Source of the DNA: Eledone cirrhosa
Lineage: Eukaryota
Length of the DNA: 64,000 nucleotides
Direction: 5' to 3'
Assembly: GCA_964016885.1 (NCBI GenBank)
Contig: OZ024742.1
Coordinates: forward strand, 289,726,001 to 289,790,000
A program made the translations under genes and the position numbers. The notes beneath the pieces were generated by a model. The model had not been told where the DNA came from and did no database searches. It saw nothing but the letters and a program-made list of their open reading frames with translations. The first letter of the stretch is position 1, and the number at the start of each line of letters is the position of its first letter. Positions 1 to 64,000 of this stretch are shown piece after piece.

Positions 1-57
1 TATTGTATATATAATGTATATGTAGTGTGTATATATAAATGTATATGTTATGTGTAT

Positions 58-2593
58 GTAGCTTAGTTGTCAGCGACCTCACGGTCAGAACTAGACGAAC
101 CCGGAAACAGGCCAACCTGGAGAAGAAAGATCTGGAAGCTGAAAGTCCCCTCAACCAGTAACAGATTTAAAGATATTTTACTCAACGCCTACGACAGTAA
201 AGAAGAACAGATAGAGACATTTAATGTAGAAGAGAACTGGGAGTTCCTAAAAAATAATTTACTAGAGGCGACGGATGAGGTCTGTGGCTGGAGTAAGACC
301 TCAAGCAGGAGGAGAGTGACTTGGTGGTGGAACAATAAGGTAGATGAAGCAGTTAAGGCCAAGAGACAGGCATGGAAAGAATGGAAGAACGGGGGGAGCA
401 GGGAACATTACATAGAGACCAAGAGGGAAGCTAGGCGACAAGTATACTTAGCTAGGAGGGAAGCAGAGGATAGAAAATTCAAGCATGTTTTGCAACGTGA
501 AGACCAGAAACAGGAGGTATTCAAGATTGCGAGGCAGTGTGTCAGAGATAGTTGTGATGTCATTGGAGAGAAGTGTATCCGGAATGATAAAGGTGAGCTT
601 GCCCTCACAAGTGCTGAGAAGAAAGATGCATGGAAGAGTCATTATGATAAATTACTAAATGAGGAGAATGCATGGGAAGAAGAGACCCTACCCCAAGTAG
701 ACCCTATAGAGGGACCAGCAGTACAAGTCAGCAGCAGCATAGTAAGTAAGGCAATCAGAGATATGAAGACAGGGAAAGCAACCGGTCCATCGGGTATAGC
801 TGCTGAGATGCTGAAGGCATCTGGGTCAGTAGGTCACACCATAACCACACAAATTGTTAACCTGGTAATACTAGAGGGTATCATACCAAAGGATTGATGC
901 AGCAGCATCATTGTCAACTGCTACAAAGGTAAAGGTGATGCACTAGATAGAGGAAACTATAGAGGTATAAGGCTGATGGACCAGGTCATGAAAGTAACAG
1001 AAAGAGTTATAGTACAGTTGATTAGGGACCGGGTGAAACTAGATGAGATGCAATTTGGGTTTGTACCAGGAAAAGGCACCACTGATGCCCTCTTCCTTGT
1101 GAGGCAGTTACAGGAAAAGTACCTAGCTAAAAGTAAGCCGCTCTACCTGGCATTCGTCGATCTGGAAAAAGCCTTCGACAGAGTCCCTCGTGCTATAATC
1201 TGGTGGGGTTCTTAGAAAATTAGGAGTAGATGAATGGCTTGTGAAAGCTGTACATGTATAGAGGAGCAGTCAACAAAGTTAGAATTAGCAATGAATATAG
1301 CGAGGAATTTAACATACAGGTTGGTGTCCACCAGGGCTCTGTTCTTAGCCCTCTCCTGTTCATTATAGTTTTGCAGGCAATAACGGAGGAGTTTAAAACC
1401 GGATGCCCATGAGAACTCCTGTATGCGGATGATCTCGCACTTATAGCTGAATCCATGGTGGAACTAGAGAAGAAATTCCAAACATCTCTTGTGTACCCAT
1501 TGTGTACATCTGTTGTGTACCCATTGTTTGCATTTGGGGCAGAGGATTGAGTTCCTACCCACCTTTCCTACATACTGAGCAAGGCCATTTCCCTGAGGGA
1601 ATCTGGGTTCTGTTTTCTCGTCTACTTACAAGAACCTTAGTCTTTGTCGGGTTGACTTTGAGACCCTTTCTTTCTAGTCCCTGCTTCCATGTTTGGAATT
1701 TCTTCTCTAGTTCCACTCAGGAAGTTTAACTAAGAATGTAGGCTTCATATGTAGCAGCTGCGCTGGGACAGCAAGCAGCAAACGACCACAGGAAACAAGC
1801 ACCCCCAAACTCTGGGAGGGCTCTGTAGAAACAGTAGACAGCTTCTGCTACCTAGGTGACCAAATTAGCAACGGAGGTGGGTGTTCGGAAAGTACAATAA
1901 CTATGGTAAGAACAGGATGGAAGAAGTTCAGGGAGCTACTGCTAGCTGCAAAAGGCTTTTCCCTCAAAATGAAAGGCAGACTGTATGATGCGTGTATACT
2001 AACAGCAATGTTACATGGAAGTGAAACCTGGGCACTGTCTGTAGAAGACTTACATAGATTAGAGAGAAACGAAGCCTGCATGCTCCGATGGATGCGTAAT
2101 AGTAATATACGCAAACGACAAAGCATAAATGAATTGAGAGAGAGACTGAGCATAAGAGGAATCAAATGCTGTGTGCAGGAGAGGCGGTTGCGTTGGTATG
2201 GACATGTGATGCGTATGAAGGATGACAGCTGCATAAAAAGGTGCAGAGCACTAGAAGTCGATGGAAGCCGCGGAGTGGGGAAACCTAAGAAGACCTGGGA
2301 TGAGGTGATAAAGGCCGACCTTACCCAATTGCACCTCTCAAGAGCAATGACACATGACCGTGACCTCTGGCGTCACGGAGTAATACAGAAGACCCGACCC
2401 CCCACAGGAACAAGCTGAAGCTGAAGCATATACACAATATGCCCCCACACCCTCCCACTGCAAAGTGGTCATGGAGGTGCCACGGCAAAAAAGCACCCAG
2501 CCCACACTGTAAATGAGGTTGGTGTTAGAAAGGGCATCCAGCAGTAGAACCCATGCTAGCGTGGAAGAACGGACGTAAAACGATGATGATGAT
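58..2593 (+). mobile_element. RTE-clade LINE, 5'-truncated, disrupted ORF with internal inversion (1484-1716), (ATG)n tail
   Basis: NYRGI-L, QFGF, AFVDLEKAFDRVP, LLYADDL, YLG and RRLRWYGHV motifs; ends ...ggacgtaaaacgatgatgat. Confidence 0.93.
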
Positions 2594-2815
2594 ATATAGT
2601 AATAAGTATACAGAGTAATAAGTGTATATAGTAGTAAGTGCATATAGTGATAACTGCATTAGTAGCAAGTTTATATAGTTGTAAGTGTATATAGTAGTAA
2701 GTGTATATAGCAATTAGTATATAGCAATTAGTATATAGTAAGTGTATACAAAAATTGGTAAGTGTATAGTGTAAGTGTTGCAGAAATATGTATTGAGTGT
2801 ATATAGTAATAAGTA
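2594..2815. repeat. Degenerate short tandem repeat (tagtaagtgtata-like)
   Basis: Repeated agtaagtgtatatag units. Confidence 0.7.
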
Positions 2816-2829
2816 AAAGCCAAACTTAC

Positions 2830-2914
2830 TGTTGGTTTTAGAAGTGATTAGATTTTGTTGAGGTTCATCAAAGAATGGTTCATCAAAGACAGGAAAGACA
2901 TCTTTATTAAATAA
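2830..2914 (-). CDS. ANKRD26: Exon; LFNKDVFPVFDEPFFDEPQQNLITSKTN
   Basis: 85 bp, tattttccag / gtaagt; phase 0 start fits the exon at 8639-8811. Confidence 0.7.
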
Positions 2915-2919
2915 CTGGA

Positions 2920-3108
2920 AAATATTCCACATAACAAAACATTTCATTAAAATATCTTTGACAAAACATTTCATTAAAATATTCCACGACAAAACACTTC
3001 ATTAAAATATCTTTGACAAAGCATTTTATTAAAATATTCTACATGACAGAACATTTCATTAAAAATGTCTTTGACAGAACATTTCATTAAAATATCTTTG
3101 ACAGAACA
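2920..3108. repeat. Tandem repeat, ~27-30 bp unit (gacaaaacatttcattaaaatatcttt)
   Basis: About 6-7 visible copies directly upstream of the exon acceptor. Confidence 0.8.
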
Positions 3109-3270
3109 TCTAAACTATAATAAAGTAAGGAGCGCGGGACTGCGTCCAGAATATGATTTTTTATCCCATTTGTAAAATAAGTTGGATTACTTTGAATAAA
3201 TAATGAATGAATATTACATAGTTTATCTACTAGATTTTGTAACACATGATTAAACATATATTAAAAATGT
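3109..3270 (+). mobile_element. Helitron-like 5' fragment (second copy at ~53483-53640)
   Basis: Begins A|TCTAAACTATAATAAAG; near-identical copy elsewhere in the window. Confidence 0.45.
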
Positions 3271-3278
3271 ATATACAG

Positions 3279-3350
<72 letters not shown>

Positions 3351-3354
<4 letters not shown>

Positions 3355-4130
3355 CAATGTTGCATGGCAGTGAGACCTGGGCATTGTGTGCAGAGGATAT
3401 ACGCAGACTAGAGAGAAACGAAGCTTGCATGCTCCGCTGGATGTGTAATAGTAATATACGTGAACGACAAAGCATAAACGAACTAAGGAAAAAATTAGAA
3501 ATAAGAGGGATCAGATGTTGTTTACTAGAGAGAAGGTTACGTTGGTATGGTCACGTGATGTGCATGAAGGACGATAGCTGTATAACAAAGTGCAGGGCAA
3601 TAAAGATAGACGGTAGCCACGGAATAGGCAGACCCAGAAAAACCTGGGACGAGCTGATAAACTCCGACCTCACACACTTACACAATGTCACTGGACCGAG
3701 ACCTTTGGCGGTACTCAGTAATAGAGCAGACCCGCCTTACCTAAATACAAAGTAAAACCTACAGTCAGTAGGCATCTCTAACAAAATACACCCCCGTCCC
3801 ACCACCCCCACCCCATCCACACCGCCCCCTTCTATGTAAAGTTATGTTGGTGCCACACCATCCAGGCCGAAACAAATGAGATCGTGTAGGTGTCACGACA
3901 AAAAAACACACAGTCCACGCTGTAATGTGGCCGTGTAGGCAACATGGTAAAAACCTGCCAGACCCACACTGTAAATGTGGTAGGTGTTAGGAAGGGCATC
4001 CAACTGTAGAAAACCTGCCAGACAGTCCTATGCGAGCAAGACAATCACTCTTGCCTCAAGTGGGAAAACCCCCGTCCAAACCCATGCAAGCGTGGAACAC
4101 GGACGTTAAACGTTGATGATGATGATGATA
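3351..4130 (+). mobile_element. RTE LINE 3' fragment in (TA)n
   Basis: AMLHGSETWAL...RRLRWYGHV...GRPRKTW, 3' UTR and (ATG)n tail. Confidence 0.92.
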
Positions 4131-4155
4131 TATAGATATACATACATACATATAT

Positions 4156-4765
4156 ATGGTGGCTGCCAACTCGTTTTCAAGTACGGCCACTACTTTATAT
4201 CCATGTAGGAGAACCTCTACCGAAGCGCTGAACGAGTGTGATTTTTTAGTCCAGCCAGCGACTTGAAAACTCTGGTACAAACACTATACTTGTGACAATT
4301 ATTGACACATAGTGCTGGGCCCATGGTACCATGTGACAACAAGTGCAGAGAGATCTCCAGATATAAAGCAATGCTTGTGCCGTGAAGCTTTTATAGTGAG
4401 CAAAGGCACTGCACAAAGCCAGTCCCACTCTCTTAACCAAGATGATATTTACCAAAAAGAAGAACAAGTCAACATCATTGGATACCATCAGCGTTGCAGG
4501 TGTTATATCAAAGTTTTCCTTCTCCTAGAATTCTGCCTTGACAAAGGCTAAGGGGTCATCTCTCCCGGTGATTTTGGATGGCCATTCACTCTTAAGAGTT
4601 CCTTTGCCCTTTGACAGGTTTTGTTTTTAGTCCTGCAGGATGTCCAAAGTCACCCTCCTCACCAAGAAACCTTGGTGGGGTTGCCAGTTTAGTCGCCAAC
4701 GACCCGACCATGAGACAGGTTGTACTGGGATACATGTTACCAGTAGCACCAACTGGTGATCTGAC
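4156..4765. repeat. Interspersed repeat (copies at 63247-63550 and 63955-64000)
   Basis: atggtggctgccaactcgtttt...tttaccaaaaaga recurs near-identically; class unknown. Confidence 0.7.
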
Positions 4766-5067
4766 ATATATATACATACATATATACATAAATGGAATAG
4801 AATGAAACGAAATTTCATTTCTCACTCTTAGTACGGCACTTACTTAAATGTAAGTATGTATGTATACGTACATACATATATGTATACAGACGTACAGTAG
4901 CATGTATATATATACATACAGGCACACATATATATATGCACGTATCAGTTTACCGAACATTTATTATAATGCTCGGTTTGTTCGTTTGTAAACAAACAAA
5001 CAGCCTGAATTACGCCGTACAGTGTTTAGGCAACCACGTCACCTTTTTGTTCAACACTGACACAGGA

Positions 5068-5110
5068 ACGATGTACTAGTTTCAAGCTTATTAGCTATCA
5101 TCAGCACCGT
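5068..5110 (-). ncRNA. Minimal type-I hammerhead ribozyme
   Basis: acggtg CTGATGA t-agct-aata-agct-t GAAA c-ta-GTA catcgt; 6-bp stem I, palindromic stem III. Confidence 0.8.
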
Positions 5111-5662
5111 ATACCTTTCTGCCAGATGGTTGAACGTCCGAAAGTATATACTTTCCTTATGAAAATTAACGGCTGAGCAGCCTAATTTGCATATCGAGTG
5201 AGTTCAGTCGGCCAGGCGCACCGAAAACGATAAATGGAATAGAATGAAACGAAATTTCATTTCTCACTCTTAGTACGGCACTTATTTAAATGTAAGTATG
5301 TATGTATACGTACATACATATATGTATACAGGCATACAGTAGCATGTATATATATACATACAGGCACACATATATATGCACATATCAGTTTACCGAACAT
5401 TTATTATAATGCTCGGTTTGTTCGTTTGTAAACAAACAAACAGCCTGAATTACGCCGTACAGTGTTTAGGCAACCACGTCGGTAAACTGATACGTGCATA
5501 TATATATGTGTGCCTGTATGTATATATATACATGTGTGCCTGTATGTATATATATACATGCTACTGTACGTCTGTATACATATATGTATGTACGTATACA
5601 TACCTACTTACATTTAAGTAAGTATATACTTTCGGACGTTCAACCATCTGGCAGAAAGGTAT

Positions 5663-5705
5663 ACGGTGCTGACAATAGCTAATAAGCTTGAAACTAGTAC
5701 ATCGT
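5663..5705 (+). ncRNA. HHR variant with core lesion (CUGACAA)
   Basis: Inverted copy of the 5068-5110 HHR with G8>A. Confidence 0.6.
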
Positions 5706-5951
5706 TCCTGTGTCAGTGTTGAACAAAAAGGTGACGTGGTTGCCTAAATACTGTACGGCGTAATTCAGACTGTTCGTTTGTTTACAAACGAACAAACCGA
5801 GCATTATAATAAATGTTCGGTAAACTGATACGTGCATATATATATGTGTGCCTGTATGTATATATATACATGCTACTGTACGTCTGTATACATATATGTA
5901 TGTACGTATACATACATACTTACATATATACATACATATATACATATATAT

Positions 5952-7442
5952 ATCATCATCGTTTAACGTCTATCTTCCACGCTAGCATCGGTTTAGACGG
6001 GAATTGTCCCACTTGAGGCAAGATTGGTTGTCTTGCTCGTATAGAACTGTCTGGCAGGTTTTCTACGGCTGGATGCCCTTCCTAACACCAACCACGTTAC
6101 AGTGTGGACTGGGAGGGGTTTTTATCGTGTTACCTACACGGCCACAATACAGCGTGGACTGTGTGTTTTTTTGTCGTGACACCTACACGACCTCATTTAT
6201 TTAGGACTGGATGTTGTGGTACCAACATAACTTTACAGAGAAAGGGGTGGTGTTGATGAGGGTGTGGGAGGGGGTGTATATTTGATTACTGACTGTAGAT
6301 TTTGCTTTGTACTTAGGCAAGGCGGGTCTTCTGTATTACTGCGGAGTGCAGTAGAGGTGTAAATGTGTAAGATCGGAATTTATCAAATCGTCCCAGGTTT
6401 TTCTGGGTCTGCCTACTCTGTAACTTCTGTCAATTTTGATCACCCTGCACTTTTTTATACAGCTGTCGTCTTTCATGCGCATCACGTGACCATACCAACG
6501 TAGTCTTCTCTCTTATACCTAATTTCTCACTTAGTTCCTTTATGCTTTGTTGTTCACGTATATTACTATTACACATCCAGCAGAGTATGCATGCTTCGTT
6601 CCTCTCCAGTCTGCGCAGATCCTCTGCACACAATGCCCAAGTCTCACTGCCATGTAACATAGCTGTTTGTATGCAAGCATCATACTGTCAGCCTTTCATT
6701 TTTAGAGAGAAACTTTTAGTGGCCAATAGTGGTTGGTATAAGCTCTCTGAACTTTTTCCATCCCATTCTGACTCTGGCTACTGTACTTTCTGAGCACCCT
6801 CCACCACTGCTGATTTTGTCACCCAGGTAACGGAAGGTGTCCACTATTTCTATAGAGCCATCTGGGCAATAGAAGGAGCTAGTATCCTGTGGGCGCTTGC
6901 TACTTATTGCACCTGAGCACCGGCCACATATAAAATCTACGTTCTTAGATAGCTTACCTGTGATCCCACTACATCTTTTATGCACCAATACTTTGCATTT
7001 GGGACATAAAATGGAATTTCTGCCTACTCCTTTCCTACACACTGAGCATGGCCATTTCCCAGAGGGGACCAGTGTCCTATTTTCCTTAAAGTACTAGCAC
7101 TTTAGTCTTAGACAAGTTAACTTTAAGGCCTTTTGATTCTAGGCCATGCTTCCATGTTTGGAATTTCTTCTCTAGTTCAGCCATCAATTCAGCTATGAGA
7201 GTTAGATCATCTGCATAGAGAAGTTCCCATGGGCAGCCAGTCTTGAACTCCTCTGTTATAGCCTAAAGGGCAATAATAAATAGGAGGTGGCTAAGGACAG
7301 AGTCCTGATGAACACCAACTTTTACGCTAAATTCTTCACTATATTCGTTGTTAATTCTAACCTTGATAACTATTTCTTTATACATGGCTTGTATAGCTCT
7401 CACAAGCCATTCATCAACCCCTTGTTTTCTAAGGGCCCGCCA
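5952..7442 (-). mobile_element. RTE LINE 3' fragment, degenerate
   Basis: (CAT)n tail at the left end; PHD-like, YLG and HGSETWAL motifs on the minus strand. Confidence 0.9.
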
Positions 7443-7504
7443 GATACATACATATATACAATTGTTTCACCTTAGCGGATCCTCAGCTCGTAATGGACAT
7501 GGTT

Positions 7505-7549
7505 ATACAAGCTGAGGATCCGCTAAGGTGAAACAATTGTTCTCGGTAT
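7505..7549 (+). ncRNA. Minimal HHR within a fold-back (inverted partial copy at 7458-7492)
   Basis: caag/cgag CTGAGGA t-cc-gctaa-gg-t GAAA caatt GTT ctcg; palindromic AACAATTGTT stem III; weak stem II. Confidence 0.65.
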
Positions 7550-7597
7550 GGTGAACTAACTGTTGGGTACATACATACATACATATATATATATATA

Positions 7598-7744
7598 AAC
7601 ATGGGTTATAAAGGCCATACAAAACTGAGAAAGCGGTCAAGAAGCCATAAACCACCTAAGCCGAAAAAACAAGTCAAGCTAAACAGGTCAGACAAAATAA
7701 ATGACATATTCATATATAAATATATATATACATATATATATAGT

Positions 7745-7775
<31 letters not shown>

Positions 7776-7890
7776 GAATATGTCATTTATTTTGTCTGAC
7801 CTGTTTAGCTTGACTTGTTTTTTTGGCTTAGGTGGTTTATGGCTTCTTGACCGCCTTCTCAGTTTTGTATGGCCTTTATAACCTATGTTT
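7598..7890. repeat. Inverted repeat (~120-bp arms) around a TA tract
   Basis: 7598-7717 is the reverse complement of ~7773-7890. Confidence 0.8.
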
Positions 7891-8030
7891 ATTGCTCTGG
7901 TCTTTTTTAGCCCAAGGAGCGCTTGCCAGCATGACTCGTAATTTGCGTTACGTTTCGCTTTTACTACCCGCCGAAATGCGATTCTCGCTGAATTTATATT
8001 TATATATATAGATATATATATATATATATA

Positions 8031-8308
8031 ATCATCATCATTTCATTTTACGCCTGCCTGCAAGGGTGGGACGGGAACTGATTCTGGCTTGATTTCTACA
8101 GCTGGATGCCTTTCCTAACACCAACCTCATTTACAGTGAGTGGTGGGTGCTTTTTTGCCGTGGCACCTCATTTCTACAGCTGAGTAAATTGGAGCAATGT
8201 GAAATAAAGTGTCTTGGTCAAGGAAACAACACATCACCCGGTCTGAGAATTGAACTCACAACCTTTCGATTGCAAGGCCAATGCTCTAACCACTAAGACA
8301 TGTGCCTC
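8031..8308 (-). mobile_element. tRNA-headed SINE (CORE-like middle) with RTE-type tail
   Basis: Minus strand: A-box-like tagtggttagagc, B-box-like gagttcaattc, ccttgaccaagacactt middle and (ATG)n tail; copies at 16868, 32599 and 44287. Confidence 0.8.
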
Positions 8309-8638
8309 TATATATACACACATATACATATATATATATATATATATATATGCAAGCATGGAACACGGACGTTAAACGTTGATGATGATGATATATATAT
8401 GCATGCATACATATGATTACATATATACACACACATACACAACAGGCTTCTGCACAGTTTCAGTCTATCAAATTTCATATACAAGGTATGAAGGTATTAA
8501 TCAGCCTGGGCCTATAGTAGGATACACTTGCTTGTGCTGCCATGCAGTAAGATGAAACCAGAAACTATGTGGTTGCAAAACAGTTGCACTTAAATAACTG
8601 AGAGTAATGCAAAGTAAAGGTTTAATGTTTAATCTCAC

Positions 8639-8811
8639 CTGGTTTTGTTGACTTTCTTTCTTGGGCAGCTCCTGAGTAACAACACTATCCCAGTCACTCT
8701 CAACATCAACTTCAAAACTACCATTTCCTGTTGCTTTCTGAGTGAGAAGATCAGGAGTAGGAGCTTCAATGAGGTCGTCTGAATCACTCAATCCTAATTC
8801 ATCCATGAATG
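8639..8811 (-). CDS. ANKRD26: Exon; FMDELGLSDSDDLIEAPTPDLLTQKATGNGSFEVDVESDWDSVVTQELPKKESQQNQ
   Basis: 173 bp, ttctgttcgtag / gtgaga; phase 1 to 0; acidic M-ELGL-D...SDWDS motifs recall the ANKRD26 linker region. Confidence 0.8.
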
Positions 8812-9130
8812 CTACGAACAGAATTAAAACATTCACTCATTAATTGAACCATCATTTCAATGAAAATATTTGACAGTATCAGGTACCATTTCCCAGCCAT
8901 TTATTAACAATCCTGAAAGTCCTTCCATTAGGAAGTTGTTTCATTAGAGGTATTAAACAGGGCATCATGACATTTCCCAACAATTTAACAATTTATTAAA
9001 GCCATTTCATTAGAAATTTATTAAAGCCATTTCATTAACAATTTATTAAAGCCATTTCATTAGAATTATTGGACAGTGTGTCAAGTAACATTCCTCAGTA
9101 ATTTATTAAGAACTTAGGAGAGTCCCTTAA

Positions 9131-9520
9131 TCATCATCATCATCATTTTTACATCTGCTTTTTCATGCTCGTATGGGTTGGACGGGTCCGTGTCAATTCA
9201 GCATCTCTCCACACATCATGATCCTTTGTCATCACTTCTATGAGTCTCGCTGATTTGAGGTCAGCTCTCACAACCTCTGCCCAGGTCTTTCTTGGTATAC
9301 CTCTACTGTGGCTTCCTTGCACTGGCATTTCCTGTCACTTCTTCAGCCAACAATCATTGTCCATGCGCTTCACATGTCCAAACCAACGCAGTGTTCTCCC
9401 CTGCACACTACCTTGCATTCGTCTTAAACCAAGCTTCTCCTTCATTTCATCCAAGCTTTGCCTTTCTCTCTCCTTTATATTGCACATCCAACAGAGCATG
9501 GCTGCTTCATCTCACTCCTC
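9131..9520 (-). mobile_element. Old RTE 3' fragment
   Basis: (CAT)n tail; WFGHVKRM-like remnant. Confidence 0.75.
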
Positions 9521-9789
9521 TCAATGTATATATTAATTAGTTTGTTAGGTAACATTTCCCAGTCATTTATCAACAATCTAGAGAAATCTTTCCATTAGAA
9601 ATATAAGATGGTTTGTCATATATATTAACCAACTATTTATTAACAAATCTTGGAAGTTATTTCGTTAGAAATATTAAAAATATAAACAATATACAAGATA
9701 ACATGGCTGCCAATACTGAAGACTGTCCTTTCTGTTATTTAGAAATGATGGATTCTCTGATGGTTTCGATGAGTATTTAGCTGTTTGAT

Positions 9790-10210
9790 CAACTGAACAT
9801 CCTATTGGTTATATTAACATGTAGGTGGCTGAGTATTCCATAGACATGTGTACACTAAACAATTTTCAGACAGAAACAGTCGGACACCATCTATCATCAT
9901 CACCGTTTTACGTCCATTCTTCCACCCTAGCATGGGTTAGACGGGTTGTCCTGTTGTGGGCAGTAACCGGTCGGCTGACCATGCCTTGCTCATACGGGAA
10001 CTGATTCTGGCTTGATTTCTACAGCTGCATGCTCTTCCTAACACTATGACAAGGCTAAACCTTTGAATTACAGGTAGAGTACATCTTGTATTATAGTGTA
10101 AGTGGTTGAGTATTCCACAGACACATATACCTTTATTGTAATTCTTAGGGAGATTCAATGTGACACAATATGTGACAAAGCTAGACCTTTGAATTACAGG
10201 TACACTATCC
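9790..10210. repeat. Interspersed repeat pieces (gtggctgagtattccacagacac...ctttgaattacaggta) interrupted by an RTE-type tail at 9895-10043
   Basis: Related pieces at ~13985-14050 and inverted at ~52200-52430. Confidence 0.55.
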
Positions 10211-10333
10211 CATCAAGGTTAACTTTGCCTTTCATCCTTACGGGGTCAATAAAATAAAGTACCAGTAATGTACTGGATAATTGCTGGCCTTGTGCCAAAA
10301 GTAGAAACAACTATTATTATTATTATTATTAAA

Positions 10334-10530
10334 GGGCGGTGGATTGGCAGTATCGGTAGAGGGTCGGACGCCATGCTTTCCAGCATAGTTACGTCCCTTT
10401 ACGATCTGAGTTCAAATCCCGCCGAGGTTGACTTTGCCTTTCATCCTTACGGAGTCGATAAAATAAAGTACCAGTAATGCACTGGGTAATTGCTGGCCTT
10501 GTGCCTAAAGTAGAAACAATTATTATTATT
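10334..10530 (+). mobile_element. tRNA-headed SINE with Nin-like central domain and (TTA)n tail (partial tandem copy at 10213-10330)
   Basis: gagttcaaatcccgccgaggttgactttgcctttcatccttacggagtcgataaaataaagtaccag; copies at 13808, 26173 and 53763. Confidence 0.8.
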
Positions 10531-10782
10531 ATTTCCATTATTATTTTTATTGCGCATCATTACTGCTTTACTGAGCACAGCTCTTTGTGCCTTGGGTATG
10601 AGCAGTGTAGTTTTTGCTGATGGTGTTTCTATTGTATTGATAGTACTTTTTGTAATATGTGTGCAGTGCTTAGTAGAGCTATCTTTTGTATGCTGTATAT
10701 ATTTGTAATAATATTTGGATATGTATTTGTCATTCCTAGAGCACCTATTATTATAGGTATTGTTTTCTGTTTTCATTTTCAA
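10531..10782 (-). mobile_element. R4/Dong-like RLE non-LTR retrotransposon, 3' end
   Basis: Minus frame TIPIIIGALGM...IQKIALLSTAHILQKVLSIQ*, then 3' UTR and (TAA)n tail. Confidence 0.75.
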
Positions 10783-13691
10783 GACTAATCGTAGGCAAAC
10801 ATCTTAGTTATAAGCTTTTCTGGCTGGGTAATGATGATGGGTTAGGTAGAGTAGGCATTTTACTGGCTGAGAGATGGATTGATAAGACAATGAGGTACTT
10901 CAAGTTAGTAATAGAATAATTAAGCTTAGATTAGTTGTAGGCAAGAGACTACTGACAATCATCTCTGCCTATGCTCCCCAGGCAGGCCTAGGTAAAGAAG
11001 AGAGAGATTGCTTTTACAAGCCACTTTTACAAACAGCCGCAATGACAGAGGACGGAGACATCATTATGCTAGCAGGGGACTTCAATGGTCATGTTGGACA
11101 ACTCCAGGATGGTTACACTGGGGTATATAGTGGACCCAGTTACAGCTCAAGAAATGAAGGAGTGAGGCTTTTTGAATTTTGTGATGCAAGTGCACTAACC
11201 ATTTGCCAACCACCTAATAACCTACAAATCAGGCGAGCACATAAGCCAGATTGACTTCTTGCTAGTTAGGCAGCAAGACAGGCAGATGGTGTCAAATACC
11301 AAGGCATACCCCGGGGAAGAATGTACCCCACAGCATAGGTTAGTCGTTAGTGATATCTCAGTAAGCAAGAGATGGAATGAGACATACAGAAAGGTGTGGA
11401 AAGAAAGGTCTGGAAGCTAAAAGACCTTTCACTAAAATATAAATTTAGGAAAGCCCTTCAAGATGTATATGACGAAAAAGAAGATGATTTAGAGTCGTAT
11501 GACATAGATGATAACTGGAATTTCTTACGTGACAACTTACTGCAGGCTACTGAAGAAACTTGTGGCTGGAGCAGAGCTCCAGCCAGACAGAGAGTGACCT
11601 GGTGGTAGAACAGCATGGTAGGTAAGGCCATTAGAGACAAAAGACTAGCATGGAATGCTTGGAAAAATGGTGGAAGTAGAGAAGGATATACAGACACTAA
11701 GAGAGAAGCAAGACGTCAGGTGTACTTAGCACACAGGGAGGCTGAGAGTAGGAGGTTTGCCAATGTCCTGTGACAGGAAGATCAGAAACGTGCAGTGTTC
11801 TGCATTGCAAGGCAGTGCGTCAATGCAAATCAGGATGTTGTTGGAAATAAGTGTGTCCGAAATGATGCCGGTGTACTTAGTGTCACAAATGATCAGAAAA
11901 AGGAGGCCTAGAAATGTCATTATGTGAGACTGATGAATGTGGAGAACGAATGGGAGAGAAAGAAATTACCCCTAGTAGATCCGGCAGAGGGAGTGCTATT
12001 GAGATTGACAAATATAGGGTCCAAGAGGCGATTAAGGAAATGAAAAATGGTAAGGCCGCTAGACTGTTGGGGATAGTTGCTGAGATGCTGAAGACATCAA
12101 GGGACGTAGGCACTAAACTGGTTGCATGCATCATCAATCAGGCTATATATGACGATGTCATACCCAAAGACTGGTGCAGCAGTATTCTCATAAATTGCTA
12201 CAAAGGTAAAGGGGATGCTCTGGAGAGGAGAAATTATAGGGGCATAAAACAGATGGATCAGGTTATGAAAGTGACAGAAAGGATATTAGTGCAACTAATT
12301 AAGGAAAGGGTCAAACTAGATGAGATGCAGTTTGGTTTTGTGCCTGGGAAAAGTACAACAGATGCCCTCTTCTTAGTGAGACAACTACAAGAGAGGTTCT
12401 CAGAGAAGAATAAGCCACTATACTTAGCTTTTGTTGACCTAGAGAAAGCCTTTGATAGGGTACCCCGATCTGTCATCTGGTGGTCCCTAAGGAAACTAGG
12501 TGTTGAGGAATGGCTTGTGAGGACAGTGAAAGCTTTGTACAGAGGTGCTGTCAGTAAAGTCAGGGTAGGAATGGAGTTTAGTGAGGAATTCCAGATACAA
12601 GTAGGAGTACATCAGGGTTTGGTCCTCAGCCCGCTCTTGTTCATTATAGTCCTCCAAGCCATAACAGAGGAGTTTAAGACTGGCTGTCCATGAGAACTTC
12701 TCTATGCTGACGATCTGGTTCTTATAGCAGAATCAGTAGAGGATCTAGAGAATAAATTCAGGCTATGGAAACAGCAGTTGGAATTAAGAAGACTGAGAAT
12801 GAACCTAGCTAAGACAAAAGTGTTGATTAGTAGAAAAGAGGACAAAACTCTGATTCCATCAGGGAAATGGCCATGTTCGATATGTAGAAAAGGAACTGGC
12901 ATAAATTCTATAAAATGTACACAATGCAGATCTTGGGTACACAAAAGATGTAGTGGGATAGCAGGCAAACTAACAGGTAGGGAGAAATACGTATGCAGTA
13001 GATGTACAGGGAAATTTAACAGAAGTCGCATTGATAGACACATTTTTCAAATGCAGGTGGCTGCTATAGAAGTGGTGGATAGCTTCCGGTACCTAGGTGA
13101 TCAGATTATCATGGGAGGGGGTGTTCCGAGGCCATAGTATCTAGAATAAGGACGGGTTGGAAGAAGTTTAGGGAGCTGCTCCTTCTGCTGACGAAGAAGG
13201 GTTTCTCCCTGCGTACGAAAGGCTAGTCATATGATGCCTGTGTGAGGTGCCCGATGCTGCATGGTAGTGAGACATGGGCAGCAACTGCAGAGGATATGCG
13301 ATGACTGGAGAGAAATGAGGCAAGTATGCTTCGTTGGATGTGCAATGTCAATGTGCGTGAACGACCCAGCATAGAGTGTTGAGAGAGAAACTGGGTATGA
13401 GAGGGATAAATTATAGTGTGCGGGAGAGGAGACTGCGATGGTATGGACATGTGATGCGCATGGAGGATGACCGATGGGTGAAGAAGTGCCAGGAAATGCC
13501 AGTTGAAGGAGAGGAAGACCACGAAAAACATGGGCGGAGGTGGTGACAGCAGACCTCAGATTGCTGAAGCTCACATTGGAGATGACGAAGGACCATGACA
13601 AGTGGAGAGATGCTGTGCTGAATAGGACCCGTCCCACCCTTGCAAGCAGGGAAGAGTGGATGTAAAATGATGATGATGATGATGATGATGA
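10783..13691 (+). mobile_element. Older RTE LINE subfamily (APE-RT, many stops), nested in the R4/Dong remnant
   Basis: SAYAPQ, AGDFNGHVG, DLEKAFDRVP, YADDL and PHD-like motifs; (ATG)n tail. Confidence 0.92.
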
Positions 13692-13801
13692 TTTTGCACA
13701 TTCGAGTTATTTCTATCTCTAGATCTTTATATTTGGAGAGTTTCTCTATTTCCTTGGAAGATATATTGTCGTCTGTGGGGTAAGTACATCTATTAGAAGG
13801 C
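13692..13801 (-). mobile_element. R4/Dong-like RLE fragment (upstream half of the split element)
   Basis: PTDDNISSKEIEKLSKYKDLEIEITRM continues into KMKT-TIPIIIGALG at 10782. Confidence 0.75.
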
Positions 13802-13807
13802 ATTTAT

Positions 13808-13985
13808 TGGATTGGCAGTATCGGTAGAGGGTTGGATGCCATGCTTTGTGGCATAGAGTTACGTCCCTTTGCGGTCTGAGTTCAAATGCCGCCAAGGTTA
13901 ACTTTACCTTTCATCCTTACAGGGTCGATAAAATATAGTACCAGTAATTCACTGAAATAATTGCTGACCTTGTGCCAACATTATT
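13808..13985 (+). mobile_element. Nin-like SINE copy
   Basis: Similar to 10334-10530. Confidence 0.75.
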
Positions 13986-14707
13986 ATATAAGTGGCTGAG
14001 TATTTCACAAGACATGTACCTGTAACATAATTTTAAGACAGAATCAGCTGGAACAACATGGTTAGATGAGTTAAAGGGTCAATCCATCCACTGGGTTTCC
14101 ACAGTTTCTGTCCACCCTATTTTACTCACAAGGCTATGGTAGAAGATACTTGCCAAAAATGCCACATAGGGGGTTCAAACCCAAAATCTCATAATTGTGA
14201 AACAAACTTAACCTCTCAGCCACGCTTGCATTATATACAGAAATAACACCATATTTTAAAGTATTACAGTATTATATTTATAACACTATATATCTCAGTT
14301 ATGACTAGACTATATATTTATAACAGCATATATTTACAGTATGGCTATCTATCCTATGTATCTATAACACCATAAATTTAAAGTTATCAGAAATTATAAA
14401 ATATCTGGAGATTAAAGTCAGGTTTTACATTAAAATATTTGGTACACATCTAAAGATTAAATCACTGTTTTGTTATAAAACATATGATGGATCTGGTGAA
14501 CATCTGGGGACAGAAGTCATGTGTTGCTATAAAAAAACCGGTGAACATCTGGAGATTAAAGTCACTAAGTGTTGTGAACATCTTGTGTTGGAATAAAACA
14601 CTTGGTGATTACAGGTATCAGGTTTATAAAAATATATTGATGTGAATAAAAGGAAATAGTCCATATTAAGTGAAGCAAATATATATATATAGATTATATT
14701 ATATATA

Positions 14708-16807
14708 TCATCATCATCATCGTTTAACGTCCATCTTCCATGCTAGCATGGGTTTGGATGGGAGTTTTCCCACTTGAGGCAAGATTGGTTGTCTTGCTCG
14801 TATAGGACTGTCTGGCGGGTTTTCTATGACTGGATGCCCTTCCTAACATCAACCACATTACAGTGTAGACTGTGTGTTTTTTTGTAGTGACACCTACACG
14901 ACCTCATTTATTTAGGACTGGATGTTGTGGTACCAACATAACTTTACACCGAAAGGGGTGGTGTGGAGGGGTGGGGGAAGTGGGACGGGGGTGTATTTTG
15001 GTTAAGAGGTGCTTACTGACTGTAGGTTTCGCTTTGTACTTAGGCAAGGCGGGTCTTCTGTATTACTGCGTAGTGCCAAAGATCTCGGTCCAGTGACGTT
15101 GTCTTGGAGAGGTGTAAGTGTGTGAGGTCGGAATTTATCAAGTCGTCCCAGGTTTTCTGGGTCTACCTACTCCATAACTTCCATCAATTTTGATCGCCCT
15201 GCACTTTTTTATACAGCTGTCGTCTTTCATGCACATCACGTGACCATACGAACGTAGTCTTCTCTCGAGTAAACAACATCTGATCCCTCTTATTCCTAAT
15301 TTCTCACTTAGTTCATTTATGCTTTGCCGTTCACGTATATTACTATTACACATTCAACGGAGCATGCAAGCGTCATTCCTCCCCAGTCTGCATAGATCCT
15401 CTGCACACTATGCCCAAGTCTCACTGCCATGTAACATTGCTGTTCGTATGCAGGCATCATACAGCCTGCCTTTCATTCTTAGAGAGAAACCTTTTGTGGC
15501 CAACAGCGGTATAAGCTCTCTGAACTTTTTCCATCCCGTTCTGACTCTAGCTACTGTACTTTCAGAGCACCCTCCACCACTGCTGATTTCATCACCCAGG
15601 TAACGGAAAGTGTTTACTATTTCTATAGAACCATCTGGGCAATGGAAGGAGCTAGTATCCTTTGGACACTTGCTACTTATTGCACCTGAGCATTGGCCAC
15701 ATATAAAGTCTACGTTCTTAGATAGTTTACTTGAGATCCCACTACATCTTTTATGTACCCATACTTTGCATTTGGGACATAAAATGGAGTTTCTGCCCAC
15801 TCCTTTCCTACACACTGAGCATGGCCATTTCCCAGATGGGACCAGTACCCTATTTTCCTTCCTACATACTAGAACTTTAGTCTTAGACAGGTTAATTTTA
15901 AGGCCTTTTGATTCTAGGCCATGCTTCCATGTTTGGAATTTCTTCTCTAGTTCAGCCATTGATTCAGCTATGAGCATTAGATCATCGTATAGGAGTTCCC
16001 ATGGGCAGCTGGTCTTGAACTCCTCTGTTATAGCCTGAAGAGCAATAATAAATAGGAGGGGGCTAAGGACGGAGCCTTGATGAACACCAACTTTTACGCT
16101 AAACTCTTCACTATATTCGTTGTTAATTCTAACTTTGCTGACTGTTTCATTATACATGGCTTGTATAGCTCTCACAAGCCATTCATCAACACCTAGTTTT
16201 CTGAGAGCCCACCAGATACTGGGGCGTGGGACTCTGTCAAAGGCTTTCTCCAAGTCAACAAAAGCTAAGTATAGGGGTTTACTTTTAGCTAGGAACTTCT
16301 ACTGTAGTTGTCGTACAATAAAAAGAGTGTCTGTGGTACTTTTACCTGACACAAACCCGAACCTCATTTCATCTAGATCAATTCGCTCTCTGATTAGTTG
16401 CGCTATTACTTTTTCTGTGACCTTCATGACCTGGTCAATTAATTTAATGCCTCTATAGTTACCCTGATCTAGGCATCTCCTTTACCCTTGTAACAGTTAA
16501 TGATGCTGCTACGCCAGTCCTTCGGTACGAACCCATTCTGTATGACTTGGTTTACTATCCGAGTGACCATAGTGTGTCCCACCGTTCCAGATGCTTTCAG
16601 CATTTCAGCAACTATTTCCGAAGGCACAGACGCCTTGCCTGTCTTCATATCTTTGATTGCCTTACTTATTATACTACCTTCAACTTCCACTGCTGGTCCT
16701 TCTATTGGATCGATGTGGAGGAAACTGTCTTTCTCCCATTTATTCTCCTCATTTAGTAGCCTTTTGTAGTGACGCTTCCAAGCTACCTTATTATCAGCGT
16801 CAGTGAT
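14708..16807 (-). mobile_element. RTE LINE, 5'-truncated
   Basis: 281-aa RT ORF at 15408-16253; (CAT)n tail. Confidence 0.93.
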
Positions 16808-16867
16808 ATATATATCTATATTATATTATATATATATATTGTATTATATATATATATATTATATTAT

Positions 16868-17218
16868 CACATGGCTTAGTGGTTAGAGCATTGGGCTTGC
16901 AATCGAAAGGTTGTGAGTTCAATTCTATGACCGGATGATGTGTTGTTTCCTTGAACAAGACACTTTATTTCACATTGCTCCAGTTTACTCAGCTGTAGAA
17001 ATGAGATGATAGGGACCGGAATGAGATGATAGGGACTGGGGTCCCTATCATTTCCCTGCAAAGTGGTCGTGGAGGTGCCACGGCCAAAAAGCACCCAGCA
17101 CTTACTGTAAATGAGGTTGGTGTTAGGAAGGGCATCCAGCTGTAGAAATCAAGCCAGAATCAGTCCCCGTCCCACCGTTGCAAGCAGGGAAAAGCGGACG
17201 TAAAATGATGATGATGAT
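16868..17218 (+). mobile_element. tRNA-headed SINE with RTE-type tail
   Basis: tggcttagtggttagagc...gagttcaattc; ends aaaatgatgatgatg. Confidence 0.8.
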
Positions 17219-17280
17219 ATAGTGTGGAAGATGGACGTTAAATGAAGATGATGATGATATATATATATCATCATCATCAT

Positions 17281-18206
17281 TTCTAACTTAATAGCACCAC
17301 CTGGCGAAGTCTTACAAATCAGGGTTTGGGCACCATGGCCCACTCGAGCAGAGAGTTATTGTTTACGGGGGCATATCTGGGTGTAGGAGGCTTATCCGGG
17401 ATTTCTTGAAGGAATTTGTCCAAAGATTTCTTGGGGTATGTTTCTGTTTTGATGTGTTTTGGTGTAATGTTAAAGAGAGCAGGGCCAATTGAGGTGAAAT
17501 AATTGTGCCGTATTGTTGTTATGAGATGCGAGTGAGATTTTTGTCGTGGGCAGATAGCACGGGGCCCAAGCCTTGGGTGTACATTAAAGGTGATGTCAAC
17601 ATAATTTGGGCAAAGTTGATGGAATATTTTCCACATCATGCAGATAATGTAGCGCTCACGGCAACGTTGGAGAGAATAAAGGTTGAGCTTTTCTAATCGA
17701 CTCCAATAGTCAAGGCCTGTCATGCCATCTATCTTTGGGGTGCTTCAACTTTCATGATACTTTGTTTTGTGTGGGGAGATCACAGTGGACAACAGTATTC
17801 AAGGTAGGGTCAGGCAAAAGTGGAGAAGAGAAGGATAACAGTGTGGATATCTCTCGAGTGGAAGGTTCTGAGAATCCAGGAACACATTCTGTGGGCCATG
17901 TCAACTTTGCTGTTTATATGAGTGGCCCAGCTTATGTCCCAGGTCTCTGATGATGTTGGATGCCACTAGAGTTTCACCCGAAGGAAGAGAGTATGGTAGT
18001 TTCAGGGCATCCTTTTTTCCAAAGTGGATTAATTCAAACTTATTCTCATTCAACAGCATATTATTCATCTCTGCCAGTAGGTCTGACTGACGGCAAGTCC
18101 GGTCACCCACCTCATTGATGACCCTTTGGAGCTTAGAATCATCTGCGAAGATTCTTATGTTGCTGTGCTTGATGATGTCAGTAATGTCATTAATGTAGAT
18201 GATGAA
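17281..18206 (-). mobile_element. CR1-group LINE 3' fragment
   Basis: FIIYINDI, FADDSKL, RDLG, LYSLQR-RERY, DKFLQEIPD-P and NSLLEW motifs. Confidence 0.85.
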
Positions 18207-18222
18207 TATATATATATTATAT

Positions 18223-18670
18223 ATCATCATCATCACCGTTTTACGTCCGTTCTTCCACGCTAGCATGGGTTAGACGGGTTGTCCTGTTGTGTGCAGTGTC
18301 TGGTCGGCTGACCATGCCTTGCTCATACAGGAACTGATCTGGCTTGATTTCTACAGCTGGATGCCCTTCCTAACACCAACCTCATTTACAGTGAGTGCTG
18401 GGTGCTTTTTCGTGGTGCCTACACGTCCACTTTACAGTGTGGGCTGGGTGCTTTTTTGCTGTGGCACCTCCACGACCACCTTGCGGTGGGGGGTGTGGGG
18501 GCATATTGTTTATATGCTTCAGCATGTACCCATGGGAGGTCGGGTACTCTGTATTACTGCGTGACGCCAGAAGTCACGGTCGTGTGTCATTGTCTTTGAG
18601 AGGTGTAATTGGGTAAGGTCGGCTTTTATCACCTCATCCCAGGTCATCTTGGGTCTCCCCACTCCGCGGT
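18223..18670 (-). mobile_element. RTE 3' fragment (same subfamily as 58-2593)
   Basis: TWDEVIKADLTQLHLS and matching 3' UTR. Confidence 0.9.
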
Positions 18671-18711
18671 ATATATATATATTATATCTCTCTCTCTCTA
18701 TACATATATTA

Positions 18712-18937
18712 TATGTAAAAGGTAAACAGAAATAACAACACAATCGGTACAGTATATGGAAGGTATATATTAGGTTAACGCTTGATATAGCAGGAAGAGG
18801 GTCTTAACGTTTCGGACGCTAGGTTAGTCCATCAGAAGAAAGAATGAGAAATAAAATAGATTGAGGGGACGGGCAGGATGGAATTGGAAAAAATGTCTTT
18901 AGATAAAAATAACAGGTCCATTCATGTTGACATCTCT
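18712..18937 (-). mobile_element. HHR-family insert in TA tract (copy at 56014-56232); degenerate HHR at 18802-18839
   Basis: Near-identical to the 56.0-kb copy; tctt CTGATG...gtcc GAAA cGTT aaga. Confidence 0.6.
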
Positions 18938-18959
18938 TTTATATATATATATATATATA

Positions 18960-19350
18960 TAGATATACTATAAAGCTGACGCCCATATGTAAGTAACAAA
19001 CTTTCCGCCAAGCGGCTGGAACAAACACCACCAAATTTGCACCATATATGTAACTTTTTCCCAGTAAAAAAGTGAGGGTATTTTTGTCTACTGAATTTTG
19101 TTAAAAAGATTAAAGACATTATTTAAATATTCACTTCTTTAAAATTTTCAAATGTCAACACTTCCGGTTATATGACATTCCTAACGTCTTCACGAACCAA
19201 AGTATCATCTTTCTGTTTTCTTTCGGTTGCAACGTTTTTCGAAATATTTACTTCTGCGTTCACATATTGATTTTTTTTTAGTTTCAGAAGATCCTGTTAA
19301 GGGTGAAAGCAGCGATTCTTTGCTTAAACTTTAATCTGTTATTTTAATAT
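18960..19350 (+). mobile_element. Helitron-like non-autonomous fragment (related pieces at 23180-23350 and 53081-53330)
   Basis: tatactataaagctgac...cggctgg...ccaaatttg pattern typical of Helitron 5' regions; repeated in the window. Confidence 0.5.
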
Positions 19351-19356
19351 ATATAT

Positions 19357-19357
<1 letters not shown>

Positions 19358-19407
<50 letters not shown>

Positions 19408-19840
19408 GTTTAACATCCATATTCCACGCTTGCATGGGTTTGGACGGGAGTTTTCCCACTTGAGGCAAGAGTGGTTGTCTTGCTCGCATAGGACTGTCTG
19501 GCTGGTTTTCTACGGCTGGATGCCCTTCCTAACACCAACCACATTTACAGTGTGGAACTGGGAGGTTTTTACCGTGTTACCTACATGGCCACATTACAGC
19601 GTGGACTGTGTGTTTTTTTGTCGTGACACCTACACGACCTCATTTGTTTCGGGCTGGATGTTGTGACACCAACATAACTTTACATTGAAAGGGGTGGTGT
19701 GGATGGGGTGTGGGTAGTGGGACGGGGGTGTATTTTGTTAGAGGTGCCTACTGACTGTAGTAGGTTTCACTTTGTACTTAGGTAAGGCGGGTCTTCTCTA
19801 TTACTGTGTAGCGCCAAAGCTCTCAGTCCAGTGACATTGT
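19358..19840 (-). mobile_element. RTE 3' UTR/tail fragment
   Basis: Long (CAT)n tail plus the family 3' UTR. Confidence 0.88.
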
Positions 19841-19896
19841 ATATATATAATTATATATTTGTGTACAGATATTTTTGCATACACAAAAACAAAATA

Positions 19897-20136
19897 TAAA
19901 CAAATGTATTTATTTCACGAAAGCACAGACGGCTTATCCTCATTGTTACTGCCGATATGCCACCCAAAAAGTCCTAGCCTGGTCGCACGATCAGATTTTC
20001 CAGAAGAAAAAATGTTATAACAAACGTATTTATTTCACGAAAGCACAGACGGCTTATCCTCATTGTTACTGCCGATATGCCACCCAAAAAGTCCTAGCCT
20101 GGCCGCAAGATCAGATTTTCCAGAAGAAAAAATATT
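19897..20136. repeat. 120-bp tandem duplication
   Basis: aacaaa-gtatttatttcacgaaagcacagacgg...cagaagaaaaaat occurs twice. Confidence 0.9.
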
Positions 20137-20319
20137 ACTAGAGCAACAGAGAGACTAAGCTTCGCAATTACCATCAACAAAGCTCATGGGTCAAACCCTA
20201 AATGTGGCTGGTCTTCATCTGGGAAAACCATGGTCAATTGTATGTAGGATGTTCTAGGGTGCGCTCGCCAAACAATCTCTTCATCTTTGCTCCCGAGAGC
20301 AAAGCTTTTTTTAAAGTAA

Positions 20320-21290
20320 AATGACGGAGTAAAGGACTCGCGTATAATCCTGTAATCAAATAAGCTCAAAGGAAAGAGTTTTCCTGGGCACTTTAAAATA
20401 TAATATATAGAAGGGAAAAAACACAGGAGAGTGTGTTTTTTCATTTACAGGATGTTAAATCACCAGTGTGAAGATAATATAAGTTAAGAGAGGTATAGGA
20501 AAAACATTATAATTAAAAGTATAAATTAAAATGACAAACCTACCTCATAACTAAATCACACATGTACAAACTCACTGGGAGATTGTTTTGCCATATAGTG
20601 GGTTCCAATTCGGCCCAGTGGGTCATCAGCATGTGCAAAGACCGATATTGTCCGCACTACTAAACAGAGAACTATAGTAAACCACCTGTCGCAGGTGTAA
20701 AGAGAAGGGAAATACGTGCACGAGGCAGTGACCGGTGGTATGAACAAAACAAGCTGCTAGAAATGGCAGCCTATACTGTTCAATTTATGGTATTCGACAG
20801 CAGAGAGAAGGCATGGAGCAAATATCAAGTCAAATGACGGAGTAAAAGACTCGCGTATGATCCTGTAATCAAATGAGCTCAAAGGAAAGAGCTTTCCTGG
20901 GCACTTTAAAATACAATATATAGAGGGGAAAAAACACAGGAGAGTGTGTTTTTTCATTTACAGGATGCTATGCACATATTTCCCTTCTCTTTACACATGC
21001 GACAGGTGGTTTACTATAGTTCTCTGTTTAGTAGTGCGGACAATATCGGTCTTTGCACATGCTAATGACCCACTAAGCCGAACTGGAACCCACTATATGT
21101 AGAAACAATCTCCTGTTGAGTTTGTACATGTGTGATTTAGTTATGAGGTAGGTTTCTCATTTTAATTTATACTTTTAATTATGTTTTTCCTATACATCTC
21201 TTAGCTTATATTATCTTCACGCTGGTGATTTAACATCCTATAAATGAAAAAACACACTCTCCTGTGTTTTTTCCCCTCTATATATTGTAT
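20320..21290. mobile_element. ~513-nt tandem monomer plus inverted arm, with degenerate HHR-like core
   Basis: Direct repeat 20321/20834; 20970-21290 is the reverse complement of ~20400-20720; CTGATGA at 20623-20629 (-). Confidence 0.55.
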
Positions 21291-21305
21291 ATATATATTA
21301 TATAT

Positions 21306-21338
<33 letters not shown>

Positions 21339-21342
21339 TATA

Positions 21343-21695
21343 ACTGGAGGCAGCAGACAGATATTATGAGGGCGCGTTCTGGACGGAGAGGAAATTGTGG
21401 GAAGTGACACAATGCAGACAGTCAGACATACAGACAGATATTATAAGGGCGTGATGTTATATGTATGTATCTATCTAAAAAGAGAAAGACTAAGAATTAT
21501 AGGGAGAGATCGCTAAATCACCTAATGCGGTCCCTAGGGCATTGAAAATTTGAAATTTTTTTTGCTCAGAACACTCCCTGAAACATAAGTATTACATGTG
21601 TAAAGTTTGAAAACAGTCGGTTGGGTGCTTCTCGAGTTTTAGGGGTTCAAACTCGCACACACACAGACAGACATCCTCAGTTTTATATATATAGA
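21343..21695 (-). mobile_element. Helitron-like fragment
   Basis: Minus strand begins TCTATATATATAAAACTGAGGATGTCTGTCTG; 3' end unclear. Confidence 0.4.
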
Positions 21696-21752
21696 TATAT
21701 ATATATAGGTATATATTATATATATATAGATATATATTATATATATAGAGAT

Positions 21753-21827
<75 letters not shown>

Positions 21828-22019
21828 ATATATTATATATATATATATTATATATATATATATATTATATATATATATATATTATATATATATAGATATA
21901 TATTATATATATATAGATTATATATATATATATATATATACATTATATATATACATATATATATATATATTATATATATATATATTATATATTATAGATA
22001 TATATTATATATATATATA

Positions 22020-22732
22020 TAAAGAATTAGTATATCTAGTAACATATATATACACAGATGCATACTTATGCTAGCAAATATATAGGGTTTTGTCTTAGTA
22101 ACTTTGTGGTTCAATGCATGGGGATGCAGAACAATAATATGAGACGTAAAATAAGAAAATTATAAAATTAACTTACTTACTAAAATAATTTTCTTATTTT
22201 ACGTCTCTCATATTATTGTTCTGCATCCCCATGCATTGAACCACAAAGTTACTAAGACAAAACCTATATATTTGCTAGCATAAGTATGCATCTGTGTATA
22301 TATATGTTACTAGATATACTAATTCTTTATAATTATCTCCAAATTATTTTGTCGAGCAAAAATTGGCCAAAACTGCTACTATAGTAACGGTCCGGCTGCT
22401 GTCTTCTTAACAAACCACTCTTCACTGATTGACCTCCATGTCACGTGACTGATTCTTTTGAATTTGCCACCGACGCAGTAGGCAGTGATTTTTTCAATGG
22501 CTTGGAATTTAGTCCACGCTTTGCTTTTTTCCATCCACTGAATTATTTTTGTATAAGTTCCCTGTGCCCACGTATTGCCTGGAAACTTAGCTGAGAATAG
22601 ACTTCCCTGATGACGAAAGGCTTCTCCGTACGTTTTTTAGGAAACTATGCTTATTCCCTTTCAGAAACTAATTAGTTGGAGTGAAATTTTAGTAAGTTAA
22701 TTTTATAATTTTCTTATTTTACGTCTCTCATA
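22020..22732 (+). mobile_element. HHR-bearing element: 520-nt monomer preceded by a ~150-bp inverted arm
   Basis: Terminal direct repeat 22186/22706; palindrome 22020-22330; flanked by TA microsatellites. Confidence 0.75.
22601..22682 (+). ncRNA. Type-I hammerhead ribozyme with long stem II loop
   Basis: acttcc CTGATGA c-gaaagg...cctttc-a GAAA ctaatta GTT ggagt. Confidence 0.72.
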
Positions 22733-22754
22733 TATATATATATATATATATATC

Positions 22755-22810
<56 letters not shown>

Positions 22811-23416
22811 ATATATTATATAATATATATATATTATATATAGTAATAATAATAAAGAGGGCTCGATAAGGATAAATATATATCAAATATATAAGAACCG
22901 TAGGGCAAATATTAAAAAATCCTAGTTAGAATTTTAGTCTACGACTCCAGTTATACCATTTACGTGGTTTTGTCTTTGCGTGCTATTGTTCTCCCCACTC
23001 CACATATGACGTATTATCTTCGTTTTTTCCGTTCATTGCCAGAGAGCGTCTCTATGAACCACCTAATAGAATATTAGTCTATGACTTCTTTTATACCATA
23101 AACATGGTTTTGTATTTGCGTGTAATTGTTTTTCCCCGCTCCAAATAATGACGTATTATATTCGTTTTTCCTCGTTCTTTGCCAGGGAACGTTTCCACGA
23201 ACTAAAGTATCGTCTTCCTGTCTTCCTCCGGTTGCAACGTTTTTTGAAATATTCACTTCCGCGTTCACATATTGACTTTGTTAGTTTCAGAAGATCCCAT
23301 TAAGGGTGAAAGCAGCGATTCTTTGCTTAAACTTTAATCTGTTATTTTAATAAATATATATATTATATATATTATATATATATATTATATAATATATATA
23401 TATTATATATATATAT

Positions 23417-25282
23417 ATTCATTATCATCATCATAATAATCATCGTTTAACGTCTATCTTCCACACCAGCATGGGTTTAGATGGGAATTGTCTCTCTCGA
23501 GGCAAGATTGGTCGGGAGACCGTGTCTCGCTAGTATAGTACTGTCTGGCAGGTTTTCTATGGTTGGATGCCCTTCCTAACACCAACCATGTTTACAGTGT
23601 GGACTGGGAGGTTTTTACCGTGTTACCTACACGGCCACATTTATTTAGGACTGGATGTTGTGGTACCAACATAACTTTACAGAGAGAGGGTGGTGTTGGT
23701 GGGAGTGGGGGTGGAGTAGGGGTAGTGGGATGGGTGTATATTTGGTTTCGCTATGTACATAGGCAAGGCGGGTCTTCTGTATTACTGTGTAGCGCCAAAG
23801 ATCTCGGTCCAGTGACATTGTCTTAGAGAGGTGTAAGTGTGTGAGGTCGGAATTTACCAAATCTTCCAAGGTTTTTCTGGGTATACCTACTCCGTAACTT
23901 CCATCAATTTTGATTGCCCTGCACTTTTTTATACAGCTGTTATCTTTCATGCACATCATGTGACCATACCAACATAGTCTACTCTCGGGTAAACAACATC
24001 TGATCCCTCTTATTCCTAATTTCTCATTTAGTTCATTTGTGCTTTGCCGTTCGCGTATATTACTATTACACATACAACGGAGCATGCATGCTTCGTTCCT
24101 CTCCAGTCTGCGCAGGTCCTCTGCACACAATGCCCATGTCTCACTGCCATGTAACATTGCTGTTCGTATGCACGCATCATACAATCTGCCTTTCATTTTT
24201 TAGAGAGAAACCTTTAGTGGCCAATAGTGGTATAAGCTCTCTGAACTTTTTCCATCCCGTTCTGATTCTGGCTACTGTACTTTCAGAGCACCCTCCACCA
24301 CTGCTGATTTCGTCACCCAGGTAACGGAAAGTGTCTACTATTTCTATAGAACCATCTGGGCAATGGAAGGAGCTAGTATCCTGTGGGCACTTTCTACTTA
24401 TTGCACTTGAACATCGGCCACATATAAAAATCTATGTTCTTAGATAGCTTACCTGTGATCCCACATCTTTTATGTACCCATAGTTTGCATTTGGGACATA
24501 AAATGGAATTTCTGCCTACTCCTTTCCTACACACTGAGCATGGCCATTTCCCAGAGGCAACCTGTGCCCTATTTTCCTTTCTACATACTAGAACTTTAAT
24601 CTTAGACAACTTTAAGGCCTTTTGATTCTAGGCCATGCTTCCATGTTTGGAATTTCTTCTCTAGTTCAGCCATCAATTCAGCTATGAGAGTTAGATTATC
24701 AGTGTATAGAAGTTCCCATGGGCAGGCGGTCTTGAACTCCTCTGTTATAGCGTGAAGGGCAATAATAAATAGGAGGGGGCTAAGGACAGCCTTGATGAAC
24801 ACCAACATTTACGCTAAGTTCTTCACTATATTCGTTGTTAATTCTAACCTTGCTGACTGTTTCTTTATACATGGCTTGTATAGCTCTCACAAGCCATTCA
24901 TCAACACCTAGTTTTCTAAGAGCCCATCAGATAATGGAGCGGGGGATTCTGTCAAAGGCTTTCTCCAAGTCAACAAAAGCTAAGTATAGGGGTTTACTTT
25001 TAGCTAGGTACTTCTCCTGTAGTTGTCATACAAGGAAAAGAGCGTCTGTGGTACTTTTACCTGACACAAACCCAAATTGCATTTCATCTAGATCAATACG
25101 CTCTCTGATTAGTTGCGCTATAACTCTTTCTGTGACCTTTATGACCTGGTCAACTAATTTAATGCCTCTGTAGTTTCCCCTATCTAGAGCATCTCATTTA
25201 CTCTTGTAGCAGTTAATGATGATGCTGCTACGCCAGTCATTTGGTATGACCCCATTCTGTATGACTTGGTTTACTATCCGGA
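23417..25282 (-). mobile_element. RTE LINE, 5'-truncated, degenerate
   Basis: RT, PHD-like and C-terminal motifs; tail at the left end. Confidence 0.92.
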
Positions 25283-25308
25283 GTTATAATTGTTTCTACT
25301 TTTGGCAC

Positions 25309-25690
25309 AAATTTCATTTCATTTTTTCCGTTTATCGTTTTCGGTGCACCCGGCCGATTAACCCACTCGATATGCAAATTGCGCTACTCAGCCATTAATA
25401 TGCATAAGGTAAGTATATACATTCAACAATCTGGCAGGAAGGTATACGTTGCTGACGATAGCTAATAAGCTTGAAACTAGTACAGCGTTCCTTTGTCAGT
25501 GTTGAACAAACGAGCAACGATGGTTGCTAGACACTACGGCTTAATACGGGATGTTTGTTTACAAACACACCGAGCATTATAATAAATGTTCGGTGAATCC
25601 ATACGTACATATATATATGTGTGCATGTATGTATATATATACATACTACTGTACGTCTGTATACATATATGTATGCATGTGTACATACTT
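25309..25690 (+). mobile_element. Diverged copy of the 442-nt HHR element
   Basis: Reverse-complement similarity to 4850-5260, reading through the monomer junction. Confidence 0.75.
25446..25488 (+). ncRNA. Minimal HHR
   Basis: acgttg CTGACGA t-agct-aata-agct-t GAAA cta GTA cagcgt. Confidence 0.8.
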
Positions 25691-25736
25691 ATATATATAT
25701 ATAGATATATATATATATTATATATATATTATGTAT

Positions 25737-25895
25737 ATAGGAAAATGTTCAAGACCCCGACGGCAGAACTCAAGCCATTTTGACGGATATTTCTGGGCAG
25801 CTATTTCAGTCCAGAAATAGCCGTCGGGGTCTTGAGTATTGAGTACTCCGGTGCGTTATGGTCCACCTGGTTCCTTACCACACTTCCTTCGTTAT
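25737..25895 (+). mobile_element. Fold-back family copy, internally deleted (cf. 36923 and 54709)
   Basis: aagaccccgacggc...gccgtcggggtctt followed by gagtattgagtac...ccttcgttat. Confidence 0.7.
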
Positions 25896-26172
25896 TATCT
25901 CCTTATAATATATAACCAGCAATTTCTCTGTCTGTCTGTCCGACAGTGGAAACACGTGCGCGCGTGGTTGCTATCTCTCTCTCCAGCTATCCCTCTCTTT
26001 TAGTCTGTCTGTTTCTCTCACTCTCACTCTTTCTCTTTGTAACACACTAACATTCCTCCCCTCTATCGCTGTGACGAATGGGGAGATGGAGGAGGAGGAG
26101 AGAGTCACTTCGTCACTTCACCTCTGCCTTTCTTTCTCTCCCCTCTCACTCCCTCATTACGTACAGACATTA

Positions 26173-26842
26173 GGGCGGTGGATTGGCAGAATCTGTAGAG
26201 AGTCGGACACCATGCTTCATAGCATGGAGTTACGTTCCTTTACGGTCTGAGTTCAAATACCGCCGAGGTTAACTTTGCCTTTCATCCTCACGGGGTCGAT
26301 AAATAAAGCCACGGAATAGACAGACCCAGAAAAACCTGGGACGAGCTGATAAATTCTGACCTCACACACTTACACCTCACCAAGACAATGTCACTGGACC
26401 GAGACCTTTGGCGGTACTCAGTAATAGAGAAGACCCGCCTTACCTAAATACAAAGTAAAACCTACTACAGTTAGTAGGCATCTCTAACAAAATACACTCC
26501 CGTCCCACCACCCCCACCCCATCCACACCGCCCCTTTCAATGTAAAGTTATGTTGGTGCCACAACATCCAGGCCGAAACAAATGAGATCGTGTAGGTGTC
26601 ACGTCAAAAAAACACACAGTTCACGCTGTAATGTGGCCGTGTAGGCAACACGGTAAAAACCTCCCAACCCCACACTGTAAATGTGGTTGGTGTTAGGAAG
26701 GGCATCCAGCTGTAGAAAACCCGCCAGATAGTCCTATGCGAGCAAGATAACCACTCTTGCCTCAAGTGGGAAAACCCTCCGTCCAAACCCATGCAAGCGT
26801 GGAACACGGACGTTAAACGATGATGATGATGATGATGATGAT
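26173..26842 (+). mobile_element. Nin-like SINE 5' part fused to an RTE 3' fragment
   Basis: SINE runs to ~26307 (gtcgataaataaa), then directly gccacggaataga...RTE 3' UTR and (ATG)n. Confidence 0.8.
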
Positions 26843-26846
26843 ATAG

Positions 26847-26882
<36 letters not shown>

Positions 26883-27002
26883 TATATATATATATATATA
26901 ATATATTATATATATATATATATAATATATTATATATATATAATATATTATATATATATATATATAATATATTATATATATATATAATATATTATATATA
27001 TA

Positions 27003-28834
27003 TGAATGGGGTTGTTCCGAAGGACCGGCATAGCAGCATCATCGTTAACTGTTATAAGGGTAAATGAGACGCCCTAGATAGGAGTAACTATAGAGGCATT
27101 AAATTAATCGACCAGGTCATGAAGGTCGCGGAAAAAGTAATAGCGCAACTAATCAGAGAGAGAATTGACCTAGATGAAATGCAGTTCGGGTTTGTGTCAG
27201 GCAAAAGTACCACAGACGCTCTTTTCATAGTACGACAACTACAGGAGAAGTACCTAGCTAAAGGTAAACCCCTCTACTTAGCTTTTGTCGACTTGGAGAA
27301 AGCCTTCGACAGAGTCCCCCGCTCCATTATCTGGTGGGCTCTTAGAAAACTAGGCGTTGACGAATGGCTTGTGAGGGCTATACAAGCCATGTATAAAGAA
27401 ACAGTCAGCAAGGTTAGAATTAACAACGAATATAGTGAAGAGTTTAGCGTAAAAGTTGGCGTCCATCAGGGCTCTGTTCTCAGCCCCCTACTATTTATTA
27501 TTGCCCTTCAGGCTATAACAGAGGAGTTCAAGACCGGCTGCCCATGGGAACTCCTATACGCAGACGACCTGACACTCATAGCGGAATCAATGGCAGAGCT
27601 AGAGAAGAAATTCCAAACATGGAAGCACGGCCTAGAGTCAAAAGGACTTAAAATTAACCTGGCTAAGACTAAAGTTCTAGTTTGTAGGAAAGAAAATAAG
27701 GCGGCGGTCCCTTCTGGGAAATGGTCATGCTCGGTGTATAGGAAAGGCGTAGGTAGAAACTCCATTTTATGTCCTAAATGCAAAGTATGGGTGCATAAAA
27801 GATGTAGTGGGATCACAGGTAAGCTAACTAAGAACATAGATTTTACATGTGGCCGGTGTTCTGGTGCAATAAGTAGCAGCAAGTGCCCATAAAATACTAG
27901 CTCTTTCAATTGCGCAGAGGGTTCTATAGAAATAGTGGACAGCTTCCGTTACCTGGGCGATAAAATCAGCAGTGGGGGAGGGTGCTCTGAAAGTACAGTA
28001 GCTAGAGTCAGAACTGGTTGGAAAAAGTTCAGAGAGCTTATACCACTATTAGCTGCTAAAGGGTTCTCCCTAAAAATGAAAGGCAGGTTGTACGATGCCT
28101 GCATACGAACAGCAATGTTGCATGGCAGTGAGACCTGGGCATTGTGTACAGAGGATATACGCAGACTAGAGAGGAACGAAGCTTGCATGCTCCGCTGGAT
28201 GTGTAACAGTAATATACGTGAACGGCAAAGCATAAACGAACTAAGGAAAAAATTAGAGATAAGAGGGATCAGATGTTGTTTACTCGAGAGAAGGCTACGT
28301 TGGTATGGACACGTGATGCGCATGAAAGTCGATAGCTGTATAACAAAGTGCAGGACAATAAAGATAGACGGTAGCCACGGAATAGGCAGACCTAGAAAAA
28401 CCTGGGACGAGCTGATAAACTCCGACCTCACACACTTACACCTCTCCAAGACAATGTCACTGGACCGAGACCTTTGGCGGTACTCAGTAACAGAGAAGAC
28501 CCGCCTTGCCAGTAGGCATCTCTAACAAAATACACCCCGTCCCACCACCCCCACCCCATCCACACCACCCCGTTCTATGTAAAGTTATGTTGGTGCCGCG
28601 CCATCCAGGCCGAAACAAATGAGATCGTGTAGGTGTCACGACAAAAAAACACACAGTCCACGCTGTAATGTGGCCGTGTAGGCAACACGGTAAAAACCTC
28701 CCAGACCCACACTGTAAATGAGGTTGGTGTTAGGAAGGGCATCCATCTGTAGAAATCAAGCCAGAATCAGTTCCCGTCCCACCCTTGCAAGCAGGGAAAA
28801 AGTTGACGTAAAATGAAATTATGATGATGATGAT
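27003..28834 (+). mobile_element. Young RTE LINE, 5'-truncated, with swapped terminal tail
   Basis: ORFs 27119-27892 and 27935-28525 are separated by one stop codon. Confidence 0.93.
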
Positions 28835-28837
28835 ATA

Positions 28838-31800
28838 ATCCTGTCTCCCTGCCCCTCCCACCCATACATCCCACCCTCCCAACTTCAGAGTTGGTACCAT
28901 GAACGTAGGCACATTGAAAGGTCACTCAAATGAGGTTGTAGAGATACTTGAACATAAAGAAGTTGATGTTTGTTGTGTTCAAGAGACTACGTGGAGAGGG
29001 GTGTCTGCGAGATTCATCGTAGGTAAAAAACGATGCTATAAACTTTTCTGGCTGGGAAATGACATTATGTTAGCTGAAAAATGGGTAGATAAGGTAATTG
29101 ACGTAAATAGAGTGAATGACAGAATAATTGAATTAAGACTAGTTCTATATAGAACTACTGTGACAATAATATCTGCTTATGCACCCCAATCTGGTCTAGC
29201 TGATGTTATAAAGGATAGGTTCTATGAGATGCTAATGCACACTACCTCCCAAATAACCGACAGTGACTACTTAATTATTGCTGGCGATCTAAACGGTCAC
29301 GTTGGACAACATAGTGACGGCTATGATGGAATCCATGGAAATAGAAATGAGGAGGGCTTCAGAATCCTGGAATTCTGTGACGCAAATAGCCTAACTATCT
29401 GTAACACAAACTTCAAAAAACGTGTAAACCACTTGATGACCTATAGATCAGGGGAACATGCCAGCCAGATAGATTATATCCTTACTAGAAGACGGGACAA
29501 AATGTCTGTTGTAAACACTAAATCCATCCCCCGTGAAGAATGCACCTCCCAACATAGCCTAGTAGTTAGTGACCTCACAGTCAGGAATAGACGTACTCGA
29601 CGACAGAAGAGGCCTACCTTGAGGAGAAGAATATGGAAGTTGAAGGACCCCATAGCCAGTGACAAATTTAAAAGCTTATTACTTGATGCCTTTGACAATA
29701 AGGAAGAGCAATTAGAGACGTGCAATATACAGGAATAGTGGCAATTCTTGAAAGTGAACCTGCTGAAAGCAACGGATGAAATCTGTGGCTGGAGCAGACC
29801 GATAGGCAGGAGGAGAGTAACTTGGTGGTGGAACAGTAAGGTGGAAGAGACAATCAAGGCCAAAAAGCAGGCTTGGAAAGTATGGCAGGATGGGGGAAGT
29901 AGAGAGCACTATCAAGTGGCCAGGAGAGAAGCTGGGAGACAAGTGTACCTTGCAAAAAGGGTAGCAGAGGATAGAAAGTTCAAGCATGTTCTGCAACGTG
30001 AGGACCAAAAATGTGAGGTGTTCAGGATTGCTAGACAATGTGTCAAGGAAAACCGTGATATTGTCGGCGAGAAGTGTGTCCGTAATGATAATGGTGTACT
30101 TGCGCTCACTGATACTGATATGAAGATAGCCTGGAAGTGTCACTACGAGACACTATTAAATGAGAATAAATGGGAAAAAGATAGTCTGCCCCAAATCGAT
30201 CCAATAGAATGACCAGCGGTGCAAGTTAATGGTAGTATAATAAGTAAGGCAATCAAAGATATGAAGATAGGCAAGGCAGCTGGGCCTTCGGAGATAGTTG
30301 CTCAGATGTTGAAGGCATCTGGTATGGACACGCTATGGTCACCCGTATAGTTAACCAAGTCATACAGAATGGGGTCATACAAAAAGACTGGCGTAGCAGC
30401 AGCATCATTAACTGTTACAAGGGTAAAGGAGATGCTCTAGATAGGGGAAACTATAGAGGCATTAAGTTAGTTGACCAGGTCATGAAGGTCTCAGAAAGAG
30501 TTACAGCGCAACTAATCAGAGAGCGAATTGATCTAGATGAAATGCAGTTTGGGTTTGTGTCAGGTAAAAGTAAAACAGACGCTCTTTTCCTTGTACGACA
30601 ACTACAAGAGAAGTACCTAGCTAAAAGTAAACCCCTCTACTTAGCTTTTGTAGACCTGGAGAAATCTTTTGACAGAGTCCCCCGCTCCATTATCTGGTGG
30701 GCTCTTAGAAAACTAGGTGTAGATGAATGGCTTGTGAGAGCTATACAAGCTATGAATAATGAAACAGTCAGTAAGGTTAGAATTAACAATGAATATTGTG
30801 AAGAATTTAGTGTAAAAGTTGGCGTTCATCAAGGCTCTGTCCTTAGCCCCCTCTTATTTATTATTGCCCTTCACACTATAACAGAGGAGTTCAAGACTGG
30901 CTGCCCATGGGAACTCCTATACGCAGATGATCTAACACTCATAGCCGAATCAATGGCTGAACTAGAGAAGAAATTCGAAACATGGAAGCATGGCCTAGAA
31001 TCAAAAGGCCTTAAAGTTAACTTGTCTAAAGTTCTAGTTTGTAGAAAAGAAAATAGGGCACAGGTGCCCTCAGGGAAATGGCTATGCTCAGTGTGTAGGA
31101 AAGGAGTAGGCAGAAATTCCATTTTATGTCCCAAATGCAAAGTATGGGTACATAAAAAATGTAGTGGGATCACAGGTAAGCTATCTAAGAACGTAGACTT
31201 TATATGTGGCCAATGCTCAGGTGCAATAAGTAGCAAGTGTCCACAGGATACTAGCTCCTTCCATTGCCCAGATGGTTCTATAGAAATAGTAGACACTTTC
31301 CGTTACCTGGGTGACAAAATCAGCAGTGGTGGAGGGTGCTCTGAAAGTACAGTAACCAGAGTCAGAACGAGCTGGAAAGGTTCAGAGAGCTTATACTGCT
31401 GTTGACCACAAAAGGTTTCTCTCTAAAATTGAAAGGCAGATTGTATGATGCCTGTATACGAACAGCAATGCTACATGGCAATGAGACATGGGCATTACAT
31501 GCAGAGGACCTGCATAGACTGGAAAGGAACGAAGCATGCATGCTCCGCTGGATGTGTAATAGTAATATACGTGAACGGCAAAGCATAAATGAACTAAGTG
31601 AGAAATTAGGAATAAGAGGGATTAGATGCTGTTTACTTGAGAGAAGACTACGTTGGTATGGTCACGTGATGTGCATGAAAGATAACAGCTGTATAAAAAA
31701 GTGCAGGGCGATCAAAATTGATGGTAGTTACGGAGTAGGTAGACCCAGAAAAACCTAGGATGATCTGATAAATTCCGACCTCACACACTTACATCTCTCT

Positions 31801-32242
31801 AAGACAATGTCTCTGGACCGAGACCTTTGGTGTTACGCAGTAATACAGAAGACCCGCCTTGCCTATGTACAAAGCGAAACCTACAGTCAGTAGGCACCTC
31901 TTAACCAAATATACACCCCAATCTACTACCCCTACCCTATCCTCCCACTCCCACGAACAGCAAGAGAAAATGAGATCGAGTTTGTGTAGGTGTCACAACA
32001 AAAAACACACACAGTCCACGCTGTAATGTGGCCGTGTAGGTAACACGGTAAAAAGTTCCCAGTTCCACACTGTAAATGTGGTTGGTGTTAGGAAGGGCAT
32101 CCAGCCGTAGAAAACCTGGCAGATAGTCCTATAAGAGAGAGACACGGTCACCCGACCAGCCTTGCCTCAAGTGGGACAACTCCCTTCTAACCCATGCTAG
32201 CGTGGAAAACGGACGTTAAACGAAGATGATGATGATGATGAT
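28838..32242 (+). mobile_element. RTE LINE covering nearly the whole ORF (APE + RT + PHD-like), inactivated
   Basis: VGTMNVGTL, CVQET, SAYAPQ, GDLNGHVG, QIDYIL and H-LVV APE motifs; RT ORF 30335-31405; (ATG)n tail. Confidence 0.95.
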
Positions 32243-32262
32243 ATATTATATATATATATATA

Positions 32263-32482
32263 CATAAAGTTAGTTCCACAACAGTTAGTAAACCATATTC
32301 AAGAACACGTTTCACCTTGCAGATTTTCAACTTGAGTACTGGCTCAGGCCGAAAAACGGAAGTCTATATGAATATGGTTTGCTAACTGTTGTGGAACTGA
32401 ACTAACTTTATACCAAACTTGTCCCATGGACCGAGTGCTCTACTTACTATGGATATAACCTCCTAGTGTTCTACCACTATAC
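32263..32482 (+). mobile_element. Fold-back insert in TA tract
   Basis: ataaagttagttccacaacagttagtaaaccatattca pairs with tgaatatggtttgctaactgttgtggaac...aactttat. Confidence 0.6.
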
Positions 32483-32598
32483 ATATATATCAAGTACTTT
32501 TTGAAACAGTGAGCGAGTTTTCGACATATTTTTGACTAAAGAAATTTTAGCCTGATATTAAGAAATGGAAAAAGATGAGTATTGACGTACATATATAT

Positions 32599-32983
32599 AT
32601 CATCATTTCATCATTTCATTTTACGTCCACTTTTTCCCTGCTTGCAAGGGTGGGACGGGAACTAATGCTGGCTTGATTTCTACAGCTGGATGCCCTTCCT
32701 AACACCAACCTCATTTACAGTCAGTGCTGGGGGCTTATTTTCCGTGGCGCCTACACATCCACTTTACAGTGTGGGCTGGGTGCTTTTTTGACGTGGCACC
32801 TCCACGACCACTTTGCAGTGGAATGATATGTCCCTATGATCTCATTTCTACAGCTGAGTAAACTGGAGCAATGTGAAATAAAGTGTCTTGCTCAAGGAAA
32901 CAACGCATCACCCGGTCTGAGAATTGAACTCACAACCTTTCGATTGCAAGGCCAATGCTCTAACCACTAAGCCATGTGCCTCC
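32599..32983 (-). mobile_element. tRNA-headed SINE with RTE-type tail (most complete copy)
   Basis: GGAGGCACATGGCTTAGTGGTTAGAGC...GAGTTCAATTC...; (ATG)n tail. Confidence 0.85.
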
Positions 32984-32992
32984 ATCTCTCTC

Positions 32993-33023
<31 letters not shown>

Positions 33024-33050
33024 ATATATATATAATATATATATAATATA

Positions 33051-33094
<44 letters not shown>

Positions 33095-33126
33095 TATATA
33101 TATTATATATATATATATATTATATA

Positions 33127-35691
33127 TCATCATCATCATCATCATCAACGTTTAACGTCCGCGTTCCACGCTTGCATGGGTTTGGACGGGGGTAGTCCCA
33201 CTTGAGGCAAGAGTGATTGTCTTGCTCGCATAGGACTGTCTGGCAGGTTTTCTACAGTTGGATGCCCTTCCTAGCACCAACCACATTTACAGTGTGGGTC
33301 TGGGAGGTTTTTACCGTGTTGCCTACACGGCCACATTACAGTGTGGACTGTGTGTTTTTTTGTCGTGACACCTACACGATCTCATTTGTTTCGGCCTGGA
33401 TGGCGCGGCACCAACATAACTTTACATAGAACGGGGTGGTGTGGATGGGGTGGGGGTGGTGGCGGGACGGGGGTGTATTTTGTTAGAGATGCCTACTGGC
33501 AAGGCGGGTCTTCTCTGTTACTGAGTACCGCCAAAGGTCTCGGTCCAGTGACATTGTCTTGGAGAGGTGTAAGTGTGTGAGGTCGGAGTTTATCAGCTCA
33601 TCCCATGTTTTTCTAGGTCTGCCTATTCCGTGGCTACCGTCTATCTTTATTGCCCTGCACTTTGTTATACAGCTATCGACTTTCATGCGCATCACGTGTC
33701 CATACCAACGCAGCCTTCTCTCGAGTAAACAACATCTGATCCCTCTTATCTCTAATTTTTTCCTTAGTTCGTTTATGCTTTGCCGTTCACGTATATTACT
33801 GTTACACATCCAGCGGAGCATGCAAGCTTCGTTCCTCTCTAGTCTGCGTATATCCTCTGCACACAATGCCCAGGTCTCACTACCATGCAACATTGCTGTT
33901 CGTATGCAGGCATCGTACAACCTGCCTTTCATTTTTAGGGAGAACCCTTTAGCAGCTAATAGTGGTATAAGCTCTCTGAACTTTTTCCAACCAGTTCTGA
34001 CTCTAGCTACAGTACTTTCAGAGCACCCTCCCCCACTGCTGATTTTATCGCCCAGGCAACGGAAGCTGTCCACTATTTCTATAGAACCCTCTGCGCAATT
34101 GAAAGAGCTAGTATTTTGTGGGCACTTGCTGCTACTTATTGCACCAGAACACCGGCCACATGTAAAATCTATGTTCTTAGTTAGCTTACCTGTGATCCCA
34201 CTACATCTTTTATGCACCCATACTTTGCATTTAGGACATAAAATGGAGTTTCTACCTACGCCTTCCCTACACACCGAGCATGACCATTTCCCAGAAGGGA
34301 CCGCCGCCTTGTTTTCTTTCCTACAAACTAGAACTTTGGTCTTAGCCAGGTTAATTTTAAGTCCTTTTGACTCTAGGCCGTGCTTCCATGTTTGGAATTT
34401 CTTCTCTAGCTCTGCCATTGATTCCGCTATGAGTGTCAGGTCGTCTGCGTATAGGAGTTCCCATGGGCAGCCTGTCTTGAACTCCTCTGTTATAGCCTGA
34501 AGGGCAATAATAAATAGTAGGGGGCTGAGAACAGAGCCCTGATGGACGCCAACTTTTACGCTAAACTCTTCACTATATTCGTTGTTAATTCTAACCTTGC
34601 TGACTGTTTCTTTATACATGGCTTGTATAGCCCTCACAAGCCATTCGTCAACGCCTAGTTTTCTAAGAGCCCACCAGATAATGGAGCGGGGGACTCTGTC
34701 GAAGGCTTTCTCCAGGTCGACAAAAGCTAAGTAGAGGGGTTTACCTTTAGCTAGGTACTTCTCCTGTAGTTGTCGTACTATGAAAGGAGCGTCTGTGGTG
34801 CTTTTGCCTGACACAAACCCGAACTGCATTTCATCTAGGTCAATTCTCTCTCTGATTAGTTGCGCTATTACTTTTTCCGTGACCTTCATGACCTGGTCGA
34901 TTAATTTAATGCCTCTATAGTTACTCCTATCTAGGGCGTCTCCTTTACCCTTATAACAGTTAACGATGATGCTGCTATGCCAGTCCTTCGGAACAACCCC
35001 ATTCTGTACGACTTGGTTAACTATGCGGGTGACCATGGTGTGTCCCACCGTGCCAGATGCCTTCAGCATCTCATCTCAGCAACTATTTCCGAAGGCCCAG
35101 CCGCCTTACCCGTCTTCATATCCTTGATTGCCTTACTTATTATACTCCCCTCGACTAACACTGCTGGTCCCTCTATCGGGTCGATATGGGGGAGACTGTC
35201 TTTCTCCCATTTATTCTCCTCATTTAGTAGCCTTTCATAGTGACACTTCCAAGCTACCTTCTTATCAGTGTCGGTGATGGCAAGTATGCCATCATCGTTA
35301 AGTACACACTTCGCCCCGACAATATCACGGTTTTCCTTGACGCATTGCCTGGCAATCCTGAACACCTCACGTTTTTGGTCATCGCGTTGTAGAACATGCT
35401 TGAACTTTCTTTCCTCAGCTTCCCTTCTTGCTAAGTACACTTCTCTCCTAGCTTCCCTCCTGGCCACTTGATAGTCTACTCTACTTCCCCCATCCCGCCA
35501 TACTTTCCAAGCCTGCTTTTTGGCCTTAATTGACCCCTCCACCCTACTGTTCCACCACCAAGTTACTCTCCTCCTGCCTACAGGCCTGCTCCAGCCACAG
35601 ACTTCGTCTGTCGCCAACAGCAGGTTTGCTTTCAGAAATTCCCACTGTCCCTCTATATTGTCCGATTCTAGATGCTCTTCCTTACTGTCGA
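33127..35691 (-). mobile_element. Young RTE LINE, 5'-truncated, intact 528-aa RT/C-terminal ORF
   Basis: ORF 33483-35069 with YADD; short frameshifting insertion near 35065. Confidence 0.95.
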
Positions 35692-35756
35692 TATATATAT
35701 ATAATATATATATTATATATATATATAATATATATATATATATATTATATATATAT

Positions 35757-35803
<47 letters not shown>

Positions 35804-35856
35804 TATATAATATATATATATATATATAATATATATATATATAATATATATATAAT

Positions 35857-35898
<42 letters not shown>

Positions 35899-35913
35899 AT
35901 AATATATATATAT

Positions 35914-35969
<56 letters not shown>

Positions 35970-36062
35970 ATATATATATATATTATATATATATTATATA
36001 TATATATATTATATATATATTATATATATATTATATATATTATATATATATATATATATATA
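35692..36062. repeat. (TA)n microsatellite
   Basis: Direct reading. Confidence 0.95.
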
Positions 36063-36065
36063 TTA

Positions 36066-36791
36066 CTGGGACGACATGATAAATTCCGACCTCACACGCT
36101 TACACCTCTCCAAGACAATGTCACTGGACCGAGACCTTTGGCGGTACTCAGTAATAGAGAAGACCCGCCTTACCTAAATACAAAGTAAAAACCTACTACA
36201 GTCAGTAGGCATCTCTATCAAAACACACCCCCGTCCCACCACCTCCACCCCATCCACACCGCCCCTTTCAATGTAAAGTTATGTTGGTCCCACAACATCC
36301 AGGCCGAAACAAATGAGATCGTGTAGGTGTCACGAAAAAAACACACAGTCCACGCTGTAAATGTGGCCGTGTAGGCAACACGGTAAAAACCTCCTAGCCC
36401 CACACTGTAAATGTGGTTGGTGTTAGGAAGGGCATCCAGCTGTAGAAAACCCGCCAGACAGTCCACGCTGTAATGTGGCCGTGTAGGCAACACGGTAAAA
36501 ACCTCCCAGCCCCACACTGTAAATGTGGTTGGTGTTAGGAAGGGCATCCAGCTGTAGAAAACCCGCCAGACAGTCCACGCTGTAATGTGGCCGTGTAGGC
36601 AACACGGTAAAAACCTCCCAGCCCCACACTGTAAATGTGGTTGGTGTTAGGAAGGGCATCCAGCTGTAGAAAACCCGCCAGACAGTCCTATGCGAGCAAG
36701 ACAACCACTCTTGCCTCAAGTGGGAAAACCCCCGTCCAAACCCATGCAAGCGTGGAACACGGACGCTAAACTCGATGATGATGATGATGAT
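36066..36791 (+). mobile_element. RTE 3' fragment with a ~112-bp triplication in the 3' UTR
   Basis: cagtccacgctgtaa...ccgccaga starts at 36346, 36459 and 36571. Confidence 0.9.
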
Positions 36792-36806
36792 TATATATAT
36801 ATATAT

Positions 36807-36872
<66 letters not shown>

Positions 36873-36887
36873 ATATATTATATATAT

Positions 36888-36921
<34 letters not shown>

Positions 36922-36922
36922 T

Positions 36923-37100
36923 ATAGGAACCAGTAAGACCCCGACAGCTGAGCTCAAGCCGTTTCGACGGCTAATTCGAAACGGCTTGAGCTCAGCTGTC
37001 GGGGTCTTACTGGTTCCTATTACCCACTCTACTACCTCAAGTATTGAGTACTTTGGTGCGTTATGGTCCACCTGGTTCCTTACCACATTTCCTTCGTTAT
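36923..37100 (+). mobile_element. Fold-back element containing the 3' half of an HHR
   Basis: Perfect ~45-bp arms; GAAA cggcttgagctcagct GTC ggggtc. Confidence 0.7.
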
Positions 37101-37242
37101 ATATATTATATATATATATAATATATATATATATATATTATATATATATATAATATATATATATATATTATATATATATATAATATATATATATATATAA
37201 TATATATATATATTATATATATATATAATATATATATATTAT

Positions 37243-37337
<95 letters not shown>

Positions 37338-37349
37338 TTAATATAGATG

Positions 37350-37400
37350 AGATTCTACAGGACTAGAACTGTTTCATTCTTTAGAAATCATCAGGAATCT
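37350..37400 (-). ncRNA. Type-I hammerhead ribozyme (inverted twin of 42012-42062)
   Basis: agattc CTGATGA t-ttct-aa-agaa-t GAAA cag-ttctagtc-ct GTA gaatct. Confidence 0.85.
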
Positions 37401-37575
37401 GGGTATCAAAAAATAAATATGGTATTTATAGGTCTCTACAAGTGGTAGGAGAGGGTGGGGAGTGGGATGGGTGTAGGTCATTGGTTGATAGAAAAGGGAA
37501 TTCATTAAAAGCTAATTCTACAAAGCTATAGTTTATTTTTATTTTTATTTATTTATTTTTTTTTTTTTTTTTTCT

Positions 37576-37860
37576 TCCTTCAGAAGACCGGACAAATCAA
37601 ATCAGACAACACTCGCCTCCTACGTTTGGGACCTCAAAAGGAACTCCACCCCCTTCACGCTTAAATAGAAAATACTCCAGAAAGCGCGCTCTTACAACGG
37701 AGGACACAAGGGCTGCGACCTTTGTATTTCAGAGAGCTACGAAATTTTATTAGCCAAGGGCCCGCTACTGAACAAACTCTCTGAACACTGCCCGAACTGC
37801 ATGCACAAGAACTTTGCAACTTTCAAACACTTTAAGCCAGTGTTAAAGCCCGATGGCTAA
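37576..37860 (+). pseudogene. Penelope-like element GIY-YIG endonuclease C-terminal remnant
   Basis: SFRRPDKSNQTTLASYVWDLKRNSTPFTLK*KILQKARSYNGGHKGCDLCISESYEILLAKGPLLNKLSEHCPNCMHKNF (the stop falls at the W of the KWKI motif). Confidence 0.7.
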
Positions 37861-38242
37861 AAACGACCTCCCCCTATTACCCCTATACCTCCTTCCCACC
37901 CTACCCCCACCCCTCCTCAACCTGAAATACGGCCACTATGGTTATGTGAGTACCTCTTTCCTATCTACATTTTCTGCCTGTAGAGGTGTTTTTATGTGCC
38001 TGCGTATATGCGTATATTTATTGAGTACTTATTTATTTGTATGTGTATATATTTGTGTGTATGTGTGTATATGTATGTGTATGTATATATATATATATAT
38101 ATATCTATGTGTGTATATGTGTTTTATGTGTATATTTATGTATGTATATATGGGTATATATGTATATATATGTGTATATATATATATATATATGTGTATG
38201 TATGTGTATGTGTATGTATGTATGTATATATGTGTATGTATG

Positions 38243-38276
<34 letters not shown>

Positions 38277-38412
38277 TATGTGTATGTGTGTATGTGTGTG
38301 TGTGTGTATATATATATGTGTGTATATATATATATATATGTGTATATATATATATATGTGTATATATGTGTATGTATGTGTATGTGTATGTATGTATATA
38401 TGTATATGTATG

Positions 38413-38446
<34 letters not shown>

Positions 38447-38505
38447 TATATGTGTATATGTGTATGTGTGTGTGTGTGTGTATATATATATGTGTGTGTG
38501 TGCAG

Positions 38506-38594
<89 letters not shown>

Positions 38595-38682
38595 ATAAAA
38601 AATTGAACAGGGACAGAACAGAGAGGCAGTATGACAAATGTTTATTAGATTCACGCTCAGGTGAGTGGGGGGTAGGTGGAGG

Positions 38683-38714
38683 ACGACGTTTCGGGCATAA
38701 GCCCTTCTTCAGGT
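38683..38714 (-). ncRNA. Minimal Penelope-type HHR core
   Basis: ac CTGAAGA a-gggc-ttat-gccc GAAA c GTC gt; stem I only ~2 bp. Confidence 0.6.
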
Positions 38715-39468
38715 AAGAGTTCAAAAGGTGTGTAGGGGAGTGGTGGAGAGACATATAACGAAAGGAAACGGTGCGAATGAAAAATTAACAAATAAAGACA
38801 AAAATATAATAAATAATAAATAAAAATAAAGCATGATCAAAATACAAGGAATGAGAACATTTTAAAATAAAGGCATGATCAAAATAAACTGATATTAAAA
38901 GGGGGGTAAACAGGTGGTGGAAGGGTGTGGGGTGAGTAGAGGTGGAGGCGGGTGGAGTGGGGAGAGGGAGACGGGGTGTCCGAGCGAGGAGGGCTGAAGG
39001 TGGTGTGTGTGGTTAGGTGTGCGTGTGTGTGTGTGTGTGTATGTGAAAGTGAGGGTTGGGGGAAGAACGGGGTTGCATGTTCAGGAAGGTGTGTGTGGAG
39101 GGTGTTTTTGTGTGTCGGAGGGTCTGTGCGTGTGTGGATAGGGGGTGGGGGGGGAGAGGAATCAGGGGGCTGAGGGTGTAAATATGTGGTGGGAAGCACG
39201 TGTGTGTGGTTTAAGCGTGTTGTGGGTGTGGGTGGCGTGTGGATAAAAAAAATATATACATATATATATATGTGCGTGAGAGAGAGTGTGTGTATATATA
39301 TTTGTGTGTGTGTGTGTGTGTATGTGTGTATGCGTGTATATATATGTATATATGTGTGTATATATGCGTATATATGTTTGTATATATGTGTATATTTATG
39401 TATATGTCTGTGTATGTATGTGTATATATGTATATATATAGATATATATATATATATATATTTATATA

Positions 39469-39963
39469 TGGGACGAGCTGATAAACTCCGACATCACACA
39501 CTTACACCTCTCCAAGACAATGTCACTGGACCGAGACCTTTGGCGGTACTCAGTAACAGAGAAGACCCGCCTTACCTAAATATATAGTAAAACCTACTCC
39601 AGCCAGTAGGCATCTCTAACAAAATACACCCCGTCCCACCACCACCACCCCCTACCCCGTTCTATGTAAAGTTATGTTGGTGCCGCGCCAACCAGGCCGA
39701 AACAAATGAGATCGTGTAGGTGTCACGACAAAAAAACACACAGTCCACGCTGTAATGTGGCCGTGTAGGCAACACGGTAAAAACCTCCCAGACCCACACT
39801 GTAAATGTGGTTGGTGTTAGGAAGGGCATCCAACTGTAGAAAACCTGCCAGACAGTCCTATGCGAGCAAGACAATCACTCTTGCCTCAAGTGGGACTACC
39901 CCCGTCCAAACCCATGCAAGCGTGGAACACGGACGTTAAATGTTGATGATGATGATGATGATG
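39469..39963 (+). mobile_element. RTE 3' fragment
   Basis: Starts TGGGACGAGCTGATAAAC; (ATG)n tail. Confidence 0.9.
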
Positions 39964-40222
39964 CATGTGTATGTGTGTGTGTGTCTGTGTGTATATATGT
40001 GTATATGTGTGTGTGTGTATATATGTGTGTGTATATGTATGTTTGTATATATATATATATATGTGTGTGTATGTATATATATATGTATATGTATATATGT
40101 ATATATATTTGTATATGTATGTATGTATGTATGTGCGTTTGTGTGTATGTATGTGTGTGTGTGTATATGTATATATGTGTATATATATTGTGTGTGTGTG
40201 TATGTGTATATGTATGTTTGTG

Positions 40223-40293
<71 letters not shown>

Positions 40294-40325
40294 ATATATG
40301 TGTATGTATTTGTGTATATATGTAT

Positions 40326-40921
<596 letters not shown>

Positions 40922-41142
40922 TATATATATATATATATGAATATATGTATGAATGGTGTATCTCTCTCTCTATATATATATATATTGCTAAAACAATCTC
41001 TATACCTCTCATTTATATATATATATATGTATGTATGGTGCTTTTTCCTTATATATGTGTATATGTGTGTGTGTGTGTATATATATATGTATGTGTATGT
41101 GTGTGTGTGTGTGTGTGTGTATATGTATATATTTGTTTATGT

Positions 41143-41178
<36 letters not shown>

Positions 41179-41231
41179 TTGTGTGTATGTGTGTGTATTT
41201 GTATATCTATATATATATGTGTATATGTATG

Positions 41232-41265
<34 letters not shown>

Positions 41266-41384
41266 ATATATATGTATGTGTATGTGTATGTATATGTACA
41301 CACATGTATATTTGTGTGTATGTATGTATGTGTGTGAGTGTATATATATGTGTATATATGTGTGTGTGTGTGTATATATATGTA

Positions 41385-41441
<57 letters not shown>

Positions 41442-42011
41442 ATATGTGTATATATAAATATATTTATATATGTGTGTGTGTTTTTATGTGTGTGTATGTG
41501 TGTTTATGGTTGCGCGCGAGTGTGTGAGTGAGTGTGTTTTTTTGTGAATGTGTCTGTTGATTTTTGGCATATAGTTGATTAGTTTAAGAGAAGTTCGAAG
41601 ATATTGTAAGATATGCACTCAGTATTTTGAATCTGTCTACAGAATTCTTTAAACCTTTGTCACTTAGTAGAACCTTAATGAATTTAGCTTTTAAAGAATC
41701 TCCCTTTCCTTTAATTCTATCTACCATGACTGACCCCCCCCCCCCCCACTGATCTTATAGACATCTGTTAGCTCAAGAGAAACTTAATGACAAGGAATGG
41801 CATGCCATCCGGAACCTTTTTATAGAATTCTGTCTGCCTTTGTTACTCTAAAAACAAAAATAAATAAAAATAAAAATAAACTATAGCTTTGTAGAATTAG
41901 CTTTTAATGAATTCCCTTTTCTATCAACCAATGACCTACACCCATCCCACTCCCCACCCTCTCCTACCACTTGTAGAGACCTATAAATACCATATTTATT
42001 TTTTGATACCC

Positions 42012-42062
42012 AGATTCCTGATGATTTCTAAAGAATGAAACAGTTCTAGTCCTGTAGAATCT
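42012..42062 (+). ncRNA. Type-I hammerhead ribozyme
   Basis: 6-bp stem I agattc/gaatct, CUGAUGA, GAAA, stem III ACAG/CTGT, GUA triplet. Confidence 0.85.
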
Positions 42063-42215
42063 CATCTATATTAAAACTTTTATACTCTGCAATGTATTGA
42101 GTACCTTACTTACTGTGGTTACCTCTGATTCAACCCGGAATAACGTATATATATATATATATATATATAAATATATATATATAATATATATATATATATA
42201 ATATATATATATTAT

Positions 42216-42249
<34 letters not shown>

Positions 42250-42322
42250 ATATATATATATAATTGTTTCTACTTTAGGCACAAGGCCAGCAATTACCCA
42301 ATATATAATATATATATATAAT

Positions 42323-42354
<32 letters not shown>

Positions 42355-42367
42355 ATATATATATATA

Positions 42368-44086
42368 ATTTCTGATATTTGATTTAGGATTTTAATTTTT
42401 ATTTCCAACTCTCACTCTTAACTTCCAACGTAAAACCATGATACCTAGAATAAGTTTATTTTCCCTAATAAGGTGATGGTCAGTCGTATCGTCAACGCTT
42501 AGTGAGGGGTAGTATTATGACCTGTAAAAACTAACACTCTCCCATCCCCTCTGGCTCTCGGCTGACTGCCACAGCCGTGATGGGTAGCAGTAAAATATGG
42601 TACAGGCATTGGTGGGCCATTGTTTTGGATGACAGGGTGAACTGACTAAGCAAATTTTGTTGAAGTCTGCGGTAGCGAATGGTCAACTACCTTCGGACAT
42701 GCGCTTGCGCAGGCCGGTGGGGGTGAATTGGTACTCACAAGGGAGTGGATGAAAAACCCAAGAACACGCAATTCATCCGTTCCCTTGTCGATCCAATTTG
42801 GATTGCCTCGGAAACATAACCTTATTATGTAACAAGCTGTCTGATGATGACACGACACTCGCACACAGAACAGTGTGGCCAGTGTCGTCACTGAAATATA
42901 TATCACAGCATTATTATTAAAGGACTTGAACATCTGAAACTACTTCGCTTTTCCTTATTCGATATTTACTCCGTCACTCCTATGTGGAAAAAGTACGTTG
43001 AGTGCTTGAATTGAATTGCATCAATGTTTACCCTAATAATTTAGCTCCAATAGTTGAGCGCTTTACGATGTAACCGATATGGTGGAGAAGAGAGGAACCA
43101 ACCATAAGCTACCCCGGAAATTCCCTCTACCATGGGATGGAAACCCCTTACACTGGACGGACATAATATTAACTTTCGGCAGGATAAATACGTGGAAACA
43201 AATAATAGGATTAACCCCTATTTTCCTGCACCAAATCACACTTGAACAGAGGCCCCCTCAATTCAATCTATACATGGACAGATGGACAATCATATGGATC
43301 ATATATGTACTCTGTGTTTTTGCATTTATTCACTGTTGGTTCTGTTCTTTTCTTTTGTGTACTTTATGTCTGTTTTTCTTTGATTTTGTTCCATGTGATG
43401 GAAATTAGGACTGTGTACCAGATTCACTAATGCTTGGAGCCCTGTAGTTATAATGTACGACACCGTCATTCAATATGTGGATAGAGTAACTGTGACACTA
43501 GAATCCCTCTCAGAACATATTACTTAAACACCTCTCTCCATATTATTTACTCACTTCAGTCTATATTTTTACTCACCTCAATCCGAATTATCACCTGAAA
43601 AGAATTTTTTTAATTCTTTTTTTTAATTCTTTAATTTCTAATTGTTAATTTCTTAATTGTTTAATTTATAATTTCTGATATTTGATTTAGGATTTTAATT
43701 TTTATTTCCAACTCTCACTCTTAACTTCCAACGTAAAACCATGATACCTAGAATAAGTTTATTTTCCCTAATAAGGTGATGGTCAGTCGTATCGTCAACG
43801 CTTAGTGAGGGGTAGTATTATGACCTGTAAAAACTAACACTCTCCCATCCTCTCTGGCTCTCGGCTGACTGCCACAGCCGTGATGGGTAGCAGTAAAATA
43901 TGGTACAGGCATTGGTGGGCCATTGTTTTGGATGACAGGGTGAACTGACTAAGCAAATTTTGTTGAAGTCTGCGGTGGCGAATGGTCAACTTCCTTCGGA
44001 CATGCGCTTGCGCAGGCCGGTGGGGGTGAATTGGTACTCACAAGGGAGCGGATGAAAAACCCAAGAACACGCAATTCATCCGTTCC
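42368..44086 (+). mobile_element. 1303-nt tandem unit with HHR (second unit cut by the assembly gap)
   Basis: 42368-42786 is repeated at 43671-44086. Confidence 0.75.
42836..42909 (+). ncRNA. Type-I hammerhead ribozyme with extended stem II
   Basis: gctgt CTGATGA tgacacgacact...agtgtcgtcact GAAA tatat ATC acagc. Confidence 0.8.
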
Positions 44087-44286
44087 NNNNNNNNNNNNNN
44101 NNNNNNNNNNNNNNNNNNNNNNNNNNNNNNNNNNNNNNNNNNNNNNNNNNNNNNNNNNNNNNNNNNNNNNNNNNNNNNNNNNNNNNNNNNNNNNNNNNNN
44201 NNNNNNNNNNNNNNNNNNNNNNNNNNNNNNNNNNNNNNNNNNNNNNNNNNNNNNNNNNNNNNNNNNNNNNNNNNNNNNNNNNNNNN
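44087..44286. other. Assembly gap (200 N)
   Basis: Run of N. Confidence 1.
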
Positions 44287-44420
44287 AGCTGAGTATACTG
44301 GAGCAATGTGAAATGAAGTGTTTTGCTCAAGAACACAACACACAAACCAGCCCAGGAATCAAACCCATTATTATTATGATCGCGAGTCCAACGTCCTTAC
44401 CACTAAGCCACACACCTTCA
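44287..44420 (-). mobile_element. tRNA-headed SINE 5' part (old)
   Basis: gtgtggcttagtggtaagg...tgtgttcttgagcaaaacacttc on the minus strand. Confidence 0.7.
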
Positions 44421-44439
44421 TCTATATGAAGTACAGAAT

Positions 44440-45097
44440 GGATACACAAGAATTGTAGTAGGATAGCTGACAAACTAACAGAAAAGGTAGACTTTGTAAG
44501 GAGCAGATGGACAGAGATAATTAGTAATAAGAGCATCAGTAAAATAAACTTTTTCCAATTGCAGGAAGAATCCATAGAAGTGGATGACAGCTCCTGCGAC
44601 CAAAGTGAGCTAATTAGCTACCAAAGTGATCTAATTAGCAATGGAGAAGGTTGCTTTGAGAGAATAGTAACTAGAATAACATTCAGATGGAAAAGGTTCA
44701 GGGAGTTACTACCTCAATTGACAACAAAAGATTTCTCTCTACAAACAAAATGCTGGTTGAATGATGCCTGTGTAGAATACACAATATTGCCTGGTACTGT
44801 GGCAGCTAATGCACAGAAAATATGAAAGTTGGAGAGAAATGAAGCAAGCATGTTTTGATGGATGTGGCAATGTTAATGATGGATAAGCTGAGAGAAAAGT
44901 TGGGTGTATGCGGAATCAGATGTGGTGTGGAGGAGAGAAAACTGTGATGGTATGGATGTGTGATGCATGTGAATAATGATCATTGAGTGAAGAAATACCA
45001 AGAAATCACAATAGAAGAAAGTTGCAGCAGAGGAAGACCAAGGAAGACCTGAACAGAAGTTGTGAGAGTTGATCTCAAATCAATGATGATGATGATG
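44440..45097 (+). mobile_element. Old RTE 3' fragment
   Basis: WKRFRELLPQLTTKDFSL; (ATG)n tail; a second old tail follows at ~45200-45492. Confidence 0.8.
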
Positions 45098-45707
45098 CTA
45101 TATTTTAAATATTTAATAGATATGATACACTATTTAAATTATCTGATATATGGTATTTAAAATATCTTATATATTTTACAATGTACTGTATTTTAAGTAT
45201 GTCATCAAAAAGCATCCAGTCCACCCTGTAAGGTGGTCATGCTGGTGACATGACAAAATGCACCCAGTCCACTCTGTTAAGTGGTTGTTTCAGTGAACAA
45301 TAAAAAGCACCAAGTCCACACTGTAATGTGGTTGGCATTAGGAAGGGCATCCAGCTGTAGAAAGCAAGCCAAAATACAGATTAGTATGAGCAAGACATGG
45401 TCACCTGACCTGAATTGTCTCATGTGATAACCCGTCTAATGCATGCAAGTGTGGAAAATAGATATTAAATGATGATGATGATGATGATGATGACAATGAG
45501 ATGATATACTGCATTTAAAATACCTGATATATATGACATATTATATTAAAAATATCGGACATACAAAGCAACATCGTGCAATTAAAATATAAGACAAACA
45601 TGCTGTATTGAAAATATCTCATGTGAGATGCTGTATTGAAAATGTCTGATATAAAATGATATAGAGTATTTAACATAGCTAATAAGATATGTAATAAATC
45701 AACATAC

Positions 45708-45874
45708 TGCATTGAAAATGTCTGATATTTCGTTGTTTTCCTTGAAGGAAACTTTATTTCTCGTTGAAAGAGTTTCAAAGGATTCATCATTTTCAGTTGA
45801 GCTTTTTGTTGGAACATATGTATCTGGTCCATCAGTTTTGAAATCTATTGTAGCATATGGGTCTTCTAGTTTAT
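45708..45874 (-). CDS. ANKRD26: Exon; (D)KLEDPYATIDFKTDGPDTYVPTKSSTENDESFETLSTRNKVSFKENNEISDIFNA
   Basis: 167 bp, acceptor tttttatttctcag, donor gtatgt; phase 1 start fits the previous exon; frame open. The donor position is less certain. Confidence 0.7.
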
Positions 45875-46529
45875 CTGAGAAATAAAAATAGAAAATGTTT
45901 AATTACCATAGAGATATTTGTGTTAAAATTTTTCTGATATTAATATTCAATCTTTTTGATACCAACCTACCTGAAACCATCCCTGGTTCTATGATATAAA
46001 ACTCTTTATTTCAAAGTATTTGGTCATTACCCAAGATTTATAACCATAGGTAAGGGTTGGCACAAATAATGAATTGAAAATAGCGAGTTTGTCTTTTACA
46101 CCTACCACCTTTCTTCTGATTACCGAATGCTGAAGCTGGTGGAAAAGTTAAAGTATCTTAGGGCTATGTTCATGAGTGATGGAAGACAAGAGGATGAATT
46201 AAATGTAAGAATTAAAGATAGAATGTTACTTACCAAAATCTTCACTATCAGATGACTTGGGAACAAACTTAACAAGACTTACACGCATCTGGCCCTAAAA
46301 CATAAGAAAGATGTATATATAATATTATATAACGTATCCTTTTATTCTTTTACTAATTTCAGTCATTAGACAGCAGCCAAGCTAAGACACTACTTTCAAG
46401 GGATTTAGTCTTTTATATCAATTCCAGTAAATATTTTTTCATTAATCTCTTTTTATCGAACAGCTAAGAAGTCACAAGACACTAAATGTAGACACAGACA
46501 GGCACACTCATACATACATATATATAATT

Positions 46530-46960
46530 ATCATCATCAATGTTTAACATCTATTTTCCATACTTGAATGGATTAGACAGGTTGTCATGTACTGAAGCTA
46601 GACAGGTTGTCATGTACTGAAGCTAGACAGGTTGTCATGTACTGAAGCTAGACAGGTTGTCATGTACTGAAGCTAGACTGGTCATGTGACCGTGTATTGC
46701 TCATATGCCCCATTTTAGGCTTGGTTTCTATAGATGGATGTTCTTCCTAATGCCAACCATTTTACAGCATGCACTGGAAGCATTTTATCATGGCCCTAGC
46801 ACTACCACCTTATGAGGCTTTTTCATGAGACCAGCACTACTGCCTTACAGTATGAACTGAGTACTTTTATTGTGTTACCAGCACTACCCCTTTAAAGAGT
46901 GGGCTGGGTGCATTTTTATCATGGCACCAGCACTGGGGAGGCATTGATGAGGGAGGGTTG
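46530..46960 (-). mobile_element. Old RTE/SINE tail with an internal 25-bp x4 tandem (46575-46678)
   Basis: catcatcaatgtttaacatc...ggatgttcttcctaatgccaacc. Confidence 0.65.
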
Positions 46961-47886
46961 GATTGTCATACCCCCATGGGAGAGGGAGTATCGAGTCTTG
47001 AAGTTGGCCTAGAAAGAGAGTTGCATATGGTGCTATATTATGAGGCATGGTCGAACATGAAAATAATAATCGTGGTGGTGGTAGTGATGATGATGATGGT
47101 GGTGTTAGTGATGATGGTGGAGGCTAGTGGCAGTGGTGGTGATGAAGATGAAATAAAAGAACTAACATACCTTATCATCAGTTGTAATGCTAATGTCTGT
47201 GTCATCTCCCCAACAATCAGAACCTGTGTCTTTGGTGTGACTGCCATGGCTGGAGATGGTAGCAGTCTCTTCTGCAGAATCTTTTGGAACAGATAGAGAT
47301 AGATAGAGAGATATAGAACTATCACAAGAGAGAGAGATAGTAGTAGTAGAAAGAGAGAGAGAGGGGTAGTAGTAGAGAGAAAGACAGATATATATATATA
47401 TGTATAAAACTATCACAGACACAAGGAGAGTGAAAGATAGAAATAGATGGAGAGAAAGGGAGACTAGTAGAGAGACAGAGAGAGATATATAGAGCTATTA
47501 TATATGAGAGAAAGAGAGAGAACCATCACGGAAAGAGACAGAGAAAAAGACAGGAGGGAGTAAGAGAGAGACAGAGAGAGGGAAAGGCAGGAGAGAGTAA
47601 AAGAGAGACAGAGAGAGGGAAAGACAGGAGGGAGTAGTAGAGAGACAGATGATGTAGCAGTCTTTTCTGCTGAATCTTCAAGAATAGGACAATATAGAAA
47701 TAGGTAGAGAGAGAGATTTATTACAGAAGCAGACAAAGAAAGAGATTGCACTGATCTCCACTGTAAAATCTTCTGGAAGAAAGAACCATCAGACACAGAG
47801 ACAGGCAGGCAAAGTGAGCGAGAGAGATGATGATGATGGTACACCATTTCAATTTCAATATATCTGTACCACAAACCATTACTCAC

Positions 47887-48132
47887 CAATATTCTTAGAC
47901 TGTTTCAAGATCTGAAGTGGTTGGTGGCCAGGACTCATACTTGCTTGTCTTTTAGAAACCGCCAAACCACTGCCAGACTGTTTCATTGCATTACTAGTAA
48001 CAAAAGTGCCACTTTCATCTAAATCTATCGTATCGTCGGAACTTTGGAACTTCTGAGATTTTTGATAATTTTCCAGCAGAAGAACACAGGAATTGTAACC
48101 CTTTATCAGAGCATGATCACTGGCAGTCCAAC
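47887..48132 (-). CDS. ANKRD26: Exon; (G)WTASDHALIKGYNSCVLLLENYQKSQKFQSSDDTIDLDESGTFVTSNAMKQSGSGLAVSKRQASMSPGHQPLQILKQSKNI
   Basis: 246-bp open exon, tttatttttag / gtgagt; phase 1 to 1. It completes the last ankyrin repeat (KDSNGWTASDHA), resembling the ANKRD26-family terminal repeat from memory. Confidence 0.88.
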
Positions 48133-48169
48133 CTAAAAATAAATTCAGAATTACTGAAGGTGAGCAGTC

Positions 48170-48680
48170 AAAGTCGTTCTTGGGTAATTAGCATTCTTGG
48201 CTAGTCCTACAATATGCTCTTGGGTATTCAGTACTCTAAGTTAACCCTACAATGTGTGTCTGCGTATTTAGCATGCTTTGCCTGACAATGTGTGTCTGCG
48301 TATTTAACATGGTTTGCCTGACTATTTAGCAGCCTAGGCTTGCCCTACAATGTGCACCTGTGCATTTAGCATGCTAGGCTGACCCTACAATGTGCACCTG
48401 GATATTCAGCACCTTAAATTATCCCTTCAATGTGAGCCTGGGTATTCAGCACTCTTGGCTAGCTCTACAGTGTACCTGGGTATTCATCACCGTTGGCTAG
48501 CTCTACAATGTGTGCCTGGTTATTCAATACCCAAGGCTAGCCCTACTAAGTGCACCTGAATATTCAGCATCCAAAGCTAGCCTTAGAATATGTGCCTTGG
48601 TATTTAACATCCTAGGCTAGCTCCACAATATTTACCTGTGTATTTAGCACCCTAGGTCAACCCTACAATGTACACCCTGT
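48170..48680. repeat. Degenerate ~39-bp tandem repeat (gccctacaatgtgcacctgggtattcagcaccctaggcta)
   Basis: About 12 diverged copies. Confidence 0.75.
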
Positions 48681-48879
48681 TCTCCAGTTATGTGACCTAA
48701 TTTCCCAAAATAAAATAATTTCAATTTACAGTTTGGTAAGGTGACAAACCTAGTTTTTGGCACGTCTTGCTATGACCACACTAAGAAAATTACTATGTCT
48801 GCATTTTTCCACAACACAGTCCACACTTACCTATGCCAAATCATATTACAGGTTGCAATACCAAACAACCCTTTCCACA

Positions 48880-51183
48880 AATTTGTTTCTTTGTTCCAAT
48901 CTGACACTCAACTCCTTTCTTCTGCTAGGAGTTGTGACTGACACATAGTAGCAACAATGGAAAGATTGTTTCCCTTGTCTGATCTGACAATCAGCTCCTT
49001 TCTTCTGCTGGGAGTTATGACTGACACATAGTAGCAACAATGGAAAGATTGTTTCCCTTGTCTGATCTGACAATCAGCTCCTTTCTTCTGCTGGGAGTTA
49101 TGACTGACACATAGTAGCAACAATGGAAAGATTGTTTCCCTTGTCTGATCTGACAATCAGCTCCTTTCTTCTGCTGGGAGTTATGACTGACACATAGTAG
49201 CAACAATGGAAAGATTGTTTCCCTTGTCTGATCTGACAATCAGCTCCTTTCTTCTGCTGGGAGTTATGACTGACACATAGTAGCAACAATGGAAAGATTG
49301 TTTCCCTTGTCTGATCTGACAATCAGCTCCTTTCTTCTGCTAGGAGTTGTGACTGACACATAGTAGCAACAATGGAAAGATTGTTTCCCTTGTCTGATCT
49401 GACAATCAGCTCCTTTCTTCTGCTAGGAGTTGTGACTGACACATAGTAGCAACAATGGAAAGATTGTTTCCCTTGTCTGATCTGACAATCAGCTCCTTTC
49501 TTCTGCTGGGAGTTATGACTGACACATAGTAGCAACAATGGAAAGATTGTTTCCCTTGTCTGATCTGACAATCAGCTCCTTTCTTCTGCTAGGAGTTGTG
49601 ACTGACACATATTAGCAACAATGGAAAGATTGTTTCCCTTGTCTGATCTGACAATCAGCTCCTTTCTTCTGCTGGGAGTTGTGACTGACACATAGTAGCA
49701 ACAATGGAAAGATTGTTTCCCTTGTCTGATCTGACAATCAGCTCCTTTCTTCTGCTGGGAGTTATGACTGACACATAGTAGCAACAATGGAAAGATTGTT
49801 TCCCTTGTCTGATCTGACAATCAGCTCCTTTCTTCTGCTGGGAGTTGTGACTGACACATAGTAGCAACAATGGAAAGATTGTTTCCCTTGTCTGATCTGA
49901 CAATCAGCTCCTTTCTTCTGCTGGGAGTTATGACTGACACATAGTAGCAACAATGGAAAGATTGTTTCCCTTGTCTGATCTGACAATCAGCTCCTTTCTT
50001 CTGCTGGGAGTTATGACTGACACATAGTAGCAACAATGGAAAGATTGTTTCCCTTGTCTGATCTGACAATCAGCTCCTTTCTTCTGCTAGGAGTTGTGAC
50101 TGACACATAGTAGCAACAATGGAAAGATTGTTTCCCTTGTCTGATCTGACAATCAGCTCCTTTCTTCTGCTGGGAGTTATGACTGACACATAGTAGCAAC
50201 AATGGAAAGATTGTTTCCCTTGTCTGATCTGACAATCAGCTCCTTTCTTCTGCTAGGAGTTGTGACTGACACATAGTAGCAACAATGGAAAGATTGTTTC
50301 CCTTGTCTGATCTGACAATCAGCTCCTTTCTTCTGCTGGGAGTTGTGACTGACACATAGTAGCAACAATGGAAAGATTGTTTCCCTTGTCTGATCTGACA
50401 ATCAGCTCCTTTCTTCTGCTGGGAGTTATGACTGACACATAGTAGCAACAATGGAAAGATTGTTTCCCTTGTCTGATCTGACAATCAGCTCCTTTCTTCT
50501 GCTGGGAGTTGTGACTGACACATAGTAGCAACAATGAAAAGATTGTTTCCCTTGTCTGATCTGACAATCAGCTCCTTTCTTCTGCTGGGAGTTGTGACTG
50601 ACACATAGTAGCAACAATGAAAAGATTGTTTCCCTTGTCTGATCTGACAATCAGCTCCTTTCTTCTGCTGGGAGTTGTGACTGACACATAGTAGCAACAA
50701 TGGAAAGATTGTTTTCCTTGTCTGATCTGACAATCAGCTCCTTTCTTCTGCTGGGAGTTGTGACTGACACATAGTAGCAACAATGGAAAGATTGTTTCCC
50801 TTGTCTGATCTGACAATCAGCTCCTTTCTTCTGCTGGGAGTTGTGACTGACACATAGTAGCAACAATGGAAAGATTGTTTCCCTTGTCTGATCTGACAAT
50901 CAGCTCCTTTCTTCTGCTGGGAGTTGTGACTGACACATAGTAGCAACAATGGAAAGATTGTTTTCCTTGTCTGATCTGACAATCAGCTCCTTTCTTCTGC
51001 TGGGAGTTGTGACTGACACATAATAGCAACAATGGAAAGATTGTTTCCCTTGTCTGATCTGACAATCAGCTCCTTTCTTCTGCTGGGAGTTGTGACTGAC
51101 ACATAGTAGCAACAATGGAAAGATTGTTTCCTTGATCTGATCTGAGAATCAGATCCTTTCTTCAGCCAGGAATTGTGACTTAC
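48880..51183. repeat. 83-bp minisatellite, ~27 near-identical copies, intronic
   Basis: Unit ctgacaatcagctcctttcttctgct(g/a)ggagtt(g/a)tgactgacacatagtagcaacaatggaaagattgtttcccttgtctgat. Confidence 0.97.
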
Positions 51184-51280
51184 AATTGGCTCTTTTCCCT
51201 TATTGTTTGCATGTGTGCCTATGGGGGAAGAGCGGGGTTTAGTATTTCTTATTTAATTAAAATATAGAGGAAAATATTAC

Positions 51281-51375
51281 CATTTGAATCTTTAACTTGA
51301 ATAGCTGCTTGGTATTTCAGGAGTAAAATCACCATATTGTCATTCCCAGTTTGACAAGCTAACATCAAAGCTGTT
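51281..51375 (-). CDS. ANKRD26: Exon of ankyrin-repeat gene; (K)TALMLACQTGNDNMVILLLKYQAAIQVKDSN(G)
   Basis: 95-bp exon, ctttgttatag / gtaata; phase 2 to 1 joins the previous exon in frame; ankyrin repeat TALMLA motif. Confidence 0.9.
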
Positions 51376-52796
51376 CTATAACAAAGAAATAAACATACAC
51401 ATTTTTTCATTAATAATACCAGGGAATTAAAAATAAATTTTTCTTGGCAACTGAGAATTTAGACCTTATTCTGGATATTTTCATGTCACAGATTCAGAAA
51501 ATACCACCCTTTTGATCTCGCAGCTCTAGTTTTTGAAATATTGGCGGTGCTCCAGCATAGCCTCAGCCAGCCGACTGTAATACGTCACTACCTACTTTAT
51601 TACTCTTCTAGTACAGTATTATGAGTTGTTCATAAATCTAAATACATCTGTGTAATTAAATAGTAGCTATGATTTTGCTGATCAGATTGCTTTTGCATGT
51701 GTATTGTACATGTACAAACATGAACTCTTTCTGGTGAGAGTTCAATAACTGTGGGAGTATAATTCACAGCAATGAAAGGAGAAGAAGGAGAACAAAGTAA
51801 ATAACTGCCCCATGTCTTTAATCATTCAGAAAACATGCCAAGATGTATCAGCCATTGCCTTTCCTTTGGACAACATTGGTGGCATGGAAATGGGAGACTG
51901 GCATACATGGGCAACTGCTGGTTTTCCACAAACAACCTTGCCTGGACTTGTGCCTCGGAGGGGAACTTTCTAAGTGCAAATCCCATGATAATTTGTGACT
52001 GAAGGGGGTCTTTATCCTTAAAACATGTCTTATTTTGTGGTCAGTTTGTCTATCATCATTTCAGGGTTGATAAAATATAATAGCAGTTATTTACTGAGGT
52101 TCATTTGACTGTTCTTTTCCCCAAAATGTCTTACACAGGGCCTCTGTAAAAAATCCTAGTGGGCAAAATCCTCAGTCAGACAAACTATTTTCAAAGCCTG
52201 TTGAATGGACTGTACCTGTAATTCAAAGGACCAGTCTTATTACACAGTGTCACACTGAATCTCTCCTAGAATTACGTTAATAGTACATGCATATGTGGAA
52301 TGGTCAGTCACTTGCAATACAACAATACAGGATCGATTGTACATGTAATTTAAAAATCCAGCCCCTGTCATGCTGAATTTCCCTGAGAATTACATTAAAG
52401 GTACACATATCTGCTGAATACTCAGATAATAGCATGAAAAGGCCGTCACATTTATAGAAGAACTGGAACCCTCATTGTCAAAAAAGCTGCAGGTCCATTC
52501 CATCAGCCAACTAAATGTGTGTCTGTAAAAATTAACCTTTTCACGTCCATATTTCTATTGAAATACACTCTATTTCAGTTAATTAATGAACAATTTTGAG
52601 ACATTTACCAATATTTATCTATATAAAGATGGTATTTCTGTAGAGCAAAAGGCATATCATGCTGAAAGGGGGATGGTATGTGTGTGTGTGTGAGAGAGAG
52701 CTGCAGTGATGGTAGTGATGCCAAAATGTTTATTTTTAATCCTACACTATAACAATCTTTGTGAAAAGGGAATGGCAAGAAGGAGAATGAGAGAAG

Positions 52797-53070
52797 GAGT
52801 GTGTGTGAGCATGTAAAATATTCCATTTTGGTATTTTCAGTAATTTGTTAAATTTATTTGATTTATTTTGTTGTGTTCCATATAGGTAATTAAGTAATGT
52901 ATATATTATTTGTGCGTGTGTGTATATATATATATATACACACACACACACATAAATAATAAATACATTACTTAATTACATATATGGAACACAACAAAAT
53001 AAATCAAATAAATTTAACAAATTACTGAAAATACCAAAGTGGAATATTTTACATGCTCACACACACACAT
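52797..53070. repeat. Inverted repeat (~110-bp arms)
   Basis: gagcatgtaaaatattcca...taagtaatgta pairs with tacattactta...tggaatattttacatgctc. Confidence 0.85.
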
Positions 53071-53762
53071 ATATGTTATATCTATATTAATAAAGCTGAC
53101 GGCTGTATGTATGTATGTATCTAACAAACTTTTGGCCAAATGGCTGGACCAAACAGCACCAAATTTGCACCATAGATGTAACTTTTTCCAAGGAAGAAAG
53201 TGACGGCATTTTTGTCTACTAAAGTTCGTTATTCTTGCTTAAAGATATTTTATTGTTTATTTAAAGATTCACTTCTTTAAAATTTTCAAATGTCAACACT
53301 TCCAGTTAGCAATTGCTTAAATAAATATTCATATATTTTGCAGTTTATATATAATATCGTCTTTTTGTTTAATTGTATCATGGATTAAATTTCTGTGTAT
53401 ATTGTCAATTTCTATCTATATTAATAAAGCTGATGGCCATGTGTAAAGTGAGGAGTACATTACTGGTACTTTATTATATATAATCTAAACTATAATAAAG
53501 TAAGGAGAGCGGGACTGCATCCAGAATATATTTTTTATCTCGTTTGTAAAATAAGTTGGATTACTTTGAATAAATAATGAATGAATATTACATAATTTAT
53601 CTACTAAATTTTGTTATTCTTGATTAAATATAAATAATTTTGTTGCTTATTTTAAGATTCACTTCTTCAAAATTTTCAAATGTCAACACTTCCAGTTAGC
53701 GATCGCTTCAATAAACATTCATATATTTCCGTCACTAATTTTTTCCTAATGCAGTTTATATA

Positions 53763-53952
53763 TAATTGTTTCTACTTTTTGGCACAAGGCCAGCAATTAC
53801 CCAGTGCATTACTGGTACTTTATTTTATCGACCCCGTAAGGATGAAAGGCAAAGTTAACCTTGGCGGGATTCGAACTCAGAATGGCAAGGACCGTAACTC
53901 TGTGCGTCAAAGCATAGCGTCCGACCCTCTACCGATACTGCCAATCCACCGC
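53763..53952 (-). mobile_element. Nin-like SINE
   Basis: Reverse complement of the 10334 family; B box gagttcgaatcc. Confidence 0.82.
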
Positions 53953-54327
53953 ACAGTTTATATATAATATCGTCTTTTTTTTAATGTACCATGGATTACG
54001 TTACTAATTACATAAGACAGTGTAACGCAGTCTTCGTTCAATTTCTGTGTATATTGTCAATTACGATTTTATTTGATGTATCATATCTACATACATATAT
54101 ACTTGCGTGTAATATCAATATGCATACTACACATGCCTCAGAAAACCACCCGAAGGGTGGTTTTTCTGCCAGTATATATAATACGACATTCCTCTCTCTT
54201 TTTAGATAGATACACAGCTATAACGTTGCATCGTTATGATATCTGTCTGTATGTCTGCCTGTCTGCATTGACTTCGCTTCTAACCAACTTTTAATTAATT
54301 ATATATATATATAATTATATATTCGTG

Positions 54328-54660
54328 TATATTTTCAACAGTAATACTGTACTACATATTTTCAACAGTAATACTATACTATACTATATATTTTCAACAG
54401 TAATACTGTACTACCCTATATATTTTCAACAGTAATACTATACTATACTATATATTTTCAACAGTAATACTGTACTACCCTATATATTTTCAACAGTAAT
54501 ACTAAACTATACTATATATTTTCAACAGTAATACTATACTATATGTTTTCAACAGTACTACTGTACTATATATTTTCAACAGTAATATTATACTATACTA
54601 TATATTTTCAACAGTAATACTGTACTGTACTATATATTTTCAACAGTAATACTATACTAG
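54328..54660. repeat. ~27-33 bp tandem repeat (tatattttcaacagtaatactatac)
   Basis: About 11 copies. Confidence 0.9.
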
Positions 54661-54676
54661 TCAGACGGGCCAGCTA

Positions 54677-54708
<32 letters not shown>

Positions 54709-54713
<5 letters not shown>

Positions 54714-54905
54714 AACGAGTAGGACCCCGACGGCTGAGCTCAAGCCGTTTCGACGGCTAATTCTAGTCCAGAATTAGCCGTCGAAACGGCTTGAGCTCAG
54801 CCGCCGGGGTCCTACTCGTTCCTATTACCCACTCTACTACCCTAAGTATTGAGTACTTTGGTGCGTTATGGTCCACCTGGTTCCTTACCACATTTCCTTC
54901 GTTAT
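54709..54905 (+). mobile_element. Fold-back element with HHR 3' half (same family as 36923)
   Basis: ~55-bp near-perfect hairpin plus the shared tail gtattgagtactttggtgcgttatggtccacctgg. Confidence 0.72.
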
Positions 54906-55191
54906 ATATATATATATATATATAAAACTTATAAATAAACATTTAAAAAATATCATATTGACCTTTAATATTAAGCTGCTGTTTCTAATTAAACTATGGA
55001 ATATCCAGAGTCAGCTCGGCTTCTTATTAAATATTTCATTACTAAGATAATAACTTAACAGATGCTTCTTATATAGAATTATGTTTGAAGATTTTGATTT
55101 AAATAGGAACACTTTAAAATGGGTGGTTTTGTTTCATAGAACCTGAACTGATTTTGGCTGTGTTGGTATCAAAAGGGTTATAAATACTTAC

Positions 55192-55298
55192 TTCTGATCA
55201 TTATCAATACTGTTTACATCAGCTCTGTTTTGAAGCAGACATACAGCAATATTCACTTTGTCTTCTAACACAGCATAGTGCAATGGTGTTCTACCAGC
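55192..55298 (-). CDS. ANKRD26: Exon of ankyrin-repeat gene (ANKRD26-like, tentative); AGRTPLHYAVLEDKVNIAVCLLQNRADVNSIDNDQ(K)
   Basis: 107-bp exon flanked by tttattgaacag and gtaagt; phase 0 to 2; canonical ankyrin repeat (G-TPLH-A...LL...ADVN). Symbol is tentative. Confidence 0.9.
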
Positions 55299-55539
55299 CT
55301 GTTCAATAAAATACACACACACCTTTAACCCTTTAGCATTTAAACTGGCCATATCTGGCCAGAATTCTCTCACCTCTTTCTCTCCAAACCGACTGTAACT
55401 GACCACTCATATTGACATTAAGGTATTGTTCTCAAAATATCATAGATTCAATATTATGTGAGATAAATATGAGATAAAGCCTTTGCCATGAAAATACAAT
55501 AGTAAATATAGAGTGATGTAAAATAATAAAGGGTTAAAT

Positions 55540-55634
<95 letters not shown>

Positions 55635-55644
55635 AGGAATGGAA

Positions 55645-55915
55645 TGCTCATGTGCACAGATACAATAAAATAACTTATAAAATAGGGAGAACACCCTTAA
55701 AGACGGAAAAAGAAGTTCCCATCAGTCACTATGAGAGATTGAACGCCATATCTCTCAGATACCAGCTAAGCACTGTAAGCCATTAAGCTAAATGGTTTAA
55801 AGTGCCTACCCACAGGAGAAATGTAGTTTGATCCCTCTTAGTGGCTGATGGCCAATTCTTTTCCATCTTTAAGGGTCTTCATCCTATTCTAAAGCATCTC
55901 AATGCATGAGCACAA
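55645..55915. repeat. Degenerate fold-back of two head-to-head tRNA-like heads
   Basis: cccttaaagacggaaaaagaa pairs with ttcttttccatctttaaggg; tagc-taatgg and gtt(c/t)(a/g)atc boxes on both strands. Confidence 0.5.
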
Positions 55916-56098
55916 CATTCTTTAAATGAACTTTATTCCCTCATATTTCACAGATCGGCTTCATATGCACAATGTTTGTTGATATATATATATACATATA
56001 TATATATGTATATAAAAAGTAAACAGAAATAACAACACAATCGGTACAGTATATGGAAGGTATATATTAGGTTAACGCTTGATATAGCAAGAAGAGGG

Positions 56099-56134
56099 TC
56101 TTAACGTTTCGGACGCTAGTCCTTCATCAAAAGA
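56099..56134 (-). ncRNA. Minimal HHR variant (UUGAUGA)
   Basis: tctt TTGATGA a-ggac-tagc-gtcc GAAA c GTT aaga, within insert 56014-56232. Confidence 0.55.
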
Positions 56135-56257
56135 AAGAATGAGAAATAAAATAGATTGAGGGGACGGGCGGGTTGGAATTGGAAAAAATGTCTTTAGATA
56201 AAAATAACAGGTCCTTTCATGTTGACATCTATAGACATATATATATATATATACATA

Positions 56258-56352
56258 CGTGACAAGTGGAGAGATACTGTGCTAAATAGGACCCTGTCCA
56301 ACCCTTGCAAGCAGGGAAAAGCGAACGTAAAATGATGATGATGATAATGATG
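56258..56352 (+). mobile_element. Short RTE tail
   Basis: Matches the 3' end of the 10783-13691 subfamily. Confidence 0.75.
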
Positions 56353-56393
56353 ATATACATATATATATAGATATATATACATATATATATACG

Positions 56394-56459
<66 letters not shown>

Positions 56460-56561
56460 CATATATACACATATCTATATATACACACACACATATATAT
56501 ATATATATACACACACATATATATATACACACACATATATATACATATATATATATACATA

Positions 56562-57842
56562 CTAGCAGAAGTGCCCGGCGTTGCTCGGGGCTGAGGAACT
56601 GATGTATTATAATGAATATTCCATCTCGTTTGGTTTGCAGGCCTGGTGTGTCATGGTCTCTGTTAACTATGGTATATATAATCTGGTTGCAGCTAGAAAA
56701 ATAGACATACCGCAGCAGGGTTTGTACCTACATAGGTGATCCCCTGTCTATTTGACTTTCACCTGACCTAACTGAGGTCATAGGTGAAAGGGATAGGATC
56801 AATCACTTTTTGACAGGACAAAGAAAACGTTTGTTGGTGCCTGTTTATGTCGTGGTTTTGGGTTCAATCCCTAATTTTTTTATTCCTTACTGAAAGTGAA
56901 CGTCCCTAGCAGTTAAGAATGAGAAATTGAATTGTTTCTGGCGCGATTGTACTCTCGTCATTGTTAACAAAAACTACATTGAAACACGCACACACACATG
57001 TGTGTATTGACGGTAATACACACACACACACACACATGCTAACGGCGACATAACATTTACCGGTTATATAAACTTTTCATGCTATATAACATCGTACTGA
57101 CTACATAGCCTTTTACCTGCTACATAGCTTTACCGGCTACATAATGAATACCGGCTACGCAATTGATCTTGTTGTTTAAGGAAGTCTGCGAATAGTGTTT
57201 AAAAAAATTATTTGTTAACTCACATTATGTGAAAATGAAAATAATTATGTCGTTTGATTTTACGATTGAAAGAAAATAATTGTCGCAAATTAGAATTTTT
57301 ATTTGTTAATGAAGTGTGTATGTGTGGTTAGAAATCCGGCACGTGGTTAAATTGATTTAAAGTTTAATTATTCATTTGATGTGAGTGTGTGTTTGTATGT
57401 GTTTGCAAATAAATAAATCAGTTTGAAGACTCACATTTAGAATAAACAAAATTGTACGTTAATGTGGCTAATGCTTTTGTTGTTTAGTCTGTAACGTGTA
57501 TGAGTGAGAGAGTAAAACGGACAGTATCACCATCAACATGAACTATGTAAAATGAAAAGAATAGTTGTTTCAGCTTGGAAAGAGAAAGAAGCAGAAAGTA
57601 TGAAGTTGTATAGATTTTGAAAAGTAATGGAAAGAGTTTAGCACTTGAAATGAGAGAGGGTAATCGTAAAATATTGAGTTTTATCGATTTTTTGCGTAAT
57701 TGTGGGTGAAATTTAAAAAATGATATGTGCCAAGACCCAATCGAAGCTATTTCGAATACTGAATTGTAAATTTCAATTGAAGAAATTCTATATCGTAGAT
57801 TTCTATAACAAAGAAACATGACCATACACTGAGCTTTATAGA
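56562..57842 (-). mobile_element. Complete non-autonomous Helitron (1281 bp)
   Basis: Minus strand A|TCTATAAAGC...CCCGAGCAACGCCGGG hairpin...CTAG|T; AT target site and no TSD. Confidence 0.8.
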
Positions 57843-57848
57843 TTATGA

Positions 57849-58444
57849 TATCATCATCATCATCATCATCATCGTTTAACGTCCATATTCCACGCTTGCA
57901 TGGGTTTGGACGGGAGTTTTCCCACTTGAGGCAAGAGTGGTTGTCTTGCTCGCATAGGACTCTCTGGTGGGTTTTCTACAGCTGGATGCCCTTCCTAACA
58001 CCAACCACATTTACAGTGTGGGACTGGGAGGTTTTTACCGTGTTACCTACATGGCCACATTACAGCGTGGACTGTGTGTCTTTTTGTCGTGACACCTACA
58101 CGATCTCATTTGTTTCGGCCTGGATGTTGTGGCACCAACGTAACTTTACATTGAAAGGGGCGGCGTGGATGGGGTGGGGGTGGTGGGACGGGGGTGTATT
58201 TTGTTAGAGATGCCTACTGACTGTAGTAGGTTTTACTTTGTATTTAGGTAAGGCGGGTCTTCTCTATTACTGAGTACCACCAAAGATCTCGGTCCAGTGA
58301 CATTGTCTTGGAGAGGTGTAAGTGTGTGATGTCGGAATTTATCAAGTCGTCCCAGGTTTTTCTGGGTCTGCCTACTCCGTGGCTACCGTCTATCTTTATT
58401 GCCCTGCACTTTTTTATACAGCTGTCGTCTTTCATGTGCATCAC
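57849..58444 (-). mobile_element. RTE 3' fragment
   Basis: KDDSCIKKCRA...KTW; (CAT)n tail. Confidence 0.9.
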
Positions 58445-60899
58445 AGATAGAGACATTCAATGTAGAAGAGAACTGGGAGTTCCTAAAAAATAACTTACTA
58501 GAGGCGATGGATGAGGTCTGTGGCTGGAGTAAGACCTCAAGCAGGAGGAGAGTGACTTGATGGTGGAACAATAAGGTAGATGAGGCAGTTAAGGCCAAGA
58601 GACAGGCATGGAAAGAATGGAAGAACGGGGGGAGCAGGGTACATTACATAGAGACCAAGAGGGAAGCTAGGCGACAAGTATACTTAGCTAGGAGGGAAGC
58701 AGAGGATGGAAAATTCAAGCATGTTTTGCAACGCGAGGACCAGAAACAGGAGGTGTTCAAGATTGCGAGGCAGTGTGTCAGAGAGAATTGTGATGTCATT
58801 GGAGAGAAGTGTATCCAGAATGATAAAGGTGAGCTTGCCCTCACAAGTGCTGAGAAGAAAGATGCATGGAAGAGTCATTATGATAGATTACTAAATGAGG
58901 AGAATGCATGGGAAGAAGAGACCCTACCCCAAGTAGACCCTATAGAGGGGCCAGCAGTACAAGTCAGCAGCAGCGTAGTAAGTAAGGCAATCAAAGATAT
59001 GAAGATGGGGAAGGCAACCGGTCCATCGGGTATAGCTGCCGAGATGCTGAAGGCATCTGGGTCTGTAGGTCACACTATAACCACACGTATTGTTAACCAG
59101 GTAATACTAGAAGGTGTCATACCAAAAGATTGGTGCAGTAACATCATTGTCAACTGCTACAAAGGTAAAGGTGATGCACTAGATAGAGGAAACTATAGAG
59201 GTATAAAGCTGATGGACCAGGTCATGAAAGTAACAGAAAAAGTTATAGCACAGTTGATTAGGGACTGGGTGAAACTAGACGAGATGCAATTTGGGTTTGT
59301 ACCAGGAAGAGGCACTACTGATGCCCTCTTCCTTGTCAGGCAGTTACAGGAAAAGTACCTAGCTAAAAGTAAGCCACTCTACCTGGCATTTGTCGACCTT
59401 GAGAAAGCCTTTGACAGAGTTCCACGTGCTCTAATCTGGTGGGCTCTTAGAAAACTAGGAGTAGATGAATGGCTTGTGAAAGTGGTACAAGCCATGTATA
59501 GGGGAGCAGTCAGCAAAGTTAGGATTAGCAATGAGTATAGCGAGGAATTTAGCGTACAGGTTGGGGTCCACCAGAGCTCTGTTCTTAACCCCCTCCTGTT
59601 CATCATAGTCCTGCAGGCAATAACGGAGGAGTTTAAGACCGGATGCCCATGGGAACTCCTGTATGCTGATGACCTCGCACTTATAGCTGAATCTATGGTA
59701 GAACTAGAGAAGAAATTCCAAACTTGGAAGCAGGGACTAGAAAGCAAGGGTCTCAAAGTCAACATGACAAAGACTAAGGTCCTTGTAAGTAGACGAGAAA
59801 ACAGAACCCAGATCCCCTCAGGGAAATGGCCTTGCTCAGTATGTAGGAAAGGTGTAGGTAGGAACTCCATTCTCTGCCCCAAATGCAAACAATGGGTACA
59901 CAAGAGATGTAGTGGGATCTCAGGAAGCTTAATTAAGAATGTAGGCTTCACATGCAGCAGCTGTGCTGGGACAGCAAGCAGCAAACAGCCACAGGAAACA
60001 AGTACCACCAATCTCTGGGAGGGCTCTGTAGAAACAGTAGACAGCTTCTGCTACCTAGGTGACCGAATTAGCAGTGGAGGTGGGTGTTCAGAAAGTACAA
60101 TAACTAGGGTAAGAACGGGATGGAAGAAGTTTAGGGAACTACTACCACTGCTAGCTGCAAAAGGCTTCTCCCTCAAAATGAAAGGCAGACTGTATGCTGC
60201 GTGTATCTGAATAGCGATGTTGCATGGTAGTGAGACCTGGGCGCTGAAGGTGGAAGACTTACGTAGATTAGAGAGAAACGAAGCCTGCATGCTTGGATGG
60301 ATGTGTAATAGTAATATAAGCAAACGACAAAGCATAAACGAATTGAGAGAGAGACTGAGCATAAGAGGAATCAAATGCTGTGTGCAGGAGAGGCGGTTGC
60401 GTTGGTGTGGACATGTGATGCGTATGAAGGATGACAGCTGCATAAAAAGGTGCAGTCGATGGGGAGACCAAAGATGACCTGGGATGAGGTGATAAAAGCC
60501 GACCTTACCCAATTACACCTCTCAAAGGCGATGACACACGACCGTGACCTCTGGCGTCACGCAGAAATACAGAGTAGCCGACCTCCCATGGGTACAAGCT
60601 GAAGCATATAGACAATATGCCCCCACACCCCCCACTGCAAGGTGGTCGTGGAGGTGCCACGGCAAAAAAGTACCCAGCCCACACTGTAAAGTGGACGTGT
60701 AGGCAAAAAAGCAGCCAGCACTCACTGTAAATGAGGTTGGTGTTAGGAAGGGCATCCAACTGTAGAAATCAAGCCAAATCAGTTCCTGTATGAGCAAGGC
60801 ATGGTCAGCCGACCAGACACTGCCCACAACAGGACAACCCATCTAACCCATGCTAGCGTGGAAGAACGGACGTAAAACGGTGATGATGATGATGATGAT
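58445..60899 (+). mobile_element. RTE LINE, 5'-truncated, 494-aa RT ORF
   Basis: ORF 58726-60210; same subfamily as 58-2593. Confidence 0.95.
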
Positions 60900-62040
<1,141 letters not shown>

Positions 62041-62083
62041 TCATCATCATCATCATCATCGTTTAATGTCCATATATATATAC

Positions 62084-62382
62084 ATATATAGACAATATCC
62101 CCCCCACACCCCTCACTGGAATGTGGTCGTGGAGGTGCCACGGCAAAAAAGCACCCAGCCCACACTGTAAAGTGGACATGTAGGCGCCACGAAAAAGCAC
62201 CCAGCACACACTGTAAATGAGGTTGGTGTTAGGAAGGGCATCCAGCTGTAGAAATCAAGCCAAATCAGTTCTTGTATGAGCAAGGCATGGTCAGCCGACC
62301 AGACACTGCCCACAACAGGACAACCCGTCTAACCCATGCTAGCGTGGAAGAACGGACGTAAAACGGTGATGAAGATGATGAT
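62084..62382 (+). mobile_element. RTE 3' UTR fragment
   Basis: Matches 60604-60899. Confidence 0.85.
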
Positions 62383-62608
62383 ATATATATATACATATAT
62401 ATACATAATTATATATACATATATATATATATACATGTTGCCAATAAGAAACACACGCACCAGTTGCTTTCACTTCAATTTATTATAATAAATTTATAAA
62501 TTTCCGGTTGGTTGGTTGGTGCCTCTCCTTTGTTCTGTCCTACGCCATCAACAAGATAGCGTAGGACAGAACAAAGGAGAGGCACAAAAACAAAGAAAGG
62601 AATCCCCA

Positions 62609-62651
62609 GTCACTGAAGAGGTCACAGAATGTGTGACGAAAGAACTCTGAC
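62609..62651 (+). ncRNA. Type-I hammerhead ribozyme in a nested fold-back insert (62437-62712)
   Basis: gtca CTGAAGA g-gtcaca-gaatg-tgtgac GAAA g-aa-CTC tgac. Confidence 0.78.
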
Positions 62652-62714
62652 AATATATAAACAATCATCTGGTTGTGGAACCAACCAACCAACCGGAAAT
62701 TTATAAATTCGTAA

Positions 62715-63190
62715 ACGACCTCACACACTTACACCTCTCCAAGACAATGTCACTGGACCAAGATCTTTGGCGCTACACAGTAATACAGAAGACCCGCCTT
62801 ACCTAAGTACAAAGTGAAACCTACTACAGTCAGTAGGCACCTCTAACAAAATACACCCCCGTCCCACTACCCCCTCCCCATCCACACCACCCCTTTCAAT
62901 GTAAAGTTATGTTGGTACCAAAACTTCCAGCCCGAAACAAATGAGGTCGTGTAGGTGTCACGACAAAAAAAACACACAGTCCACGCTGTAATGTGGGCGT
63001 GTAGGTAACACGGTAAAAACCTCCCAGTTGCACACTGTAAATGTGGTTGGTGTTAGGAAGGGCATCCAGCCGTAGAAAACCCGCCAGACAGTCCTATGCG
63101 AGCAAGACAACCACTCTTGCCTCAAATGGGAAAATTCCCGTCCAAACCCATGCAAGCGTGGAATATGGACGTTAAACGATGATGATGATA
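62715..63190 (+). mobile_element. RTE 3' fragment
   Basis: Family 3' UTR and (ATG)n tail. Confidence 0.9.
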
Positions 63191-63246
63191 TATATATACA
63201 TACATATAGATATATATATACATACATACATATATATATATATACA

Positions 63247-63550
63247 TGGTGGCTGCCAACTCGTTTTCGAGTACGACCACTACTTTATATTCATGTAGGA
63301 GAACTCCTACCGATGCCCTGAACAAGTGTGACTTTTTAGTCCAGCCAACGTATTGAAAACTCTGGTACAAACACTACACTTGTGACAATTATTGACACAT
63401 AGTGCTGGGCCCATGGTACCACGTGACAACAAGTGCAGAGAGATCTCCAGATATAAAGCAATGCCTGTGCCGTGAAGCTTTTATAGTGAGCAAAGGCACT
63501 GCACAAAGCCAGTCCCACTCTCTTAACCAAGATGATATTTACCAAAAAGA
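63247..63550. repeat. Copy of the 4156 interspersed repeat
   Basis: Near-identical to 4156-4460. Confidence 0.8.
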
Positions 63551-63568
63551 TATATATACATACATACA

Positions 63569-63604
<36 letters not shown>

Positions 63605-64000
63605 TACATACACATACATACACACATGTATATATACATACATATATACATACATACACAACTAGTTAGGAAATTACAAGTACAATCCATTAATGGAACA
63701 GTAAAAATATGTAAAACATTCCAAAAATTTTGCATCTAATAACTGCATATACACATGTACAGATACAAAGCATATACACAGGCACACATACAATAACATC
63801 CATATCTACACATGCATGCATACATAATCTACCTAGTTGATGTTGTGTAAATTCCAATGAGAGAGTCTTGTGTCTACGTTAGAAACCGACTCTCTCTCTA
63901 TTGGGAAAAAATTTGTGAAATCATAAAACCAGAAGAACATACATACATACATATATGGTGACAATTATTGACACATGGTGCTGGGCCCATGGTACCATGT

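What the first reader, a model, noticed from the sequence alone, without database searches (positions are those of the whole stretch)
4788..5925. 442-nt retrozyme-like monomer: ~1.6 tandem copies plus inverted segments
The sequence restarts exactly 442 nt later (4791 vs 5233). It carries one intact HHR per monomer (5068-5110, minus strand), has no real ORF, and is followed by two inverted blocks. Tandem head-to-tail copies with one HHR per unit are what reverse transcription around a self-cleaved circular RNA, or PLE-style tandem synthesis, would leave.
Basis: partly seen in the sequence, partly recalled or inferred. Interest (0 to 1): 0.8.

Follow-up and report, generated by a model that had tools for sequence, protein, structure and literature searches.

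The report
Hammerhead retrozyme with Penelope-type insertion
This is one copy of an abundant, small, non-coding mobile element carrying a self-cleaving ribozyme, a kind already known in animals, and the shape of its insertion points to Penelope-like retrotransposon enzymes as the machinery that copied it in.

Summary
A 442-nt non-coding unit (4788-5229) is followed by 251 nt of a second unit (1.57 units) and two head-to-head inverted blocks, all inside an 18-23-nt duplication of an AT microsatellite. The minus strand carries a type I hammerhead (predicted cut GUA|C, 5074/5073). One correction: the locus holds only one intact hammerhead. The second unit stops short of it and the inverted copy has a G8A core change, so this locus cannot release a unit-length circle; it is a product, not a source. 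A second, 84%-identical, permuted copy at 25309-25691 shares the head-to-tail junction, and public DNA runs show a high-copy dispersed family. It fits the known animal non-LTR retrozymes. This supports the published hypothesis that Penelope-like enzymes move retrozymes. Cleavage, expression, circularity and the partner element were not shown, and circular versus uncleaved linear template cannot be decided. New member of a known kind.

The parts
4768..4790 (.). Left copy of the target-site duplication in an AT/ATAC microsatellite (18-nt core 4770-4787; up to 23 nt with bases shared with the element ends)
   Evidence: Exact match to 5924-5946; the 20-nt core occurs in 3 of 104 microsatellite tracts of the window, two being these flanks
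4788..5229 (-). Unit A: full 442-nt non-coding unit, 38% GC, sense on the minus strand
4788..4847 (-). One-sided 3' extension ('tail'-like, about 60 nt), present at the left outer end and missing at the right outer end
   Evidence: Left end reaches 4788, right end stops at unit position 4848
4838..4855 (-). AC-rich hairpin on which three of four 3' ends or restarts fall (both inverted blocks and the second copy); inferred internal RT start site
   Evidence: Fold and end mapping; chance of 3 of 4 within 18 nt of a 442-nt circle 0.018 if uniform, but the AT-rich make-up is a confounder
5064..5116 (-). Type I hammerhead: core 5104-5098 and 5083-5080, 6-bp stem I (5110-5105 with 5073-5068), U.U at the base of a 4-bp stem II, 2-bp palindromic stem III; predicted cut between 5074 and 5073
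5140..5192 (-). Possible promoter: octamer (5185-5192) and a 16-nt TATA palindrome (5140-5155) upstream of the ribozyme; speculative
   Evidence: Motif positions; octamer also in the second copy at 25372; function untested
5230..5480 (-). Unit B: 251-nt 3' part of a second unit, 5'-truncated before the hammerhead
   Evidence: 97.6% to A; 4 substitutions plus 2-nt deletion
5479..5623 (+). Inverted block 1 (unit positions 4956 to 4838) with a 26-nt slippage duplication; joined to B by 2 shared bases
5620..5925 (+). Inverted block 2 (unit positions 5153 to 4848), joined to block 1 by 4 shared bases; its hammerhead has G8A
5924..5946 (.). Right copy of the target-site duplication, abutting the 3' tail of a LINE
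   Evidence: flank similarity
25309..25691 (+). Second, older family copy: 84% identical, circularly permuted (starts 28 nt before the unit junction), intact hammerhead core, 3' end merging into (TA)n

Best explanation
A single retrotransposition event of a non-autonomous, hammerhead-bearing 442-nt tandem element (animal non-LTR retrozyme type), mobilised in trans by a Penelope-like element (PLE) RT/GIY-YIG protein. Shown: the geometry, the target duplication, the shared junction, the family abundance. Inferred: the enzyme nicked both strands of an AT microsatellite about 20 nt apart. One strand primed at unit position about 4788 and copied 693 nt across the uncleaved or religated ribozyme site and the unit junction. 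The other strand primed about 60 nt away, on the AC-rich hairpin at 4838-4855, copied 306 nt, restarted at the same hairpin for 119 nt, and the two cDNAs were joined head-to-head by 2 shared bases. The gap between the two starts is the one-sided tail. All segments then aged by about 1%. The template was a multimer or a circle; source arrays elsewhere would be cut to unit length by hammerheads working as dimers through the palindromic stem III.
For: Geometry matches described PLE insertions: partial tandem, inverted 5'-truncated copy next to the 5' end, tail on one end, TSD around the whole, microsatellite targets. A purified PLE protein cuts and extends both strands at AT-rich DNA, starts at two internal sites, one in an AC-rich stem-loop, and the tail is the stretch between them. 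Here: TSD 18-23 nt, tail about 60 nt, 3 of 4 starts on one hairpin. Inverted blocks carry A's allele at all 5 sites that tell A from B; 11 private changes over 1042 nt are evenly spread over the four segments (p 0.20). The ribozyme differences between A and the inverted copy are the two opposite-strand decays of one CpG kept in the second copy. The junction is shared with the 84% copy. Stem I keeps 6 of 6 pairs with two-sided changes in a 4-sequence alignment. Family variants listed inside the ribozyme fall at N7, loop II, a G.U-to-A-U pair and the internal loop. Strand-switch joints inside the unit occur in reads of another sample of the same species label.
Against: No PLE ORF was found: none among 24 and 127 window frames scanned against Pfam, and no whole genome was held, so the partner is unidentified. 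The tail is about 60 nt, against 30-40 nt in the papers. The shared 3' ends lie in an AT-rich tract resembling the target (17 of 19 bases), so annealing to the target could explain them; the PLE tested in vitro started at a site not homologous to the target. The second copy's end is blurred over about 10 nt and shows no TSD or inversion. Five of the 6 covarying pairs come from one unrelated sequence (L001). 49 variant rows and 128 joint rows were not shown, and 3 of the 5 listed strand-switch joints inside the unit sit at a palindrome with 1-2 starts and may be mapping errors. This locus's own inversion junction was not among the listed joints.
Confidence: 0.75

Rival explanations
1. Template question within the best model: the RT rolled around a covalently closed 442-nt circle made by hammerhead cleavage and ligation, rather than copying an uncleaved linear multimer.
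For: Retrozymes of coral, mussel and axolotl accumulate as circles. Segments here look identical at insertion. The second copy is permuted. The unit folds well as a circle: -142 kcal/mol, z -7.6 against 100 shuffles, 66% paired, though AT palindromes inflate this.
Against: A young homogeneous array transcribed as an uncleaved multimer gives the same DNA. In the PLE tested in vitro, ribozyme cleavage was not needed and unprocessed RNA was the main substrate. Only 1 of 9 Xenopus dimers cleaved in vitro. The 2-bp stem III and U.U stem II base predict weak monomer cleavage.
Confidence: 0.45
2. The element is a SINE-like passenger of the resident APE-RT-PHD LINE, and the inversion arose by L1-type twin priming (mechanism recalled, not from a call).
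For: This LINE family fills about 44% of the window and flanks the insertion; twin priming also yields head-to-head inversions with TSDs.
Against: The unit shares no 3' tail with the LINE: its non-microsatellite part hits only its own copies in the window at E below 0.01. It has no poly(A) or (ATG)n end, its 3' ends are internal and permuted, and it is tandem.
Confidence: 0.1
3. A plain retrozyme copy inserted first, and the duplication and inversions arose later at the DNA level by fold-back or replication template switching in AT-rich palindromic sequence.
For: Junctions have 2-4 shared bases, the unit is rich in palindromes, and the 26-nt duplication probably is slippage.
Against: The duplication of target encloses the whole compound; all segments have similar ages; the head-to-tail junction is shared with an 84% copy; the right outer end coincides with the 3' end region of that independent copy.
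Confidence: 0.08
4. 442 nt is not a unit but a chance truncation point of a longer, autonomous PLE, with the RT restarting at the same site to give a partial tandem of pLTR pieces.
For: The inverted arm shows such a restart; PLE pLTRs carry hammerheads; summed contig depth falls toward the unit's 5' end in run X1, partly an edge effect.
Against: The independent 84% copy reads through the same junction for 28 nt; no ORF or Pfam hit in the unit; the ribozyme is canonical rather than the minimal PLE type.
Confidence: 0.07

Closest known systems
Animal non-LTR retrozymes (Cervera and de la Pena 2020, PMC7229834), especially mussel 350-390-bp repeats and axolotl HHR_Amex2
   Same: 150-450-bp non-coding tandem unit, low GC, one canonical type I hammerhead per unit, short stem III, U.U at the base of stem II as in HHR_Amex2, TSD longer than 4 bp, thousands of copies
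   Different: Only 1.57 units and one intact ribozyme at this locus; head-to-head inversion and one-sided tail, which the main text of that paper does not mention ('inverted' 0 occurrences); cleavage and circles not shown here
Retrozymes as PLE pLTR derivatives (Li, Clavereau, Pollet 2026, bioRxiv 10.64898/2026.07.22.740005)
   Same: Same proposed partnership with PLEs; monomers and partial derivatives are common
   Different: Their evidence is co-occurrence and pLTR homology in vertebrates; mine is the insertion footprint in an invertebrate-type genome. This locus fails their 'active' rule of two consecutive ribozyme-bearing units
EN+ Penelope-like elements (Adineta Pen2a, PMC3846280; Naiad/Chlamys, 10.1101/2021.04.23.441226; Anolis Poseidon, PMC11167929)
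   Same: Partial tandem, adjacent inverted 5'-truncated copy, tail on one end, TSD, AT-rich target, internal start at an AC-rich stem-loop
   Different: No RT or GIY-YIG ORF; tail about 60 nt rather than 30-40; canonical rather than minimal ribozyme; Naiads lack hammerheads
Non-autonomous Chlamys PLEs such as MRC1 (10.1101/2021.04.23.441226)
   Same: [quoted passage not shown]
   Different: Green-algal; they generally share 3' sequence with a known autonomous partner, which I could not test here

Membership tests
Animal non-LTR retrozyme | Canonical type I hammerhead in the unit | tested here: met
   Descriptor hit, 0 in 100 shuffles; pair counts; below Rfam threshold
Animal non-LTR retrozyme | Head-to-tail unit of about 150-450 bp | tested here: met
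   442 nt, 1.57 units; junction shared with the 84% copy
Animal non-LTR retrozyme | Non-coding, GC below 45-50% | tested here: met
   Longest ATG ORF 47 aa, GC 37.8%; one sub-threshold Pfam hit on a chance frame
Animal non-LTR retrozyme | Dispersed, high-copy family; TSD longer than 4 bp | tested here: met
   TSD seen for 1 of the 2 window copies
Animal non-LTR retrozyme | No LTR, primer-binding site or polypurine tract | not tested
   No terminal direct repeats other than the tandem overlap are seen; PBS and PPT were not searched
Animal non-LTR retrozyme | Self-cleavage of the RNA | not testable with these tools
   Needs an in vitro assay
Animal non-LTR retrozyme | Expression as unit-length linear and circular RNA | not testable with these tools
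   No RNA run was available to lay
'Active' retrozyme locus (Li et al. 2026 rule) | Two or more consecutive units each with a complete hammerhead | tested here: not met
   Unit B ends before the ribozyme; the inverted ribozyme is G8A and on the other strand. The locus is not filed as active
Autonomous Penelope-like element | ORF with PLE RT and GIY-YIG endonuclease | tested here: not met
   No ORF in the unit; none found in scanned window frames. Not filed as an autonomous PLE
PLE-type insertion | Partial tandem plus adjacent inverted 5'-truncated copy inside a TSD | tested here: met
PLE-type insertion | 30-40-bp tail on one end only | tested here: inconclusive
   One-sided extension present but about 60 nt
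PLE-type insertion | AT-rich or microsatellite target | tested here: met
   2 of 2 window copies end in AT microsatellites
PLE-derived non-autonomous element | Sequence homology to the pLTR of an autonomous PLE of the same genome | not testable with these tools
   No genome held

The most novel reading that the evidence does not exclude
This family is a retrozyme whose circular RNA is read directly by a PLE enzyme from two fixed internal start sites (an AC-rich hairpin and a site about 60 nt downstream), one per target strand, with its own microsatellite-like tract guiding it to AT repeats. With roughly ten thousand copies per gigabase, it would be a genome-scale record linking ribozyme-made circles to the PLE two-strand, two-start mechanism.
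Probability: 0.3. Interest if true: 0.65.

Novelty: new member of a known kind. Interest (0 to 1): 0.42.

Why it matters
Which enzyme moves animal retrozymes is still a hypothesis in the papers I read: PLEs are called a strong candidate and supported by co-occurrence and pLTR homology, with the mechanism left open. An insertion footprint is a different kind of evidence, and a high-copy family lets one count start sites, tails and inversions across thousands of events. It also offers a test of why PLE insertions are head-to-head: two-strand priming from two internal sites on a sense RNA. The element class itself is known, so the gain is mechanistic support, not a new system.

Tried and rejected
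No RNA holder listed; this says nothing on expression. Read-end pile-ups in run X21 (4529, 4532, 5167, 5184, 5187) coincide with AATT sites in the sequence and are read as restriction ends, not biology. A contig of X6 ending at 5073, next to the predicted cut, was rejected because contigs cannot show RNA ends and the run type is unknown. The read-laying tool skipped the AT-rich end of the unit, so family-wide 3' ends, the tandem joint and an empty allele could not be seen. Rfam: no match at gathering score; the miRNA-family hits at relaxed threshold are AT-repeat noise. No whole genome. Pattern scans: 1 locus in metagenome contigs (L001, an unrelated tandem unit sharing only the 31-nt ribozyme core), 2 in viral contigs (unrelated hammerheads), 0 in prokaryote genomes; none led to a partner PLE. 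The LINE protein search named hydrozoan, lancelet and clam relatives at 48-57% identity and did not fix the host taxon. The sigma-70 promoter scan is irrelevant for an animal and at chance level. Assembly artefact rejected: the repeated segments carry private changes. Earlier scan notes by sequence and by genome were empty.

Full report
Observation. The sequence restarts after 442 nt: 4788 pairs with 5230. Unit A is 4788-5229. Unit B, 5230-5480, is 251 nt with 4 substitutions and one 2-nt deletion, giving 1.57 units. Two inverted blocks follow: 5479-5623 copies unit positions 4956 to 4838 with an internal 26-nt duplication, and 5620-5925 copies 5153 to 4848. Junctions share 2 and 4 bases. The longest ATG ORF in a dimer is 47 aa and GC is 37.8%. 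With the ribozyme strand as sense, both outer ends are 3' ends and the 5'-truncated ends meet at 5480, a head-to-head layout.

Ribozyme. The minus strand at 5064-5116 holds a type I hammerhead: intact core, 6-bp stem I extended by further helices, a 4-bp stem II with a U.U pair at its base, a 2-bp palindromic stem III, and a predicted cut after GUA between 5074 and 5073 (read). My descriptor hit 2 sites in the window and 0 in 100 shuffled windows. Rfam gave nothing at gathering score and HH9 at 18.8 bits, E 0.14. In an alignment of A, the inverted copy, the second copy and L001, 47 of 48 cells pair and all 6 stem I pairs show a two-sided change; five of these come from L001 alone, and four sequences are few. 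The U.U stem II base also occurs in L001, in two unrelated hammerheads from viral contigs and in axolotl HHR_Amex2. Weak palindromic stems III are described as needing dimer formation. Cleavage itself was not tested.

The locus has one intact hammerhead. B stops at unit position 5040, before the ribozyme, and the inverted ribozyme has G8A. The second family copy keeps a CpG at core positions 7-8; A shows its decay on one strand (neutral position 7) and the inverted copy its decay on the other (G8A), which implies one template and later ageing (inference). A transcript of this locus cannot be cut twice to unit length, so it is an end product.

Family. A second copy at 25309-25691 is 84% identical, reads 28 nt through the same head-to-tail junction, has an intact core and ends in (TA)n. 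The junction is therefore a family feature and the copy is permuted relative to A. I laid 4 of the 23 listed runs on the unit plus left flank. Run X1 gave 20,483 contig records over a wide identity range, and raw-read run X21, another sample of the same species label, gave depths of 15,000-22,000 across the ribozyme from 12.5 million reads. If sampling were uniform that is about 8,000-12,000 copies per gigabase, and 2 copies in 64 kb would give about 31,000; X21 is a reduced-representation library and the genome size is unknown, so only the order of magnitude stands. Listed variants within the ribozyme fall at position 7, loop II, a G.U-to-A-U pair and the internal loop; 40 rows were shown and 49 were not. 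Five of 15 listed joints switch strand inside the unit; two have 4-6 starts, three sit at a palindrome with 1-2 starts and are doubtful; 128 rows were not shown. X1 may be the source sample and is not independent.

Insertion footprint. An exact repeat of up to 23 nt (18-nt core) flanks the whole compound, 4768-4790 and 5924-5946. Its 20-nt core occurs in 3 of 104 microsatellite tracts, two being these flanks, so it is low-complexity but unlikely by chance. The site lies in the microsatellite between a LINE tail and an RTE-like short element (the RTE label rests on a recalled motif). The left end runs about 60 nt beyond the right end, a one-sided tail. Both inverted blocks and the second copy start within an 18-nt AC-rich hairpin at 4838-4855; the fourth start is at 4788. 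The uniform chance is 0.018, but the tract resembles the target at 17 of 19 bases and the second copy's end is blurred over about 10 nt, so this is suggestive only. The inverted blocks carry A's allele at all 5 sites that separate A from B, and 11 private changes over 1042 nt are evenly spread (p 0.20): one event, about 1% old.

Mechanism. These marks are those described for Penelope-like elements: partial tandems, an inverted 5'-truncated copy next to the 5' end, a tail on one end and microsatellite targets, with a TSD around direct plus inverted repeats and head-to-head order. A purified anole PLE protein cuts and extends both strands of AT-rich DNA, starts at two internal RNA sites, one in an AC-rich stem-loop, and the tail is the stretch between the starts. 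I infer that a PLE protein acting in trans primed one strand at 4788 and the other at the hairpin, restarted once, and that the cDNAs were joined by microhomology (0.75). Against: no partner was found among 24 and 127 window frames scanned (127 of 150 candidate frames were sent, the rest being minisatellite repeats or the shortest), no genome was held, the tail is longer than the reported 30-40 nt, and the anole enzyme did not use target homology. Whether the template was a circle or an uncleaved multimer cannot be told from this DNA; I put the circle at 0.45, since related retrozymes form circles but ribozyme cleavage was dispensable for the anole PLE in vitro and only 1 of 9 Xenopus dimers cleaved. 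LINE twin priming (0.10), later DNA rearrangement (0.08) and a truncated autonomous PLE (0.07) fit worse, for the reasons listed under rivals.

Comparison and novelty. It meets the sequence-level features of animal non-LTR retrozymes, fails the 'active locus' rule of Li et al. and is not an autonomous PLE. Non-autonomous PLE passengers with tandem insertions are known (MRC1), and retrozymes are already proposed to be PLE derivatives. I did not find the inverted-plus-tail footprint described for a retrozyme: 'inverted' occurs 0 times in the main text of PMC7229834 and only in reference titles in the 2026 preprint and PMC7761336; searches were made, in a library lacking most subscription journals, and of the 7 papers listed I opened 3. 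Repeat databases were not available and may already hold this family. The host is an animal: named LINE relatives are a hydrozoan, lancelets and a clam; the flanking repeat recalls octopus genomes, from memory only.

Papers seen. PMC7229834: passages and parts 2-4 of 6; its supplement could not be read and may show insertion structures or further molluscs. 10.64898/2026.07.22.740005: parts 1-3 of 5 and passages; supplements not seen. PMC11167929: parts 1-2 of 4. PMC4209133: part 1 of 4. 10.1101/2021.04.23.441226, PMC3846280, PMC8967140, PMC7761336: passages only. An earlier scan note on a ribozyme-free tandem element with Penelope-type ends in another genome is unchecked and not counted as support.

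Verdict. Real feature, new member of a known kind, with a useful mechanistic footprint from one locus. Interest 0.42.

Noticed in passing
window 5185-5192 (-), 5140-5155, and 25372: An octamer motif and a 16-nt TATA palindrome lie just upstream of the ribozyme; the octamer is kept in the 84% copy. Newt satellite 2 is recalled to use an octamer-containing snRNA-type promoter; one search gave no paper confirming it.
   Followed up: partly
L001:1-1153 (ribozyme 747-788): Metagenome contig with an unrelated tandem unit of about 1075 nt whose hammerhead core matches at 29 of 31 bases but has a fully different, paired stem I; probably another animal retrozyme or satellite.
   Followed up: partly
L002:3985-4030 and L003:3985-4030: Two viral contigs carry hammerheads with the same U.U-based stem II but long stems III, in other topologies.
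   Followed up: partly
window 4158-4765 (-); related stretch 62716-63550: Short high-copy element with a zinc-finger-like C-terminal remnant, resembling an internally deleted RTE (label recalled); it sits in the same microsatellite as the retrozyme.
   Followed up: partly
window-wide, e.g. 27068-32266, 33105-35956, 57856-60455: One LINE family with APE, RT and a PHD finger after the RT covers about 44% of the window; most copies end in (ATG)n plus AT microsatellite.
   Followed up: partly
window 55191-55406 (-) and 51252-51458 (-): Ankyrin-repeat exon-like frames, suggesting a host gene on the minus strand; whether the retrozyme lies in its intron is unknown.
   Followed up: no
window 48899-51184: 83-bp minisatellite, 27.5 copies, 98% matches, next to an ankyrin frame.
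   Followed up: no
window 7595-7892: Near-perfect palindrome, 148-bp arms, 97% complementary, centred on an AT microsatellite.
   Followed up: no
window 44087-44286: Run of 200 N (assembly gap), far from the finding.
   Followed up: no

What the first reader, a model, noticed from the sequence alone, without database searches (positions are those of the whole stretch)
36923..37100. Fold-backs apparently primed on the ribozyme's own stem II
At 54709-54825 the hairpin apex is gacggctaattctagtccagaattagccgtc, followed by GAAA, stem III (acggc...gccg), the triplet position and ggggtc: an HHR 3' half. Where CUGANGA should be there is instead an inverted copy of that 3' half. 36923 and 25737 show the same fold-back with different apices. 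Inference: cDNA snaps back at stem II and self-primes, generating PLE-type inverted ends and deleting the catalytic 5' strand.
Basis: partly seen in the sequence, partly recalled or inferred. Interest (0 to 1): 0.7.

Follow-up and report, generated by a model that had tools for sequence, protein, structure and literature searches.

The report
Two-armed Penelope stubs record RNA ends
These hairpins are short stubs of a Penelope-like jumping gene, present in at least 35,000 copies, that were likely made by copying one RNA into both ends of a cut TA repeat, and the points where their arms stop likely mark the RNA's capped start and, less often, the cut made by its own ribozyme.

Summary
The three hairpins are real. 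They are the 3' ends of a Hydra-clade Penelope-like element (at least 34,705 copies; one copy has an intact 719-aa ORF) inserted in (TA)n. They do carry a hammerhead 3' half, but un-inverted copies have no CUGANGA. The core lies about 60 nt upstream and reads UUGANAA (U3-A8; 75 of 100 listed). Snap-back priming fails as the general route: the inverted arm reaches further 5' than the direct arm in 31 of 76 short and 17 of 30 long insertions, and also at 36923. Best reading (0.7): two cDNAs are primed at two fixed sites 79 nt apart, run off the RNA's 5' end and are joined head to head. Most arms stop at a TTAGT motif with an excess of untemplated G (46 of 100, against 18 of 100 one base away), likely a capped start. 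About 2% stop at the predicted ribozyme cut (743, against 135 and 44 at controls); one such insertion carries the U6 3' end on both arms. The scan noted two-armed insertions before in other families of this genome; the cap, cut and U6 evidence did not appear in the 16 notes seen.

The parts
36792..36925 (.). (TA)n target, left of copy A
36926..36977 (-). Copy A, inverted short arm ('B arm'): element positions -133 to -82; its 3' end is the fixed site End B, joined to (TA)n
36976..37098 (+). Copy A, direct arm with tail ('A arm'): positions -123 to End A. It shares a 2-nt TC overlap with the B arm and is 10 nt shorter at its 5' end than the B arm
36978..37005 (+). Hammerhead 3' half in copy A: GAAA, stem III, GUC (predicted cut after 37000), stem I 3' strand GGGGT. 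The parent subfamily (L115/L207) has the UUGAGAA core
37020..37098 (+). 79-nt one-sided tail between End B and End A; starts with a small bulged hairpin shape
37098..37334 (.). (TA)n target, right of copy A
54712..54764 (-). Copy B, inverted arm (-134 to End B)
54764..54903 (+). Copy B, direct arm (-140 to End A). A at 54765 is the inferred transcription start; the triplet is mutated to GCC at 54803-54805. Its un-inverted relatives include C3/A8-core copies (L100/L211) and U3/A8-core copies (L213/L218)
25740..25796 (-). Copy C, inverted arm (older subfamily)
25807..25894 (+). Copy C, direct arm: starts at the AGTCC motif, lacks 23 nt between the two GCCGTC repeats (deletion ends at the predicted cut) and lacks a second stretch near End B

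Best explanation
The hairpins are short insertions of a Hydra-clade Penelope-like retrotransposon, likely formed when both ends of a cut TA repeat each primed a DNA copy on the element's RNA, at two fixed internal sites, and the two copies ran off the RNA's 5' end and were joined head to head. Shown: the parent element and its ORF; two fixed 3' ends (End A and End B, 79 nt apart); head-to-head arms whose 5' limits vary independently; junctions with microhomology or filler; a sharp wall of arm ends at positions -138 to -144; excess G before A(-139); excess ends at the predicted hammerhead cut (-98). Inferred: the endonuclease cuts both strands of (TA)n; the two ends are reverse-transcription starts; A(-139) in TTAGT/TCAGT is a capped Pol II start inside the stem II loop, so such RNAs lack the catalytic strand; a minority of RNAs were cut by the U3-A8 hammerhead; host end-joining fuses the two cDNAs; both arms usually copy the same RNA. 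Not resolved: how the roughly 20% of arms that pass -145, and full-length copies, get their template.
For: Parent: direct pLTR-ORF-pLTR in L136 and an inverted arm plus long arm in L131; intact 719-aa ORF in L115. Fixed ends: 91 of 96 tail-anchored copies go from End A into (TA)n; 76 of 96 have an adjacent inverted arm, 70 of these ending at -79. Independence of arms: B further 5' in 31, A further in 23, within 2 nt in 22 of 76 (about 28 vs 21 after correcting by eye some six copies with internal deletions). In long insertions B is longer in 17, A in 11, equal in 2, unresolved in 4 of 34, often by over 1 kb. Wall: arms holding the 18-mer from -138 number 8,178 with non-A at -139, 12,121 with A-139 but non-T at -140 and at least 17,444 with T-140, of which 45 of the first 100 continue as template. 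Cap mark: letter before A-139 is G46 C48 A6 of 100; before G-138 it is G18 of 100; Fisher p=3.5e-5. 28 of 41 fetched G cases are not explained by the partner arm's last base (25 by eye). Untemplated 5' G is attributed to the cap in PMC3287187 (passage). Cut: 743 junction matches at -98 vs 135 at -96 and 44 at -101. Of 30 inspected, 21 are true junctions, 11 of them with both arms ending at or within a base of the cut. U6 3' end joined at the cut on both arms of one insertion, which fits 5'-OH ligation by RtcB (PMC6789731 abstract). Same source: 47 of 59 arm pairs share the subfamily tag vs 9 expected at random. Precedent: a purified Penelope-like protein cuts and extends both strands and starts at two internal sites that bound the tail (PMC11167929).
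Against: All of it is inference from inserted DNA; no RNA or enzyme data. Palindrome centres can be deleted after insertion, which could make some B arms look longer and blur the 5' limits. Shared variants in the two arms fit snap-back or gene conversion equally well. 9 of 30 inspected cut-site hits are intact copies with an extra G or a lost C, the G4 run absorbs nearby junctions (L230, L233), and the control hits were not inspected. The U6 case is one insertion. In the 96-copy sample alone no cut-site peak was clear. 13-16 of 41 G cases can come from the partner arm, and arm ends spread over -133 to -144 rather than one base. The hammerhead stems show no compensatory change within the family; 23 of 100 cores are C3/A8, an unpaired combination, and the one such copy folded did not give the hammerhead fold. 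None of the three window copies ends at the cut. One apex (that of 54709) recurs in at least about 40 copies.
Confidence: 0.7

Rival explanations
1. Snap-back self-priming (first reader; also proposed for Penelope palindromes in PMC3846280): one cDNA from End A folds back and copies itself to End B, where the endonuclease resolves it.
For: Arms nearly always share subfamily and private variants; some junctions carry short templated fold-back fillers (L166, L231, L238, L245); 22 of 76 short copies have arms within 2 nt of each other.
Against: It requires the B arm to lie within the A arm. B is longer in 31 of 76 short and 17 of 30 resolved long insertions, by more than 1 kb in young copies such as L258 and L265. 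Untemplated G occurs on both arm types, and fillers separate the arms. It may still shape a few junction bases.
Confidence: 0.12
2. Twin priming is right, but the wall at -139 is a reverse-transcriptase stall or a processing site, not a capped transcription start.
For: Ends spread over about 10 nt; many carry extra T rather than G; there is no transcript evidence.
Against: G is enriched only before A-139, not before G-138 or T-140. The site lies in a loop beyond the stem rather than at its entry. TTAGT/TCAGT resembles an initiator (recalled), and an Inr-like motif is noted in rotifer pLTRs.
Confidence: 0.1
3. Longer palindromic insertions later collapsed by centre deletion and were homogenised by gene conversion, so the apices record decay rather than insertion.
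For: Deletions between GCCGTC repeats recur (window copy C, L103, L123), and palindromes are unstable (general knowledge).
Against: It would not give a wall at one motif, base-specific G, untemplated A/T between two arms that both end at the predicted scissile bond, or kilobase palindromes that persist.
Confidence: 0.05
4. The 200-bp hairpin is itself a non-autonomous unit (MITE-, SINE- or retrozyme-like) that is copied whole.
For: About 40 copies are 98-100% identical to 54709-54905, apex included.
Against: In the unselected sample nearly every apex differs; all subfamilies show the same form; there are no terminal inverted repeats and no tandem units. The recurring apex is a 1-nt microhomology join (5 of 100 rows).
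Confidence: 0.03

Closest known systems
Hydra clade of C-terminal EN+ Penelope-like elements (Craig et al. 2021, PMC8557442; passages and supplement look-ups read)
   Same: RWx, DKT, CxCx5C linker, CxxC and CxH motifs; (TA)n target; inverted 5'-truncated copy; one-sided tail; hammerhead about 100 nt from the 3' end.
   Different: A different family from Hydra-1_Obim (by eye). Tail is 79 nt, not 30-40. The core is U3-A8 with a 37-nt stem II loop that Rfam misses. Most copies are 200-bp two-armed stubs. The paper ascribes the tail to endonuclease resolution.
Poseidon element PAc of Anolis (Frangieh et al. 2024, PMC11167929; parts 1-2 of 4 read, supplements not read)
   Same: Two internal reverse-transcription starts that bound the tail; both strands cut and extended; AT-rich target.
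   Different: In vitro only, with starts inside the ORF, and the parts read give no account of inverted arms. It found no reads ending at the hammerhead cut; here genomic copies end there in excess.
U3-A8 minimal hammerheads of Schistosoma mansoni Cercyon elements (Cervera and de la Pena 2014, PMC4209133; part 1 of 4 read)
   Same: U3-A8 core, longer helix II, 4-5 bp helix I, unpaired base at the 5' end of stem II, pairs of motifs on opposite strands.
   Different: Here stem III is a stable 5-bp hairpin with a palindromic loop, and a likely transcription start splits the ribozyme.
Adineta vaga Penelope palindromes (Arkhipova et al. 2013, PMC3846280; passages read)
   Same: Head-to-head inverted pLTRs with palindromic junctions and an optional tail.
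   Different: Explained there by self-priming on an antisense template; the arm-length data here argue for two primers on sense RNA.
U6/LINE-1 chimeras made by RtcB (Moldovan et al. 2019, PMC6789731; abstract and outline read)
   Same: U6 3' end joined to a retroelement RNA 5' end and then retrotransposed.
   Different: Here the join is at a predicted ribozyme cut and is present on both arms; one case only.
L1 twin priming (recalled; not read here)
   Same: Two primers on one RNA give an inversion joined by microhomology.
   Different: In L1 the second primer anneals at a variable internal site; here both starts are fixed and the arms overlap.

Membership tests
EN+ Penelope-like elements | Single ORF with RT and C-terminal GIY-YIG endonuclease | tested here: met
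   719-aa ORF with YRDD, FLD and AYIG motifs. Pfam and PDB sequence searches of the whole ORF gave no hit; the C-terminal piece gave GIY-YIG at E=0.069. Rests on motifs and on likeness by eye to Hydra proteins.
EN+ Penelope-like elements | pLTRs in tandem or inverted arrangement with a one-sided tail | tested here: met
   L136 direct, L131 inverted, 79-nt tail.
Hydra clade | RWK-type motif and DKT in place of DKG | tested here: met
   RWR at 37, DKT at 117; definition.
Hydra clade | CxCx5C linker; CxxC and CxH near the conserved E and N; no CX2-5CxxC finger | tested here: met
   CNCPDRSIC at 572, CNLCSEE at 670, CKH at 698; CX2-5CxxC pattern absent.
Hydra clade | Insertion into (TA)n | tested here: met
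   91 of 96 End A junctions.
Hydra clade | Placement inside the clade in an RT tree | not tested
   No reference proteins were held as sequences.
Type I hammerhead ribozyme | Canonical CUGANGA core | tested here: not met
   0 of 100 listed cores (75 U3/A8, 23 C3/A8, 2 U3/G8); none in three long 3' regions.
Type I hammerhead ribozyme (U3-A8 variant) | UUGANAA, GAAA, NUH with three stems; N7 free | tested here: met
   All four bases at N7; 92.5% of cells paired; three-way fold is the minimum-energy fold in 3 of 4 copies folded.
Type I hammerhead ribozyme (U3-A8 variant) | Compensatory changes in stems | tested here: inconclusive
   0 pairs changed on both sides among 23 distinct, closely related rows.
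Type I hammerhead ribozyme (U3-A8 variant) | Self-cleavage at NUH | not testable with these tools
   Indirect only: excess of copy ends at the predicted bond and one U6 join.
Animal non-LTR retrozymes | Non-coding tandem units, each with a whole hammerhead | tested here: not met
   The parent is coding; the stubs are head-to-head and lack the core.

The most novel reading that the evidence does not exclude
This family is a fossil record, tens of thousands of events deep, of Penelope-like integration: a dimeric enzyme primes both ends of a double-strand cut at two fixed sites of one RNA, and the abortive products map the capped start and the in vivo ribozyme cut to the base. The cut leaves a 5'-OH that the host ligase joins (to U6 by accident, to the element's own 3' end as the normal route to circular, full-length template). 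Inverted pLTRs and tails of all Penelope-like elements would arise this way, not by self-priming.
Probability: 0.4. Interest if true: 0.75.

Novelty: new variant of a known kind. Interest (0 to 1): 0.52.

Why it matters
How Penelope-like elements make inverted ends and one-sided tails, and whether their hammerheads cut in vivo, are named as open questions in PMC8557442 and PMC11167929. This family gives counts that separate twin priming from self-priming, and base-level predictions for the RNA's start, its cut site and both priming sites. An intact 719-aa ORF is on hand, so the model can be tested directly in vitro.

Tried and rejected
Rfam on the window and on seven parent loci: no hammerhead. 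Canonical CTGANGA upstream of the 3' half: 33 genome-wide pattern hits, mostly chance letters in variable apices or junctions with another repeat. Type II or III topology with the core downstream: no core seen downstream. Covariation within the family: none. No RNA holder was listed. DNA contigs of runs X1 and X2 hold the family but are too short to span a hairpin. A jump from the inferred start onto a cut 3' end (a 40-nt duplication): 0 cases in the 312 loci held. Pfam and PDB searches of the ORF: no significant hit. Sequence look-up in earlier scan findings: nothing. Assembly artefact: rejected because ends are fixed, junctions vary and arms carry independent point changes. Literature searches listed no paper proposing twin priming for Penelope-like elements; most hits were seen as listings only, the library lacks most subscription papers, and the supplements of PMC11167929 and of the bioRxiv preprint were not seen.

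Full report
Observation. The three hairpins exist as described. At 36923-37020 the arms are 46 bp and perfect; at 54709-54825 they are 56 bp with one mismatch. The copy at 25737 is older and has two deletions in the right arm. All share an 80-nt tail and lie in (TA)n. An exact tail 30-mer has 34,705 matches in the 3.0-Gb genome, control 0. Positions below count back from the last base of the tail (End A = 0).

Parent element. A 27-mer from un-inverted copies has 1,492 hits. Loci around such hits hold a Penelope-like ORF: pLTR-ORF-pLTR in L136, a 1.15-kb inverted arm plus a long arm in L131, and an intact 719-aa ORF in L115 that starts about 90 nt behind End A. It has RWR, DKT, CxCx5C, CxxC..E and CxH, and lacks the CX2-5CxxC finger. 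These are the marks given for the Hydra clade, along with the (TA)n target (PMC8557442, passages). By eye it is not Hydra-1_Obim (supplement look-up). Pfam and PDB do not detect it. The window stubs are the last 125-140 nt of the pLTR in sense, preceded by an inverted piece.

The ribozyme. Un-inverted copies instead read ACCCC-YTGANAA-G, a stem, a 37-nt loop, then C-GAAA, stem III, GTC and GGGGT. The core pattern has 6,043 hits; the first 100 are 75 U3/A8, 23 C3/A8, 2 U3/G8 and 0 C3/G8, with all four bases at N7 (counted by hand). The U3-A8 variant is known from Schistosoma Cercyon elements (PMC4209133, part 1). Three of four copies folded give the three-way hammerhead as their minimum-energy structure; the C3/A8 copy does not. 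92.5% of cells pair, but no pair changes on both sides. Rfam misses it. Cleavage itself was not tested.

Two fixed ends, two independent arms. I fetched 80 regions around tail hits from the first 100 listed and found 96 tail-anchored copies (one double-tail insertion is counted twice). 91 pass from End A into (TA)n. 76 have an adjacent inverted arm, and 70 of those end at -79. The inverted (B) arm reaches further 5' than the direct (A) arm in 31, less far in 23, and within 2 nt in 22; by eye about six are mis-scored because of internal deletions, giving about 28 vs 21. Among 34 long insertions, B is longer in 17, A in 11, equal in 2 and unresolved in 4 (read by eye from BLAST blocks). A fold-back on the element's own cDNA cannot give a B arm longer than A, and B cannot be the first strand because it lacks the tail. 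At 36923 the B arm has 10 nt that the A arm lacks. Arms share the subfamily tag in 47 of 59 pairs, against 9 at random, so both usually come from one source; this does not separate the models. A purified Poseidon protein cuts and extends both strands and starts at two internal sites that bound the tail (PMC11167929), which supplies the mechanism. Self-priming is the published reading of such palindromes (PMC3846280, passages).

Why the arms stop where they do. Both arm types pile up at -133 to -143. Genome-wide, among arms with the exact 18-mer from -138, 8,178 lose the template at -139, 12,121 have A-139 but not T-140 (some are TCAGT subfamilies), and at least 17,444 have T-140, of which 45 of the first 100 continue. 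So roughly four in five stop within 7 nt. The letter before A-139 is G in 46, C in 48 and A in 6 of 100; before G-138 it is G in 18 of 100; before T-140 it is G in 2 of 23 non-T rows (p=3.5e-5 and 7e-4). I fetched 41 of the 46 G cases: 28 are not explained by the partner's last base by script, 25 by eye, four of these ambiguous. An untemplated 5' G is ascribed to copying of the cap in L1 and SVA (PMC3287187, passages). I infer a capped Pol II start at the A of TTAGT/TCAGT. It lies in the stem II loop, 43 nt downstream of U3, which is why the stubs lack the catalytic strand. No RNA run was listed, so this is untested.

Ends at the predicted cut. A arms whose template match breaks exactly at GUC|GGGG number 743, against 135 two bases downstream and 44 three bases upstream (66 after scaling for the narrower pattern). 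Of the 30 loci returned, 11 have both arms ending at or within a base of the cut, mostly with one or two untemplated A/T between, 5 start from (TA)n at the cut, 4 join another partner there, 1 carries U6, and 9 are intact copies with an extra G or a lost C. The controls were not inspected. In L245 both arms carry the 3' end of U6 joined at the cut; it is the only U6 junction that a genome-wide pattern found in this part of the element. RtcB joins U6 to 5'-OH ends (PMC6789731, abstract), the end a hammerhead leaves. These events are about 2% of copies, and none of the three window copies is one, though the deletion in 25737 ends at the cut.

Earlier scan notes. My reading was written down before I saw them. 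Notes on other families of this genome describe two-armed insertions with two fixed starts, and twin bulged hairpins behind the ends. Here such a hairpin folds 4 nt behind End A in three of four read-through copies (a plain stem in the fourth), and the same shape can be drawn about 6 nt behind End B, though it is the preferred fold there in only some copies.

Verdict. The value lies in the mechanism that the stubs record. Interest 0.52.

Noticed in passing
L245:1383-1600 (G000:C1, near 148,857,800): Two-armed insertion with the U6 snRNA 3' end joined at the predicted hammerhead cut on both arms, plus a short templated duplication at the apex.
   Followed up: yes
window 37588-37860: Remnant of a different Hydra-like element: endonuclease C-terminus 37% identical to the L115 ORF, with an internal stop, 250 nt from copy A.
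   Followed up: partly
L031, L045, L052, upstream of the match: The 3' end of this family is joined to another repeat that carries a CTGANGA-type hammerhead half (same sense in L052, antisense in L031 and L045), suggesting template switching or pairing between families.
   Followed up: no
L109:572-742: Head-to-head insertion in which both arms carry the full tail (End A on both sides), an exception to the A+B rule.
   Followed up: no
L117 (+ copy), L130: The two arms carry tags of different subfamilies, so some insertions may use two RNA molecules.
   Followed up: partly
L020, flank: A family tail joined at about the cut site to sequence that looks like a mariner-type transposase gene (recalled likeness).
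   Followed up: no
window 36345-36688: 112-bp tandem repeat, 3.1 copies, 99% matches, just left of copy A.
   Followed up: no
window 22087-22264, 52872-52993, 7657-7831, 62517-62587: Other long hairpins unrelated to this family, picked up as weak miRNA-model matches.
   Followed up: no
window 44087-44286: 200-base run of N.
   Followed up: no
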